This document shows, in pieces, positions 1 to 64,000 of a stretch of 64,000 nucleotides of DNA. Origin of the DNA: a bacterium (GTDB taxonomy: Bacteria > Electryoneota > JAOADG01); contig OY820579.1 in the NCBI GenBank assembly GCA_963681965.1, positions 1,024,001 to 1,088,000 of the forward strand, written 5' to 3'. The notes under the pieces are model-generated. The model did no database searches, was not told the origin of the DNA, and saw nothing but the letters and a program-made list of their open reading frames with translations. Numbering within the stretch: position 1 is the stretch's first letter; every line of letters starts with the position of its first letter. The position numbers and the translations under genes are program-made.

Positions 1-265
1 CGCCAATAGCAAGATTGATTAAAGAAATACCCTCAGTGGTGATGTTTTCGGCAAAATTGCCGGGTTCGACCTGCGCTCCCTTTGCCTGCATCGATCGGAT
101 ACTCTCAATTGCAAGTAAACTAATTTGACGATGTCCCGAGCCGGCATGCGCATCTCCGATAATTCCAAAGTCGGATATCAATTCAGCTTGAGCGACATTC
201 GATTTCGGAATGCCTTTTACTTGGCTTATCGAGATTGCAACCACTGTACCGGATTGTCGTGTCAT
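1..265 (-). CDS. MOSC domain-containing protein (partial, runs off the window start)
   Basis: Not in the ORF track. Manual translation from the ATG at 265 gives MTRQSGTVVAISISQVKGIPK...GIIGDAHAGSGHRQISLLAIESI...PGNFAENITTEG, with typical MOSC motifs (GDAHAG, RQ(I/V)SLL, FAENIT). Starts 2 nt after the moeA stop. Confidence 0.85.
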   Translation of the reverse strand, partial: MTRQSGTVVAISISQVKGIPKSNVAQAELISDFGIIGDAHAGSGHRQISLLAIESIRSMQAKGAQVEPGNFAENITTEGISLINLAIG

Positions 266-267
266 GG

Positions 268-1482
268 TCAAACTCTCAAAGGAATCGTCTTGACGACTGT
301 TCCTTCCGATATGACAGTCACATCGGAAGGAATTCTCAATAGCGCATTTGCTTTCGATAACGTTGATATCATGTGCGATTCTTGTCCATCCAACGTACGA
401 GCGATAACACCGGTTTCGGTAAATTCAAGTAGACCGCGGACAAACTCTTCGCGACCGGCTTTTTTTGAGTAACTATTGGCAATTCGTGCGGGTATCAAGG
501 AGTGTTCGGGATCAACTTCGCCGAGTAGTTTCCGGAGGGCGATACTAATGAATAGTTGTGCCGAAACCAGCGCTGAAACCGGGTTTCCGGGTAATCCAAA
601 AACAAGACAACGGGATTCGTTCGATCGAGAAAAAGTACCGAAGTAATTAGGCTTGCCCGGTTTCATTGCAACTTTCCAGTAATGCTCACGGATTCCATTT
701 TGTGTGAAAGCGCGTCTCATAAAATCCAAATCGCCGACTGAAATACCACCGACTGTGATCAAAATATCGGATTGAATAAGTGCGTCAGAAATTGTTTGGG
801 ATATTAAGGCAAGATCGTCGGGAACATGTTGTACGATGATATCCTCACAAGGAAACTGTTGCAGCCAAGTGGTTAGTCCGGTTTGATTCGAATCGTAAAT
901 TTTTCCGTCTTGTAGTTCTTGACCGGGAGAAAGCAATTCATAACCGCTAATTAGAATCGATATTCTAGGTTTCCGGTAAATCGGCACTTGATCGTAACCG
1001 AAAGCGGCAATCATCGCGGCAACAGATGGCGTGATCGTAGTTCCGGTAATGAATATTTCGGTTCCAGTTGTTACTTCTTCACCGCGATATCGAATATTCT
1101 CACCCTGAGAAATGGGTTGCGAAAATGTGACCGAAGCGATCTCTTCCTGCACATATTCTCTCATCACAACGGCATCGGCGCCTGCTGGTATTACCGCGCC
1201 TGTGAAGATCTTGCGACAGGTTCCGGGTAAGAGCGGCGTACTTGGTCGATCTCCAGCTGCAATCGTATCAGCGAGTGGAAATTGGATCGGTAGATTTTTC
1301 AGATCATCGCAGCAAACACAGAATCCATCTACCGCTGAGTTGTCGAAGCGGGGTAAATCGAATCGTGCAGTCACCGGTTTCGCGAGGTGACAACCGATAC
1401 TTTCTTGCAGTTTCAGAGTAACAACTGGAAGTGAGTTGGATTCCGATTTGATGATCTGAATCGCTTCGTCGAAAGTAATCAT
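268..1482 (-). CDS. moeA: Molybdopterin molybdotransferase MoeA (gephyrin-like)
   Basis: Motifs PRFDNSAVDGF, IFTGAVIPAGADAVVMRE, GGISVGDLD, MKPGKP and GLPGNPVSA. Confidence 0.95.
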   Translation of the reverse strand: MITFDEAIQIIKSESNSLPVVTLKLQESIGCHLAKPVTARFDLPRFDNSAVDGFCVCCDDLKNLPIQFPLADTIAAGDRPSTPLLPGTCRKIFTGAVIPAGADAVVMREYVQEEIASVTFSQPISQGENIRYRGEEVTTGTEIFITGTTITPSVAAMIAAFGYDQVPIYRKPRISILISGYELLSPGQELQDGKIYDSNQTGLTTWLQQFPCEDIIVQHVPDDLALISQTISDALIQSDILITVGGISVGDLDFMRRAFTQNGIREHYWKVAMKPGKPNYFGTFSRSNESRCLVFGLPGNPVSALVSAQLFISIALRKLLGEVDPEHSLIPARIANSYSKKAGREEFVRGLLEFTETGVIARTLDGQESHMISTLSKANALLRIPSDVTVISEGTVVKTIPLRV

Positions 1483-2408
1483 TTCGCCGTCTCGGTATTG
1501 TCGTGACGTCCGCCTTCGAGCATCGCAAAACTGTGATGAAGACCGGGAAAAAGCGCATCCAGCGATTCCGCAACACCCCGTTTCGAACCGGGCAGATTAA
1601 TGATGATCGTATTTCCGCGGATTCCTGCTTTGCCGCGCGACAGCATCGCATACGGCGTACGATCCTGACCATATTGCCGAAGAATCTCCGGAATACCTGG
1701 TATCTCGCGTTCAATCACTTTTTCAGTGGCTTCGGGGGTATTGTCGCGGAAACTAAAACCGGTTCCACCTGTTGAGACGACAAGATCCAAATGATTGTTG
1801 TCGGCATATTGCGATAGCAATGCTACAATTGTCTCAGGATCGTCGGGAATAATCTTGTATTCGAAGATCTCGAATGCTTCGGCTTCCAGTCGGTCGACGA
1901 TCATTTTACCGGATTGATCGTCTTTCTTCCCAGAGGCAATAGAATCGGACATAACAACCACAGCAGCCCGCAATTTTCGTGGATGTTTCGTTCGGTAGTC
2001 CGATTTTCCACCACGCTTCTCGACCAGTCGAATGGCTTCGATTTCCATCGCTTCATCGATCATTTTAAGCATGTCGTAAATTGTCAGTGCCGCGACAGAC
2101 GCACCAGTCAGCGCATCCATCTCGACACCGGTATGATAAACCGATTTCACGAAGACCGTGATCGTAATCCGATCGGTACCTATTTCAAATGATACATTGA
2201 TATGATCGATCGGTACCGAATGACAGTAGGGAATAAGCGTACTGGTGTGTTTAACGCCTAGCGTTGCGGCTACTTTGGCTACCGCCAGTGGATCGCCTTT
2301 GGGAATATCGCCAGCTTGAACTCGTTTGATCGTATCCGGTTTCATCCGAACGATTGCTTGTGCGGTTGCGCTGCGGAGCGAATTCCATTTTTTCGAGACA
2401 TCGATCAT
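1479..2408 (-). CDS. moaC: Bifunctional MoaC / MogA-MoaB molybdenum cofactor biosynthesis protein
   Basis: N-terminal MoaC domain (KGDPL, LIPYCH, TGVEMDAL, TIYDMLK, KRGGKS) fused to a MogA/MoaB domain (DDQSG, TGGTG...RDNTPEA, NLPGS). Confidence 0.92.
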   Translation of the reverse strand: MIDVSKKWNSLRSATAQAIVRMKPDTIKRVQAGDIPKGDPLAVAKVAATLGVKHTSTLIPYCHSVPIDHINVSFEIGTDRITITVFVKSVYHTGVEMDALTGASVAALTIYDMLKMIDEAMEIEAIRLVEKRGGKSDYRTKHPRKLRAAVVVMSDSIASGKKDDQSGKMIVDRLEAEAFEIFEYKIIPDDPETIVALLSQYADNNHLDLVVSTGGTGFSFRDNTPEATEKVIEREIPGIPEILRQYGQDRTPYAMLSRGKAGIRGNTIIINLPGSKRGVAESLDALFPGLHHSFAMLEGGRHDNTETAK

Positions 2409-2429
2409 AACATATCCTGTTTGCGGTTG

Positions 2430-3413
2430 TTAGCCACCGATTGCGGTCATACAATGCGGAATATCGCCGGTAACGATCATTCCAAGCTCCGACGACTCCG
2501 GTTTTGATTGTAAAGATTCCGAGATTGCTTCGATAATTTGTCGATCATTACGACCATTGCGCAATAGTGACCGTAAATCGAGACTTGGAGAACGAAATAG
2601 ACAAGTTTTCAAATGCCCGTCGGCGGTGATTCGCAGTCGATTGCAAAACCGGCAGAATGAGTGCGAAACCGGAGCGATGAAATGAATTGAACCGGCGTAT
2701 CCTGAAATCGTGTAATCAGCTCCCGTTGTTGTTTGTGACGGATTGGTGGGTAGTGGTAATAGGGTATACTGACGTGCAATTCGCGAAATCATTTCGTCGG
2801 CAGTAACGACATTTTCTTGCTGCCAACGGTTTCCAGTAAACGGCATAAACTCGATAAATCGCAGTGCGATCGGTCGATTTTTTATCAATTCGACAAAAGC
2901 GTTTAATTCATCGTCGTTGAAACCACGAATGACAACAACATTCAATTTGACCGCTTGGAATCCGGTTGCGATACTCTCATCGATCGCGGCGAGAACCGTA
3001 TGCAAATCGTCGCTACCAGTTAGCGCAAGGAAACGCTCTCGTTGAAGCGAATCTAGACTGATATTCAGGTGAGTGATACCTGCCGAATGTAGGATTGCGA
3101 CTTGATTGCGCAGTAACACCCCATTCGTGGTAAGTGCCAATGCTTTCAGGGTTGTGTTGTTGGCAAGACGTTCGATCAACCAAATCAGGTTTTTGCGGAC
3201 AAGTGGTTCGCCACCGGTTAGCCGGATTTTATCAATTCCATTTGCAATCAAGATCGTCGCGATCCGGTCAATTTCTTCCAAGGTCAGAATATTTTCACGC
3301 GGCATTAAATCCCGACCGGATGCAGGCATACAATAAGTGCATCGCAAATTGCAGCGATCCGTCACGGAGATGCGCAAATAGTTGTGAGTTCGGTGGAAAT
3401 TGTCGATTAACAT
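2430..3413 (-). CDS. moaA: GTP 3',8-cyclase MoaA (radical SAM)
   Basis: YLRISVTDRCNLRCTYCM (CxxxCxxC), RLTGGEPL, C-terminal FCxxCNRLR...C cluster and terminal IGG. Confidence 0.96.
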   Translation of the reverse strand: MLIDNFHRTHNYLRISVTDRCNLRCTYCMPASGRDLMPRENILTLEEIDRIATILIANGIDKIRLTGGEPLVRKNLIWLIERLANNTTLKALALTTNGVLLRNQVAILHSAGITHLNISLDSLQRERFLALTGSDDLHTVLAAIDESIATGFQAVKLNVVVIRGFNDDELNAFVELIKNRPIALRFIEFMPFTGNRWQQENVVTADEMISRIARQYTLLPLPTNPSQTTTGADYTISGYAGSIHFIAPVSHSFCRFCNRLRITADGHLKTCLFRSPSLDLRSLLRNGRNDRQIIEAISESLQSKPESSELGMIVTGDIPHCMTAIGG

Positions 3414-3585
3414 TCGATTACTTTCGATCGGTCAAAATCGTTGCCTTTATTGATAATACGAAGAAATTTTCGGATATAGAATTCGATTCCTGTTGAAATC
3501 GCCATTGAATTTGTCAAATCTCAGCGGAATTAAGCTGATTGCCGTGATTTTTCATATTATATTCGGATGAATCGGTTCGATAACA

Positions 3586-4647
3586 GTGAAAGAAATCGCT
3601 AGAGGTGAGAGTTTGTTCGATAAAGTAAGAGACGCATTGCAGACTGGAAAAGTGGTTCGATTTGCCACGATTGTCGCGACTTCAGGATCAACTCCGGCGC
3701 CACAACAATCGCGGATGGCAATCATCTTCGACGATGGATTGAAAGTGTACGGTACCGTCGGTGGTGGTTGCCTCGATGGTGGTATTCTCGGAAGTCTCGG
3801 TGCAGAATCAGATCATCCGCAAGTGACGATTGCGACCTATTATCTAAATGACGATGAAGGTGAATCCGGATTGATGTGCGGCGGTTCGGTCCTAGTGATG
3901 CAAGAGACACCGGTGTCCGGTATGCTGCCATTGTACGAGCAGATCTGCGAAGCGCTTCTTAGTAATACTCCCACACTCCTTTTGACGTACTGGAATCAAC
4001 ACGACCAATACCGTAAAACTCTTCTGGAATTGGATGGATCGATCCGGGGTGGAGATCCAATTGTTAACGAGCTTCAATCGGAATTAACGAAAGCACGTGA
4101 AAGTTGTATCGCCTCCCGTAAAACGATCGTTCAGGAAAGTAGTGAGTGGAAACTTGTATTGGAATTTCTTGATCCCCAACCGAGATTAATTGTTTTCGGT
4201 GGAGGGCATGTCGGAAAAGTCACGACGCAATGCGCGGCATTGGCTGGATTTCGGGTGACAATCGCTGACGATCGGATCTCATTTGCGAATCGCGATCGAT
4301 TTCCCGAAGCCGAAGAAGTCGTCTGTGACGATTTCAGTACGATCGTCGATCGAATGCGCATCGATCAGCACAGCTATATCGTGATCGTTACACGTGGACA
4401 CCGCCACGATGAATTGATACTGGAACAGGTAATAACGCGATCGCCACGATACATTGGAATGATTGGAAGTAAACGGAAGATCTTACTTACTTATGAACAT
4501 CTGAAAGCACGTGGAATTTCCGAATCAGATCTTCAAAAAGTGCACGCACCGATCGGAATGAAAATCAACGCACAATCGCCAGGCGAGATCGGTGTCGCAA
4601 TTGTTGCCGAATTGATTGCTGTTTGGCGCGGTGCATTAGATCATTGA
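3586..4647 (+). CDS. xdhC: XdhC/CoxI family Moco sulfuration/insertion chaperone
   Basis: GSTP, GTVGGGC, CGG, FGGGHVG, TRGHRHD, YIGMIGS and APIG...EI motifs. Confidence 0.9.
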   Translation: MKEIARGESLFDKVRDALQTGKVVRFATIVATSGSTPAPQQSRMAIIFDDGLKVYGTVGGGCLDGGILGSLGAESDHPQVTIATYYLNDDEGESGLMCGGSVLVMQETPVSGMLPLYEQICEALLSNTPTLLLTYWNQHDQYRKTLLELDGSIRGGDPIVNELQSELTKARESCIASRKTIVQESSEWKLVLEFLDPQPRLIVFGGGHVGKVTTQCAALAGFRVTIADDRISFANRDRFPEAEEVVCDDFSTIVDRMRIDQHSYIVIVTRGHRHDELILEQVITRSPRYIGMIGSKRKILLTYEHLKARGISESDLQKVHAPIGMKINAQSPGEIGVAIVAELIAVWRGALDH

Positions 4648-5226
4648 AGAAGTTAATCGGTCGAGAGTATCGCGATCGTTAATATTTAAAAGGATCCCCG
4701 GATCGTTCACTTCTATCGGTAAAGTATCGACTCTCGAATTCCGCAATGCAAGATCCAATCTTCCCGCATCCAGCAAGAGTGTTTGAAAGATCGGTGTGGG
4801 GATGATGATCGGGTGACCGGATCGACCTTGATAGACCGGTTTGATCATTTGCTTCGGATTTGATCGTGCAAGTTCGATCAACTTACTGTAAGTCGTTTCT
4901 TGGATGGCAGGATAATCGACCGGGTTGATCAACACACCGCTACAGTCGCTGAATGAATTGCGACCGAGCAATACCGATGAATACATTCCGCGTTCGGGAT
5001 GGGTATTCACGATAATTGTATCCTCAAGGCACCGGTCTTGTGCCCACTGAAAATACTCCTCGGAAACAATAACGCTCATCCGATCGATCCCCGCAGCGCG
5101 AAGTTTCGATCGAATGAGCGTTAAGAAATCAATACCGTTGATCGTCAATGCCAGTTTCGGTGTACCGATTCGTGTTCCGCTTCCGGCGGCTAGAATCAGC
5201 GCTCCGATGCTGGATCGACCACTCAC
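4636..5226 (-). CDS. mocA: Molybdenum cofactor cytidylyltransferase (MocA/YgfJ-like nucleotidyltransferase)
   Basis: ILAAGSGTRIGTPKL, GMYSS, VDYP, GHP and NIND motifs; located in a xanthine dehydrogenase context. Confidence 0.8.
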   Translation of the reverse strand: MSGRSSIGALILAAGSGTRIGTPKLALTINGIDFLTLIRSKLRAAGIDRMSVIVSEEYFQWAQDRCLEDTIIVNTHPERGMYSSVLLGRNSFSDCSGVLINPVDYPAIQETTYSKLIELARSNPKQMIKPVYQGRSGHPIIIPTPIFQTLLLDAGRLDLALRNSRVDTLPIEVNDPGILLNINDRDTLDRLTSSMI

Positions 5227-6680
5227 GATAAATTTACTTCGGCGTTGAATGCTGCGATATCGGCATCAACAGCCGTTACCGCATTGACGATACGTTCACG
5301 CCAATACTCCTGATGCCACTGCTCGTTCAATTCTTCAGACGTCTTACCCTGCTGTTCGATCCAAGTGTAATACTTCAAATTGTGAATAGCTTTTCGGTCG
5401 TAGTAAGATAGCTCTTTGAAGAAATCGATCCGCTGATGCAATAATGATGCGGCATGATCCTGTGCTGCCGCGACGGGTGTATAGCTTCCGAGTTCGGTTG
5501 TCAGTTCCGGCAGGCGCGAGCGATACATATCGGCAGAATCGGTAAAAACCGTGAAGATGAAATCGTTTTCATCCATTTCGTAATAGCGTGCCGTCTTGAT
5601 TGCTGCAAGCAGATTGCAGATACTGGAAATTCCCAGCAACGACAAGCGATCCAACGAAGAATCGTCAATTCCAAGTTTTGTCAGATAGGGTTTCGCAACA
5701 GGTTCGTTGAAGAGGCGCAGAATTCGCATGCAATCTTCATCGTCGATGGCAGCGATACCGTCGGTATTTCTGACATTGTGAACCCACGGAATATGCTTGT
5801 CGCCGATTCCTTCGATCCGATGACCACCAAAGCCGTTCATCAATAACGTTGGACATTGCAAAGCTTCGGTCGCGATAATTTTGACATCGCCGAATTGATG
5901 TTTCAGATAGTCGCCGGCAGCGATCGTCCCTGCAGAACCCGTTGCCGAGATGTATGCCGCCAGTCGCGAACGATCCGCACTCAGGGTTCGGTACACTTCG
6001 TCGATTGCCGGACCTGTGACGTTATAATGAAACATCGGATTGCCGAATTCGGCAAATTGATTGAAGATCACGTATTGCGGATCGTCTTTCAATTCGTTGC
6101 ACTTGTCGTAAATCTCTTTCACATTCGATTCACAACCGGGCGTAGCGATGACTTCGGCACCGATTTCGTGCAGCCACTCGAACCGTTCGCGTGACATTTC
6201 CTGCGGAAGAATCGCAATCGGTTGACAACCAAGAAGCGCACAATCGAATGCGCCGCCGCGACAGTAATTACCAGTCGATGGCCAAACGGCTTTCTGATGT
6301 TCCGGATCGAATTCACCGGATACTAACCGTGGCACTAGACAGCCAAATGCCGCACCGACCTTATGTGCGCCGGTTGGAAAATACTTTCCGACGATCCCGA
6401 CAATGCGAGCACGAACGCCGGAGATCGATGACGGAATTTCGACGTAATTGACTTTTCCGAATCGACCGGTCGACAAATCGTTTTTCCAACTGATCCGAAA
6501 TAAATTTAAGGGATTGATATCCCACAAACCCAAACCGGGCAGCTTCGATTGAATCGATTCCGGAATTGTTTCCGGGTGTCGCATCTGATTGAATGTCGGG
6601 ATGACGATTTTACGCTCACGGCACCGTTTAATTGTGCGCTGCCGGACTTCTTGACGATTTTTTTCTGATTGATTTGACAT
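5223..6680 (-). CDS. PLP-dependent fold-type II enzyme (cysteine synthase-like, long form)
   Basis: PLP lysine in PTGAHKVG, plus PSTGN, SATGSAGT and HRIEGIG. Start trimmed to the ATG at 6680 (MSNQ), just after the ygeW stop. Confidence 0.8.
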   Translation of the reverse strand: MSNQSEKNRQEVRQRTIKRCRERKIVIPTFNQMRHPETIPESIQSKLPGLGLWDINPLNLFRISWKNDLSTGRFGKVNYVEIPSSISGVRARIVGIVGKYFPTGAHKVGAAFGCLVPRLVSGEFDPEHQKAVWPSTGNYCRGGAFDCALLGCQPIAILPQEMSRERFEWLHEIGAEVIATPGCESNVKEIYDKCNELKDDPQYVIFNQFAEFGNPMFHYNVTGPAIDEVYRTLSADRSRLAAYISATGSAGTIAAGDYLKHQFGDVKIIATEALQCPTLLMNGFGGHRIEGIGDKHIPWVHNVRNTDGIAAIDDEDCMRILRLFNEPVAKPYLTKLGIDDSSLDRLSLLGISSICNLLAAIKTARYYEMDENDFIFTVFTDSADMYRSRLPELTTELGSYTPVAAAQDHAASLLHQRIDFFKELSYYDRKAIHNLKYYTWIEQQGKTSEELNEQWHQEYWRERIVNAVTAVDADIAAFNAEVNLS

Positions 6681-6693
6681 TTTTTTATCTCGA

Positions 6694-7878
6694 TCAACGT
6701 TGATGGTTGCGTTGGATGATCTGGTCGATCGCTGCAACCGGATTGGCTTTACGGGTCAGGAAAATCATGGCGGCAATTACGAACGGTTTGAATCCAGCTT
6801 CGCGATAGGTATCGAACTTGTAGCGATCAAACACCGTTTGCGCAACTTCGCCATGTTCGCAACTGACTCCGGAAATGTCCGCGGGGAGGCAATGCATATA
6901 CAACGCTTTCCTATTTTTCGTGGCAGCCATTTTCGATTCGTCGCATTCCCACGACTGGTATTTGGCATTGTTCGCGAGACACTCTTTTTCCAATTCTTTC
7001 AATCCCTGTTGGTCGCGATTCTTCAATAATTCGGTGCGACGAACCATCACTTGGAACGGTGCCCACGATTTTGGATAGACAACATCGGCACCTTCGAAAG
7101 CCGCTTCCATCCGATCAGCGACGGTGAACGATCCACCGGATGTGGTGGCATTCTTTTTAGCGATGTCGACAATTTCCGGCAACAGATCGTAACCGGTGGG
7201 ATAAGCCAGTGTCACATCGGCACCATAGCGCGATAGCAGTGAAATGATTCCTTGGGGAACCGACAACGGTTTTCCGTAGCTGGGCGAGTAAGCCCAAGTC
7301 ATGGCGATTTTCTTGCCCCGAAGCGCTTCCAGCGATCCGAAATATGATTTCAGGTGCAGTAAATCGGCAAGCGATTGTGTTGGGTGATCGTAATCGCATT
7401 GCAGATTTACAATGCTTGGTCGTTGCGGTAATACGCCGTTTTCGAACCCTTCCTGAACTGCGGCGCTCACTTCGCGCATGTAACGATTTCCCTCGCCAAG
7501 GTACATATCGTCGCGGATACCGATCGTTTCCGTCAGAAATGAAATCATATTGGCGGTTTCGCGAACCGTCTCGCCATGGGCGATTTGCGATTTGACTTCG
7601 TCTAAATCGGAGAGTCCCAATCCCAGTAAATTTACCGCAGATGCAAAACTGAAACGGGTGCGCGTCGAATTGTCGCGGAAAATTGAGATCCCGAGTCCAG
7701 TATCGAATACTCGCGCCGATACACCGGTTCGATGCAGTTCTTTCAAGATTTCCGCACACAACATGACTGCTTCGAGTTCCTGATCGGTTTGTTCCCATGT
7801 CAATAGGAAATCGCGATTGTAAAACGACTGTTTCAATTCCCGTAAGCGATTTACTTTAGTTTCAAGATTAGTGGTCAT
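6694..7878 (-). CDS. ygeW: Knotted carbamoyltransferase YgeW
   Basis: FRDNSTRTRFSFASA, KSQIAHGET, DHPTQS, WAYSPSYGKPLSVPQG and YMHCLPADI match the YgeW signature. Confidence 0.93.
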   Translation of the reverse strand: MTTNLETKVNRLRELKQSFYNRDFLLTWEQTDQELEAVMLCAEILKELHRTGVSARVFDTGLGISIFRDNSTRTRFSFASAVNLLGLGLSDLDEVKSQIAHGETVRETANMISFLTETIGIRDDMYLGEGNRYMREVSAAVQEGFENGVLPQRPSIVNLQCDYDHPTQSLADLLHLKSYFGSLEALRGKKIAMTWAYSPSYGKPLSVPQGIISLLSRYGADVTLAYPTGYDLLPEIVDIAKKNATTSGGSFTVADRMEAAFEGADVVYPKSWAPFQVMVRRTELLKNRDQQGLKELEKECLANNAKYQSWECDESKMAATKNRKALYMHCLPADISGVSCEHGEVAQTVFDRYKFDTYREAGFKPFVIAAMIFLTRKANPVAAIDQIIQRNHQR

Positions 7879-7896
7879 ACACTATTCTCCATTAGG

Positions 7897-8376
7897 TTAT
7901 TTAATTAGATCGTTTGTTTGATAAAATGGTGATGCCGCTTCGATTGCATCGACAATCTGTTGATAGCCGGTACAACGGCAGAGATTTGCCGAAATGGCTT
8001 TCCGGATTTCCGGTCGCGTCGGTTGCGGGTGCTCGGACAAAAATGCGTGGGCAGTCAGCACCATTCCGGGGATGCAGTATCCGCATTGGATCGCTCCCGC
8101 TTGGATAAATGCTGTCTGCAGGGGATGGAGAGCACCATCTTCACGAGTCATTCCTTCGATAGTGAGCACCGATTTGTCAACGATGTCGCGAACTTTGAGG
8201 ATACATGCCTTCTTCGGTTTACCGTCGATCAAGATGGTGCAGGTACCGCAGAACCCTTCGCCGCATCCGTTTTTCGTGCCAGTTAATCTGAGTTCTTCGC
8301 GAAGAAATTCGAGCAGTGACTGGTCTAGTTGCGCTTCATTTAACAAGATCGACTGGCGATTAATCTGCGTGAACAT
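7897..8376 (-). CDS. Molybdenum hydroxylase small (2x[2Fe-2S]) subunit, CoxS-like
   Basis: TGTKNGCGEGFCGTC, QCGYCIPG and NLCRCTGY motifs. Confidence 0.92.
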   Translation of the reverse strand: MFTQINRQSILLNEAQLDQSLLEFLREELRLTGTKNGCGEGFCGTCTILIDGKPKKACILKVRDIVDKSVLTIEGMTREDGALHPLQTAFIQAGAIQCGYCIPGMVLTAHAFLSEHPQPTRPEIRKAISANLCRCTGYQQIVDAIEAASPFYQTNDLIK

Positions 8377-10657
8377 GCGACACCTCCTCTTTCAGAATGG
8401 GTTGCGCTTGTTCGATCGTAATCGGCGATGAAAAATATCGTTTTCCTGTGGCGTGATAAATCGCATTGGCAATCGCTGGAGCCATCAGTTCATTTGCCGG
8501 TTCGCCAATTCCTTTTGCGCCCGAAGGCGAGAGGGGATCGTTATTTTCAATCACAATTGCCGTTATCTCGGGAACATCGGTAGCACGTGGAATGCGATAT
8601 GTATTATAATTCAACGTCGAAATTTTGCCATCCTTCATCTTCACCTGTTCGTGCAAACCGTAGCCGATACCCATCGCGACACCGCCATAGAATTGCCCCA
8701 AAAGAGAATCGGGTTTGATCGCGCGACCGATATCGTGTGCCGCAACGGCATTGAGCAGTTTCACTTTTCCAGTGCGACGGTTTACTGTTAATTCGACTGC
8801 CTGACAGCCGTAGACCCAAGTGAAGTAAGCGTTGCCCTGTCCGTTCTCCTCATTCCAACTGACGCGAGGCGCTTTGAACACACCCATGGCAAAGGGAAAT
8901 TCCTGTGCCTTTTGCATCGCAGAAATTGCGTTTTCAAATGATATCGATTCGTGCGACGTTGCGGAAATCAGTTGACCATTTTCGAAACGAATTGAGTCGG
9001 GGGTGCAATTCAGTTGCGTTGCAACGACGGTAGCGATTTTCTGTTTCAATTCGCGAGCGGCGTTTACGATCGCTCCGCCACCCATCAGCGTACCGCGCGA
9101 TGCTACGGTTGTTCCGCTGTCGGGAATGGTGGATGTGTTCGGACGGCGATAGCGAATCCGGTCGAGCGAGATCCCTAATTCAGTCGCAAGCAAAGTAACA
9201 AACACCGATTCGGCACCTTGACCATTTTCGTGAATACCGACTTCGAGAACGACCGAGCCGTCGAATTGTACATTGATGATCGCCGCACAGAAGTCAGTGC
9301 CTTCGGCGCCAAGACTCATTCCCCGATAACTCATCGCGAGTCCGATGCCATACAATTCGTCGGATTCTGATTCACCTAATGAGCATCGTTTGATTTTATT
9401 GTCGTAGTCGGATTGCTTTATAACCGCATCAAGCGCTTGTTCCAAGCTGACCGTGTGGGCATCGAGTTTCTGTCCGGTGACGGTTACGCTGTTTTGACGA
9501 ACCATGTTCAAACGGCGGAATTCGATTGGGTCGATATTGAGTTTCTCGGCGGCAATTTCAACCAATTGTTCGATCGCAAAGTTAATTTGCGGCGAGCCGA
9601 AACCGCGCATCGCCCCGGTAAAGACATTATTGGTATATACCCCGTACGTATCGCAGTGGACATGCTCCACCTCATACGGTCCGCAACACTGAACGGTAGA
9701 GCGCCACGTGACCCACGGTGTTACCGAACAATATGCGCCGCCATCGGCAACAATCCGGCATTGCACCGCTTTGATCTTTCCCGCTTCTGACAATCCCATT
9801 TTGTAGTGAATACGATAGGGGTGTCGTTTATAGCTTTCGCGGATCGACCAATCGCGGGCATAGGTCATTTTCACCGGCTTACCGCAAAGCTTTGCTGCTA
9901 ATGCCGCACGGGCGCAGACCACTGCAGCAGTATCGTCTTTACCACCGAAGCCGCCACCCATCACTGTTCCAATTACTTCGACATCGGCTAATTGGACGCC
10001 TAATGTCGACGCGACAAAACGGCGGGTACTGAACGGATGCTGCATACTGCCATAGACTTCAATCACACCATCTGTGCGCGGAACGCAAACAGCTGATTCC
10101 GGTTCAAGATAGGCATGTTCGATCGTTTGAGTCTGGAAATCGCGCTCGATGATCAAGTCGGATTCGGAAAATCCCTCCGCAATATCGCCACGTCGAACAC
10201 GATGTTCGTTAATAATATTCGAGCAGGATTCTTCATGGACGAGTGGAGCGCCGGGAAGAAGCGCTTCTTCCGGATCGAATACTGCCGGGATATCTTCCGC
10301 TTCGATAGTAACTAATTTTGCCGCATCGATCGCTTGTTGCCGTGTGTTTGCAATAACAATCGCAATGACATCGCCGTGATACCGGATTTTCGTATCGGCA
10401 AGTATCCGGAGATCTTTGCGGATTTGCCCGAAATTGACACTGCCGGGGATGTCGGAAGCGGTCAAGACTTTAACCACTCCCGGTGCTTGTCGAGCAGTAC
10501 CGGTTTCGATGTGATGGATAATTGCATGCACGTGATCCGAGTAAACCGGCACGGCATGGAGCATTTCCGGAAACTTCAGATCGTCGGCATACTGCGCGCT
10601 TCCAGTCACTTTCGCGACGGCATCGTTGCGCCAACCGGGAGCGTTTAAATGTTGCAT
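8360..10657 (-). CDS. Xanthine dehydrogenase family molybdopterin-binding subunit (XdhD/CoxL-like, probably MCD type)
   Basis: AKVTG...YADD, EHAYLEPE, GGGFGGK, AMRGFGSPQ, GQG, ASRGT and AKGIGEP motifs. Confidence 0.92.
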   Translation of the reverse strand: MQHLNAPGWRNDAVAKVTGSAQYADDLKFPEMLHAVPVYSDHVHAIIHHIETGTARQAPGVVKVLTASDIPGSVNFGQIRKDLRILADTKIRYHGDVIAIVIANTRQQAIDAAKLVTIEAEDIPAVFDPEEALLPGAPLVHEESCSNIINEHRVRRGDIAEGFSESDLIIERDFQTQTIEHAYLEPESAVCVPRTDGVIEVYGSMQHPFSTRRFVASTLGVQLADVEVIGTVMGGGFGGKDDTAAVVCARAALAAKLCGKPVKMTYARDWSIRESYKRHPYRIHYKMGLSEAGKIKAVQCRIVADGGAYCSVTPWVTWRSTVQCCGPYEVEHVHCDTYGVYTNNVFTGAMRGFGSPQINFAIEQLVEIAAEKLNIDPIEFRRLNMVRQNSVTVTGQKLDAHTVSLEQALDAVIKQSDYDNKIKRCSLGESESDELYGIGLAMSYRGMSLGAEGTDFCAAIINVQFDGSVVLEVGIHENGQGAESVFVTLLATELGISLDRIRYRRPNTSTIPDSGTTVASRGTLMGGGAIVNAARELKQKIATVVATQLNCTPDSIRFENGQLISATSHESISFENAISAMQKAQEFPFAMGVFKAPRVSWNEENGQGNAYFTWVYGCQAVELTVNRRTGKVKLLNAVAAHDIGRAIKPDSLLGQFYGGVAMGIGYGLHEQVKMKDGKISTLNYNTYRIPRATDVPEITAIVIENNDPLSPSGAKGIGEPANELMAPAIANAIYHATGKRYFSSPITIEQAQPILKEEVSHVHAD

Positions 10658-11994
10658 AAAATTGCCCCTTCCGGTTCATTTTTTGTGAACTGAAAATTCT
10701 CAATAACCGGTGTTCCCTGAACAAATACATAGGGAAAATTGAGTGTTGACATGAATCCGGGATAAGTTTCATACACACTCATCAGCGACGAAACGACTTG
10801 TTTCCGTTCTCCGTGCAGATCGATCACTGTCAAATCGGCATCGCTTCCGATTGCGATTGTCCCTTTTTGCGGGTACAATTGCAGCACTCGCGCTGGATTC
10901 TCGGACAAATGTCGCGCCATTTTCGGTAGCGACGATTCTTCGGCACCGAATAGTACGTACGCCAAATGCGGAAGCGCTCCGATCCCGGCAATTCCCTTCG
11001 GAGTTTTTCGTACATCATCGGGAAAAGCGCTTTTTCCGACTTTCGAAAATGCGCAATGATCGGTGGCAAATAAATCGATCTGCCCCATGCCCGCGCGAGC
11101 AGCCATGTTACTTACGTTCCGTTTGGGTCGCAGTGGCGGCGAGCAGAGCCAGCGATACCCTTGATCGGAATCTTGCAACATCCGGTCATCGAGAAACAAA
11201 TAATGCGGTGCAGTCTCGCAAGTGATCCGGCAGGTTTCTTTCGCAGTCAATATCCGATCAACTGTACGAGCACAAGAGACGTGGACGATATGAACTGTAG
11301 CGTCATACTTCTCCGCCAATTCAATAATCGCTTCGACTGCGGCTAGCTCGACTACTTCCGGTCGTGTGTAAGCATGGGTAATTGGCTTCGACCAGTCCCA
11401 TTCTTGTAATGTCGAAATTGTCTGTAAAGAGGCTTCGTCTTCGCAATGAAACAGAAATGTGATCGGTTGGTTACGAAATCGTTCCATGATATTACCGATC
11501 GTTTCGTAATCGATATACAGTCCGGCTTCGCGATAGGTGGTATAAAATTTGAAGCTGCGAAATCCGGAATCGATCAGATGCTCACAGACGCTCATCGTCT
11601 CTTCGTCGAACCGTGTCGGTGTAAGATGCCAACCGATTGAGCAGTAGGAATGACGAACCGCTTTATCGATGGCAGATTGAATCGCAGAACTAATCGGCTG
11701 TTCGGGAGATTGAGTAATGAAACTCCAGAGTGTGGTAATACCGTTGCGGACGGCAACTTCCGATCCCGAAGCGTAACTATCGGCAAGTGGAATACCGCCA
11801 ATTACATCGTCAAGATGAACGTGAAGATCGATCATTCCGGGGAGAATATATTTACCGGTCAGATCGATTATCGGATCGGTGGTATCTATCGGCGTGGTTT
11901 CGATTGCTGCGATTTTTCCATCGGCGATAAGCAGATCCGATTGAATCAATCCAGAAGCGGTAACCAACGTTCCATTTTGCAACCACCGTTTCAT
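10645..11994 (-). CDS. Dihydropyrimidinase/hydantoinase (HyuA-like cyclic amidohydrolase)
   Basis: PGMIDLHVH, FKFY (carbamylated Lys), HCED, VHVS, CETAPHYL, CSPPLR and TDHC motifs. Confidence 0.85.
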   Translation of the reverse strand: MKRWLQNGTLVTASGLIQSDLLIADGKIAAIETTPIDTTDPIIDLTGKYILPGMIDLHVHLDDVIGGIPLADSYASGSEVAVRNGITTLWSFITQSPEQPISSAIQSAIDKAVRHSYCSIGWHLTPTRFDEETMSVCEHLIDSGFRSFKFYTTYREAGLYIDYETIGNIMERFRNQPITFLFHCEDEASLQTISTLQEWDWSKPITHAYTRPEVVELAAVEAIIELAEKYDATVHIVHVSCARTVDRILTAKETCRITCETAPHYLFLDDRMLQDSDQGYRWLCSPPLRPKRNVSNMAARAGMGQIDLFATDHCAFSKVGKSAFPDDVRKTPKGIAGIGALPHLAYVLFGAEESSLPKMARHLSENPARVLQLYPQKGTIAIGSDADLTVIDLHGERKQVVSSLMSVYETYPGFMSTLNFPYVFVQGTPVIENFQFTKNEPEGAILCNI

Positions 11995-13229
11995 GATCGT
12001 TCCAATCCCAATTTCTTCGCGACTTCGGAAAGTGAATCGGATGTCGGTTCAATCGGATCCGGCAACATTATCGATCGTTCGGCGGCTGGTATGTCTTTCA
12101 GACCATGTCCGGTTACAAGCAAGACAATTCGCTCGTGTCGATCAAGTAATTGTTGTTCACGACAGCGGTGTAATCCCGCTAAGCTGGCTGCTGCAGCCGG
12201 TTCGGCGAATATTCCTGAAGCACCGGCAAGCTGGTATTGCGCTGCCAGAATTTCTTGATCCGATACGATCACCGAGGATCCTTTCGATTCTTCGATCGCA
12301 CGTTTTGCTAGATGAGCATTGCTGGGAATCGAAACCGAAATCGAATCGGCAACGGTAGCAGGATGCGAAGCATCGGTATATTTCCCGGTCGAGAAATAAT
12401 GATGGATCGCATTGGATGATTCCGCCTGTACACAAATCAAGCGCGGTAGTTGATCCGAAAATCCTGCCGCTTTCCAGTCGCGAAATGCTTTATGCACACC
12501 AGCTAGAATCACACCATCACCGACCGGAATCAGAATTGCATCGGGAACAGATCCGCCTTGTTGCAAGATTTCGCAGCCGACAGTTTTCTTTCCTTCAATC
12601 GTCAATGGGTGATAGGCGGTATTTCGATTGATCCCGGGATATCGTTGGGTCCATTCCAGTGAGAGGCGGAAGGCATCGTCGTAAGTTCCCTTAACCCGAA
12701 CAACTTGAGCACCGCAGATCAACATCTGTACCAATTTCGCTTTGGGTGCATTTTCGGGTACGAAAATCAACGCTTGTTTTCCGGCAGCCGCGCAAACGGC
12801 TGCAAGCGCACTGGCGGCATTCCCGGTGGATGCAGTTACCACCGTCGATTCCTGTAAGCGGTTCGCTTCGGCGACTACCAGATAGGAAGCACGATCCTTC
12901 AGCGATCCACTGGGATTTTGTCCGTCGTTTTTGATCCAGAGTTGATCGAATCCCGTCACCTTGCATAATCTGGGTGATCGAAAGAATGGCGTATGTCCCA
13001 CCGGATAACTGGGCAAATATTCCGATTCGATTGGTAGCCATTGTTGCCAGTCCCGGCTGTGGGGATCGACTCGCCGGCGAAGTGCTTCCGGATCGAATTC
13101 TACTTCCAATACGCCACGAAGTGGAATTCCCGGGCGATAATTCTCTTCGCAATCGGGGCATAAATACCGTACTTCATCGCGCTTGAATTCGCGACCGCAT
13201 TCGGAACACTTGTAGTGAAATGGTATCAT
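11991..13229 (-). CDS. Threonine synthase-like PLP enzyme with N-terminal zinc ribbon
   Basis: N-terminal CxxC...CxxC, NPSGSLKDR (PLP Lys), ASTGNA, EGKKT, PVGDG and TGHGLKD motifs. Confidence 0.85.
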   Translation of the reverse strand: MIPFHYKCSECGREFKRDEVRYLCPDCEENYRPGIPLRGVLEVEFDPEALRRRVDPHSRDWQQWLPIESEYLPSYPVGHTPFFRSPRLCKVTGFDQLWIKNDGQNPSGSLKDRASYLVVAEANRLQESTVVTASTGNAASALAAVCAAAGKQALIFVPENAPKAKLVQMLICGAQVVRVKGTYDDAFRLSLEWTQRYPGINRNTAYHPLTIEGKKTVGCEILQQGGSVPDAILIPVGDGVILAGVHKAFRDWKAAGFSDQLPRLICVQAESSNAIHHYFSTGKYTDASHPATVADSISVSIPSNAHLAKRAIEESKGSSVIVSDQEILAAQYQLAGASGIFAEPAAAASLAGLHRCREQQLLDRHERIVLLVTGHGLKDIPAAERSIMLPDPIEPTSDSLSEVAKKLGLERS

Positions 13230-13235
13230 TTCGTT

Positions 13236-14435
13236 TTATCCGATGCCATTCAATCGTGCAACCAATGCCGCATAAAAAGCGGAACAAGCGCTCAGGTGAT
13301 CGACCGGACACGCTTCGTTGGGTGCATGGGCGAATACTTCGTTGCCTGGACCCATTCCGAGACAGGGAATTCCGTGCATACCGGCGATGGCGACACCATT
13401 AGTTGAAAATGTCCATTTATCGACTTTCGGTGGTTTCGATAAGGTTTGCTCATAAGCAAAAATGGCATCTTTCAAGTATGACGATGTTTCAGGCATTACC
13501 CACGTTGGATAATATTTTTCGGTAGGATAAATCTTACCGGTATAAGCCGGCTCTTCATACGTCAATACTTCGACTTCCGCATCGGGATAACCAGCTCGGG
13601 CTGCGGCATCTTTCACTTCAGCAACGGCGATATCTTTGGTCTCGCCGTAAGTGAGTCGTCGATCAAGCTGGATGCTCGCGGCATCGGGAACGGCACATTG
13701 CGATGGGGATGAAAAGAATACTTGCGTTACGGTTACCGAGCCTTTACCGAGGAATGGATCGTCGGCAAGACGTTGATGCAATTTCTCGATTTCGAGAGCG
13801 ATCTTGGAAATTTTGTAGATCGCGTTGTCGCCGCGTTCCGGTGCAGAACCGTGCGCGGAAAGACCTTTCACCTTAATCATAATCTCCATCCGACCGCGAT
13901 GACCGCGATAGAGATTAAGATTCGTCGGTTCCGTGATCACGACCAATTCCGGTCGGACGTTGTCTTCCTTGATCAGGTGTTGCCAGCAGAGACCGTCGCA
14001 ATCTTCTTCCATTACCGTGCCGGTGAACAGCAGCGTGAATTCACGATTCAAGCCGAGTTCGCGAATGATCTTCGCAGCATACACCATGCTTGCCATACCA
14101 CCTTTTTGATCGACGGTACCCCGACCCCATATCTGTCCATCTTCGATTTTCGGTTGAAAGGGATCGAAATTCCAGAGCGACATATCGCCGGGGTAAACCG
14201 TATCGATATGTGCATCGAATGCGATTATGCGTTTTCCATTACCAACGCGACCGATGATCGAGCCAAGGGCGTCGACGCGGACTTCATCGAATCCGACGGC
14301 GGTCATTTTCTTTGCAATGACATCGATCACCGCTTTTTCCTTACCCGAAAACGAAGGGGTACGGATCAAATCCATTAGAAATTCTGCTGTTTCCAGTTCG
14401 TATTGTTTTGCCAATTGATGAATTTTCTGATACAC
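13236..14435 (-). CDS. ygeY: YgeY family M20 hydrolase
   Basis: DAHIDTV, GRGTVDQKGG, EEDCDG, HRGRME, HGSAPERG, KWTFSTNG and AHAPNE motifs. Start placed at the GTG at 14435 after a GGAAAGGA RBS-like stretch. Confidence 0.92.
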   Translation of the reverse strand: MYQKIHQLAKQYELETAEFLMDLIRTPSFSGKEKAVIDVIAKKMTAVGFDEVRVDALGSIIGRVGNGKRIIAFDAHIDTVYPGDMSLWNFDPFQPKIEDGQIWGRGTVDQKGGMASMVYAAKIIRELGLNREFTLLFTGTVMEEDCDGLCWQHLIKEDNVRPELVVITEPTNLNLYRGHRGRMEIMIKVKGLSAHGSAPERGDNAIYKISKIALEIEKLHQRLADDPFLGKGSVTVTQVFFSSPSQCAVPDAASIQLDRRLTYGETKDIAVAEVKDAAARAGYPDAEVEVLTYEEPAYTGKIYPTEKYYPTWVMPETSSYLKDAIFAYEQTLSKPPKVDKWTFSTNGVAIAGMHGIPCLGMGPGNEVFAHAPNEACPVDHLSACSAFYAALVARLNGIG

Positions 14436-14459
14436 AGTGATTTTCCTTTCCAATTTCGC

Positions 14460-15806
14460 TTAAAAGCGTTCCCACAATCGACTTGCCGCTTCACTCGATT
14501 TCGCCGCGACCTCCACTTCGTCGATGGGGATAGTAATACGTTTGTCGTCCATCAGGATGCGACCATTGACAATCGTCGTATTCACTGGAGCATTTGCGAT
14601 GCCGAACACGAGATGCCCCATCAGTGTCTCATTTGTCAAAGGTGTCGGAGTACAATAGTCGACCAAAATGATGTCGGCAGGTGCTCCTTCGTGGATTGTA
14701 CCGATCGGCAGATCCCACAGTCGGGATGCGATTTTACGATTATTTTCGAACAGTGTTTTTACGACTTCGACAAATCCTACCGAGGGGTTGCGATGCGAAA
14801 GATGCTGCAACCACAATGCCGTTCGCAGCTCTTCCGGCATTCGCACGGTCATGGCGTCGCTTCCCAGCCCGACGATGATTCCGGCTTGAGATAAAGCGAT
14901 GATGTCGGCAGCGCCTACGGCATTGTTCATATTCGATTGCGGATTGTGAACAACGATCGTGTTGGTTTCCGCGAGCAATTCGCGTTCGCGATCATCGATG
15001 TGAACGCAGTGGGCGGCAATAGAATTGCTACCAAGAATACCGGCATGATACAAGCGTTCGATTACGCGTTGTTTGTTCGCCTGAAGCGATTGTTCCTGAT
15101 CGGCAAGGTCTTCGGCGACGTGTATATGAAAACCAGTGGCAAGCGAGTTACCGATGGCAGACGCTTCCGCCAGCGTTTCGTCACCGATCGTGAAAGATGC
15201 ATGAAGACCGAACAATCCCCGTAGATAAGGATTATTGGATTTCTGACAAGCAGCGATGAATTCGGCATTTTCAGAAAGTCCTTCGCGAGCGATCGTTTCA
15301 CCGTCGCGATCGGATACTTCGTAACAGAGACATCCGCGAATACCGAATTCTGTCAGTGCTTGCGCGATTTTATTCAGTGAGCCGGTTATGGCATGTGGAC
15401 TGGCATGATGATCGATAAATGTCGTGGTTCCGCTTCGAATCGCATCGAACAGAATCGCTGCGGTAGAATAGTACACGTCGTCGAGTGTGAGTGCCTTATC
15501 GAGTCGCCACCACAAATTATTTAATACTTCGAGAAAGTTCTTCGACGGGTTGGCTTTTCCAAAACCGCGCGCAAAGGTGCTATAAAAATGCATGTGTGCA
15601 TTGATGTAGCCTGGCATTACTAATTTATGTTTGGCATCGATAGTCCGATCGTATGTGCCGGTAAAACTTGCATCCGGTCCGATTCGACTCACGACACCGT
15701 TTTCGATCAGAAGCGAATGTCCTTCCAGTACCGACCAGTCGCCGCCAAGCGGTAGGATTGTTCCATTTCGAATTAATATCGATTGATTAAGATCATGTGA
15801 AGACAT
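14460..15806 (-). CDS. ssnA: Aminohydrolase SsnA
   Basis: NAHMHFYSTFARG, LWWRLD, DHHAS, CYEVSDRDG, GLHASFT, HIHVAE and HNPQSNMNNAVG motifs. Confidence 0.92.
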   Translation of the reverse strand: MSSHDLNQSILIRNGTILPLGGDWSVLEGHSLLIENGVVSRIGPDASFTGTYDRTIDAKHKLVMPGYINAHMHFYSTFARGFGKANPSKNFLEVLNNLWWRLDKALTLDDVYYSTAAILFDAIRSGTTTFIDHHASPHAITGSLNKIAQALTEFGIRGCLCYEVSDRDGETIAREGLSENAEFIAACQKSNNPYLRGLFGLHASFTIGDETLAEASAIGNSLATGFHIHVAEDLADQEQSLQANKQRVIERLYHAGILGSNSIAAHCVHIDDRERELLAETNTIVVHNPQSNMNNAVGAADIIALSQAGIIVGLGSDAMTVRMPEELRTALWLQHLSHRNPSVGFVEVVKTLFENNRKIASRLWDLPIGTIHEGAPADIILVDYCTPTPLTNETLMGHLVFGIANAPVNTTIVNGRILMDDKRITIPIDEVEVAAKSSEAASRLWERF

Positions 15807-18293
15807 TTAATTTTCCGATAACATTTCGTGTTCCTCAGGCGAACGATTGCGCATCGACAACGCACCGGAGAAACATTTTTGAACACAGAATGAGCAACCG
15901 ACACACCGGGATGGATCGGTAACCGGCGTTAATTTATCTGAAAGCATGATTGCCAGATAGGGACACCGAACGCAATTTCCACAGTGTTGACATAAATTCT
16001 CGTCGACGCTGGAAATTTTCTTTTGTGCCGGTATTTTCTCAAAGGATAAAATTGGATCGGGTAACGCCGAACCGATATACTCCGCCACCGATTTATAACC
16101 ATTTTCTTGAAGTAGATAGCTAAATCCGGAGTTCAACTCGTCGATAATTTCCACTCCGTACTTCATCGCTACCGAGCAGAATTGAACCGTCTTTGCACCC
16201 AATGCCAGAAAATGCGAAGCTGCCAAATAATCCATTGGACCGCCATTTCCCGAAATGGTCAATCCAATGTTCGATGCTTTTGCCAGTGTCAGGAAACTGA
16301 TTGGTGCAACACCGGCACCGGACATGCCGACGATATACCCAACGAATCCACCATTTTCCGAAGGTCGGAACGACAGCGCGGGAAAACTGTTCGCGAGCGT
16401 GACACCGGCTTTCTTGTGAGGATACTTAGCCAGCACTTCGCGGATCGCAATCAAGATCGGTTGGATCGCGGTTACTGCACCAGTCAGTTTAAATAATTTT
16501 GGTACTTCCGGATCGGAGATCGACATTACCCAATCGATAATTGTCGCAGTCAATTCCGCATCCTGCGAAACAATATCTCCCTTCGTACCGTCGCCACCTT
16601 GCGGACAAGAAAGCGAATATTCCACTGCCATCGCTCCGGCTGCTTCCAATTTGCGAGTATTGGATTGCCAGACTTTTTTATCGGACTCGTCATTGCCGGT
16701 AACGGGACCGCCAGTTGAACCGATCGTCAAGCGGTCGGGGAACAACTTAACCAGTTGTTCGATTTCCCGGCAGACCCGGTCGAGAGCATGTCCGGAAACA
16801 TTATCGCAATTTGCAAAGGTTTGCTTATCGAGCACGAACATATACTCACTGGGAATATGGATCGGTAAATTGTCGAATGCCGTTTTCATCACACCGCCAG
16901 CCCAACCGGCGCGATAGGCACGGATCATCTGATCCAATCCATCGGTCGGCGGTGCGGCTGAAAGCAGGAATGGCGAATTTATTTTCCGTCCGAAGAAATC
17001 AGTTTCCAGATTAACTGGAATTAGATTTTTGCCGAGAAGCTTCACGGTGCTCTTGATGTTTTTCTCGAGCTGAGGTTCCGGTAACGATTGGCAGAAAGCA
17101 TCGACGGCGATCGCAATATTTTTTCCGGAAGCCACTGCTTCAACTACAGTCGTCGGACCGTTGATTAAATCACCGGCATAATAGATTCCGGGATGTCCTT
17201 TCCGCTCGATCGCCGATTTAGCACCAATAGCGATAATGATTAGATCGGTTGTCAACGTTTGTTGAATGGCATTTTCCAGTGGCACGATTTTCCGAGGGTG
17301 AAATTTCTCCCCTTCCGGTAGATCGACGGGTTGAAGCATCACAGTTCGTCGATTGCCTGCTTCCCTTACTTCGGTAATTCGTGACCGACCGATAATTTCG
17401 ATTCCAGCTTCGTGAATCCACTTCCATTCGACATCAGTTAACGGCATTTCCGATAATTTTTCCAATGCGATCATTGTGACTTTGGTAGCACCGTTCCGGC
17501 TGGCAGTCACGGCGCAATCGGTAGCAATTGCACCACCACCGATCACAATCACATTTTTGTAACGAGTGGAATAGAATTCCGGATTTTCGAGGTATTGTTT
17601 CCAATCTGTCGTTAGATTTTCGCCCGGAATACCGAGTGTAAAGGGCACATTCAAACCGGTTGCGACGATTACCGCTTGGTAGCCCTGATCAAGAACTTCA
17701 ACAGGATCAGTAATCAACGAGTGGTACTTAATCTCGATATTGCCAAGTTCTGTAACAAGTTCGATATCGTCTTGGAGTACGAAATGATTCAATCGGAATT
17801 CCGGAATCAAGTTGCACATGCCGCCGGCTTTCGGTGCTTGCTCGAAAATGGTAATGGCATAGCCCAACTGCGCCAATACCGATGCAGCACCCAGACCAGC
17901 GGGACCGGCGCCGACAATCGCGATCCGCCGATTATTCGGAGTCGGTGTTGTAAATACCGGTGCGTGTTCCGATTCACGTGCCCGAGCAATAATTGCCGAT
18001 TGAATTGAGGGAATCTCAATTGGGCGATCGAAAATTCGTAATGCGCACGCTTTCATACAGTGATAATCGGGACAAACCGAACCGCAAATGCCACCAAGGG
18101 GATTACTGCCCAGAATGATCGACGATGCGCGCTGAAAGTCGGTATCTGCGCCAAGTTTTGCTGCCATGATAAAATCGGCAGGTGAACAATCCGCTGGACA
18201 GGCGGTTTTGCATGGTTTCTCTAAACAGAATTCGCACTTGGCGATCTCGCGTTTAAGTTGAGCATCAGTCAGAAATAACGGATATCTTTTCAT
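15807..18293 (-). CDS. Fused dihydropyrimidine dehydrogenase-like flavoenzyme (PreT-PreA order: FeS, FAD/NAD(P)H, FMN barrel, ferredoxin)
   Basis: CxxC...PCxxxCP and CGSVCP clusters, GAGPAG, GGGAIA, a DHODH-like barrel (SAAPPTD, VMKT, SLSCPQ, FKLT, GNGG) and a C-terminal 2x[4Fe-4S] domain. Start taken at the ATG at 18293. Confidence 0.85.
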   Translation of the reverse strand: MKRYPLFLTDAQLKREIAKCEFCLEKPCKTACPADCSPADFIMAAKLGADTDFQRASSIILGSNPLGGICGSVCPDYHCMKACALRIFDRPIEIPSIQSAIIARARESEHAPVFTTPTPNNRRIAIVGAGPAGLGAASVLAQLGYAITIFEQAPKAGGMCNLIPEFRLNHFVLQDDIELVTELGNIEIKYHSLITDPVEVLDQGYQAVIVATGLNVPFTLGIPGENLTTDWKQYLENPEFYSTRYKNVIVIGGGAIATDCAVTASRNGATKVTMIALEKLSEMPLTDVEWKWIHEAGIEIIGRSRITEVREAGNRRTVMLQPVDLPEGEKFHPRKIVPLENAIQQTLTTDLIIIAIGAKSAIERKGHPGIYYAGDLINGPTTVVEAVASGKNIAIAVDAFCQSLPEPQLEKNIKSTVKLLGKNLIPVNLETDFFGRKINSPFLLSAAPPTDGLDQMIRAYRAGWAGGVMKTAFDNLPIHIPSEYMFVLDKQTFANCDNVSGHALDRVCREIEQLVKLFPDRLTIGSTGGPVTGNDESDKKVWQSNTRKLEAAGAMAVEYSLSCPQGGDGTKGDIVSQDAELTATIIDWVMSISDPEVPKLFKLTGAVTAIQPILIAIREVLAKYPHKKAGVTLANSFPALSFRPSENGGFVGYIVGMSGAGVAPISFLTLAKASNIGLTISGNGGPMDYLAASHFLALGAKTVQFCSVAMKYGVEIIDELNSGFSYLLQENGYKSVAEYIGSALPDPILSFEKIPAQKKISSVDENLCQHCGNCVRCPYLAIMLSDKLTPVTDPSRCVGCSFCVQKCFSGALSMRNRSPEEHEMLSEN

Positions 18294-18308
18294 ACATTCC
18301 ACAAAATT

Positions 18309-20645
18309 CTACTTACGATTAATCGACTTTTTGGCATGTTCATGAGCCAATAAGACGGCATTAGGCGTTGCTGGCAATGATAACTGAATCGGAACACTGT
18401 GATTGACCGCTGCCGATAGCGCATCTTTAATTGCAAAGAAAACGGCTTCGCCGTAAATCAATGGTGGTTCACCGATAGCTTTGCTTTGGTAGACACTGGC
18501 ATGCTCGCGATCGCAATCTACCATATCCACTATAAACGTTTCCGGTAGATCTTTGATCGTGGGGATTTTATAGGTAGACGGCGATACCGCTAGATATTCA
18601 CCGGAGACCGGATGAAAAGCGAGTTCTTCGAACGTACACCAACCCATGCCTTGAATGAACGCGCCTTCAATTTGACCGCGATCAATTTCCGGATTAAGCG
18701 ATCGTCCGGTTTCGTGAACGATGTGTGTTGATACGATGCGGAAGGTTCCATCCATCAATTTGAGTTCAACCACTGCTAATGCACAACCGAATACAAAATA
18801 AGCGAACGGCGAGCCATGGAATGCGACTCGATCGAATACTAGGTTCGGGGTTCGATAATAACCGTGTGCACCCAACGCAATTCGATTCATGTAGGCATAG
18901 TGAACGACTTCCGGAAAAGTTAAGATGTGCTCGGGAGCAGTTCGGGAGTAAATCGTATCGGCTTCGAAAACGATTTCATCCGGTGAAACTTCAACATCCC
19001 ATTTCTCACGATAGAGCAAAATCGCTTGATCAGTCAGTCGGTCTCGGAGAATCTTCGCGGCGATTCGTGCCGCGTTCCCATTGATATCCGACCCGGAAGA
19101 GGCTGCCGTTGGCGATGCATTGCCTACGCGTTTCGTATTGGCAGTTTCAACGCGAATTCGCGAAAGCGAAACACCTAATTCGCGTGCAACCACTTGCGCC
19201 ACCTTCGTATTGAGTTCTTGACCCATTTCAATACCGCCGTGGCTCAAGGAAATCGAACCATCGGTATAGATCCAAACCAGTGCCGAACCCTGATTCAAAA
19301 ACGTCGCAGTAAATGAGATCCCAAATTTGGTTGGCATTACGCCAATACCGCGCTTAACGTCATGGTGCAATAGGTTGAAGTGATTTACTTCGGTTGTCAC
19401 TCGATCGTATTCGGCATCAGTACGCAATCGCTCCAATAATTCGACGGTTGCCGCCTCGTGAACTTGCTGACCGAAGGGAGTAGTCTGACCTTCCGAGTAA
19501 GAATTCATAATCCGGATCGTGAATGGATCAATCTTCAGCATTTCTGCAATGCGAGTAATTGCGCTCTCAATCGCAAAAATGCCTTGAGGTGCGCCAAAGC
19601 CACGCATCGCTGTATTGGGTGGAAGATTGGTGCGGCAAGCCCGACCGGTGATTTTTACGTTTGGGATGAAATAGCAGTTGTCGGCGTGGAGAACAGCACG
19701 ATCGAGAATTGCCAGCGATAAATCACAGTAGGCACCACCATTCGCATTCAATTCGACTTCGTACGCTGTGATCTTGCCACTCTTGGTAAAACCGATGCGG
19801 TAGCGGATATCGAAGGGGTGTCGTTTCCCGGTCCAGCGCATATCTTCGTGCCGGGTCAATATGAGTTCGGTCGGTTTTCCGGTCACTGCCGCTGCCAGAG
19901 CTGTCAAACACGACCAAAGCACCGGAGTGCGTTCTTTACCGCCAAACCCTCCACCAAGACGCGGTACTTCGATTGTGATATCCTTGCTATGTTTACCTAA
20001 GACCTTCGCACAAATCTCCTGTACTTCCGAAGTACTTTGTGTCGCCGATTGTAAAACGATCTCGCCGTTTTCACCCGGGATCGCAATACAGCGTTGCGTT
20101 TCTAGATAGAAATGTTCCTGTCCGGCAAGATGCAATTCGTCTTCCAGAATATGATCCGCTGCAGCAAATCCTTCTTCGATATTGCCGCGAAGAACATGGC
20201 GTGCGGGAACATACAATAAGTCCCGTTCGATTGCTTCGGCAGTGGTCAGAACCGGATGTAAGTTTTCATACTCGACGTTAACCTTACTTGCCGCGAGTTC
20301 GGCGATGCGAGCGGTCTCTGCCACAACCAGTGCGATCGGTTGTCCGATATATTGAACTTCATCGACTGGAAAAAGCGGTTCATCGAGTAGTACATGCCCG
20401 ATCATATTTTCGCCGGGAATGTCGCGGTGCGTGAGTATTGCAATCACACCCGGAATTGATTGGGCTGCGGATGCATCGATCGAGCGGATTTTCGCATGAG
20501 CATACTGACTTGGAACTGGTTTGAGAGCCAAGCATTGTGGAGATGGTAACATCTCACCGATGAAGCGCGACTGTCCGGTAACGTGAAGATTTCCACTCAA
20601 GTGCAGCGGTGTATTCGATTGCTTGGACGTCGGAGGCGTTCTCAT
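18309..20645 (-). CDS. xdhB: Xanthine dehydrogenase molybdopterin-binding subunit (Rhodobacter/eukaryote type)
   Basis: GQEHFYLE, GGGFGGKE, GKRHPF, NTAMRGFGAPQ, PTKFGISFT, SHGGIEMGQ, SPTAASSGSD and SKAIGEPP motifs. Confidence 0.93.
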   Translation of the reverse strand: MRTPPTSKQSNTPLHLSGNLHVTGQSRFIGEMLPSPQCLALKPVPSQYAHAKIRSIDASAAQSIPGVIAILTHRDIPGENMIGHVLLDEPLFPVDEVQYIGQPIALVVAETARIAELAASKVNVEYENLHPVLTTAEAIERDLLYVPARHVLRGNIEEGFAAADHILEDELHLAGQEHFYLETQRCIAIPGENGEIVLQSATQSTSEVQEICAKVLGKHSKDITIEVPRLGGGFGGKERTPVLWSCLTALAAAVTGKPTELILTRHEDMRWTGKRHPFDIRYRIGFTKSGKITAYEVELNANGGAYCDLSLAILDRAVLHADNCYFIPNVKITGRACRTNLPPNTAMRGFGAPQGIFAIESAITRIAEMLKIDPFTIRIMNSYSEGQTTPFGQQVHEAATVELLERLRTDAEYDRVTTEVNHFNLLHHDVKRGIGVMPTKFGISFTATFLNQGSALVWIYTDGSISLSHGGIEMGQELNTKVAQVVARELGVSLSRIRVETANTKRVGNASPTAASSGSDINGNAARIAAKILRDRLTDQAILLYREKWDVEVSPDEIVFEADTIYSRTAPEHILTFPEVVHYAYMNRIALGAHGYYRTPNLVFDRVAFHGSPFAYFVFGCALAVVELKLMDGTFRIVSTHIVHETGRSLNPEIDRGQIEGAFIQGMGWCTFEELAFHPVSGEYLAVSPSTYKIPTIKDLPETFIVDMVDCDREHASVYQSKAIGEPPLIYGEAVFFAIKDALSAAVNHSVPIQLSLPATPNAVLLAHEHAKKSINRK

Positions 20646-22138
20646 TTCGACTCCTTCCCGGAAAGAACCGCTTCCTGAAGTTTAGTAAGGTGTTGTACTA
20701 CGTGATTGCGGATCAATATTGAGCGGTACTCGGCACTCCCGCGGATGTCGGTCATTGGCGTGAAGTCATCGATGGCAAGTTGAGCGCATTGATCGATTAC
20801 CTCGGTTGTCAAATTTTTACCTACCAGAAATTCCGAACTCGGGAGCGACAAGCGGGGAATTTTATCTACGCCTCCAAATGCGAATCGACTGGATATAATC
20901 GACGATCCTTCGATTTGAATGGAACAGGCAGAATTTACCGAAGAGATATCGACTGCGATACGCTTGCTTGATTTAATGAAATTCGAAAATCCGGTTTTGA
21001 TCGGAAGAATGATCGCGGAAATAATCTCCAGTAATTGCAGCGCAGTTTTGCGATAATCGAGGAAGAATTGATCGATCTTCACGATCCGAATCCCGTTCGA
21101 AGAACGTAGCTCCAATTTTGCATCGAGCGCCAGTAGCGCTACCGTTCCATCGGCGATGGGTGAAGCGTGAGCGACATTTCCTGCCAGCGTCGCCACATTT
21201 CGGATTTGTGAAGAACCAACCCACGTCGCGGCTGTGACCAGCATCGGGAAATGTGTTTGCACGAATGTGTTATCGATAATTTCCCGATAGGTTGATGTGG
21301 CACCAATCCGAATCTCGGTTCCGTTTCCGGTGATCCTTTTTAATTCCGGGATTTTGTCGATATCGATAAAACATGCGGGAAATCGTCGTTGAACATTCCG
21401 TTCGACGTAGATATCAGTTCCACCGGCGATGAGCCGGAATTCATCCGGTTTCGAAAATGTATCGAGTAGTTTAAATAAATCATTAATTGTTTCTGGAGTA
21501 TGGTAATCGGTCGTCGAACGCTGTTCGTGATTAGAGGTAGGTTTTGAACCGATATCAATATGATTATCCAATAGAAAAGATTTTGCCGCATCACACGATC
21601 TCGGATAGAGATTTTCTTTTCCATCGAAAGTGGAAAATGTTTCAGCTAATATCTCGGCAGCTGCGAGAATCGACCGATAACCGGTACAGCGACACAAATT
21701 GCCTTCCAGTGCAGTCTTCAGTTCCTCAACTGTCGATGTCTCGTGGGTCGTGAAATGGCAAAACAACGTCATAATAATACCGGGAGTACAGTATCCGCAT
21801 TGAGTTCCATGTTGTTCGAGTAGAATCTGCTGTATTGGATGGAGTTGAGTTCCGGCAGCGAGTCCTTCGACGGTTAGGATATGCTTTTGATGCATCCTTG
21901 CTGTGGGAAATAGGCACGAATTAATCGCGCGATAGCGAAGTACTCCAGTCGAATCAATTTCGCCTACTGCTATTGCACATGCGCCACAATCGCCTTCCGA
22001 ACAAACTTCTTTTGTTCCAGTTAAACGCAATTTGTCCCGGAGTAATTCCAACGACGTTTCATCGGGATTCACATCGCAACTGACCACTCGGTCGTTGAGC
22101 ATGAAAGTGATTGTCTGTTGAGTAATTGAATCGTTCAT
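20642..22138 (-). CDS. xdhA: Xanthine dehydrogenase small subunit (2x[2Fe-2S] plus FAD domains)
   Basis: GTKEVCSEGDCGAC, HGTQCGYCTPG, GNLCRCTGY, AGGTD and QIRNVATLAGNVAHASPIAD motifs. Start taken at the ATG at 22138 (MNDS). Confidence 0.92.
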   Translation of the reverse strand: MNDSITQQTITFMLNDRVVSCDVNPDETSLELLRDKLRLTGTKEVCSEGDCGACAIAVGEIDSTGVLRYRAINSCLFPTARMHQKHILTVEGLAAGTQLHPIQQILLEQHGTQCGYCTPGIIMTLFCHFTTHETSTVEELKTALEGNLCRCTGYRSILAAAEILAETFSTFDGKENLYPRSCDAAKSFLLDNHIDIGSKPTSNHEQRSTTDYHTPETINDLFKLLDTFSKPDEFRLIAGGTDIYVERNVQRRFPACFIDIDKIPELKRITGNGTEIRIGATSTYREIIDNTFVQTHFPMLVTAATWVGSSQIRNVATLAGNVAHASPIADGTVALLALDAKLELRSSNGIRIVKIDQFFLDYRKTALQLLEIISAIILPIKTGFSNFIKSSKRIAVDISSVNSACSIQIEGSSIISSRFAFGGVDKIPRLSLPSSEFLVGKNLTTEVIDQCAQLAIDDFTPMTDIRGSAEYRSILIRNHVVQHLTKLQEAVLSGKESK

Positions 22139-22209
22139 TGCTATTGTCCGATTCCTGAAAAAAGTAAATAAATAGAAAGAATTCAATTCGAATAGGTATC
22201 ACAATTACA

Positions 22210-22300
22210 CTCCGAGGAATCAATCTCGAAGTCGGATGGATCGCGGCTCATCGATGTCCATGATTAGGGTAACGCGGTAAGTTCCGTTGAGAGGCATCCG
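22210..22300 (-). promoter_or_regulatory. Structured 5' leader of the xdhA operon (riboswitch/attenuator candidate)
   Basis: On the minus strand CGGAUG (22300-22295) pairs with CAUCCG (22238-22233), enclosing two small hairpins, followed by the stem ACUUCGAG/CUCGGAGU. It starts just after the predicted transcription start. Confidence 0.4.
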
Positions 22301-22312
22301 TAATTAAATCAC

Positions 22313-22341
22313 AAAATAGTTGAATATTCTTGTAAATACAA
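22313..22341 (-). promoter_or_regulatory. Putative sigma70-type promoter of the purine catabolism operon
   Basis: Minus strand TTGTAT, 17-nt spacer, TATTTT. Confidence 0.55.
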
Positions 22342-22585
22342 GGTTTTTTGGTGAGTAATACGGTTTTTATACCGCTTCATTTGGGTCATTTTCAAATCTT
22401 TGATCGAGTGTTCCACGTCACAAATTTAAATAGAAGCGGGTTTGTAATTTGCTAATATTCAATTAGATAATATTTAACTAAGAAATTATCGACACGAGTG
22501 CGGAATTTCTTTGGTAGCATTTTGCGATAAAGTATTTTACAGTAGAAAGTATTTGCACTGAATTCGGCTATATTAACTGGATAAA

Positions 22586-24790
22586 ATGAAAATTCCATTC
22601 GCACTCATATCATTTCTAATATTGCTAAGCGTAGGATTATCCGGATGTCAGAAAGCATCGGTCGATCCAGTCGCATATCCGATTCAGTTTAAGCAGATTC
22701 GTACCTTTTCGTCGGATGTAACTGATCTACAACTGATTGATTGGAATCATACCGGAAAACGACAAATCCTAATAGGCTATTTTGGAGTGAATGAAGAGGC
22801 GCCTCGCTTCCGGGTCGAGAATTGGAATGGTCGATTGTTCGATGGTCGCTTATCGCGTAAAGTGTTTCAAGTTCGAAATCAACGTCAGAATCCAACCGAC
22901 ACGATTCGGTATCAATGGATTGAAACCGAACTCGACAGCGACAACGATGGTCGGTTTGAGTGCTTTCTACAGGAATCGACGCCTTCTGCGGTTTCATTAA
23001 TCGAGTTCGATCCCGATCGAAAGAATTCCTCTTCTTTTCGCGAAACCGATTCGTCCAAATTGCTGCAATTATCGCGTCCGGAATCGTTACCGGCAGAATT
23101 GCCATGGATTGTCACGATCCACGGACCTTACCCCTTGAAAAAACGACCGAATGAACCGATTGCCTGGATCTCCATCGATTATGGTATTACCAATCAACCT
23201 GGAATGTTGATTTTGTTGGATAGTATTCACCCTTGGAAAGAACGATTTCGGTATACTGCTCATTCCGTTCCTCAATTGGTTACTTGCTTTGACCTCAATC
23301 GGGATGGCGTAAGCGAGTACATTGTTGCGATCAATCCCAGCGATCAACCGGTATCGGATGATGATTCAGTAAACAATGTTGCCAGTGTTATCGCTTTGAA
23401 TACAACCGGAAAGAGACTTTGGCAAACGGTTGTAAGTAGACATTCCCATAAAATATCGACACAATTCATAAATGGATCCGTTCCGAGAGTTGCGGCAATC
23501 GAAATAGTCAGCGATTCTTCCGGAGCCACACAATCGCATCTCGTTGAAATGCAGCTCGGAACCGGAAAAATTGTCGTCGATACGGTTCTATCCGGGCACA
23601 TTATGATCCCCGATCCTGCTTCCAAAATAGCACGTAATTGGGCATTGCTAGTGAATGAAACCGCGAACTCGATTCAGTGGTTGGATCGTAACTATAAACC
23701 CTCCGGAAAGATTCAATATTTCAGTGGTATTACGCGTGTCATCGGCAAAATTGACAATTCCGATCCCGAGATTCCATCGTTATACGAAGTCGTCACAAAT
23801 GACGGGGACAATTCTGTTTACTTAAATCGCGATTTAGAATTGATGGCAATCGCTCCGTTTTCCATCTTTCCCGATGAATATTCATATTTGAACTGTATTC
23901 CTAATGAAAAACGATTCGTCACCGAGGGGGTGATCGATGGATCGAGACGGCAGATTTTAAAAGGAATTTCCGGCGACGAATTTACGTTTGTGTATGCCTC
24001 GAAGAATCATTTTTGGCTGATCTGGCGTTACCGTTGGTTGATGACGATCGGTGGTGGTTTAATCGTAGGCTATTTTGGATTATTCTATTCACTGAAGTTT
24101 TACCGGAAACGTCGGGAACACCGAATTGCCGAGTTGGAAATACGTGAATTGTCACGGGAGTTAACCGGTGCCGAAGAGCGCGAACGACAGCGTATCGGTC
24201 GGGATTTGCACGATGGAGTCGCACAAGAATTACTGGCGATCAAACTCAATCTGGAATCGCTTCGCGATGCGAAATCGTCGGATTGCTCTGCCGATTCAAC
24301 GATCCAAAAGACCGTCGATCAATTGCATCACACCATCCAAGAAGTTCGAAGTATCAGCCATCGGTTACTCCCTGCCGGATTGGATACCTTTGGTCTATTG
24401 ATCAGTATTCGCTCTTTGATCGACGATTTTCGACAGGAGACGCATCTTACTGTAGACTTTGAATCGATTGCATGCGAGGATTTAGAACCACACGGTGATT
24501 TGGCAATATTGATTTATCGCCTAGTACAAGAAGCTCTAAACAATATTCAGCGGCACGCTGAAGCGACCAAAGTCCGAGTTAGAATGGAACGCAATTTTCG
24601 ATCGGTTTGTATCGTCATCGAAGACGATGGAAAAGGCTTTGAAGTGGTACAACGCAGGATCGCCGCGGTCGCCGATAAACGTCTAGGACTTTACGGTATG
24701 ACTGTGCGAGTGCGACAACTGAATGGTACAATTCAAATCGATTCGCAACCGAATCTTGGAACCCGAATCACAGTTACAATTCCAGTGTGA
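22586..24790 (+). CDS. Sensor histidine kinase (HisKA_3, NarX/UhpB type) with a large extracytoplasmic FG-GAP-like domain
   Basis: Lipobox LSGC, DxDxDG-like loops (DWNHTG, DSDNDG, DLNRDG), a TM helix, then EERERQRIGRDLHDGVAQ, QEALNNIQRHA, EDDGKGF and LGLYGM. Confidence 0.92.
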   Translation: MKIPFALISFLILLSVGLSGCQKASVDPVAYPIQFKQIRTFSSDVTDLQLIDWNHTGKRQILIGYFGVNEEAPRFRVENWNGRLFDGRLSRKVFQVRNQRQNPTDTIRYQWIETELDSDNDGRFECFLQESTPSAVSLIEFDPDRKNSSSFRETDSSKLLQLSRPESLPAELPWIVTIHGPYPLKKRPNEPIAWISIDYGITNQPGMLILLDSIHPWKERFRYTAHSVPQLVTCFDLNRDGVSEYIVAINPSDQPVSDDDSVNNVASVIALNTTGKRLWQTVVSRHSHKISTQFINGSVPRVAAIEIVSDSSGATQSHLVEMQLGTGKIVVDTVLSGHIMIPDPASKIARNWALLVNETANSIQWLDRNYKPSGKIQYFSGITRVIGKIDNSDPEIPSLYEVVTNDGDNSVYLNRDLELMAIAPFSIFPDEYSYLNCIPNEKRFVTEGVIDGSRRQILKGISGDEFTFVYASKNHFWLIWRYRWLMTIGGGLIVGYFGLFYSLKFYRKRREHRIAELEIRELSRELTGAEERERQRIGRDLHDGVAQELLAIKLNLESLRDAKSSDCSADSTIQKTVDQLHHTIQEVRSISHRLLPAGLDTFGLLISIRSLIDDFRQETHLTVDFESIACEDLEPHGDLAILIYRLVQEALNNIQRHAEATKVRVRMERNFRSVCIVIEDDGKGFEVVQRRIAAVADKRLGLYGMTVRVRQLNGTIQIDSQPNLGTRITVTIPV

Positions 24791-24797
24791 GTGAGTT

Positions 24798-25463
24798 ATG
24801 ACGGTAAAAAAACGAATTATTGTTGTCGACGATCATCCGATGTTTCGCGATGGTGTCAAAGCGCGACTTAGGTTGGATGACCGGTTTGAAATTGTTGCCG
24901 AGGCGGGAACGGTTCAAGAAGCTTTACGGATCATACGCGCAAAGAATCCCGATGTCGTATTGTTAGATATCTCGCTTCCCGATGGAAATGGCATCGAATT
25001 GGCGAAAGAAATCAAATTTCTGCAACCGGACGTGAAAATCCTTTTTTTGAGTTTTCTGATTAAACGAGAATTCATTGCATCGGCGATTAGTGCCGGAGCA
25101 AATGGATATATCGGGAAAGACGCCGTAGGCGAAAACTTGATCGCCGCGTTGGATGCAATTCTACGAGGATCGTTGTATATCGATAGTTCCATCCCTTTTC
25201 AAGTTGTTAAAAGCTTAACCGACGACAAGCAGAAAATTGAAAAAGGCGATTCGGTAGCTTTGTCTGCGCGCGAACAGGAGATTCTCAAGTACGTTGCCGA
25301 AGGAAAATCGTCGAAGGAAATTGCCGACGCTCTAACAATCTCGGTAAAAACCGTCGAGAATCACCGAACAACCATCATGACCAAGCTGAAGTTGAATAAT
25401 GTTGTCGAGATGGTCTGGTATGCAATAAAAATTGGATTAATCGATCCCGAATCGAAGCGTTAA
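24798..25463 (+). CDS. NarL/FixJ-family response regulator (REC plus LuxR HTH)
   Basis: VDDHP, LLDISLP, GANGYIGK and LSAREQEIL...ISVKTVENHR motifs. Confidence 0.95.
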   Translation: MTVKKRIIVVDDHPMFRDGVKARLRLDDRFEIVAEAGTVQEALRIIRAKNPDVVLLDISLPDGNGIELAKEIKFLQPDVKILFLSFLIKREFIASAISAGANGYIGKDAVGENLIAALDAILRGSLYIDSSIPFQVVKSLTDDKQKIEKGDSVALSAREQEILKYVAEGKSSKEIADALTISVKTVENHRTTIMTKLKLNNVVEMVWYAIKIGLIDPESKR

Positions 25464-25502
25464 CTTCACAAATTCCAGCAAAAAACCTCCAATTGTGTTA
25501 TC

Positions 25503-25579
25503 GTCGGGATTTATTCCCGCCGACTAGGTAGAAATCCCTATAGATCCGTGTTTTTAAAAAGGTTACCCTATAACTAGGG
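25503..25579. promoter_or_regulatory. Cluster of palindromic operator-like sites upstream of the AgmX-like gene
   Basis: CGGGA-TTTAT-TCCCG (25505-25519), TAGG-N8-CCTA (25525-25540) and CCCTA-TAAC-TAGGG (about 25566-25579). Confidence 0.45.
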
Positions 25580-25675
25580 TGACTGAAGAACGTTAGTTTG
25601 TCGGGAATCGATACCGATATCCGGAACAAATAGCAGAAGTTCTTCCGACACCATGATCGAATCTGGGAGGTTCAA

Positions 25676-26716
25676 ATGAATACTGCAGTACAAACTTTTC
25701 CGAAAGAATTCGAAGTTCATTTCTTTCGTGATGTCGACAAAGAGTTGCTACTCATCGTTGTCGTATGCTATACCATAACACTGCTGGCTTGTTCAGTAAT
25801 GATGAATATTCGGTTGCCGGGAATTACCGTAGAAGATGCAAACAAGTGGCTGAACTCGATTGCGCCGGTGCGAGTCGATATCAGTCAAATTGAAACGGTG
25901 AAGCCGAATAAAATTATTTCAGTGCAATCCCCAACGGAACCATCGGGCAATGGAAACAATCTTATTTCGGGAATCAGCACCGAGGCACAACAACAACAAT
26001 CGATCGATGCGATGACGGCAGTTCAGTCGGTGGGAATCTTCTCGCAGGCTGGAGGTCGAACCGATAGTCGAAAGGGAAATGGTCAATATGGTGGCGGTGC
26101 GATGGAGGGTGGTGGAAGTCCAACTGGTACTGGTCTTGGATCGGGATATCGAACTGGCTTGAAGTCGATACAATCGGGAAGCGATCTCGGAAATCTGTCG
26201 CACATTGTAATGGATCCAAAAAAATCGGAAGCAATTGCACAACTGAAAGCCGGTGGAAAAATGCTTTCGGGATCTCCAACTCAACAGGGAAAACGCCTCA
26301 CACTCTCGCAATTGCGCGAACTCCCGCTGGAAAAACTAATCGAACGTGCAACAGTTCACACCAGCAGCGCTTTTCAAATGGCGAGTCCCGGTCAAGCGAT
26401 TTCTGCAAAGGGTAGAAGTAAAGCAGATGTATATATGATTGTCTCGAGCAATGTCAACCAGATTCGTTCTTGCTTTCAATCCATGCTGCGTCGCGATCCC
26501 GGTTTGGAAGGAAGCGTGACACTTTCATTTACAATCCAACCAAATGGAAAAACGAAAAACGTTAGGATACTGGAACGAACTTGGACCGATACTGCGCTAG
26601 GAAAACTAGTCGAAGCGGCAATATGCGAGCGGATCGGAATGTGGCAGTTCGGAGCAATCGATCCTACTGCCGGTGACTTAACTGTCTCTTCGATGAGTTA
26701 TGTCTTTACTCGCTAA
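25676..26716 (+). CDS. Membrane-anchored protein with AgmX/PglI (TonB_C-like) C-terminal domain
   Basis: N-terminal TM helix and Gly-rich linker. The C-terminus (IRSCFQSMLRRDPGLEGSVTLSFTIQPNGK...ICERIGMWQF...YVF) is typical of AgmX/GltG-like domains. Confidence 0.75.
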   Translation: MNTAVQTFPKEFEVHFFRDVDKELLLIVVVCYTITLLACSVMMNIRLPGITVEDANKWLNSIAPVRVDISQIETVKPNKIISVQSPTEPSGNGNNLISGISTEAQQQQSIDAMTAVQSVGIFSQAGGRTDSRKGNGQYGGGAMEGGGSPTGTGLGSGYRTGLKSIQSGSDLGNLSHIVMDPKKSEAIAQLKAGGKMLSGSPTQQGKRLTLSQLRELPLEKLIERATVHTSSAFQMASPGQAISAKGRSKADVYMIVSSNVNQIRSCFQSMLRRDPGLEGSVTLSFTIQPNGKTKNVRILERTWTDTALGKLVEAAICERIGMWQFGAIDPTAGDLTVSSMSYVFTR

Positions 26717-26767
26717 TAAAGCTGTGTAAATCGAATTTATCACAAAATCTCAAGGAACGAGGTTATC

Positions 26768-28612
26768 ATGAAAACGATATATAAATACTCTATAGCTGTG
26801 CTGATCTTGGTTGTGAGCTTTCAACTGTTTGTTGCGTGCGGCAAAAAACAACCTAAACCAGTACAGGATCAATCGGTTTCGCAGAATTCCAATCAACCCA
26901 ATCCGACTCCGCAAAAAATCGAATCGAAACCTCAAGTTCATGTCGGTGACGTATCCGATCATGCGGGTGGAGTTGGTGGTTCGGGAAAACTGGCATTAAA
27001 CGATATGAATAGCGTTCAAGCCGAGCAGTTGTTGAGTTCGGCGCCGATGAGTAAAAAGTCGGTCGGTGTATTCGCATCCGGCGGGTTGGGTGGATATAGT
27101 GGCAACGTCAATCAAGGCGGTGCCGGTTTGGCGTGTCGGATTGCACCAAATTTTTGTCCACCCACTCAGGGACATTTCAATCGGGAAGAGTATACACATA
27201 TCAGCGAAGCCGATTTTCTTCGGGTGAAAGATAATCCACTATCGACTTTCTCGATCGATGTCGATGCGGCATCGTACAGTAATGTGCGCCGATTTTTGAG
27301 AAGTGGTCAGCTTCCACCGAAAGATGCCGTTCGAATTGAGGAACTGGTCAATTATTTCCCCTACCACTATCCCGAACCGGATGGCGACCACCCGTGTTCG
27401 ATCACCACGAATTTGGCAGAATGCCCGTGGAAATCCGATCATCTTTTATTGCATATCGGCATTAAAGCTAGATCGATTTGTGTGGAAGAAGCGCCGGCAA
27501 ATAATCTAGTATTTCTTCTTGATGTATCAGGCTCGATGGCAGATTACAACAAGCTTCCGTTGGTCAAACGCGCCTTCCAATTGTTAGTGGAAGAATTACG
27601 ACCGATCGATCGAATCGCGATTGTAACGTATGCGGGAAACAGCCGATTGGCATTACCATCAACTTGCGGATCGAACAAACGACATATACTTCAAGCGATC
27701 AATGAACTGGAAGCGGGTGGTTGCACTGCAGGTGCATCTGGCATCCAGTTAGCGTATCGGATTGCACGCGAAAATTATCGATCAAATGGCAATAACCGAG
27801 TGATTCTTGCAACCGATGGTGATTTCAATGTCGGTGTGTCGAGTTCTAGTGATTTAGTGCGAATGATTGAGGAAAAGCGAAAATCCGGCATATTCCTGAC
27901 CGTTCTTGGCTTTGGCGAAGGGAATCTGCAAGATGGTAAAATGGAGCAACTCGCCGATAAGGGAAATGGACAATACCACTATATCGATAATATCCTAGAA
28001 GCCAGAAAGGTATTTGTCAACGAGTTAGGTGGAACGCTCTCGACAGTGGCGAAGGATGTGAAGATCCAGGTGGAATTCAATCCGAGTCGGGTGCAGGCAT
28101 ATCGCCTCGTCGGATACGAAAACCGGGCATTGCGAAACGAAGAATTCAATGACGATAAAAAAGATGCCGGCGATATGGGTGCAGGACATACTGTCACTGC
28201 ATTGTACGAGCTAATACCAACCGGAGTAAAAACGAATTTTCCGTCGATCGATCCGTTGCGTTACCAATCCAAACAAGAAACTCGAGAGGATGAATTCAAT
28301 GGTGAGTGGTCGTTGGTCAAGCTCCGTTACAAAGAACCCAAAGGGAATGAAAGTCGATTGATTACCCAACCGGTCACCGGAATTCCATATTCGATCAATC
28401 GAGTGCGGGAAGATACCCGATTTGCAGCATCGGTTGCCGCTTTCGGGATGCTCCTCCGGTCGTCTAATCACAAAGGGCATGCATCGTTTCCAATGGTGCT
28501 AGAGTTGGCGCGAAGCTCCTTTGGAGACGATCCTGAAGGGTATCGACATGAGTTTATTCGACTTGCCGAAACTGCTGAATCATTAATGAAATGCGTTCCT
28601 GAAAGCGACTAG
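26768..28612 (+). CDS. YfbK-like von Willebrand factor A lipoprotein (vWF_A plus DUF3520-type C-terminus)
   Basis: Lipobox FVAC, PLSTFSIDVDAASY, VRIEELVNYF, MIDAS DVSGS, ILATDGDFNVG and AKDVKIQVEFNP motifs. Confidence 0.9.
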   Translation: MKTIYKYSIAVLILVVSFQLFVACGKKQPKPVQDQSVSQNSNQPNPTPQKIESKPQVHVGDVSDHAGGVGGSGKLALNDMNSVQAEQLLSSAPMSKKSVGVFASGGLGGYSGNVNQGGAGLACRIAPNFCPPTQGHFNREEYTHISEADFLRVKDNPLSTFSIDVDAASYSNVRRFLRSGQLPPKDAVRIEELVNYFPYHYPEPDGDHPCSITTNLAECPWKSDHLLLHIGIKARSICVEEAPANNLVFLLDVSGSMADYNKLPLVKRAFQLLVEELRPIDRIAIVTYAGNSRLALPSTCGSNKRHILQAINELEAGGCTAGASGIQLAYRIARENYRSNGNNRVILATDGDFNVGVSSSSDLVRMIEEKRKSGIFLTVLGFGEGNLQDGKMEQLADKGNGQYHYIDNILEARKVFVNELGGTLSTVAKDVKIQVEFNPSRVQAYRLVGYENRALRNEEFNDDKKDAGDMGAGHTVTALYELIPTGVKTNFPSIDPLRYQSKQETREDEFNGEWSLVKLRYKEPKGNESRLITQPVTGIPYSINRVREDTRFAASVAAFGMLLRSSNHKGHASFPMVLELARSSFGDDPEGYRHEFIRLAETAESLMKCVPESD

Positions 28613-28641
28613 TCATCTGATTTTTTTAATAATCATTTCAC

Positions 28642-28682
28642 CCCACTCGATAAGTACTGTGATTTACAGATGTTCGAGTGGG
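28642..28682. terminator. Hairpin after the vWA gene (possible terminator)
   Basis: Outer stem CCCACTCGA...TCGAGTGGG with inner CTGT/ACAG. No clear U-tract follows. Confidence 0.3.
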
Positions 28683-28725
28683 ATGTACTGCGTCATAGAA
28701 AGATAAAATGCGATTTTTGTGAATC

Positions 28726-28789
28726 GGTGATAAAAATCACATATAAATACCGAAAAACTATGGCGATTATTATGGAATTCGAGTATTTT
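28726..28789 (+). promoter_or_regulatory. CRP/FNR-like site with a putative weak sigma70 promoter
   Basis: GGTGA-TAAAAA-TCACA (28726-28741); TGGCGA (28761), 17-nt spacer, TATTTT (28784-28789). Confidence 0.45.
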
Positions 28790-28930
28790 ATAGTAATTAG
28801 CTTTCTAACCTGACTCTTTGCCTGCTACGCCTCGATTACCGGTTTGTCATTTTGCTTGAATTTCCCACCCACTCTGTTGATTCGCCAAGATGGCAACTTT
28901 CAGAGTGGATTCCATTGAACGGAGACGACC

Positions 28931-31900
28931 ATGAGCAGCTCTCCTTATTATCGATTTTGTTTGATTGCACTGTGGATGTTATGCGCGGCAATCAATGCTT
29001 TTGCTGTCCCACTGACCGGTTCGTATTCGATTGGGGCTCTTGCATCCGATTACCCCTCATTTTCCGCAGCGGTGAGTGCGTTATCCACTTCAGGTGTTGG
29101 TACCGGTGGTGTCGTCTTTTCAGTACGAACCGGAATCTACCGTGAGCATGTGACTATTCCACCGATACCGAATGCGTCACAAATGAATCAAATCGTCTTT
29201 CAAAAAGAACTAGGTCCGGTAGAGATCCGCTATACTGGGACTTCGGGTACAAGTGATGCCGTTGTGACACTGATGGGGAGCGATTGGATAACCTTCGACG
29301 GAATCGATGTTCGCGATGGCGGTGACAATAGTCTCAACTATACCGAATTCGGCTATTACCTTCAAGGGGCATCGGCGACCGACGGTGTTTCGCACAATCG
29401 CATTCAGAACTGCAGTATTATTCTGAATCGAGTCAATTCCTACTCACGCGGTATCTACTCTGAGCACACCGTGAGTCCTTCTTCGCCGGAAGGGGGTAAT
29501 AGTTACAATGCAGTTCTTAATATCGTTATTTCAAATGCATTCTATGGGATCTATCTGAAAGGATCGAACACCAATTACGATATCGGTAATGAAATCGGTA
29601 GCAGTATTGCCGGTTTGACCAATACCAATCGGACATTTATCGGTTCGGGAGGAACCGATGATATTGGTGGATCGTCCGTTGTAGTGCAGGTGCCGGCAGG
29701 TGTCCAGTGTCAGTATCAAAGCGAACTCAATATCCACGATCTCGATATTGGCAATGTCACCTCAACCACCAATTTTGCCGCTGGAATTTCAATTCAGAAT
29801 GCTTCGGGAAATGTGACGATATCCGGAAACCGGATCTTCAATATCCGGCATAATTCAACGACCACCGCGAATTATGGTGCTTATGGTATCAATGTCAGCG
29901 CGAGTACACAAGCGACAACCAAGATATTTAACAACATCGTTGACAATTTAAATACCTCGCGAACGGTCGAGACAGCGAGTGTCTTGCTGCAGGGAATCTC
30001 TGTCAATACCGGTACGGTATATCTGGATAACAATACGATTTACCTATCACCACTCACAATCGGAGCGAGTAACTGTTGTTTGATGCTGCAGGGCGGCAAT
30101 CTGGCGATTCGGAACAATATCCTCTTTAACGGAACGCTTCCTCAGACGACAGCCAAACATTATGCGATACTGTACAATGCCGGTACACTTGCACCATCGA
30201 GCAATAACCTATTTTCTTGCACACTCAATGGAAATGGTTTTGTCGGTCGATCGAGTAATGTTGATCGAATGTATCTAATGGATTGGTCGAATGCGACCGG
30301 TCAAGATCTGAATTCATCGTTTGCCAATCCGCAATTTATCAACCCATCGACAAACGATTTTCATATTCAGGCAACAACCTCATCGAATGCGATGTTCCGG
30401 GCAGTACCAGTGCCGTGGGTTGGTCAAGACATCGATGCCGAAGCGCGAAATCTGAACACTCCCGCAATCGGCGCCGATGAACCGTTGGCACTTCAATTAA
30501 TCCGTCCGAATGGATTGGAAGTATTTACGATTGGAAATCCTGATTCGATCCAATTTAAGATGTCGGGTCAAACCCCAGTACGGATTGAATTAAATCGCAA
30601 CTATCCATCGTCGACTTGGGAGATTCTCACTGCCGGTGTTCCCAATAACTCGATGCAATGGATTTGGAGTAGTGTATATGGTCCATCCACCAATTTGGCG
30701 AGAGTCAGAGTAGTATCGTTATCGAATCCCGCAGTTGGCGATACTTGCGATAACAATTTTTCGATTATTGGAACCGCACGATTGCAACTATCTCGACCGA
30801 ATGGCAACGAAGTTTTTGTCATAGGACAATCCGATACGACCCGGTGGATCGCAGAGTATGTCTCAGGATTGGTCAGAATTGAATTGAATCGAAATTATCC
30901 GAACGATGTCTGGGAAATACTCGACTCGAATACCGAGTTGACCCAACAATTTTGGGTTTGGAACCCGGTCGGTGGTATGCCATCATCGACTGCTAGAATT
31001 CGATTAACGGCAATTCAGAATTCAACCATCAGTGCGATTTCTGAAAATGATTTTACGCTCATGCCGCCAATGCTCCAGCTTTTTCAACCGAATGGCGGTG
31101 AATATTTACCGATCGGTCAGCAGTGGACGATCGGCTGGATGTCGAATCTTCCCGGATTCTATCGATTGCAATTAAACCGCAATTTTCCCGCAGGCACATG
31201 GGAAATCATTCAAGATAATCTTCAGAATGTCGGATCTACTGTTTGGAATGTCTCGGGAGCTGCAACTACTAACGCGCGATTTAGATTACTATCGATAACT
31301 TATCCAGCGCTCGGTGATACTTCCGACGGTGACTTCTCAATCGTTCAACCTTATATCTCGATCCTCTCTCCGATCGGTGGCGAAATACTTCCGATCAATC
31401 AAATTGCAACGATTAATTGGGCGGGACGCTATTTTTCCGGTAACGTTCACATCTTACTGAATCGCACTTATCCACTGAATAACTGGGATACCCTGTTCGC
31501 GAATATTCCCAATAACGGGTCAATTGATTGGGTCGTATCCGGACCGTCATCAGTTCTCGGTAGGATAAAAATATTATCGGTGGATAACCCATCCATCAAT
31601 GCCACGAACGGCAATAATTTTACAATTCTGTCAACATCGTTGAATGTAACCCCCAATTCCATTGATTTTGGTAATCAAGCGGTGAAGACAATCGATTCGA
31701 GCTTGATTGCAATCTATCAACCGAATGGATTGGGATTCAGTTATCACTCGATTTCCGGTGGAAATTCCGGCTCATTTTCATCGCGAATTGTCAATCGGGA
31801 TACTATGATTCTTGGTTCCGATTCACTGCAAATTTGGGTTCGCTTCAAACCGGATACTGTTCTTACTTATCAAGATACTGTTCGGATCGAATGCAATGCA

Positions 31901-34804
31901 CCTTATGGATCAATAGCGATTCCTATTTCAGGAAATGGTATCGGGTACTATCTGACAGTTTACCCCGATATTGCTCAGTTTCCGGGGTACACCGCCCCCG
32001 GTAATACGGGAATCCAATCGTTGATCGTGCAACATTCCGGCAATCGACCATTGCTGAATGGTCACTGGATCAATATCAATGGTCCATTTCGTGTAACACC
32101 CAACGAGATTCAACAGTTATTAGAAGGAAGCGCGAATACTTTCAATCTTTTGTTCGAACCGTTGGCACCCGGTTTCTACTACGGCGCGGTAGCATTGGTA
32201 TCGAATGCAATCAATGGCGATACGCTTGTCATTCCGTGTCGTGGAATTTCACCTTCTATCAACTTAACTAGTCACAATGTTAGCGATACGCTCGTCGTTG
32301 GCTTCCCCGATACGATTCGATGGACAAGTCAATTTCTAGGTGAAACAGTACGGATCGAAATCAATCGCAATTTCCCGAGTGAAAATTGGTCGACGATCGT
32401 CGATAACCTTGAAAACACCGGTCAAGCAGTATGGTATGTGTCGGAACCGAGTTCGAATACGGTTCGATTTCGGATTTCCTGTTCGACAAATCCGACAATA
32501 TTCGATCTTTCAGATACCAATTCAACAATTATTACGCCACTGAAAATTCTACATCCAATCGCTTCCGACTTGTGGCGGATCAATGCTCTCGATACGATAC
32601 TTTGGCAACCAACCGGGATTAGCGGGACCGTACGAATCGACTTGAATCGAAATTATCCTACCGGAAGTTGGGAGACAATTGTCGTTTCCGTTCCCAATGA
32701 TGGACAGTTTCTCTGGTGGCATGTGACGGGTCCAGCTACAAGCACTGCACGGATTCGAATTTCTTCAAATGAATCTGCGGGTATCGCGTCACTCTCGCCG
32801 GGAACGTTCCAAATTTATGCACCCTTGCAGCATCCGAATGGTGGTGAAACTCTACTGGTCGGTACTCCCGACAGTGTTCGATGGCAATATACCGACATCA
32901 CTGGAACACTAACGATAAAGTTGAATCGATATTTCCCTCGAGGTACATGGCAGACGATCACCTCATCTGCTCCGATAGAGACCGGATGGTTTCCTTGGAT
33001 ACCGAATGAACCGGTATCATCCGAAGCAAGAATCGCGATCATTCCGAATTCGGATAATACTGCTGCCGATACATCCGACGCGAATTTTATCATTCAGCAA
33101 CGATCATTGTCGATTATTCGACCGATCGGTAACGAACAATTTCTTGCGACTCGCGCCGATACTATTTGGTGGAATTGTTCCTATCCCACCTTGCTAACGA
33201 TTGTCTTGAATCGAAATGGGCGAATATTCAATACACCGGAAACACTGGCAACCAACGTGAACTCGTTGTTGGGTATGTACCACTGGATTCCCACGTTACC
33301 GGCAACCGATAGTGCATTTATCCAAATCATCGATCAATTGTCACCAACAATCACTGGATCTCTTAATCCATTCCGGATCAGGAATGCAGTTGTCGCATTG
33401 ACCAAACCAGCAGTCGGGGATGCGTTCTATTTTGGGGTTCCCGATACAATCCGGTGGATCGGTACTTCAAATTTAACAGGCGCATTAAATATCGAAATTC
33501 AACGAATCCCCGGTGGACCGTGGGTACCGTTAATTAGTAGTTCCGAAAACAATGGCGCTTATGTTTGGTCACCCGATGGCACGGAAAGCCAATTCTGTCG
33601 AATGCGAGTTCGATCGTTAATGAATACGGCAATTTCCGATTCCAATAATTTCGAATTTCCGGTGAGATATTGGAGTTGGTCGATGCAGCCTTATGTAGCA
33701 CGCAATCCGAATCGATTGACGAGTGTTCAAGAATCGTGGTCGCCGGCATTTCCCTTCGATCCCGGAACCGCATATAAACCGCCGGTTGAAATCATCTACA
33801 CACCGCAAATGGGTACACGACACAATCCCGATTCGGTGCGAGTAACCTATACTCCGTTTTCTACCGACGATTTGACCGATGCAACGACGATCAATCGAAT
33901 ATGGACGATTGTTCCGAGTAGCGAGGAATTTGAAGACGCGACTCTAAAACTTCGATTTACCGAGACTCAAGTACCGATCGGAATTCCCGATCCGACAACG
34001 GCAGACCCCGAATTCTACAGTATCAAATCTGAAGATGAGGGGATGACATGGATTTATGTCCCGGGTGGTAGTTTCTACCACGATCCATCGGCTCCTACCG
34101 CATTCATCTATGAAATTCCTGGATTGGATAAATTCTCGACATGGACAATCACCAATAGTGGATTCCAGCCGGAAGTTTCATATCCCGATGGTGGAGAGAA
34201 TTTAATCGTTGGACAGACCGACACAATTCGTTGGGGAAACAGTATTAGTGGCGGCAATGTCACCATCGAACTTAATCGGGAATATCCTGTCGGGGAGTGG
34301 GAAACTCTGTTTGCTTCGACACCAAACGATAGTGCCGAAGCATGGGTTGTTACGGAACCGATCACGTCACAGGCACGAATCCGGATCGTTTCCGATTGGT
34401 TCAGTACCGATGGCGATACGTCAACGTCGAATTTCACGATCAAACCTACAGTAGATTCTTCACCGAAATCGCTTACTTCGCTAACCGTTCTACCGGATAG
34501 TACTTCAATGGTGCTTAATTGGAACCGGGTGGATAGCACTGTCAGCGGATTGCGGATGATTATCGATGGCTATAAAGTCTATTATAGCTCAACCTGGAAC
34601 ACTGCGACCACTTTGTTGTCGACATTGTCGAACTGGCGCGATACAGTTTATACCGACACGAACGTCTGCAGTGGTACTACACAACGGTATTACATCGTAA
34701 AAGCCTTTATGGGGGCGAGTAGCACTTCGGTTTCACGTCCACTTGAAACCGCCCGCAGAAGTTATCTGCAACCCCGATATCGGAGTCGATTTTACAAGCG
34801 ATAA
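28931..34804 (+). CDS. Giant secreted/surface protein: parallel beta-helix, about 10 PNGGE Ig-like repeats, 2 ASH-like Ig domains and a FN3-like domain
   Basis: Signal peptide (AFA-VP); Asn/Ile-rich beta-helix N-terminal region; recurring PNG(G)E...I.W...RIELNRNYP..W...ARIRI...D.SD..F.I repeats; final FN3-like domain and basic tail. Confidence 0.8.
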   Translation: MSSSPYYRFCLIALWMLCAAINAFAVPLTGSYSIGALASDYPSFSAAVSALSTSGVGTGGVVFSVRTGIYREHVTIPPIPNASQMNQIVFQKELGPVEIRYTGTSGTSDAVVTLMGSDWITFDGIDVRDGGDNSLNYTEFGYYLQGASATDGVSHNRIQNCSIILNRVNSYSRGIYSEHTVSPSSPEGGNSYNAVLNIVISNAFYGIYLKGSNTNYDIGNEIGSSIAGLTNTNRTFIGSGGTDDIGGSSVVVQVPAGVQCQYQSELNIHDLDIGNVTSTTNFAAGISIQNASGNVTISGNRIFNIRHNSTTTANYGAYGINVSASTQATTKIFNNIVDNLNTSRTVETASVLLQGISVNTGTVYLDNNTIYLSPLTIGASNCCLMLQGGNLAIRNNILFNGTLPQTTAKHYAILYNAGTLAPSSNNLFSCTLNGNGFVGRSSNVDRMYLMDWSNATGQDLNSSFANPQFINPSTNDFHIQATTSSNAMFRAVPVPWVGQDIDAEARNLNTPAIGADEPLALQLIRPNGLEVFTIGNPDSIQFKMSGQTPVRIELNRNYPSSTWEILTAGVPNNSMQWIWSSVYGPSTNLARVRVVSLSNPAVGDTCDNNFSIIGTARLQLSRPNGNEVFVIGQSDTTRWIAEYVSGLVRIELNRNYPNDVWEILDSNTELTQQFWVWNPVGGMPSSTARIRLTAIQNSTISAISENDFTLMPPMLQLFQPNGGEYLPIGQQWTIGWMSNLPGFYRLQLNRNFPAGTWEIIQDNLQNVGSTVWNVSGAATTNARFRLLSITYPALGDTSDGDFSIVQPYISILSPIGGEILPINQIATINWAGRYFSGNVHILLNRTYPLNNWDTLFANIPNNGSIDWVVSGPSSVLGRIKILSVDNPSINATNGNNFTILSTSLNVTPNSIDFGNQAVKTIDSSLIAIYQPNGLGFSYHSISGGNSGSFSSRIVNRDTMILGSDSLQIWVRFKPDTVLTYQDTVRIECNAPYGSIAIPISGNGIGYYLTVYPDIAQFPGYTAPGNTGIQSLIVQHSGNRPLLNGHWININGPFRVTPNEIQQLLEGSANTFNLLFEPLAPGFYYGAVALVSNAINGDTLVIPCRGISPSINLTSHNVSDTLVVGFPDTIRWTSQFLGETVRIEINRNFPSENWSTIVDNLENTGQAVWYVSEPSSNTVRFRISCSTNPTIFDLSDTNSTIITPLKILHPIASDLWRINALDTILWQPTGISGTVRIDLNRNYPTGSWETIVVSVPNDGQFLWWHVTGPATSTARIRISSNESAGIASLSPGTFQIYAPLQHPNGGETLLVGTPDSVRWQYTDITGTLTIKLNRYFPRGTWQTITSSAPIETGWFPWIPNEPVSSEARIAIIPNSDNTAADTSDANFIIQQRSLSIIRPIGNEQFLATRADTIWWNCSYPTLLTIVLNRNGRIFNTPETLATNVNSLLGMYHWIPTLPATDSAFIQIIDQLSPTITGSLNPFRIRNAVVALTKPAVGDAFYFGVPDTIRWIGTSNLTGALNIEIQRIPGGPWVPLISSSENNGAYVWSPDGTESQFCRMRVRSLMNTAISDSNNFEFPVRYWSWSMQPYVARNPNRLTSVQESWSPAFPFDPGTAYKPPVEIIYTPQMGTRHNPDSVRVTYTPFSTDDLTDATTINRIWTIVPSSEEFEDATLKLRFTETQVPIGIPDPTTADPEFYSIKSEDEGMTWIYVPGGSFYHDPSAPTAFIYEIPGLDKFSTWTITNSGFQPEVSYPDGGENLIVGQTDTIRWGNSISGGNVTIELNREYPVGEWETLFASTPNDSAEAWVVTEPITSQARIRIVSDWFSTDGDTSTSNFTIKPTVDSSPKSLTSLTVLPDSTSMVLNWNRVDSTVSGLRMIIDGYKVYYSSTWNTATTLLSTLSNWRDTVYTDTNVCSGTTQRYYIVKAFMGASSTSVSRPLETARRSYLQPRYRSRFYKR

Positions 34805-34837
34805 CTCAATTAAATTCTTTAGTCAAAGGATTTCATC

Positions 34838-37800
34838 ATGTCGGACAATTGGCTGTCGTCCATCACTGAAGATATCGAGAAACTGGCACAATTAATTGCG
34901 CCAATCGAAACAAAATCGCTCAATTTCATTGAGGGTGAGCGCCGTGAGGTTGCGATTCTCTTTCTGGATCTTCAGGGTTTTACTACAATGTCCGAATCGA
35001 TGGATCACGAACAACTTCACAAACTGATTTTTGGTGTAATGAGAACACTGGCAACGGTGATCGAACAACATGGAGGATACGTCGATAAATTCGAGGGAGA
35101 CTTGGTGATGGCGCTTTTTGGCGCGCAGCACGCCTCGGAAAACGATAGTATCCGCTGTGTTCAGTGCGGACTCCGGTTGTTTCAAGCACTCGAAGATATC
35201 AATCGACTGTTAAAAGAAAAATTGGGATTTACCCTTGGGGCGCGGATCGGTATCAATTTCGGATGGGTTACGGTAGCTCCCGATCCTTCTGGACATCTGA
35301 CTGCGATCGGCGATGATGTTAATCTCGCTTCCCGGATGGAATCATCAGCGACTGTTAACACCATACAAGTGACGGATTCAGTTGTAAAGCAGTGTGGCGA
35401 GTATTTTGTTTGGCAGGATTTAGGACAAATTTCGGTTCGCGGTAAACATGAACCGATTCATGTTTATCGTCCCATCGGGTTTGGCAAGACTGTGATCGAG
35501 CGCTGGGATCGCTCTAAGCGGGTTCAGCAAGTTCCTTATGTCGGTCGGCAGTTATGGTTGGATCGTCTACTCGAAATTTGGTCTACAAGATCGGTGATCG
35601 AAAATCCACGTAGTTCGCCAAAGCACTACTGGGTTGGTATTCACGGCGAAGCCGGTATCGGAAAATCGCGACTGGCGTTTGAATCCGATCAGTCGATTCG
35701 GAAATCAGATCCCGAGTGTATGATCATCAAAGGGCAAACTACCGCGATTGCGCAACCGCCATTTTGGCTGTGGATTACATTACTGAAAAGTTATTTCAAA
35801 TTCAACGACGCGACTCCCGATTCGGTCCAATTTGCGCAAGGGATTTCCCGTTTAAGATCGATAAATCGTACACTCGAACCGGCAACCTTCGATCGAATGG
35901 TCTTGTTGTTGGATTACATTTTGTCGCTTTCCAGTCCCGATGCAAGCATAAAAGCGATGGATGAAAAATCGCGGCGAACCGAAATTACGCTCGCAATTCG
36001 GGATTTTATCCGGTTGATAGCCCAATCGGTAAACCAGTTAGTTCTGATTTTAGACGACTTGCAATGGCTCGACAGCGGTTCGCGAGAAGTGCTAGAATTC
36101 ATCGTATCAAACTGCGAAACCGAAATGCCGATTTTTTTTGTTGGGTGTTACCGTACCGATCGCGACGACGGTCAACCAGTATCATTTACGATGAACGATC
36201 AGTATCTGATCAGCGAAACGATACGATTGAATTACTTGCCCGAACCGGAAATAAAACAATTAATCAACAACATTCTGACCTGCTCAGATCCGTCAACGAT
36301 TGCAATTCCCGATCAAATTGTCGACCAATTGACCAAGTATTCGCAAGGTAACCCGTTTTATCTGGAAGAACTGCTGCTCGATTGGATTGAAACGGGTAAA
36401 TTAACTGTTAGCGATGGCAAATGGATCGTCGAACAACCCATCTCGGATTTTGGAATTCCTACTAGTATCGCCAGCTTGATTCGTGCTCGCATGGATCGCT
36501 TATCGAAACAAGAGCGCGGTGCTTTGCAGCAGTGTTCGGTACTCGGCTTTGAATTTACACAAACACTCTTTCGTAAAGTTAAAGAAAAAATCGCCGAGAA
36601 GTATGCCGAAGATGTTGTACTGAAAGAGTTGGAGTTTCGAAAATTTTTAAGAAGTCTGGTCAATCTGGAAAATCTATTTTACCGGTTCAGGTTGACGACC
36701 ACCCGCGTTGTCGCGTATGAAACCTTGCTAATGCACAACCGGAAAATCCTTCACCACTTGACTGCAGAGACGATGGAAGAGATGTTCAAGGATGAATTGG
36801 ATATTGTATCCGAGATGCTCTCGATTCATTGGGAATTATCTGAAGAGTGGGATAAATCGATTGAAAGTGGTATTCGTGGATTGACATTTTTGTATCAATC
36901 CTACCAGAACCGGGAAGGATATTTTCTCGCAGAGCGGTTGTTGGAGTTGCTCCACAATAATTCCAACAAAGTCTCCGATTCAAAAGCATCTGAAATTGCG
37001 ATTCTATTTGCGATGGAGCGATTCTGCAATTTTCAGGGAATGCGCGATCGTCAGCAATCGATATTAAATCGCCTATTGGAATTGGTAGATGTTAATTCCG
37101 AACAATTTGTCGACGCGAAGGTCCGAGAAGGCAACCGCTATTTATTGACCGGCGAATATCGCAAAGCTGACGAGATTTATAACGAAGTACTTCCGATCGC
37201 CGATCGGCTCGAGCTAAAACAATTCGTCGCTTCATGCAAAGGGAATATTGGATTACTGCAGATATTCGATAAAAAGTATTCGATAGCCGAAAAATTGCTG
37301 ATTGAAGCAGTTGAAATCTTTCGGTCGATCGGCATGAAAGCTTACGAATCGTCATTTTTAATGAATCTCGGCGGTCTGTTGGCATCGCAACGTCGGATAA
37401 ATGAAGCAATTCCCTGTGTCGAAGCGGCGATTATTAATTTTGAGGCAATGCAAAACCGCCACGCTATCGCAAATGCGATGTCAAATTTATCTTTTCTAAG
37501 AATGCATCAACATCAGATCGATGATGCAATCGATCTGGCAACGAAAGCGCAGACAATTTTTTATGAAGTCGGGGATCGAAAAGCGGAAGGAGTTACGCTA
37601 TCTAACTTAGGTCACTTGAATCTGAGAATTTCGAAATTCAGTGAAAGTGAACACTATTTGAAACAAGCGCTCAAAGTGTTAACCGAGGTAAACGATCTAC
37701 CTACGATTGCCTCTGTGTATATCAATCTGATCGATCTGTTCGAACAACAAGCACGAAAAATCGATGCAATTGCAATCGTTGAATCCGCTATTCCACTTTT

Positions 37801-37867
37801 CGAAAAGTTGGGTCGGGCGGATGATGTTGGCGAACTGAAAAAGAAGCTAGTTTCGCTATCTTCTTAA
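34838..37867 (+). CDS. Class III adenylate cyclase - STAND AAA ATPase - TPR protein
   Basis: ILFLDLQGFT, DKFEGD, GDDVNLASRM, VRGK; Walker A GEAGIGKS, Walker B LILDDLQW, GNPFYLEE; C-terminal TPRs. Confidence 0.92.
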   Translation: MSDNWLSSITEDIEKLAQLIAPIETKSLNFIEGERREVAILFLDLQGFTTMSESMDHEQLHKLIFGVMRTLATVIEQHGGYVDKFEGDLVMALFGAQHASENDSIRCVQCGLRLFQALEDINRLLKEKLGFTLGARIGINFGWVTVAPDPSGHLTAIGDDVNLASRMESSATVNTIQVTDSVVKQCGEYFVWQDLGQISVRGKHEPIHVYRPIGFGKTVIERWDRSKRVQQVPYVGRQLWLDRLLEIWSTRSVIENPRSSPKHYWVGIHGEAGIGKSRLAFESDQSIRKSDPECMIIKGQTTAIAQPPFWLWITLLKSYFKFNDATPDSVQFAQGISRLRSINRTLEPATFDRMVLLLDYILSLSSPDASIKAMDEKSRRTEITLAIRDFIRLIAQSVNQLVLILDDLQWLDSGSREVLEFIVSNCETEMPIFFVGCYRTDRDDGQPVSFTMNDQYLISETIRLNYLPEPEIKQLINNILTCSDPSTIAIPDQIVDQLTKYSQGNPFYLEELLLDWIETGKLTVSDGKWIVEQPISDFGIPTSIASLIRARMDRLSKQERGALQQCSVLGFEFTQTLFRKVKEKIAEKYAEDVVLKELEFRKFLRSLVNLENLFYRFRLTTTRVVAYETLLMHNRKILHHLTAETMEEMFKDELDIVSEMLSIHWELSEEWDKSIESGIRGLTFLYQSYQNREGYFLAERLLELLHNNSNKVSDSKASEIAILFAMERFCNFQGMRDRQQSILNRLLELVDVNSEQFVDAKVREGNRYLLTGEYRKADEIYNEVLPIADRLELKQFVASCKGNIGLLQIFDKKYSIAEKLLIEAVEIFRSIGMKAYESSFLMNLGGLLASQRRINEAIPCVEAAIINFEAMQNRHAIANAMSNLSFLRMHQHQIDDAIDLATKAQTIFYEVGDRKAEGVTLSNLGHLNLRISKFSESEHYLKQALKVLTEVNDLPTIASVYINLIDLFEQQARKIDAIAIVESAIPLFEKLGRADDVGELKKKLVSLSS

Positions 37868-38132
37868 AACTCACTGACATGAGAGTCATGTATTGTAAGG
37901 GAAATTTTGGTAAGTGTAATCGCGCACAAACCGTAATAATTTATTGTGTGTTAAGTTGTAATAGCAACATGTAATAATATTAACAGGGTAAATATTCATC
38001 TAAGAATTATATGTATCTATATTATAATGAGATATAGATATTTTAGCATTCACAGTATTGGCGATCAGAACTAAATTACATTTTCTCGACTTCTCCAATT
38101 GTAAATCACACGTAATTCACTTACCATAATAG

Positions 38133-38176
38133 TGTAAAGAATGCGGACAATGAATTGTTAAGTGTCTTAACAATTC
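38133..38176. promoter_or_regulatory. Tandem TGT-N11-ACA enhancer-type sites; the second is a perfect 11-bp inverted repeat
   Basis: TGT-AAAGAATGCGG-ACA (38133-38149) and GAATTGTTAAG-TGT-CTTAACAATTC (38152-38176), offset by 23 bp. Confidence 0.55.
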
Positions 38177-38268
38177 GAAGTGCTACTATCGGTTCAATTG
38201 ATCGTAGATATTGACTGCGTACTTCCTGCCCGTGACTAGATTTCCATAGAAGATTCGCGTGATTGAAT

Positions 38269-41200
38269 ATGACAAATTCAAACTTAACGTTTCCGGACTA
38301 TTTTGCACATCGATACCGAGTTGAAAGAATATTGGGTAGTGGTGAAAACGGAACCGTATTTCTTGTCCGCGATATTTTGCAGCATGATCGATTACTAGCC
38401 CTCAAACGATTCCATCCCGGATCAATATCCGAAAGCGCTTTTCATTCGACAGCCAAACATCTCCGAGCTATCCAGAAATTGAAATGCGATGGTTTACTCA
38501 CTGCCATCGAGTTCGGCTTCGATCAACATAGTCAATTCTTTTATACTTCGGAGTATTGCGCCCACCCATCGCTGGAAGAAGAGTGGTGGAACCTTACTAA
38601 CCCAGAAAAGATAATTGTGTTATACGATCTTGCTGACATCATGCTTTCTCTTCATGATCATCAGGCACTTCATTATCATTTACACCCACGCAATGTTTTC
38701 ATCAATTTGTCAAACTTACGTAGTGACAATCGTCAGGGAAAAACGGTTCTGATCGGAGATTACTGCTTTCTGCCGGAAGAAAAAATCAGTGGCGGTTGTG
38801 CCGGGTATCGAGCACCGGAATTTGTCAATGATCAAAAATTCGACCACAAATCGGACATCTTCTCGTTCGGCGTGATCGGGTATTCTCTGTTAATGCAGCT
38901 TCCTCCGGACTTATCAACTTTAGCTGATAATATTAACAGTTTTTCGACCTCAGATGCTGAGATGGTTTCGAATAATATGATTGATAATTTATCGAAACTG
39001 CTGGTATCGCAACTTTTCCGCTGTATGAACCCCGTACCTAACTTTCGCCCCTACGATTTTCGCGAAATAATTTCGATTTTTCAGTATTCTCGTCAACGAC
39101 CTGATTGTAACGAAAAGTTGATTGTATCATTTCCATTTACCGGTCGAAGCGGTGAATTAAGGTTTTTAGGATCGATACTACACGATACGAAACAAGGCGA
39201 GCAATGGGCAGTAAATATTTTCGGTAGTAAGGGTGTTGGAAAGAGTCGATTGATTGACGAGTTTGCTTTCAATTATCAATTTAATGGTGGAATCGCTCTG
39301 TTTGTCGGCTCATCACTGATCGATACGCTTAAACGCTTCAATCCCAATCTATCGAGTAGCGAAACGGATCGTCAACTGACTAATCAGGCGATGCATCAGC
39401 ATTTTAGTGACACACTAATTTCTATTACTGACCACAAACCGATCGTAATCTGCTGGAATCAATTCGATCGTGCGGATACCGCATCCATAACTCTATTCAA
39501 AGAATTGCTGCTGCTTTATCCATCGCTACCAATTTTCTGGTTGTTGGAGAGTGAGTTGCCGGCACTGAGTCTCGATGGATTAGGTTTTACCGATCGGGTT
39601 ATTCGTCGCGAATTATTGCCGTTTTCTATGGAAGAAGTTGAAAAACTACTTCAGAACGTATTTCCTCGAACCGAGCATACTGGTAATTTAGCAAAATTAT
39701 TGAGTACACATTTCGGGACTCGACCGGGTTGGTTTGAATATGCAATAAATCGATTGATATCAAACCGCGCGATCAGTAACAACTTTGGTCGATGGGAAAT
39801 CGATATCGGATTAACCCAAAAGCTACTGCACGAAGATGGGGAATTAGTTCGAGTCGACCTTAGCAAGCTTTCGCAAGACGCTCAAACATTACTGGAGTGG
39901 ATGGCAGGACGGTCGAAACCGTGTCGAAAAGAAGAACTGCAATCGGCTATTAGCTTGACGGAGAGTGGATACTTTTCGGCAACGAATCAGTTGTTAAAGA
40001 TCGGGTTAATTGAGATTCATGGACCCGTGTTGAATATCCGATATTCGGCAGTGCGCGATGAAATCATCCGCTGCCTTTCGGAAAATAAGCGCAAAGTACT
40101 ACACAGTTGGATCGGTCGCTGGTTGGAAGAAAATATTTCGAATACTCCGAAACAATCCGAACTGTGGGAGATCGTTAAACATTATTATGAAGGCAGCGAC
40201 CGGTCATCATTCTTGAGAGTAATCGAAGAGTTGATTGCGAGATTTTATCGAAAACCGTCTTTGATCATTGACACGGAAATAATTCTGAAAGCGCTGTTAG
40301 AGCAGGATAGTCCGCTTCAGATGGAAAACCAATATCGCGGGTATTATCTGCTAGGTTTGTTGTATATCTTTACCGAAAAATTTGAGAAAGCGGTATGGGT
40401 ATATCGAACGGTATTAAGTACGAAAGCCTTCAAACCATACTACACTCTCTACTGGGCGCACAATATGTTGGGGCAGGCACTTTATGCCATGCAGGATTTT
40501 GCGAGTGCCGATCGAAATTTCCGACTTGCCATACGGTTGAATAAATCGCAATCGATCGATGAATTACCGCAATCGTTGCGAGCGCTGGCAACAATTTGTC
40601 ACAACCGAGCCAAGTACGACGCTGGGATCGAGTACATCGAAAAATACTATCAATCGATTCAACAAATTGAAGATTTAAATCGGAAGTACGACGAATTGTT
40701 CCGGTGTGGGCGCCTCTACTACATGTACAATATTCGCGAAAAAGCGGTCGAGCTTCTTCAGGAAGTTTACAATTGTACTCAATATACATCCAGTTTCATG
40801 AGACACATATCGTATGACACTATTATCAAAATTACGATGATGAAAGGTGAATTTCGTCTTGCCCTGCAAATGCTACAAAAGTATTTAATGCAACATAACG
40901 ATCCGCTACCTAGTAATCTGCAGTATAAGTTCGACTACACGAGAATTTTGTGTTATATCTCAACTGGGAAAGCCGACCAATGTTGGTTGCTGGTAGATAC
41001 TTATCAAGTACAAATTAAAATCTATCTCAATGTTTCAAGTCGCTTGCTCATTTCCATCGATTTAGTGCAACTTTTTTATTATTTCGGAAAGTTTCAATCG
41101 GGTTTGAAAGTTTTGCGGGAAGTCTTCTTATTATTCCGGGTGAGCAAACATCATTCGAATCTGCCGATATATTTAGCTTGGGTAGCGCAGTATTTCTATT

Positions 41201-43278
41201 TGATCAAACCGTCGAAACCGAAATTCTACGAACTCATCGATCGATACTTGATCAAAAATAAATCCCAAACCACGGCTACTTTCGGAAATCAGATCATGTA
41301 CGATCTTTATTGCGATCTGAATCAACCGATCCGGGCAAAAGCCGCACTAGAGCGAATCCCTAGAAAAGTCGGAATGAAGGATGTCGATATTCCCGATGAA
41401 TTGATAGTTGCGATGCAGTTCCGGATGGAAATCGAGTTGACTAAACCGCAATCGATCGACGAACCGAAATATAGTGAAATAGAAAAAAGTGTTCGAAACT
41501 TAGCTGATGTTTTCAATCAAGTACAGCTCTATCGCGAATTGATGAATGCCGCAATTGTGCAAACCGCGATTTCGTTGGCTGATCGATATTTCCATCGAGC
41601 ACTTGAATTGTTATTGTATGTTAAAGCTGACCTGTTAATTGCTCAATTGTATGAGAAATATGGATCGGCATTATATCGCTGGAATCGATCGCCAGTTGGA
41701 GCCGATTATCTGTCCAAGGCAAAGCGAATACTGATCGGATTGGGAATGCCCTATCGCGGAATCGACCCACAAAATATCGAAAATATCTCAGTGAATGGAG
41801 ATGACGAAATGAGTCGAATGATCGAACCATTGCGAATGATAACCAGATTAGTCGAGCGATTCAATGAGTTGGACGACCCAAGAACAATTATGCGACAACT
41901 GCTGGAAACGACTGTTACCGGTTTGAATGCAAAAATTGGGTGGGTTATTCAACTGAACAAAAATAATCAATTGTCGAAAAACGGAATGATTGCTACCGAC
42001 TCGGGGGCTTTACACGACGACTTATTGGAGTTGGGATCGAAAACTCTAAATCTTAATGAAGCAAAATACATCGAGCAGTTTACCAGAATTAATGATCGTA
42101 GCGATTCGACGTCAAATTACGGTATCTGTTTACTACCGATTTCGACTCGGGGAATTCGATCGGGAGTACTCTTGGTCGAATTCGCACAGATTCATGAATT
42201 CAATTCTGAGGAAAAGTGCGTTCTGGAACTCGTAGCTCAGATTTTCGGATCGATGTTCACTTTTGAAAACCAACTCGAGATGACTAGAAAAGATACTTCG
42301 CTAACACAAAGCGTGTTACTGAACGATGGGTACAGCGAATTAAAAGGGAATTCCCCGGCAATGCAAGAGGTTTACCGAATTCTGGCATTGCTTCGTAAAC
42401 AGGATTTACCGGTACTAATTCTTGGTGAAAGTGGAACTGGAAAGGAGTTGGTCGCGAATATTATGTATCGGCAGAGCAATCGGTCCGATAAACCGTTCTA
42501 TGCATTGAATTGTGCTGCTTTCCCCGATACACTGATCGAGAGTCAGTTGTTTGGTCACGTCAAAGGCGCTTTCAGTGGCGCAATGTCGAATCACGATGGG
42601 TTTTTCAAAACAGCCGAAGTAGGAACAATCTTTCTGGATGAAGTAAACCACATGAGTCCGATGATGCAAGGGAAGTTGCTTCGTGTGTTGCAGGAAGGCG
42701 AGTATTTTCCCGTCGGTTCGACGAAAGTTCAAAAGACCAATGCACGAATCATTTGTGCAGCCAAAAACACATTACCCGAGATGTTGCGAAGCGGGCAATT
42801 TCGCGAAGATTTATTTTACCGCATCAATGTGATCGAGGTTAAAATCCCGCCGTTACGCGATCGAAAAGAGGATATTAAAATCCTCGCCGAATATTTTATC
42901 CAAAAATTCAATAAACAATTTTCGGCATCGGTAAAAGGGATTCGGAACACAGCCATGCAGTCATTACAGAGTTATTCTTGGCCGGGAAACGTTCGGCAGT
43001 TGGAGAACGCAATTCGACACTCATTTTTATTTGTTAAGAAAAACACTTGGATCGACGCATCGCACCTTCCTCAAGAAGTCGTACAAAACACACTTCCACT
43101 AATTGATCAATCGATCTCGCTGACCAAAAAGATTGAAGACCTTGAACGGCAATATCTTTTACAGGCACTTGAACTGTCTCATTGGAATAATTCCGAAGCC
43201 GCGAGAATCCTGGGAGTCAGCCGACAAACGGTGATTCAAAAAATCAAACGGTACGGATTGTCCCAATCGAACACATAG
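38269..43278 (+). CDS. Pseudokinase - STAND ATPase - TPR - GAF - sigma54 AAA+ - Fis HTH transcriptional activator
   Basis: Kinase fold (YRVERILGSGENG, ALKR, YRAPE, SDIFSFG); GRSGEL...GSKGVGKS; TPR-like helices; GAF; GESGTGKE, ESQLFGHVKGAFSGA, FLDEV, FREDLFYR, WPGNVRQL; NNSEAARILGVSR. Confidence 0.92.
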   Translation: MTNSNLTFPDYFAHRYRVERILGSGENGTVFLVRDILQHDRLLALKRFHPGSISESAFHSTAKHLRAIQKLKCDGLLTAIEFGFDQHSQFFYTSEYCAHPSLEEEWWNLTNPEKIIVLYDLADIMLSLHDHQALHYHLHPRNVFINLSNLRSDNRQGKTVLIGDYCFLPEEKISGGCAGYRAPEFVNDQKFDHKSDIFSFGVIGYSLLMQLPPDLSTLADNINSFSTSDAEMVSNNMIDNLSKLLVSQLFRCMNPVPNFRPYDFREIISIFQYSRQRPDCNEKLIVSFPFTGRSGELRFLGSILHDTKQGEQWAVNIFGSKGVGKSRLIDEFAFNYQFNGGIALFVGSSLIDTLKRFNPNLSSSETDRQLTNQAMHQHFSDTLISITDHKPIVICWNQFDRADTASITLFKELLLLYPSLPIFWLLESELPALSLDGLGFTDRVIRRELLPFSMEEVEKLLQNVFPRTEHTGNLAKLLSTHFGTRPGWFEYAINRLISNRAISNNFGRWEIDIGLTQKLLHEDGELVRVDLSKLSQDAQTLLEWMAGRSKPCRKEELQSAISLTESGYFSATNQLLKIGLIEIHGPVLNIRYSAVRDEIIRCLSENKRKVLHSWIGRWLEENISNTPKQSELWEIVKHYYEGSDRSSFLRVIEELIARFYRKPSLIIDTEIILKALLEQDSPLQMENQYRGYYLLGLLYIFTEKFEKAVWVYRTVLSTKAFKPYYTLYWAHNMLGQALYAMQDFASADRNFRLAIRLNKSQSIDELPQSLRALATICHNRAKYDAGIEYIEKYYQSIQQIEDLNRKYDELFRCGRLYYMYNIREKAVELLQEVYNCTQYTSSFMRHISYDTIIKITMMKGEFRLALQMLQKYLMQHNDPLPSNLQYKFDYTRILCYISTGKADQCWLLVDTYQVQIKIYLNVSSRLLISIDLVQLFYYFGKFQSGLKVLREVFLLFRVSKHHSNLPIYLAWVAQYFYLIKPSKPKFYELIDRYLIKNKSQTTATFGNQIMYDLYCDLNQPIRAKAALERIPRKVGMKDVDIPDELIVAMQFRMEIELTKPQSIDEPKYSEIEKSVRNLADVFNQVQLYRELMNAAIVQTAISLADRYFHRALELLLYVKADLLIAQLYEKYGSALYRWNRSPVGADYLSKAKRILIGLGMPYRGIDPQNIENISVNGDDEMSRMIEPLRMITRLVERFNELDDPRTIMRQLLETTVTGLNAKIGWVIQLNKNNQLSKNGMIATDSGALHDDLLELGSKTLNLNEAKYIEQFTRINDRSDSTSNYGICLLPISTRGIRSGVLLVEFAQIHEFNSEEKCVLELVAQIFGSMFTFENQLEMTRKDTSLTQSVLLNDGYSELKGNSPAMQEVYRILALLRKQDLPVLILGESGTGKELVANIMYRQSNRSDKPFYALNCAAFPDTLIESQLFGHVKGAFSGAMSNHDGFFKTAEVGTIFLDEVNHMSPMMQGKLLRVLQEGEYFPVGSTKVQKTNARIICAAKNTLPEMLRSGQFREDLFYRINVIEVKIPPLRDRKEDIKILAEYFIQKFNKQFSASVKGIRNTAMQSLQSYSWPGNVRQLENAIRHSFLFVKKNTWIDASHLPQEVVQNTLPLIDQSISLTKKIEDLERQYLLQALELSHWNNSEAARILGVSRQTVIQKIKRYGLSQSNT

Positions 43279-43453
43279 TTTTTCGATCTCCAACACGATC
43301 CTGCATACAACTTAACTTATTAATAATCAATAAGCGTTTGAGATCTGTATAGATATCGATCAAAACGTTGATGCTGGATTCCGTCTAATAATATAGTTGT
43401 TGCCGAAAAGATTATATAAGCATTATTTATATATAATTACGGTATGTATTTTC

Positions 43454-43470
43454 TTGGCACATATAATGCT
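43454..43470 (+). promoter_or_regulatory. Sigma54 (-24/-12) promoter
   Basis: TTGGCAC-ATATA-ATGCT has exact GG-N10-GC spacing. It lies just downstream of a sigma54 activator gene and about 60 nt before an ORF with a GGGAG RBS. Confidence 0.8.
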
Positions 43471-43529
43471 TCTCTACATGTGAAAGTAGGATCCAAAATT
43501 TCTAACGTTCACAATCGGGAGAATCCATT

Positions 43530-43820
43530 ATGAAATCGCAGTTTAAAGCTTTGATTTGTATCGCCGTAATTCTCTGCCTTTCAATACTACCGAAAATAGG
43601 TTTTTGTGCTTGGGAATTTCAAGATGAGACTGGTGATGCGATTGTTCTCACTCGTACCGATCAAGTGAAGCATGAGATCAATAAAGGGATTTATTGCTTT
43701 TATGATGCCGGTGTAAACAAATGGATTACCATTTTGGATTTTTCACAATCACCCTACCCACTAGTGTCGATTCCGGGTTACACCCTGGTTTGGAAACCAG
43801 ATTCAAATTACGATTTCTAA
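43530..43820 (+). CDS. Small secreted hypothetical protein (96 aa)
   Basis: GGGAG RBS; N-terminal signal peptide (MKSQFKALICIAVILCLSILPKIGFC/A); follows the sigma54 promoter. Confidence 0.7.
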   Translation: MKSQFKALICIAVILCLSILPKIGFCAWEFQDETGDAIVLTRTDQVKHEINKGIYCFYDAGVNKWITILDFSQSPYPLVSIPGYTLVWKPDSNYDF

Positions 43821-43888
43821 CATTCGGTGACGTTCATTTTATGCTTTCATTTTGTGTCGTCGAGTCAATATGTCAGTGAGAAACGAAT

Positions 43889-44200
43889 ATGATCAATACT
43901 CGTCAAGCCGTACCTGATCAAGTCCAAGCGATTTGGGATCGTCTCTTGAATGAAGAAAATGTTATGGGAATGCGCAACCGAAGACCGGCAAATGCACGTT
44001 ATGCGATCTTTCGTGCAAAAGAGTTGCTCCCGATCGAATTCAATAATTTAAGATCGGCATTTGATCGATCACCAATCAATTTTGAGGAAAACGAAGAAGA
44101 TCAGTATCAACACCTGTCGTATTTGGCAAATATATCCTATTATGTCGTATTTCGCATTATTGAACATTCGGAATATAGTGCAGATGCCGTATTGAATTAA
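43889..44200 (+). CDS. Hypothetical protein (103 aa)
   Basis: ATG-started ORF, co-oriented with its neighbours and 13 nt before the next ORF. No family recognised. Confidence 0.5.
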   Translation: MINTRQAVPDQVQAIWDRLLNEENVMGMRNRRPANARYAIFRAKELLPIEFNNLRSAFDRSPINFEENEEDQYQHLSYLANISYYVVFRIIEHSEYSADAVLN

Positions 44201-44213
44201 TTCTGGGACAAAT

Positions 44214-45104
44214 ATGGAAACCCAATTGTTGGAATTAACCAAGAAAATAAAAAAAATGCCGGATGGTGATTTTCGCTCTCAATTGCATCTTACGATACCG
44301 AAAGAGAACAAGCGAAATCAGTCATCGCAAAAGCGAATTCTTTACAGTTTTCCGGAAGAACCTCGGCTGCAGGTTCAACAATTGGGATATCTCATTAATA
44401 TTCTTCACCAGCATCTTCTGGGGAGTACTATTGAAAGTCACCGCGATTCAATCATTTCGATTCGATCTTATGGTGTTTATTATCTGATCAGTGAACTGTT
44501 GGAAAAAGTCGCAGCGGATGTAATCTCGGATCAAGAGCTTAATGTGAATTCGATTGCCTGGTGGGTGGGTGCGCTGCTTGACGACCAAATTGACTGGAAT
44601 ACTTCCTTTGATCGGATGTTGCAGCTCATTTATTATCCAGTTGATAATGGGTTAAATGACGTTGAATATTTGAAACAGAACTCCCCAATCTCGATTTTTC
44701 TTTCAGATGTTTTTAATAACAACATTTTAGGATCGACTTCCGTTGCATACTCTACTACTCCAATCCAATTTATTACCTCTGGAATATTGTGTGACAATGA
44801 ATTAATGTATTTTTACCGAAAATTGTCGAGCTGGCACAAAAATGGTATTCATCCGTGGATTAACTTATTGGATTACCGCTCTTTGGTGAAATGTGCAATT
44901 AGCTGCTATCAAATTCAACGATATCTTGAAATCCATTCGGGTTGGAAATGGCAGAAGATCGCGGAGGTGTTGAATGATATCCGAGCGATAAGGATCAGTT
45001 TAACAACGGAAGCCGTCACGTTAATTACTCGCCCGAATGTTGAACAAATGGAATTGTTCTACCGGCTAGATATACCCCCGCCAAAATCTGTGATAACCGA
45101 TTAA
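44214..45104 (+). CDS. IS1634-transposase-derived protein, internally deleted and lacking a recognisable DDE motif
   Basis: By eye, the N-terminus (RSQLHL..ENKRNQSSQKRILYSF...SIRSYGVYYLISELLE) and C-terminus (ISCYQIQRYLEIHSGWKWQKIAEVLNDIRAIRI...LITRPNVEQMELFYRLDIPPP) resemble the ends of IS1634 transposases. Only 296 aa. Confidence 0.5.
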   Translation: METQLLELTKKIKKMPDGDFRSQLHLTIPKENKRNQSSQKRILYSFPEEPRLQVQQLGYLINILHQHLLGSTIESHRDSIISIRSYGVYYLISELLEKVAADVISDQELNVNSIAWWVGALLDDQIDWNTSFDRMLQLIYYPVDNGLNDVEYLKQNSPISIFLSDVFNNNILGSTSVAYSTTPIQFITSGILCDNELMYFYRKLSSWHKNGIHPWINLLDYRSLVKCAISCYQIQRYLEIHSGWKWQKIAEVLNDIRAIRISLTTEAVTLITRPNVEQMELFYRLDIPPPKSVITD

Positions 45105-45489
45105 CACTTTTTACTCGCTTTAAATCACATCAAATTTCTTAATGCTTGAATTTGTTAGCATTAATCTCCCCTTAGCGAACTTGTCGTCTGTCAGTTGTAT
45201 CGAAATTCGAGATAAATTTTTAAATAAGTGACTGTTGCGTGGTGCTTTCAGATGTAAGCTGAATTGTTTTTCGTGTGAAAATATAACGACATAATGCAAT
45301 ATATTTGTAAATCTAAATAATTTACTCCAACAACTTCGATGAAAGAGATGGTTGGACGATTGGCGTTGAGAATACAAAAAAAATAATTTTTTCCCCCGCG
45401 AACTGTAGAAGCTCCTGTTTTCTTCCTATATTGGTTAAGTTCTTGAGTGCAACGATTCAACAACATCATTTAATGAGAATCATCGATAT

Positions 45490-45864
45490 ATGCATACTTC
45501 CAAAAGCGTCATTCCGGTGCTGAAACTATTCGATTATTTGATCGTTACGATCCAAATCGATATGGACGATCTAACCGCCAATCTCTTTCGAAACGACATT
45601 CTTAAGCAAATCGAAAAAACCAATGCAAAAGGTGTATTGATCGATATTTCGGTGATCGATTTAGTAGACAGTTATCTCGGTCGGGTTTTAGGCGACACGG
45701 CACGAATGGCAAAATTAATGGATTGCGAAGTCGTTCTGGTCGGTATGCAACCTGCAGTAGCATTGACTTTGGTCGAATTAGGCTTAAGTCTTGAATCGGT
45801 TCACACTTGTTTAAATCTGGAAGCCGGTCTAAAACTGTTGAACCGGTTAACCAAGGATCGATAA
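45490..45864 (+). CDS. rsbS: Stressosome STAS protein RsbS
   Basis: IPVLKL, GVLIDISVIDLVDSY (conserved Ser) and VGMQPAVALTLVELGL motifs. Confidence 0.9.
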   Translation: MHTSKSVIPVLKLFDYLIVTIQIDMDDLTANLFRNDILKQIEKTNAKGVLIDISVIDLVDSYLGRVLGDTARMAKLMDCEVVLVGMQPAVALTLVELGLSLESVHTCLNLEAGLKLLNRLTKDR

Positions 45865-46274
45865 TGGATCCCACTATTATCGAAATCATAGAAGAAAAAG
45901 ACATTGTAGTCTGTCGTCAGGAATGCCGCAATCAAGCGCGGTTGCTGGGCTTTTCCTTAGTCGATCAGACGCGAATTACCACTGCCGCCAGTGAACTCGC
46001 CCGAAATATTTACGAATACGCCAAGAAGGGCGAAGTGCGGATTGAAAAGATTCAATCGTCGAACGGTATCGGATTGAAAATGTCGTTTATCGATCACGGT
46101 AAGGGTATCGAGAATGTCGACCTAGTGATGAAAGACGGGTGGAGTTCCCATCAAGGTATGGGAATGGGATTACCCGGATCGAAACGATTGATGGATGAAT
46201 TCTCGATTCAGTCTGAAATCGGAAAAGGAACGACTGTAGTAGCTGTGAAGTGGTTGCACAAGGTTTTGATTTAG
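45864..46274 (+). CDS. rsbT: Stressosome serine/threonine kinase RsbT
   Basis: LGFSLVDQTRITTAASELARNI, DHGKGI and GMGMGLPGSKRLMDEF motifs. The ATG at 45864 overlaps the rsbS stop (TAATG). Confidence 0.92.
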   Translation: MDPTIIEIIEEKDIVVCRQECRNQARLLGFSLVDQTRITTAASELARNIYEYAKKGEVRIEKIQSSNGIGLKMSFIDHGKGIENVDLVMKDGWSSHQGMGMGLPGSKRLMDEFSIQSEIGKGTTVVAVKWLHKVLI

Positions 46275-46287
46275 AGAAAGGACAACG

Positions 46288-47280
46288 ATGGAAGCGAAAT
46301 TGGGATCACTAGAAAATCTAAAAGGGTTAATGGATGCAACAACCGGATTTTTGCGTGTAACCGATATCAATCAATTGTGTCAATTGACGGCGGATTCAAT
46401 TATCAAGTTTTCACCATTTCAGCGGTGCGTTGTTTCTGTATCTGAAACCGATGGAACATTCCGTCGAGTAGGCTTCAGTGGAATCAACAAAGCGCAAATC
46501 GATGAACTACTCAATATGCCCCGCCGCAAATTGTCCGAAACACAATCGCAACTGCAGGAACGCTTTCTAATCAGTCGATCCTATTATATTCCTCACGATG
46601 TTTCGAATTTGGTTGGTTTGAAAAGTACGATTACTTACGATACCAAAGCCGAATGGCATCCGGACGACTTCCTGTTCATTCCGTTGTACAATCCCGATAA
46701 TTCGATCGTCGGTTTAATCAACGTTGACGATCCATCGGACGGTCTCCGACCCACGGTTGCCAAATTATTGCCGTTGGAGATTTTTGCCAACCAAACGGCT
46801 GCAGCGTTGGAAAATATTCGCGGGATCCAGAAACAGCAGGAATTAATTCAACGGTTGCGCGATCAACAAAATGTCGTGCTGGAATTATCAACTCCGGTAA
46901 TTCAAATCACCGATCAAATATTGGCGCTACCGTTAATCGGAGCTGTGGACAGTGCCCGTGCGCAACAAATAATGGAAAATATTCTGATCCGGATTACCGA
47001 AACGGAAAGTGCTGTCATCATTATCGATATTACCGGAGTACCGATTATCGATACTTTAGTCGCTTCGCACTTGATCAAGACGGTCGCTGCGGCGAAACTG
47101 CTTGGTACGGAAGCGATTATCTCGGGAATTAATCCGGAAATAGCTCAAACGTTGATTCATCTTGGAGTTGATTTGACGAAGATTACAACGAAATCCAAAT
47201 TGTCCCGGGCATTGGATACGGCGTTGAAAATGACAAATCGAAAAATCGCTCCACTATTTGTTGAAAAAGAGAATGATTAA
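46288..47280 (+). CDS. rsbR: Stressosome sensor RsbR with N-terminal GAF domain
   Basis: GAF domain (WHPDDFLFIPL...VGLINVDDP) plus STAS domain (ELSTPVI, LPLIGAVDSARA, DITGVPIIDTLVA). Confidence 0.88.
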   Translation: MEAKLGSLENLKGLMDATTGFLRVTDINQLCQLTADSIIKFSPFQRCVVSVSETDGTFRRVGFSGINKAQIDELLNMPRRKLSETQSQLQERFLISRSYYIPHDVSNLVGLKSTITYDTKAEWHPDDFLFIPLYNPDNSIVGLINVDDPSDGLRPTVAKLLPLEIFANQTAAALENIRGIQKQQELIQRLRDQQNVVLELSTPVIQITDQILALPLIGAVDSARAQQIMENILIRITETESAVIIIDITGVPIIDTLVASHLIKTVAAAKLLGTEAIISGINPEIAQTLIHLGVDLTKITTKSKLSRALDTALKMTNRKIAPLFVEKEND

Positions 47281-48347
47281 TGGCACTTGAAGGTTTGTCG
47301 CCCGATATCTTTTCAGTATCGGTGGCGCCGGGCGAGAAACTGAGGGTGATATCGTATCAATCGTCGTACGATTCATCATCGATTATCGCTGTAGCTTGTG
47401 GATTTGGGATTCAATTCGGATTTGTCGAACGCGACATTCAGGAACTTGAGATCGTAGTTCGCGAGTTGCTTGCAAATATTTCACGTCATGGAGGTGGAGA
47501 AGGCACGATCGTTTTTTATTCACGGGAATTGGCGGATCGTCTACCGACGTTGATTATTGATTTTATGGATAATGGTCCCGGTTTTCCCGATTACGATCTT
47601 TCGCTTCACGATAATACAATCAGTGGATTTACACCGGGAGGCGGATTACCATCGGCTCGACGGTTTTGTGATCGTGTCGAACTAATGCCGAATTCACCGA
47701 AAGGCGCAATTGTTCGAATCACGAAATCCAGCAGTCGGTCGAATCCACACCGTATCGGTTCGTTTGTTGTTTTGTCGAAACCGCATCTGGGTGAAACGCA
47801 CAATGGCGATCAGGCGACAGTAATTCACACCAATAATTTTACATTGGTCGCACTGGTTGATGGATTGGGTCACGGTTTAGTTGCTTTTCAAGCGGCAAAA
47901 TCCGCGATCACGATCATCGAACAAAATTATCAAGTACCACTTGATCAATTGATCAAAATTATGCATATCGAATTGATGAAAACGCGGGGTGCAGCGGTTT
48001 CGCTGGCAAAGATCAATTACGATCCACAGACGATCGATTATCTGGGTATTGGAAATGTAAATACGGCACTGATTTCCAATACAGCGAATCACTTAGTGAA
48101 TTACAACGGTACTGTCGGGCTTGATATTTCCCGGTCGCATGTTGTAACATACAAATATGAATTGGGCATGCGATTGATTATGTATACTGACGGTTTGGCG
48201 AGTAATTGGATGAAAAATCAAGATTTGAACATTGAGTGCGATGCCTTGCAACAGGCACACACCATTTTGTCCAGTCATGCCCGACCAACCGATGACGCAA
48301 CGCTGGTATTGGGTAAATTGATGCTTTGGACTCCGGAAAATGGATGA
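47280..48347 (+). CDS. rsbX: RsbT-like HATPase fused to RsbX-like PP2C phosphatase
   Basis: ELLANISRH, DNGPG, GGGLPSARR; then NGD, VDGLGHG, TRGAA, YTDGL and DDAT. Confidence 0.8.
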   Translation: MALEGLSPDIFSVSVAPGEKLRVISYQSSYDSSSIIAVACGFGIQFGFVERDIQELEIVVRELLANISRHGGGEGTIVFYSRELADRLPTLIIDFMDNGPGFPDYDLSLHDNTISGFTPGGGLPSARRFCDRVELMPNSPKGAIVRITKSSSRSNPHRIGSFVVLSKPHLGETHNGDQATVIHTNNFTLVALVDGLGHGLVAFQAAKSAITIIEQNYQVPLDQLIKIMHIELMKTRGAAVSLAKINYDPQTIDYLGIGNVNTALISNTANHLVNYNGTVGLDISRSHVVTYKYELGMRLIMYTDGLASNWMKNQDLNIECDALQQAHTILSSHARPTDDATLVLGKLMLWTPENG

Positions 48348-48834
48348 GAACGATCAAATCATTGCCGGTCTGAAAAACGATATTCAATCGCTCCGCGACG
48401 AATTGGCTGAAACCAATCGAGGAGTAATTGCACTATACTCCGAAATTGAAGACGCCAATCTTCAATTACAACAACAGCGAAACGAATTGAAAGCTAAAAA
48501 CGATCTCCTTGAAGCAACGATGGTGCAGTTGGAAGAGGCGAATCGCGAAATCTCCAAACGTGAACGTAATGCCGCCATCGGACAAATGGTCATTACCTAC
48601 AATCACGAAATCAACAACCCGCTCTTTGTCATCCAAGGGACACTAAGTTTGATGCAAAAATTCCCGCCCAAGGATGAGGAAAAGTTGAAAGAAAAAATTC
48701 GTATTATCCTTGATAATTGCGATCGAATCAGTCGCGTCCTACTTCGGATCAGAGAATTTGACAATCTCTTGCCGAAGAAGTATTTGAATAGCGAGTTGCT
48801 TGATCTCAAATTAACTAAAGATTTAACAACCTGA
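48340..48834 (+). CDS. Coiled-coil plus HisKA (DHp) domain protein without an ATPase domain
   Basis: ELAETNRGVIALYSEIE (typical of stressosome-linked kinases) and H-box TYNHEINNPL. The ORF ends before any HATPase domain. Confidence 0.75.
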   Translation: MDENDQIIAGLKNDIQSLRDELAETNRGVIALYSEIEDANLQLQQQRNELKAKNDLLEATMVQLEEANREISKRERNAAIGQMVITYNHEINNPLFVIQGTLSLMQKFPPKDEEKLKEKIRIILDNCDRISRVLLRIREFDNLLPKKYLNSELLDLKLTKDLTT

Positions 48835-48852
48835 TCGATGTTCGATAGAAAT

Positions 48853-48883
48853 AAAAAAACCGGCTTATGCAAGCCGGTTTTTT
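48853..48883. terminator. Bidirectional rho-independent terminator
   Basis: AAAAAAACCGGCTT-ATGC-AAGCCGGTTTTTT between convergent genes. Confidence 0.9.
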
Positions 48884-48893
48884 CGTTAACCAA

Positions 48894-51800
48894 TTACGGT
48901 CGCAACCAGTAATCGCTGGGGTATACCGTGTATACCGGTAAATTGGGTTCGAATTTTGCGATTTCGGTAGCAAGCGATTCGAATTGTGTTTTTGGTCCAA
49001 TCACAAAGAAATTGGGATCCACTGCATTGACCTTCGAATTCCCCATCCCGACGATCACCGAGCCATATACTCGATCGATTCGCTTATACAATTCAGGGAT
49101 TAAATTAGGTGTTTTACTCACTGTCAAAATTTGTTTCCGGAAAGAGGCAACTCGTTCCGGTGTGATACCATCCGCTAAATTTGCGGCAATCTTATAACCA
49201 CGCGATTCGTAACGGTCGGCAGCTTGACTGTCGACAAAATACTGTGCGACGATATAATCGGAAAGTGATGAGTCAACCGCGGTTTTACTTGCCTTTAAGT
49301 AATCTGCTACAAATCGAATCGTCGCAGCGATATCCGGACATCGTTCGGCATAATAACTAGCTCGCCCCTTCGATTCGCCGATGCGAAAACCGTTACTGTA
49401 GGCTAATCCGGAGCCCCATGTCTTCATGAATAGACCGTGAGCGCCACTACCGCCGAATAGACCACCAGTGAGGTAATCCATTGCGGCTTCGCGGCTGCTG
49501 TCCCATGGTGCAGTTAATTTGCATGTGAGCATCAGAACGCCGTTCCGCGAATTTTCATTCAACAACCCCACATACACCGGTTTCTTCAGACCGGGATTGC
49601 GGTCGCAAATCCGTTGTTCGATTCTTCGAATGTTGGAGTAATGCTGTTCGATCGGTTGTTTGTTCTCCAAGCATGAAACTAAATGTTCAATTTTTGGAAG
49701 CATTGCTTCACGATCGATGCGACTGGAAACTAGATACATTCGTGCATTACCGGAATTCCGCAGCGAGGCGAGAATCTGACGGAAATCGGCGAGTGTGCGA
49801 TCGGGACCATAAGCTAGATCGGATTTTACTAGCTGGCACAGAGCGATAAAATCGGAAGCGGCGGTTTCCGTAGGTAAATCGCCGATCATCGAACCAAGTT
49901 CTTTCGACAGAATCTTGATAATATCGGATGCTGAAGAAGTCAATTGCTTCGGTTCTGAGCGATCAAGTAATGTCGTTAAGTTTTCACGACTCATACCTGC
50001 AGAATGCGAAATTAGATCGTCAAGATACTGATAAACTTCCGATCGTGCCTGACTCTTTTCGATTTCTGTGAAACGGCACTTCAAGCGAAACATACACGCT
50101 TTTTGCGTTAAAAATGAGTTGCAGACCAGAAACAATGGTTTGTTTTGGAGATAGTAAGAGATCGAGGGATTGCGTACCCAATTCTCTTCCTTTCCAGTCA
50201 TCGAATTTCGTAAACCGTCTAATTCTTCATCGATGACATCGCGAATTCGAGGAAGATTCTCGTGTGCGAGATAGGGTGAAGTTAATCCCAGTTCCATCCA
50301 CTTTGCCGAATTTTCGAATTCGGTGCGATTACCGCCCATTCCTGTCAACAGTAATTCAAACCGATCCGCGACTTCGCTGACATCTAGCGAAGCACCGAAA
50401 TGTAATACTTCTTCGTGGAGACGCTTCTCCATCTCTTCGTAACTGACCGGTTTACCATTATCGACGACTCCGATCTGATTGATTATCGATGGGAGCAAAG
50501 GAACGTAAAACAGCAGCGACTCGGGTATGACCGAAAGCCGTAACGACAGACCGGTTGTGATTGACGTGATATTATCGAATGTAGACGCAACCACCGGTAC
50601 ACCATTCGATAACTTGATTGTTTCATAATTCAGCAGAGGATCGGGTGTCAGTGGCGGATTTTCGACAAATTTCGGAAGCTTCAATCCAACATATTGCTGA
50701 TCGATTTGTTTGGTTGTTTCGTTGTAATCGCGTTCGAACAACACTAACGCTGAATCGGTAGAAGAAGCGTGGTATTTGGACTTCAGCTTATTCAATGCTT
50801 TTGCCAAACGCGCCTCTTTTTCGGCAACTGCCGTCTTAGCCAATGTCGTATTCGGAACCGAAGCAAAGGCAAATGGTGGTCGCTTAAGTAGTTTGCTACG
50901 ATCGATCAACGACCTCCAGATATTCTTCCCGCTCTTTACTTTGGCTTCAAGTGCATCGATATCCGATTTCATTGCGAGCGATTTACTGAATGAATTGCTG
51001 GATTTTTCAAGTTGCGATAGATAATAGTACCAATTGGAAGCACCGCCACCACCGCGTTCACCGAATCCGGGAGGTGAATTGAGATAATACCGGATACCTT
51101 TCCGGAATTGCTGAATTCGTGACAAAACATCTTTATTGAATTCGATCAACTCAGGCGAACCGTCCGGATAAGAAGACAGCCGTTGCAATTCGGTCGAAAC
51201 AATTAACCGGAGCGAATCTATCATCGTTTGATTGATTTTATTACGGGCAATTCCCGTAAAGATAAAGCCGAGCGAATTTCCCGGATCGGAGTTGATGTAA
51301 CCTGATACGCTTGCAGCGCCAGTTTCGATAACACGAGTTTTCGATCCGATAATTTTTTGGTGTAAAGGGGATGATTGTGAATTGACGAATGAATTGATAA
51401 AATATTGCATTAATAGATACGTGTCGAATGAAAACTCATTATCCGCTGGATACAAAAAGTAAACTTCGCAGCGATCGTTTGGGTTATCGCTCGGATACTC
51501 GACAGGTATCAATTTACCTGAAGGAGATGCCGGATGAATTGTCGGCAAATTGGGTTTTGTCATTCCGTTGACAATGCCGGTATGTCCATTTGGTTCGATT
51601 CGATCCAATATCTCGGATAAACGAGATAGACTTGCTTCGATTGGAACATCGGCAGGTAATGCTACGATCGCGCCCATCTTGTCCAGTCGGTAATTGTCGG
51701 AATGGAATCGTCGAATATCGTCGGTTGTCATCGTACGATTGGCAGGAGGATAACCGCCTGTCTCACTCGATAGCGGGTGATCTTTACCATAGATGTGGTA

Positions 51801-52430
51801 ATTCGCCATTTGAAACAATAGCGAATTGGGTTTTTCAAAAGCACTGAGCATTTCGGTATAGATCGTGCCCTTTTCTTCCAAAACTCGCTTCCCGGTTTTC
51901 GAGTCGATACTTACACCTAAATGATAATCTTCTCTGACTTGTTCTGCATCGGAAAAGTCGGGGTGAAGCAGAGCATCCAATTTCAAATCGAAGAGACGGT
52001 AAAAGGATCCCGTGTCGGCATTCGTGTTGAAATGATAAGCAGTATAAAGTTGCGAAGTATAGGCGGTACTCGTGGCAAGCGTCATATCTTCGAAAACGGA
52101 GATAATCTTTCCCTTCTTGCCTTTACCGAGAACTAGATGCTCGATCGAATGCGGTTCGCCTTTTTCACTGCTTGTTCGCGTGTTTACCCAGATAAAAGCT
52201 TGAGGTACCGATTGAATTGGCAGTAAGTCGAGAATGAAACTATGCTTGATGCTTTGAAATCGTGCACCGATACGCACATCGGCATCGTTCGTATATACAT
52301 TCTCAACTTTAAATCCAGCGATGATATCGCCTTCACGAAATTGATCGAGCCGATTAGTAGATTCGGCGATGGATATTGTACAGAAGATTGCCAAGAGGAG
52401 CAGGATGGAAATTCTTTGATAAATGCGCAT
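48894..52430 (-). CDS. Secreted M16C (presequence protease/insulinase-like) zinc metallopeptidase
   Basis: Signal peptide (MRIYQRISILLLLAIFCTISIA), inverzincin HSIEH motif and KGTIYTEM (third Zn ligand), C-terminal GLAY. Start taken at the ATG at 52430. Confidence 0.78.
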   Translation of the reverse strand: MRIYQRISILLLLAIFCTISIAESTNRLDQFREGDIIAGFKVENVYTNDADVRIGARFQSIKHSFILDLLPIQSVPQAFIWVNTRTSSEKGEPHSIEHLVLGKGKKGKIISVFEDMTLATSTAYTSQLYTAYHFNTNADTGSFYRLFDLKLDALLHPDFSDAEQVREDYHLGVSIDSKTGKRVLEEKGTIYTEMLSAFEKPNSLLFQMANYHIYGKDHPLSSETGGYPPANRTMTTDDIRRFHSDNYRLDKMGAIVALPADVPIEASLSRLSEILDRIEPNGHTGIVNGMTKPNLPTIHPASPSGKLIPVEYPSDNPNDRCEVYFLYPADNEFSFDTYLLMQYFINSFVNSQSSPLHQKIIGSKTRVIETGAASVSGYINSDPGNSLGFIFTGIARNKINQTMIDSLRLIVSTELQRLSSYPDGSPELIEFNKDVLSRIQQFRKGIRYYLNSPPGFGERGGGGASNWYYYLSQLEKSSNSFSKSLAMKSDIDALEAKVKSGKNIWRSLIDRSKLLKRPPFAFASVPNTTLAKTAVAEKEARLAKALNKLKSKYHASSTDSALVLFERDYNETTKQIDQQYVGLKLPKFVENPPLTPDPLLNYETIKLSNGVPVVASTFDNITSITTGLSLRLSVIPESLLFYVPLLPSIINQIGVVDNGKPVSYEEMEKRLHEEVLHFGASLDVSEVADRFELLLTGMGGNRTEFENSAKWMELGLTSPYLAHENLPRIRDVIDEELDGLRNSMTGKEENWVRNPSISYYLQNKPLFLVCNSFLTQKACMFRLKCRFTEIEKSQARSEVYQYLDDLISHSAGMSRENLTTLLDRSEPKQLTSSASDIIKILSKELGSMIGDLPTETAASDFIALCQLVKSDLAYGPDRTLADFRQILASLRNSGNARMYLVSSRIDREAMLPKIEHLVSCLENKQPIEQHYSNIRRIEQRICDRNPGLKKPVYVGLLNENSRNGVLMLTCKLTAPWDSSREAAMDYLTGGLFGGSGAHGLFMKTWGSGLAYSNGFRIGESKGRASYYAERCPDIAATIRFVADYLKASKTAVDSSLSDYIVAQYFVDSQAADRYESRGYKIAANLADGITPERVASFRKQILTVSKTPNLIPELYKRIDRVYGSVIVGMGNSKVNAVDPNFFVIGPKTQFESLATEIAKFEPNLPVYTVYPSDYWLRP

Positions 52431-52593
52431 AGGAATCCTTTCAGTCAAGAAATTCATCGATGAATGTCGCTTACAAGAGACAATTTAACCAAAATCAACG
52501 TAGTTTCAACCAATCGTACAGTTTGTGATTGACGCAATCGAAAGGGTTGCAGTCGCATCATTCGGTGTGTGTTTCGATACAAAACAGTCACAA

Positions 52594-52624
52594 AATGAAG
52601 TGATGAATTACGCAACACTTCATT
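52594..52624 (-). terminator. Putative terminator hairpin downstream of the deacetylase gene
   Basis: AATGAAGTG...CACTTCATT inverted repeat followed by Ts on the minus strand. Confidence 0.4.
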
Positions 52625-52665
52625 CGATTGTGTTTAACAATTGTGCAGATGGAAGGGATGTTCTG

Positions 52666-54480
52666 TTATTTTGGAAATAAGCTGAATGAGTTGCGGTCTC
52701 GAATCAGTGAAATTATCGTTTCCGAGCCGGGGTCGAGTGGCGGTAAATTGATAACATATTGAGAATAATCCCCAGAACCCTGAATCCCGTCTTTCGAAGC
52801 GTTCAATTTAATCTTGGATTTCCGATAACTTCGTGGGAGTTGGAAATTTAGTGCTAAGTTTTCAGAAAGAGTCGCGTGTTTATTGTTAATTGTTATTTGA
52901 AAAGCCGTGTCCAATTCAACTGTTTTGATTTGCAAGTCGTTTCGTTCGAGTACCCATGATGAGATTTCTGCCAGTGTCGCGATCCAACTATTTTCTTTGG
53001 TGATATGCGCCAAAGCAACATCGACCGAACCGATGAATTCCGCTTTCGCAATGTATTGACTGTGATAGTTGAATTTATAAAGTCCACCGCAGTCGGCAAT
53101 CAGGTCGTAATTGGCAATTGCCATCTCGCCCATTCGTTGTGCATCGGTTAGCCCGAATCTAGCCATCAGATCGTAATCGTCTAACTCACATTTTGGATAA
53201 ACTACAATATTGCCATCTTGCAATCGAGCGCTGTCGTACGGAATAACTCTGGGATAAAATTGATTGGGGTCTTCATCGGCGGCAACATAAATCAGATTGC
53301 ACGCTTTCGCAGCGAGCAATGTATTGCGATCGTATGAAATCGTCGGCGGTCGAAGTCCTACCGGGCGCGGTCCAAACCGTTCAATAAAATCTTGAGCTGC
53401 GGTGATGCGGTTGATTTGAACCTCGATTGGTTGTCCACCGAATGCGTCATGAACATCGCCATGAATTCCCAATTCACTCCCGATCGCCTTCATCTGATTG
53501 ATGACATCCGGAAATTTTGCACCTAAACAGACCAACACATTGAACGTCGTCTTGATGTGATATTTGTTAATGATCGGGAAGATATTGGTTACTTCATCGA
53601 ATTGATCTTCTATGTCACCATGAATCAAAATGCCGGCTTTCTTGCCATTAGGCCAAGGCATCACACCACTGACTCCATGACCGGACAGCCAATAAATCTG
53701 GTCGCGGATCATCGTTTGAGCAAAGGATTTGTTCCGCGGATCGTCGCTAAAATCGAGAAGGTCGGCGCCAAACCAGATGACGCGTCCACCGTCGGAATTT
53801 TCGCGGTAGATCATTCCAGTGAGACGGGGCATCGAAAATGGGTCGGACTCGACATATTCCACTTCTTCCGCCCAATATCCGATCGGTTTCGTTTTAGATG
53901 ACGTATTGAGAAACAGCACATGTTTCGAGGGTGTGAAGGTCATCATCAAACCCGGGGGAATATTAAGTGTGCCCGGAACACCATAGCGCAAGAGAATCGA
54001 TGTGGAGATATCCGGAACCATATCGCTCAGTTCGGGCTTCTCGCCGATTAACTTCGAAAGTCCGTTGTAATTGGTAAACTTCCCGTGTACATCGTAGCAA
54101 CCGATTTCACCGGCAAGATAAAGACCACCGCCGTCCTCGACGAATTGTGACAATGCATTCAGTTGGGTTGGAAGCAGATATGCGGCATAATTGACAACCA
54201 CTACATCGATATTTTTCTTTACTTCTCGAAAGGTCGATTCCCGGGTGTACTCATACTTAATCGGAATACTGGAAATCTCACTTGGGGGGTAGAGATGAAA
54301 TGGATTTGCATTTGCCGGAATTGTCGCACCATTCGTGCGCCATTCGGTGACGTCTGGCTCGATAATCAGTACCCGAATTTCGGAATTCGCTGCCGCGAAT
54401 ACAACGCATGGCAATACCAGTCCTACCATGACCAGTAGACCAAAGATGAATATTCTAGATTGCAATTGTTTTCGTTTCAT
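52666..54480 (-). CDS. Secreted polysaccharide deacetylase (CE4/NodB-like) with N-terminal class-I-GATase-like domain
   Basis: Signal peptide; LSQFVEDGGGL and GRVIWFG; WPNGKKA..IHGDIED, TTFN, ELGIHGDVH, GLRPP and NYHSQ motifs. Confidence 0.78.
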   Translation of the reverse strand: MKRKQLQSRIFIFGLLVMVGLVLPCVVFAAANSEIRVLIIEPDVTEWRTNGATIPANANPFHLYPPSEISSIPIKYEYTRESTFREVKKNIDVVVVNYAAYLLPTQLNALSQFVEDGGGLYLAGEIGCYDVHGKFTNYNGLSKLIGEKPELSDMVPDISTSILLRYGVPGTLNIPPGLMMTFTPSKHVLFLNTSSKTKPIGYWAEEVEYVESDPFSMPRLTGMIYRENSDGGRVIWFGADLLDFSDDPRNKSFAQTMIRDQIYWLSGHGVSGVMPWPNGKKAGILIHGDIEDQFDEVTNIFPIINKYHIKTTFNVLVCLGAKFPDVINQMKAIGSELGIHGDVHDAFGGQPIEVQINRITAAQDFIERFGPRPVGLRPPTISYDRNTLLAAKACNLIYVAADEDPNQFYPRVIPYDSARLQDGNIVVYPKCELDDYDLMARFGLTDAQRMGEMAIANYDLIADCGGLYKFNYHSQYIAKAEFIGSVDVALAHITKENSWIATLAEISSWVLERNDLQIKTVELDTAFQITINNKHATLSENLALNFQLPRSYRKSKIKLNASKDGIQGSGDYSQYVINLPPLDPGSETIISLIRDRNSFSLFPK

Positions 54481-54494
54481 TTCGATAATACCGA

Positions 54495-57400
54495 TTACCA
54501 GTTCAGTCGGATATTGGCTGATGCGGTTCGTGCGATATAGATTTCGGTGTTGTGCAACGATTCTGAATAGATATAATTGAGACTAACTGCTACAGTCGAT
54601 CCGAAGCGATATTCGCACTCCACATCGCAAGATCGTTCGACCGAAGAAGTATGAAGTACTGCACCATATAAACTGCGAATGGAATAATCGAACCGATCGG
54701 AATACCCTGCAACGGTCAAGACTCCTGAGTACGTATCGTATTCGCGAATAGCCCAGTAATCAGTCGATGGTTGAATAAATCGAATCGACTCCCGACGTCC
54801 GCCAATTGTCAACCACGAAAATAGATCGACACCTAACTCGCCCCACATCTGATCGCGATGATTTTTATCCGATAGATCGCAATAGGAATAGTCACCTTCT
54901 ACCGATACGATACTTTTTGTGAGTTTTACGTGACTACCGGCAGTGCAGGCAACTAACTTGGATTTCAATGTTCGTAGACTGTCGGTTGAACCTACTTCGA
55001 AATAACCATCCCGCGCAGAACCGTAGATCGATAGTTTTAAAGAATTCAAACCGATCGATCGGGAGGTTTCAAAGGCAATTTCGGTCGATCCGTTGAATGC
55101 TGCACGATTGCGCCAACTGTACAAAGATACGGTAGAATAATTCCACAGATTGGAAACGATCTTTAGGTCTGTTGCAGCCGAGATAAATTTACCTTCTTCG
55201 ACTTTGGAGTTTTGCCTGATACTGTTTACACCGAATTCGATACGATATTTATGAATCATCGATAATCCGAGTTCGATCGACCCTTTATAGATACGCTCTC
55301 CAAGGTGCTCATTATTCTCGGTGAATTGGTTAGAAGATGTTGTCGATCGAATCGTCGATCCCTTGATATCGTGCAGCGCTTGAGTTGCCGGTAGATAATC
55401 GGGATATTGACGGAGGATATTGTTGTAGGCTGAAACCGCGCGCGCAATCTCGCCGTTTTGATAATACATTTCCGCAATATTAAGCAAACACTCGGTCGCA
55501 TCCGGTTTCAACGCGATAGCTTTTTCATATTCCATGATTGTCGCATCGTCGTTATCGAATTGGCTCATCGTCTCGGCATAGCGAAATCGATATTCGTAGT
55601 TTGTCGGGTAGGCTTCGACCATTTTCTTGTAGATCGCCAACGCTTGTTCGTATTGGTGATCCAACAAATAAACCGACGCAAGTGCCAGCGTTAAAGTAGG
55701 ATCGTTGGGTTTCATACTGAGACCAATCTGATACTGCTCGATGGCTCCGGCGTAATCTTCCTGACCGCAAAGAAAATTAGCCAATTGAAGACGCGCGTCG
55801 ATATTTTCCGGGTTATTCTCGAGATTCGTGCGTGTAGTATTGTATTCGTTGTATTGCCATCCGCGTTTTCGGCGTTCGAGTTGGTGAAGAGAATTGGCAG
55901 CAACCCCATCATCCGGATTCAATTTAACCAATCGACGATATGCCTGTTCAGCCTCTACGTATAGTTTAGCTTTTACCAGTCCTGCTGCAAGATCCGACAA
56001 TGCCGTAGTATCGTCAGGATCGTCTTTCAGCCGGTCTTCGGCATTCTTGATTAAGGGACCGAAATCCTCAGTCATATAACTCAAAATGAAGGGTACCCAT
56101 TTATTCGATGAATCGGCTTCCAGTATTTGATTGTAAATTTCTCGCGCTTCGCTATATCGACCTTGGAGACGAATCGATTCCCCGAGTCGAAGCAGCACAG
56201 TCTGATCTTCCGGATCAATTTCGTTCGCTTTCCGGTAGATTTTTTCGGCTAATTTGATATCATGCTGCGTTCGCAACAATGCTTCTGCGAGATCCAACTG
56301 GACATTAAGACTTTCCGGGTAAAGAGAGTTCATAAACAATAAATACTTTTCGGCAGCATTGAATTTCCCTGCCCAAAGCAGTGTGTGTACATAATCGCTT
56401 TGAGCTTGGTAGTCGTTCGGACGCTTCGCCAAATATTGTTCGTAAATTCGCGAAGCGATCACAACTGAATCGGGATACTGAGCCATTAATTGTGCGTAGT
56501 AAAGTAAAACTTCCGGATTATTGGGATCGTTTAAGTACTGCTGTCGTGTTTTAACAAATTCGGAAAAGATGCGGTCATTCCTTCGAACTTTCAACAGTGA
56601 ATCGAATTGAATGGCTTGTGGATCGAGCGATGTGTACGATAAACGAACCCGAACCAACGAATCGGCAAGATCGTCTTGATTCTGCTCAATCAATCGTTCG
56701 ACTAGCTCCATTCCGATTTTTCCGGTAGGATCGGCTTTTGCGCGAGTATATAAATCGAGTTCATGCATTCCGGGCGTTTGCAACAATCGATTGATCTTAG
56801 TATGTAATTCCGTTGGATTTTTTGCGAGTTTTGCGCCGTGACGATATGCTGCCAATGATTTAATATCGTTTCCACTCCAATGTTCGATATCGCCTAATAC
56901 ACTGTATACATCGGAATTCTTCGGGTCTTTAAAAATTAATTTTTGACACTCTCTTCGACCGGCATCGTATTGTTTTGTCCAGGAATAAAGGCGCGCTAGT
57001 TCCAATCGCGCTTGATCGTCGCGCTCGCGAACCGATAAATACAGTGAGTAGACTTCAATCGATCGCTGCAATTTATTGGTTGATGTTAAATATCGACCGT
57101 ATTCAATCAACATGTCCGGAGTAATAGTACCGTTGGTGATCGACGCTTCGTATTCACGCGCCTTAACTTCGTTGTAGTTAACCTTTTCTTGGGCTTTCTG
57201 AGCCGATTGCGGAAGTTTGATCTGAAGAAGTCGAGGATCTTTGGGTGTTTTCGATTTTATGAATTCTATATGTTCGGGTATTTCGTCGTAACGTCGGAGT
57301 TTCTGAAGCAATTCGATTAAAATCCAGCGAGTTTCAAGATCGTCTGGACATAAATTTAAATATTCTTTGTAATTAATGGCAGCTTCGAGTAACACACCTT

Positions 57401-57569
57401 GGTCGTGGAGTGTTTTCGCTTTAAAGAGAATTTTATCCGATTTGAGTGTTACTGCGTGAGTTACATTTACGATTTGGATGAAACCGCAGGCGTAAAACAA
57501 AATCACAATCAGTAGTCGTAGTCGGCGCAGAAGATCCCCACACTTCTTGAGTAAATCTAGGAAATACAT
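54495..57569 (-). CDS. TPR-rich protein with C-terminal outer-membrane beta-barrel (PgaA/PelB/BcsC-like architecture)
   Basis: N-terminal hydrophobic segment, many TPRs (e.g. ARLELARLYSW), then alternating beta-strands ending ASANIRLNW. Start uncertain. Confidence 0.72.
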   Translation of the reverse strand: MYFLDLLKKCGDLLRRLRLLIVILFYACGFIQIVNVTHAVTLKSDKILFKAKTLHDQGVLLEAAINYKEYLNLCPDDLETRWILIELLQKLRRYDEIPEHIEFIKSKTPKDPRLLQIKLPQSAQKAQEKVNYNEVKAREYEASITNGTITPDMLIEYGRYLTSTNKLQRSIEVYSLYLSVRERDDQARLELARLYSWTKQYDAGRRECQKLIFKDPKNSDVYSVLGDIEHWSGNDIKSLAAYRHGAKLAKNPTELHTKINRLLQTPGMHELDLYTRAKADPTGKIGMELVERLIEQNQDDLADSLVRVRLSYTSLDPQAIQFDSLLKVRRNDRIFSEFVKTRQQYLNDPNNPEVLLYYAQLMAQYPDSVVIASRIYEQYLAKRPNDYQAQSDYVHTLLWAGKFNAAEKYLLFMNSLYPESLNVQLDLAEALLRTQHDIKLAEKIYRKANEIDPEDQTVLLRLGESIRLQGRYSEAREIYNQILEADSSNKWVPFILSYMTEDFGPLIKNAEDRLKDDPDDTTALSDLAAGLVKAKLYVEAEQAYRRLVKLNPDDGVAANSLHQLERRKRGWQYNEYNTTRTNLENNPENIDARLQLANFLCGQEDYAGAIEQYQIGLSMKPNDPTLTLALASVYLLDHQYEQALAIYKKMVEAYPTNYEYRFRYAETMSQFDNDDATIMEYEKAIALKPDATECLLNIAEMYYQNGEIARAVSAYNNILRQYPDYLPATQALHDIKGSTIRSTTSSNQFTENNEHLGERIYKGSIELGLSMIHKYRIEFGVNSIRQNSKVEEGKFISAATDLKIVSNLWNYSTVSLYSWRNRAAFNGSTEIAFETSRSIGLNSLKLSIYGSARDGYFEVGSTDSLRTLKSKLVACTAGSHVKLTKSIVSVEGDYSYCDLSDKNHRDQMWGELGVDLFSWLTIGGRRESIRFIQPSTDYWAIREYDTYSGVLTVAGYSDRFDYSIRSLYGAVLHTSSVERSCDVECEYRFGSTVAVSLNYIYSESLHNTEIYIARTASANIRLNW

Positions 57570-57848
57570 TGGTAGTTTAAATATACCGGATAATATCCAT
57601 CGCAATCCTAATGATACATTTTCAAACAGTATTTTTCAAACAATTTCCTCCGGAAATGAGAGCTGTCGATCGGTCCAAAAGATCGCGAAGGTCGCTAAGA
57701 TAACCGAAAGAACTCGACAGACGATTATATCAATAGAAAATTGCTTTCAAGTAACTGCTGTTATTATATCTATATGATTAAATAATAATTATTTGTAATT
57801 AGGTGCTGTAATGTAACGATAGTCGCCAGATCGCTATCGTATATTGCG

Positions 57849-60800
57849 ATGATGACGACGATGCGATTCAAAACGAAGATCGGATTGACCCGAGGAATCA
57901 TCAACCGTGCTTGGTTCAGTTGGTTGTTCCTACTCGCGATTGTCGGAATTACCCACATTGCCCGTGCTTCTGACCTATTCGATGTTTCCGAACGCGCCCT
58001 CATTAATGGAATTGGACGTCCACTCCCGGTTGGAGAGTTGATTAATCTTAAGCGCTCTCCGATAGTACTGCCGAATCCACCACAAATAGAAGCAGGAAAA
58101 TTAGTTTTTGCCGATCCAGCACAACGAATCGCTCTTCGGTGGCGGGTCGAACTCGATGAAAATCTTTCGATCATATTGAAACGAGCGACTCAAGAGGCGA
58201 TCGCAATCGAGAACCAATCGAAAGCGAGTGATTTAGCACACTCGGCTTTGTTACTTGCACTCACCTCGATCGCATATAGCGATTCAATAGCTGCCAATGA
58301 AGCATGGACTCGATTGCAATCGCTTCCACCCGTTCCTAAAAGTGGAGGACCTTCCGAGAACGACTCCGGACAACCGTGGGGCGATTTGCTGGATGGATCG
58401 TCGGCGTTGGCAAATGCAGCATTGGCATTCGATATCCTCCGCGACCGAAGACCATCACTCGAACAAGTCGCATTTTCCCGAACAATAGTTGCAGGTGCCG
58501 AGCGGATTCGAAATGGTATTGAATTTATCGGACCGAATAATCACGCATCGTCTACGGGAGCCAATCTAGCCGTAGCGCTTTGCGCAATATCGACCGAGGA
58601 GTGGAAAAATTATCCCGGAAAGCGTTTGCAATTATGGCGTATCGCCGAACGCCTGCTGCAAATCGGTTTGGCTCAAATAGGATCCGACGGGGTTTATCGC
58701 GAAGGTCCTGGATATGCGCAACTGGTATTACGGGATCTTTCCCGTCTATCGTTGATCCTTCAAAGCAAGGGGCTGGGTAATCTGCTCGCAGAAGCTCCAC
58801 TTCGTAGATTTGCTAAAGTGACTGCACAATTGTCGGGCAATCGAGGTGAACCACTACCCTTTGACGATTCGAATCCGATCGGTGGAAATCTGTGGCAGCA
58901 GGTTGCGCAATTACTACCGAACGAAACAGAAATATCTCAGTATGCTCGCGCACCGGTTACTCTAGCGAATTCGGATGCATTGCTCGAAATAGCGCGTTAT
59001 ACTTCACCTCCTAACTCGGTAAAATTGCTCAATCGATCAACTGCGGCGTTATATCGTGACGGTGGAATGGCGCTTCTCCGGCATGCCGGATCATCACCTT
59101 GGTTATTCGTGGTGGCTGGTGAACCGCAAAATCGCTGGACAGGACGGCATGAACAGATTGATCCCGGTAACATCGTCTGTCAGGTTGGATCGAGTAATCT
59201 GATAACATCCGGAGGTTACGGTCCGGGTGGGGTGAATGATCGGGATCGCGCTTATTGGATGTCGGGGAACGCACAAAGCGGATTTCTGGTCGATGGCGAC
59301 CCGCTTCACCTATCGATCGATGATAATCCCGATGAGTGTTCTCCTACATGGGATGGAGTCGTATGGAATGCCAGTGAATTGTATGCGCGTGCAACTTGGA
59401 TGCAGAGTGGAGTGAGAATTTCGCGGTCGGTAATCAGTGTTGGTGAGCGCGTAATTCTATTCGATCGAATATTTTTCAATCCCGGTATTGCTAGCAAGCA
59501 TATCGAAGCGCAATTCCAATTGCAGGGAAGGGTTGAGACGATTCAGTCGGGTAAATGGCGGGTCATTGGATCAAATGGTCGGGATACTCTCCAACTATCT
59601 TCATTCCCCGAGACTTTTGGCGAGCAATTTCGGGGAAAAGCTTCACGTGATGTATTCGGAACTGAACCGATTGTATCGCTTCGATTACCCATCCAATCGT
59701 TTCGCGCAACAATTCTAACACCCGGTGAGACCCATACTCGATCACTGATTTCAGTGAAAACCGATTCATCCGATAAACTTCAGTGGGAAGATTCGGATGG
59801 AACCAATTGGTCTTTACATTTGATCTATACTTTCGGAAAACAGAAAATTGAAATCTCGGGTCGGCATCCCGATGGAAGCGAACAACATTTCATGGAGTTG
59901 ATTGAGAGTGATTCGTCGCCAACTCGACAATTGCATCTTCGCGATATGTTTGGTGAAGCGTTGTACCCGGTACCCGCTTCACTTGATTCTAGGGGAGTGT
60001 TGGCTGATTCGGTAGAATTATTGACCTATCGATCAGTCCCCGTATCATCAGATAATCGTGCGGATTCTTTATCGCATCATTATCTCCCAACCGACGATCG
60101 AGATGGTTGGTTCGTTGTTGGTTCACCTCGGTTTCATCTGCAGGAAACACTTTCACCACCGCTTCAATCGCGACTCGAGCGATTAACAACGACCCCTTCC
60201 CATGAATCGATGTCTCGTCGGCTAGCGACGTGGAATCGCGAAGACCGCGCTGCGCTCGAAGCCGAAATCGCCGATTCGCTTGCGAATAATCTAAGCCGCG
60301 GTGTCGATTCACTCGGAATCGGACGTCCGCTATCGATCGCAATAGCAGCGATTGATGCGACAACCGACGGATTTGCACCGGGTAAATTTAGAATTCCATT
60401 TGATCTCGATGAAACGATCACTGGTTTCAATCAATCGGATGCTCGAATCCGCGCCAAAGGGCGATGGGGGAGTGGGCTATCACTCGATCGATTGCGGTTC
60501 GATCAAGCGAGTGATCAATCTGATTGGGCAATCGAGCGATCTGCCCCTTTTATGGGATATGAACGATATCGTGTTGAGTGGAATAATCGAATCTGGTCAA
60601 TTCGAGGAAATCATTCCGATGGTGTTCAATCAGATCTTGCTGCCGATTATCGCGATTCTACCTGGACTATTGGTTCGACACTGCAACGAACACGAGATGA
60701 TCATTATGCGCTGCAATCGATTGGTTCCGGGCGTGTATGGGCGTATGCTGGACGAGGATCCGATTCGTTAATAAATCTGCAGGGTCAAATTAGGCTCGCA

Positions 60801-61589
60801 AATCGATTAGGAACATCTTCATTCGGTGGAGCGGTTTCACATCGGACTCAGCAAAATTCTGCTTCTGCCGATGGATGGTGCGACATCGCAATTAACCAGA
60901 ATACTCGAATTTGGTATCTGGAAAATGGGATCGAAGTGAAGGGTCGCACGATCAGGATAGTTCGAAATTTATCCCCACTGAATTACTGGTCAGTGCAATA
61001 TCGATCATTTGATTTTCAGACCGGTGATTTTTGGATGAGGGGTGGGTTGCCTGCAGCGACTCCATTGTTAGACCCCGATGCATTTCAATTATCTGCGCAG
61101 TGGCAAGAAAAAAGTAATCCTTGGATTCAAGCAATGCGCGTTCAACTTGCCAATAAAAAACATGGAATCTGGTCGTTCTTCACCGAAAAATCGGTTCATC
61201 GGATTTGGGGTAGCGAATGGCGAAACAAGCTGTTTGGAATAATGATTTCAAGTCGTTTGGCAGCGACTGATCGGATCGACCGCGGAAACCTATCGCTCGG
61301 ATACATTCAAAATAGATTTTCCGGATTATGGGAAGGATATCGAGATCCTGAAATTGGTGGTACTACACTCTCAATCGGGTACTTTTCTGAAAGTGGATCT
61401 TATTGGCGTATTTCTTCTGGGTGGGAACAACCGACAAATTGTTGGTTTCAAACACCTGCAAGAGGAGTGACATACGGCACAATTGAGTGTCAAAACAATA
61501 AGTCATCGTTTTATTCTCAAAGACTTGTATGGAGAATTGGTCAGGATTTAGACAAATCTGCCGAAGGAGGAATTACCTTACGCTGGTGA
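57849..61589 (+). CDS. Heparinase II/III-like polysaccharide lyase fused to a predicted C-terminal beta-barrel
   Basis: Signal peptide; alpha-toroid motifs (ALAFDIL, NNH, DGVYREGPGY, PFDDS); Hepar_II_III-like region (GGMALLR, HEQID, SGGYG); beta-rich C-terminus ending GGITLRW. Confidence 0.65.
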   Translation: MMTTMRFKTKIGLTRGIINRAWFSWLFLLAIVGITHIARASDLFDVSERALINGIGRPLPVGELINLKRSPIVLPNPPQIEAGKLVFADPAQRIALRWRVELDENLSIILKRATQEAIAIENQSKASDLAHSALLLALTSIAYSDSIAANEAWTRLQSLPPVPKSGGPSENDSGQPWGDLLDGSSALANAALAFDILRDRRPSLEQVAFSRTIVAGAERIRNGIEFIGPNNHASSTGANLAVALCAISTEEWKNYPGKRLQLWRIAERLLQIGLAQIGSDGVYREGPGYAQLVLRDLSRLSLILQSKGLGNLLAEAPLRRFAKVTAQLSGNRGEPLPFDDSNPIGGNLWQQVAQLLPNETEISQYARAPVTLANSDALLEIARYTSPPNSVKLLNRSTAALYRDGGMALLRHAGSSPWLFVVAGEPQNRWTGRHEQIDPGNIVCQVGSSNLITSGGYGPGGVNDRDRAYWMSGNAQSGFLVDGDPLHLSIDDNPDECSPTWDGVVWNASELYARATWMQSGVRISRSVISVGERVILFDRIFFNPGIASKHIEAQFQLQGRVETIQSGKWRVIGSNGRDTLQLSSFPETFGEQFRGKASRDVFGTEPIVSLRLPIQSFRATILTPGETHTRSLISVKTDSSDKLQWEDSDGTNWSLHLIYTFGKQKIEISGRHPDGSEQHFMELIESDSSPTRQLHLRDMFGEALYPVPASLDSRGVLADSVELLTYRSVPVSSDNRADSLSHHYLPTDDRDGWFVVGSPRFHLQETLSPPLQSRLERLTTTPSHESMSRRLATWNREDRAALEAEIADSLANNLSRGVDSLGIGRPLSIAIAAIDATTDGFAPGKFRIPFDLDETITGFNQSDARIRAKGRWGSGLSLDRLRFDQASDQSDWAIERSAPFMGYERYRVEWNNRIWSIRGNHSDGVQSDLAADYRDSTWTIGSTLQRTRDDHYALQSIGSGRVWAYAGRGSDSLINLQGQIRLANRLGTSSFGGAVSHRTQQNSASADGWCDIAINQNTRIWYLENGIEVKGRTIRIVRNLSPLNYWSVQYRSFDFQTGDFWMRGGLPAATPLLDPDAFQLSAQWQEKSNPWIQAMRVQLANKKHGIWSFFTEKSVHRIWGSEWRNKLFGIMISSRLAATDRIDRGNLSLGYIQNRFSGLWEGYRDPEIGGTTLSIGYFSESGSYWRISSGWEQPTNCWFQTPARGVTYGTIECQNNKSSFYSQRLVWRIGQDLDKSAEGGITLRW

Positions 61590-61683
61590 CTCAACATCGT
61601 CCATCTTTATTCGATATATTATGAATAGATTCACCTTCCTCGCTTTTGAACAAATCAATGGTTACACATTTTGGAGCTTTCCC

Positions 61684-63753
61684 ATGATGAAATGGTATTC
61701 AATAATCATTCTCTTCTTCACAATCGCTACACTTGCAGTTGCTCAACCGATTTGGGAACCGACCAACGGTCCGTACGGGGGGGATATCAATGCAATAACA
61801 AGAGCTGAAGATGGTCGTCTCTTCGCCGGTACTTTTCTCGGTGGGTTGTATCTGTCGAATGATTCCGGATTGACTTGGTCGTATCAGAATTTTCGAGGAG
61901 AACCGATCAATGCATTGGCGATTTCGTTCGATGCCCAAGTCTTAGTTGGAACCCAATCACACGGTTTGCTCTACCAGCCCAACGGTCGAGAATGGGTAAA
62001 CATGATCGGCTCTTTGACCTACCAGAATGTCAGTGGAATTGCCGTCAATCAGGATAACGGTACGATTTACATCCTCGCTGGCGACCAGTACATGATTTCT
62101 TTCTCGGTTTATCAATCGACGGATTTCGGGGTGACATGGACTGCAATATCTCAGGGTCTGTCCAATGCATATTATTTTCAGGGACTCAGTATTGCTCCTA
62201 ACGGCGACCTGTATGGTGGTGGATTCGGTGAAATCTACCGACGCGCGAATAATGGCAGTACTTGGACGACTCAACGCTTAACACCGGCATCGGCTACAAT
62301 TGATTGTTTCGCATTTCAGGGCACTTCGATTTATGCCGGTGGTACCAGAGTATTTGCATCAACTAACAATGGCACCTCTTGGGTAGAGCGCGACACGATC
62401 ACTGGACGACCGATGGTGTACGCTTTGTCGGTAACACCATCGAACGAATTGTATGCCGCAACCAATCGTGGAGTGCATCGAAAACTCGCCACAACTGGTT
62501 GGAGCGGATCGCTAACCGATCACGGATTCTATGCACTCTATGCGCAAAATGCGGGCTGGATGGTTGCTGGAAGCCGAGCTGATGGTATCTTTCGTTCGAT
62601 CAACGGAAACACTTGGACAATGTCTCCCGGAATAACCGCAAATTCACCATTTACGATCGAATATCGAGGAACAAACGGATTGTATTTAGGAGCGACCAAT
62701 GGTGTGTTCCGATCGACCAACGATGGTGGTTCGTGGGCGCGAATTAGTTCACCGACGAAGGATATAAACTGCTTTGATGCTGCGGGAAGCGGTACACTGT
62801 ATGCCGGCTTTTCTTATGATGGGCTTTATCAATCTGCCGATAATGGCACGAGTTGGACTCGCGCAGGATTGGTCGATAGTAATCTGACCTTCGTCGTTAC
62901 TGCTCCGATGGGGAATCTGTATGCATCAACCGGGCGTACAATTTTGCGTTCATCCAACGGCGGAACATCTTGGACCACCTTTACCAATACAGTCTCTAGT
63001 GTTTACACCATTTACGTTGTACCGTCGTTGATTCCCGAATCGTGGGGATTGTTGATTGGAACAAATGCCGGTATCTATAGCTGTTTGGAAGATGGGCGGA
63101 ATTGGGCTTTCTCCGGCTTGCAAACGGTGGCAGCATATCAAATTACGATGAATGGTGAAATGAATTTATTCGCTGCCACATCTCAAGGTGTTTTTCGATC
63201 GACTAATGGCGGTCAGAGTTGGAGTCAGACACCATTTCACCAGGCATCGACAAGAATTGTCGGTACGCAAGAAGGAGTACTCTTCTTTAATAGTGACTCT
63301 GGCGTCTACCGCTCGGCAGATAACTGCGCGACTTGGTCACTGATGAATCAGGGATTGAGTTCGCATGGAATTTCTACGATGTGTATCACTCCGACGGGAA
63401 GATTATTTGCAGGAATCATCGGTGAACCGGTCTATCGTACCCAAGGATCGGCTGTTGGTGTTCCGGAACCTGCTCTTACAGAATTACCAACTCGCGCAAT
63501 TCTCCGTCCGAATTATCCCAATCCATTTAACTCGACAACAATGATTTCTTACGATCTACCGCAAGCGAGCATTACTCAGTTGGAAATATTCAACGCGAAC
63601 GGTCAGTTGGTGACGACGCTTCATGCCGGAATGCAAACCGCTGGCACACATGAGATTGCGTGGCACGCGACCAATCTCTCTAGTGGGATTTATTGGTCGA
63701 AATTGACGGTAGGAAGCAACAGCTATTCACGGAAAGTATTATTATTAAAGTAG
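61684..63753 (+). CDS. BNR/Asp-box beta-propeller protein with T9SS (Por) C-terminal sorting domain
   Basis: Signal peptide; repeated S-x-D/N-x-G-x-T/S-W; C-terminal NYPNPFNSTTMISYDLP...IFNANGQLV...SSGIY...KVLLLK. Start taken at the ATG at 61684. Confidence 0.88.
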   Translation: MMKWYSIIILFFTIATLAVAQPIWEPTNGPYGGDINAITRAEDGRLFAGTFLGGLYLSNDSGLTWSYQNFRGEPINALAISFDAQVLVGTQSHGLLYQPNGREWVNMIGSLTYQNVSGIAVNQDNGTIYILAGDQYMISFSVYQSTDFGVTWTAISQGLSNAYYFQGLSIAPNGDLYGGGFGEIYRRANNGSTWTTQRLTPASATIDCFAFQGTSIYAGGTRVFASTNNGTSWVERDTITGRPMVYALSVTPSNELYAATNRGVHRKLATTGWSGSLTDHGFYALYAQNAGWMVAGSRADGIFRSINGNTWTMSPGITANSPFTIEYRGTNGLYLGATNGVFRSTNDGGSWARISSPTKDINCFDAAGSGTLYAGFSYDGLYQSADNGTSWTRAGLVDSNLTFVVTAPMGNLYASTGRTILRSSNGGTSWTTFTNTVSSVYTIYVVPSLIPESWGLLIGTNAGIYSCLEDGRNWAFSGLQTVAAYQITMNGEMNLFAATSQGVFRSTNGGQSWSQTPFHQASTRIVGTQEGVLFFNSDSGVYRSADNCATWSLMNQGLSSHGISTMCITPTGRLFAGIIGEPVYRTQGSAVGVPEPALTELPTRAILRPNYPNPFNSTTMISYDLPQASITQLEIFNANGQLVTTLHAGMQTAGTHEIAWHATNLSSGIYWSKLTVGSNSYSRKVLLLK

Positions 63754-63830
63754 TAATCACTTTAAAAAATATCTTGCGATTGAACCCCGAGTGTTCTATA
63801 GTGGTTCTTGAATATTAGTTGTTATCGGTA

Positions 63831-63877
63831 GTAGGGGCGGATCCCCGCATCCGCCCGCAGGTCAGGCGAAGCCTGAC
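63831..63877 (+). repeat. GTAG-type REP-like palindrome plus an adjacent hairpin
   Basis: GTAG-GGGCGGAT-CCCCGC-ATCCGCCC (63831-63856), followed by GTCAGGC-GAA-GCCTGAC (63861-63877). Confidence 0.6.
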
Positions 63878-63921
63878 ACCAAATCGTGTCAAATTATTTT
63901 CATGAGTTTCATCTCGCAGGG

Positions 63922-63945
63922 GTAGTGTCGATCTCCGAATCGGCG
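63922..63945 (+). repeat. Second GTAG-type REP-like palindrome
   Basis: GTAG-T-GTCGAT-CTCCGA-ATCGGC forms an imperfect hairpin after a GTAG guide tetranucleotide. Confidence 0.4.
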
Positions 63946-64000
63946 ATTTTCCCTTTTCCCTAGCTTGAAAATCGATACTTTAATAACAGCGATCTTCAGA

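Follow-up and report, generated by a model that had tools for sequence, protein, structure and literature searches.

The window analyzed here (the whole stretch of 64,000 nucleotides) contains a large activator gene on the forward strand (38269-43278, 1669 aa), followed on the same strand by a sigma-54 type promoter element and genes for 96-aa, 103-aa and 296-aa proteins. Pfam calls on this single long open reading frame bore out the STAND-TPR sigma-54 activator named in the preliminary description, with a corrected start: the gene begins at the ATG at 38269 (or the TTG at 38263) rather than at 38133, and its stop codon ends at 43278. From the N-terminus, the predicted protein contains a Pkinase domain (residues 16-260, nt 38314-39048, E 1.6e-16), an AAA_16 STAND NTPase (residues 289-423, nt 39133-39537, E 7e-13), TPR repeats (TPR_8, TPR_2 and TPR_14; approximately residues 690-760, nt 40336-40548), a GAF-like region (residues 1203-1327, nt 41875-42249), a sigma-54 AAA+ domain (Sigma54_activat, PF00158; residues 1359-1524, nt 42343-42840, E 5e-63), an AAA lid (residues 1530-1608) and a Fis-type helix-turn-helix, HTH_8 (residues 1622-1662, nt 43132-43254, E 6e-13). 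The GAF_2 match reaches only E 0.013 in the window copy and a GAF match is significant in four of eight activator homologs; we read the window copy as a divergent GAF. TPR_MalT is significant in three of the eight homologs, and no membrane segment is predicted in the activator.

Alignment of the output half shows that the Walker A motif GESGTGKE, the Walker B motif IFLDEV and the REDLFYR motif are retained in the window activator. The sigma-54 contact loop reads GAFSGA in the window copy and GSFTGA, GAFTGA, GGFTGA, GAFTDA or GSFSGA in orthologs; a threonine-to-serine change in the GAFTGA loop can stay functional. In the kinase domain, features of the fold are present, including a glycine-rich loop (GSGENG) and the beta-3 lysine (ALK), while the catalytic loop is HYHLHPRN and GDY stands at the DFG position, with the catalytic Asp and Lys replaced. 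As these two catalytic-loop residues are lost, the window copy of this domain is likely a pseudokinase. The activator of genome G002 has HRRLHPNN and DAG at the same positions, and the four f2 orthologs retain HYDLKPxN, with DFG kept in three of them and NFG in the fourth (G045).

Judged from its sequence, the activator is a PknK/MalT-like STAND sensor half joined to a NifA-like sigma-54 output half. Its C-terminal 480 residues align with NifA, NtrC, NorR and FhlA over nearly the full AAA+ and HTH parts (E 1e-70 to 5e-93), and it shares with the NifA, NorR and FhlA types the set of GAF, sigma-54 AAA+ and HTH_8 domains and a gene position adjoining the presumed -24/-12 target promoter. It nonetheless scores far below every equivalog cut-off for these types, carries approximately 1200 extra N-terminal residues (kinase fold, STAND NTPase and TPR), has GAFSGA in place of GAFTGA and adjoins presumed targets that have no connection with nitrogen, NO or formate metabolism. 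The order Pkinase, AAA_16, TPR at its N-terminus is that of PknK/MalT STAND regulators, and one relative carries the JGI name "serine/threonine-protein kinase PknK"; it differs from these in its output, where sigma-54 AAA+ and Fis-type HTH domains take the place of a LuxR-type HTH, and in its replaced kinase Asp and Lys. An identical domain architecture is found in proteins named "sigma 54-interacting transcriptional regulator" from metagenome-assembled genomes of Acidobacteriota, Zixibacteria, Calditrichota, Myxococcota and Planctomycetota. Such Pkinase-AAA_16-TPR-GAF-sigma-54 proteins are numerous in environmental bacteria, with 2281 long relatives at E <= 1e-30; of the 120 best long relatives, 118 carry both Pkinase and Sigma54_activat. 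Alignments spanning ~99% of the length are limited to about 10 clusters (P0075-P0084), and the best local alignments of the rest share 14-35% of the query. The portions of the literature reached by our search describe no signal, target, phenotype or function for proteins of this architecture. The module had been called undescribed beforehand, which holds for the module and its targets within that portion of the literature but not for the activator architecture, which is common.

The sigma-54 type -24/-12 element TGGCAC-ATATA-ATGC (43455-43469, forward strand) begins 176 nt past the activator stop codon and lies 60 nt ahead of the ATG at 43530, with the canonical 11-nt spacing between its GG and GC and a -12 part that reads ATGC rather than TTGC. 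Across the 4.24-Mb genome, TGGCAC-N5-NTGC occurs at 43 sites on both strands, the window site among them, and 12 of these (again including the window site) fall outside open reading frames of at least 120 aa, compared to 4.6 expected. For the strict form TGGCAC-N5-TTGC, eight of 16 sites lie outside long open reading frames compared to 1.7 expected, and two of these eight adjoin other sigma-54 activator genes. This excess of strict motifs outside long open reading frames indicates that the organism appears to use canonical sigma-54 promoters. The genome contains rpoN once (one Sigma54_DBD gene) and nine strong sigma-54 activator genes, eight of them in addition to the window activator. An equivalent element is present 45-63 nt upstream of the small gene's ATG in all seven orthologous loci, as judged with a relaxed pattern composed after the sites had been seen; the tighter TGGYAY-N5-NTGC fits five of the seven, and in genome G001 the -12 element is TTGT, which does not contain the GC. 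Genome G027 has a second -24/-12 element upstream of a duplicated 300-aa gene. The promoter element reported in the preliminary description is borne out as a conserved sequence with the expected spacing, and solely the conserved adjacency of the two points to a pairing of the window promoter with the neighboring activator.

The other regulatory sites that had been read from this region fared less well. The proposed enhancer, TGT-N11-ACA (43259-43275, forward strand), exists as a sequence but lies within the final codons of the activator, and any such pattern is found in only three of eight orthologous promoter regions (shuffled mean 0.84, P about 0.05), which leaves it an unsupported candidate. 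A TGTAAAA/TTTTACA heptamer precedes the -24 element by 100-170 nt in six of the eight regions compared, and is found neither in the window region nor in that of G039; no enhancer for the activator was identified in the window. The proposed IHF-like site, GATCAAAACGTTG, is present at 43358-43370 (forward strand) and is one mismatch from the E. coli IHF consensus; it stays an unsupported candidate. None of the three HU/IHF-family genes of the genome reaches the NCBIfam IHF alpha or beta cut-offs.

The 96-aa gene (43530-43820, forward strand) encodes a protein with a single N-terminal hydrophobic stretch resembling a signal peptide. It belongs to a family of 18 proteins, all unnamed or labeled hypothetical, and the hydrophobic N-terminus is present in all eight members compared, which fits the earlier label "secreted" as a prediction. 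The mature part of ~70 aa is predicted to be all-beta, with five strands (AF2 pLDDT 82). Searches of Pfam, NCBIfam, PADLOC and PHROGs returned no match for the 96-aa protein, and comparison with solved structures returned no fold match for it or for the 296-aa protein. The 103-aa open reading frame (43889-44200, forward strand) sits between the two conserved genes and is a lineage-specific orphan: its sole match among 5.8 billion proteins is itself, it was not found in G001-G003, and the same-genus locus has just 71 nt in its place. At 0.133, its codon-usage score is the same as the average for real genes and exceeds the 95th percentile of antisense open reading frames. All three downstream genes had been described as orphans; this is true of the 103-aa frame, whereas the 96-aa and 296-aa proteins belong to small conserved families.

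The 296-aa gene (44214-45104, forward strand) was proposed to be transposase-derived, and profile comparison with IS1634 (IS4-like) DDE transposases of 530-577 aa confirmed this origin. In hhalign, the 296-aa family matched IS1634 transposases with a probability of 97.2% and E 4e-11, with residues 6-148 corresponding to transposase residues 1-156; a second match pairs residues 204-272 of the family profile with transposase residues ~461-530 (E 1e-7 to 1e-12 per transposase). Both ends of the protein, ~150 N-terminal and ~70 C-terminal residues, are thus homologous to the ends of the transposases, and the aligned parts leave out transposase residues ~160-460. The DDE_Tnp_1 core (residues ~190-470) is replaced by ~50 residues in the 296-aa protein, in which Pfam detects no DDE_Tnp_1 (PF01609) match. 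Against NF033559, the transposases in these matches reach E 1e-113 to 1e-123, and the 296-aa protein obtains 11.6 bits, where the cut-off is 100; an ESM Atlas lead to IS4-like fragments, at 0.85, is weak. On these profile matches, the protein is an IS1634 transposase relic without the DDE catalytic core. In contrast to IS1634 transposases, its gene is single-copy in the genome, has no partner insertion sequence, keeps a fixed place beside a regulator and belongs to a conserved family: the internally deleted form has about 28 full-length representatives, whose frames are intact at 20-27% identity to the window copy. No IS1634 transposase was found in its own genome (99.9% complete) or in four of five other module genomes examined, and no convincing inverted repeat flanks the gene. 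Because the predicted structure is of middling confidence (pLDDT 68) and has no match among solved folds, it is ancestry alone that suggests DNA binding by the relic.

Among 79 genomes of the same phylum, seven contain a relative of the 296-aa protein. In each of them an activator ortholog (27-40% identity) is also present, together with a gene for a small N-terminally hydrophobic protein directly upstream of the relic, in the same order. The activator is on the same contig in six of the seven; in G001, whose contig stops 180 nt upstream, a fragment of an activator is found on another cut contig. An eighth, short metagenome contig (L030) shows the small gene adjoining the 300-aa gene, and in orthologous loci the 96-aa family gene adjoins both the activator and the 300-aa gene. 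Activator, promoter, small protein and relic are maintained together at 22-40% protein identity across the seven genomes, and the genes flanking them vary between loci. At the window locus, the gene directly upstream encodes another STAND protein, with a cyclase domain; this gene is not conserved with the module. In five of the seven other loci, the 300-aa gene is directly followed by a histidine kinase gene that has no counterpart next to the module at the window locus; these kinases have no membrane segment and therefore do not look like receptors for the exported protein. The preliminary description had raised the question of whether a -24/-12 element and a small exported-type open reading frame regularly accompany such an activator, and they do so in all seven genomes that have the 296-aa family. 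This supports, at the level of gene order and sequence, the assignment of the activator gene, the -24/-12 promoter and the downstream genes to one conserved unit. The AT-rich impression of the block was also correct, as its GC content is 41.1% compared to 47.35% for the genome, within the lowest 0.9% of 7-kb windows.

We consider it probable that the locus is a compact, sigma-54-dependent regulatory module, probably acquired horizontally; the low GC of the block and its patchy distribution speak for this reading. A cytoplasmic cue would be sensed by the STAND/TPR and GAF parts of the activator, releasing the AAA+ domain; the HTH would bind upstream DNA, and the AAA+ domain would remodel sigma-54 RNA polymerase at 43455-43469. 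The 96-, 103- and 296-aa genes would then be transcribed as a single operon, as they are separated by 68 and 13 nt and show no terminator-like site. Co-transcription may be partial, since in G027 the small gene and the 300-aa gene are separated by a strong stem-loop. The exported 96-aa protein would be the extracytoplasmic output. The relic retains transposase parts outside the catalytic core, which are presumed to bind DNA and to pair, and it would most likely act as a second-tier DNA-binding regulator or feedback component and not as a transposase. Feedback partners encoded in other sigma-54 operons are known, PspA for PspF and HrpV for HrpS; the likeness is that of a cytoplasmic protein encoded in an operon switched on by the activator, and the window products resemble neither PspA nor HrpV in sequence or fold. 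A more specific and tentative reading, which we hold to be possible though doubtful, is that these activators are "NLR-like transcription factors", in which a cytoplasmic STAND sensor directly licenses a dedicated two-part sigma-54 output consisting of an exported ~70-aa protein of new fold and a domesticated IS1634 relic serving as a sequence-specific DNA-binding second-tier transcription factor or feedback partner.

The preliminary description had instead offered cell-cell signaling or inducible defense as the purpose of the locus, and no tool result favored either. In a signaling loop, the exported 70-aa protein would be a secreted signal that the population senses again, with feedback on the activator, as might be expected of a small exported protein placed under a dedicated sensor-activator and, in five of seven other loci, next to a histidine kinase gene. 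We regard this as unlikely, since neither the activator nor the adjacent kinases have a membrane segment and therefore none has direct access to an extracellular protein, the window locus has no adjacent kinase, and the module includes no conserved gene for import or processing. A defense or conflict module, in which the STAND sensor detects an invader and turns on an effector pair, is an equally unlikely reading: STAND NTPase and TPR sensors are common in defense systems, and the low GC, the patchy distribution and the upstream cyclase-domain STAND protein would be in keeping with it, but the PADLOC matches are confined to the activator's generic kinase and AAA+ domains, neither PADLOC nor PHROGs matches any of the three products, no nuclease, protease, pore or NADase domain is recognizable in them, and the cyclase-STAND gene does not travel with the module.

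Two further explanations concern the promoter and the relic themselves. The promoter could be real and served by a different sigma-54 activator, with the adjacent giant regulator acting elsewhere; nine strong activator genes in the genome and the absence from the window of an identified enhancer matching the adjacent activator would allow for this. Its chance appears slight, as the activator gene and promoter are adjacent in all six loci whose contig extends far enough to show it, at 27-40% protein identity and with differing flanks. It is very improbable that the block is a functionless, decayed insertion sequence with chance open reading frames. The transposase ancestry of the 296-aa protein and the low GC would suit such decay, but this explanation is already contradicted by the conservation observed, as the internally deleted form is a family with intact frames in a fixed gene order, and neither an inverted-repeat partner copy nor any further IS1634 sequence is present in its own genome.

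As a regulatory module, the locus is a minimal case, in which a single activator, a single conserved promoter and a pair of conserved products fit within 7 kb. The 296-aa protein defines a new family of core-less IS1634 derivatives whose regulatory surroundings are fixed. This family is a candidate case of a bacterial transposase having been domesticated, and the locus also brings to light a small exported protein family with no counterpart among solved structures. If the module carries out ordinary gene regulation, the gain is a modest one, a new regulon in an uncultured phylum. If the reading as NLR-like transcription factors is true, bacteria would have domesticated a transposase by a new route, and an architecture found in thousands of environmental genomes would have its first defined regulon.

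The gene for the 296-aa protein (44214-45104, plus strand) has relatives in seven of 79 genomes of the phylum by profile search, three of the four genomes of the window's family and four of the 16 of a second family. A small protein of the 96-aa family is encoded directly 5' of this 300-aa gene in all seven, and the activator gene lies directly 5' of the small gene on the same contig in six. In the seventh, the same-genus genome G001, the contig breaks off 180 nt before the small gene, and an activator fragment resides on another cut contig. On the 3' side of the two activator relatives found first there were already homologs of two of the window's products, the 96-aa one at E ~1e-5 and the 296-aa one at E 1e-17 to 1e-20. 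A scan of metagenome contigs using a four-row alignment yielded just two contigs, both short: one is an eighth case of a small gene adjoining a 300-aa gene, and the other, L031, is identical to genome G039 and was not counted as independent.

The window's -24/-12 element, TGGCAC-ATATA-ATGC at 43455-43469 (plus strand), sits in the 251-nt spacer between the activator stop and the next gene, and a corresponding element is found 45-63 nt upstream of the small gene's ATG at seven of seven loci. The aligned elements read TGGCACATATAATGC in the window, TGGCACGAAAGTTGC in G002 and TGGCACGGAAATTGT in G001 (both of the window's family), and TGGTATGGAATTTGC in G039, TGGCATGATTAATGC in G027, TGGCATAAAATTAGC in G047 and TGGCATGAAATCTGC in G045 (second family). 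The preliminary description asked whether such a promoter and a small secreted ORF consistently follow activator homologs, and this order is seen at all seven loci that have the 296-aa family, with the caveat of the one where the activator is out of view. The relaxed pattern that matches all seven was composed after the sites were known and has 476 matches in the source genome (0.017 per 300 nt, one strand), and the stricter TGGYAY-N5-NTGC matches five of the seven. Retention of a non-coding element at 22-40% protein identity implies selection, and on this basis the activator, promoter, small exported protein and 300-aa protein are taken as one functional unit.

In the source genome, a single contig of 4.24 Mb that is 99.9% complete and in which the window spans G000:C1:1024001-1088000, rpoN occurs once and strong sigma-54 activator genes number nine. 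There are 16 occurrences of strict TGGCAC-N5-TTGC, eight of them outside ORFs of at least 120 aa compared to 1.7 expected, and two of the eight adjoin other sigma-54 activator genes (G000:C1 ~70881 and 3887043, both minus strand and intergenic, within ~1.5 kb of the activator genes at 71633-72133 and 3888459-3888965). Because the strict motif is over-represented outside ORFs and two of its sites adjoin activator genes, canonical sigma-54 promoters seem to be used by this organism, and it may be usual in this genome for an activator gene to neighbour the promoter it controls. With the last box relaxed to NTGC there are 43 matches, 12 of them outside long ORFs compared to 4.6 expected; the site at 43455 is among those 12 and is the sole intergenic one in the 64-kb window.

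The activator is encoded in one long plus-strand frame that begins at 38263 or 38269 and ends at 43278; the start first placed at 38133 was about 135 nt too early. Pfam matches on its 1669-aa product are Pkinase (residues 16-260, E 1.6e-16), AAA_16 (289-423, E 7e-13), Sigma54_activat (1359-1524, E 5e-63), AAA_lid_14 (1530-1608, E 5.8e-25) and HTH_8 (1622-1662, E 6e-13). TPR repeats at residues ~690-760 stay under the cut-off in a whole-protein scan, and TPR_8 reaches it on the sub-sequence. The stretch N-terminal of the AAA+ domain matches GAF_2 only at E 0.013 in the window's protein and is a significant GAF in four of eight aligned homologs. No membrane segment is predicted. In the alignment, the AAA+ part retains GESGTGKE, IFLDEV, REDLFYR and the GAFSGA loop. 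The kinase domain has HYHLHPRN and GDY at the catalytic-loop and DFG positions and is likewise degenerate in G002; the second-family orthologs carry HYDLKPxN in four of four and DFG in three of four, with NFG in G045. Judged by these motifs, the kinase domain is probably a pseudokinase in the window's family, which would make phosphotransfer inessential to the module.

As such, the activator architecture is common and already in databases. A protein database search returned 2281 long proteins related to it at E <= 1e-30, and 118 of the best 120 long relatives combine Pkinase with Sigma54_activat, most adding AAA_16, TPR and GAF. Proteins sharing the architecture come from Acidobacteriota, Zixibacteria, Calditrichota, Myxococcota, Planctomycetota and others, under names limited to "sigma 54-interacting transcriptional regulator", "Nif-specific regulatory protein" and "PknK". 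Fusions of a kinase with a sigma-54 activator are reportedly mentioned in the Sorangium cellulosum genome paper. Full-length orthologs amount to only ~10 clusters, and full-length relatives, with 27-35% identity along almost all of the protein, were found in a few genomes of the same phylum, one of them recorded as Candidatus Hatepunaea meridiana (Candidatus Electryoneota). Genome G027 additionally encodes, near a contig end (G027:C7:79683-83627), a 1351-aa paralog that matches activator residues 9-1309 at 26% identity and has no sigma-54 part; possibly the two share a sensor, and the paralog has another output or none.

Three plus-strand ORFs follow the promoter, separated by gaps of 68 and 13 nt; a scan of the ORFs and gaps found no terminator-like site, and the three genes would be co-transcribed. 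The first (43530-43820) encodes the 96-aa protein, whose family comprises 18 proteins among 5.8 billion, every one unnamed or "hypothetical". All eight aligned members have a charged N-terminus, a hydrophobic stretch of 13-20 residues and then small residues, with a conserved aromatic residue at the start of the mature part; from this pattern we infer a Sec signal peptide, and the protein is presumably exported. Its AF2 model is a five-stranded beta fold (pLDDT 82) with no solved counterpart (best Z 2.3; Foldseek best E 0.29), a PDB-sequence profile search gave no meaningful match and the ESM Atlas nothing usable. Pfam, NCBIfam, PADLOC and PHROGs scans matched neither this protein nor the product of the second ORF (103 aa, 43889-44200). 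The latter has no relatives in any database or genome searched, and the same-genus locus has only 71 nt in its place. Its codon-usage score of 0.133 equals the mean of real genes and exceeds the 95th percentile of antisense ORFs, and it is probably a young, lineage-specific gene.

The third ORF encodes the 296-aa protein, which has no Pfam, PADLOC or PHROGs match and matched IS1634 only at noise level in NCBIfam (E 0.1), a lead later confirmed by profile methods. An eight-member family profile searched against 1.84 billion representatives retrieved 53 proteins at E <= 0.001, of which ~28 are related over their full length. Lower-ranking matches were proteins of 530-577 aa aligned in two stretches, and these are IS1634-family transposases (NF033559 at E 1e-113 to 1e-123, plus DDE_Tnp_1). 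Residues 6-148 of the 296-aa protein align with transposase residues 1-156 by profile-profile comparison (probability 97.2%, E 4e-11), and by hmmsearch profile positions 204-272 match transposase residues ~461-530. The DDE core that lies between the two matched stretches is missing, and the 296-aa protein is therefore a core-less IS1634 transposase derivative, which bears out the label "transposase-derived" attached to it earlier. The gene is single-copy in the source genome. A role in regulating resident IS1634 copies is unlikely, as no IS1634 transposase is present in the complete source genome or in four of five other module genomes tested. Its AF2 model is middling (pLDDT 68) and resembles no solved fold (Foldseek PDB best E 0.08; VIA-align wide best Z 5.0, residues 1-78 only); a PDB-sequence profile search gave no meaningful match, and fragments of IS4-like transposases were the only leads from the ESM Atlas, weak ones at 0.85.

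The preliminary description named two further regulatory sites. The TGT-N11-ACA at 43259-43275 is present, and its reading as an enhancer finds no support here: it falls within the activator's last codons, and any TGT-N11-ACA occurs in only three of eight orthologous regions (shuffled mean 0.84). Across these regions a better enhancer candidate is the heptamer TGTAAAA/TTTTACA, which six of eight carry 100-170 nt before the -24 element; it forms full palindromes in G001 and G045 and is absent from the window and G039 promoter regions. None of 2000 shuffles, which keep mononucleotide content only, reached six regions with this motif, itself chosen post hoc as the top-ranked 7-mer. The IHF-like site is present as read, judged against the E. 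coli consensus; none of the three HU/IHF-family genes of the source genome matched at IHF cut-offs. Searches of 37800-45600 found neither a repeated operator nor IS-like terminal repeats, with short chance-level repeats only.

A scan for sigma-70 promoters and terminators gave shuffle-level matches only. Among sequencing runs, six from two studies contain this DNA as contigs, and no RNA run is on record for it. G+C-rich hairpins with T runs lie between the activator stop and the -24/-12 element in G039 (L013 ~9240-9320) and G047 (L028), which suggests that the activator and the downstream genes are separate transcription units. An AT-rich block, AAG(C/T)AT..ATTTAT..ATATA, is common to G039 and G047, with a looser version in the window, and stands just 5' of the -24 element. 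The 400-nt spacer 5' of the activator (37868-38268) is very AT-rich, with many short palindromes and TATA-like repeats. It contains no -24/-12 element, and the activator gene's own transcription is therefore probably sigma-54-independent.

Flanking genes differ among the loci with one exception, a soluble PAS-HisKA-HATPase histidine kinase 3' of the 300-aa gene in five of seven loci but not in the window. Its position is occupied there by a partner-switching style cluster (45490-48834, plus strand) encoding STAS, RsbW-like HATPase, GAF-STAS and HATPase_c_2-SpoIIE phosphatase proteins and a 164-aa HisKA-only protein. Upstream in the window are a 1957-aa ORF (28931-34804, plus strand) with no Pfam or PADLOC match and a gene at 34838-37867 (plus strand) for a 1009-aa protein with Guanylate_cyc, AAA_16 and TPR, the cyclase domain of which matches PADLOC models of the Pycsar cyclase PycC at the domain level (E 4e-17). 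Because neither the cyclase gene nor the STAS/SpoIIE cluster is kept beside the module in other genomes, both were rejected as parts of it. In G027, a second 300-aa gene copy (L014 6021-7420, minus strand) has its own TGGCAT-AGTTT-ATGC element, and the first copy is separated from the small gene by a strong stem-loop. The module block has a GC content of 41.1% compared to 47.35% for the genome, within the lowest 0.9% of 7-kb windows; this low GC, the patchy distribution and the differing flanks suggest horizontal movement of the whole module.

We consider it likely that the module is a cue-responsive regulon. On sensing a cytoplasmic cue, the STAND/TPR and GAF parts would release the AAA+ domain, which would open the sigma-54 promoter at 43455-43469; the resulting operon output would be the exported small protein and the transposase-derived protein, the latter, likely DNA-binding, acting as a second-tier regulator or feedback partner. 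Directly observed are the component parts with their conserved order, the promoter motif and the descent from a transposase; the pairing of activator with promoter, co-transcription, export and DNA binding are inferred. Cell-cell signalling, one role initially suggested for the module, is unlikely, as the activator is soluble and so are the adjacent kinases. Inducible defence, the other, is similarly doubtful, since PADLOC and PHROGs reveal no defence-type effector among the products. It is improbable that the promoter is served by a different activator, one of the others encoded in the genome. The block is very improbably a decayed IS: the transposase ancestry of the 296-aa protein would fit, but the conservation of the locus contradicts it.

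The regulatory logic is textbook and not new. Abstracts, together with passages of PMC12316311 and PMC8436480, contained no description of the module or of a kinase-STAND-sigma-54 regulon, and the supplementary tables of PMC12316311 may list the architecture; abstracts and some passages likewise yielded nothing on the two product families or on a core-less IS1634 derivative. What is new is the conserved module itself, its two product families, and the presence of a core-less IS1634 derivative in a fixed regulatory context.
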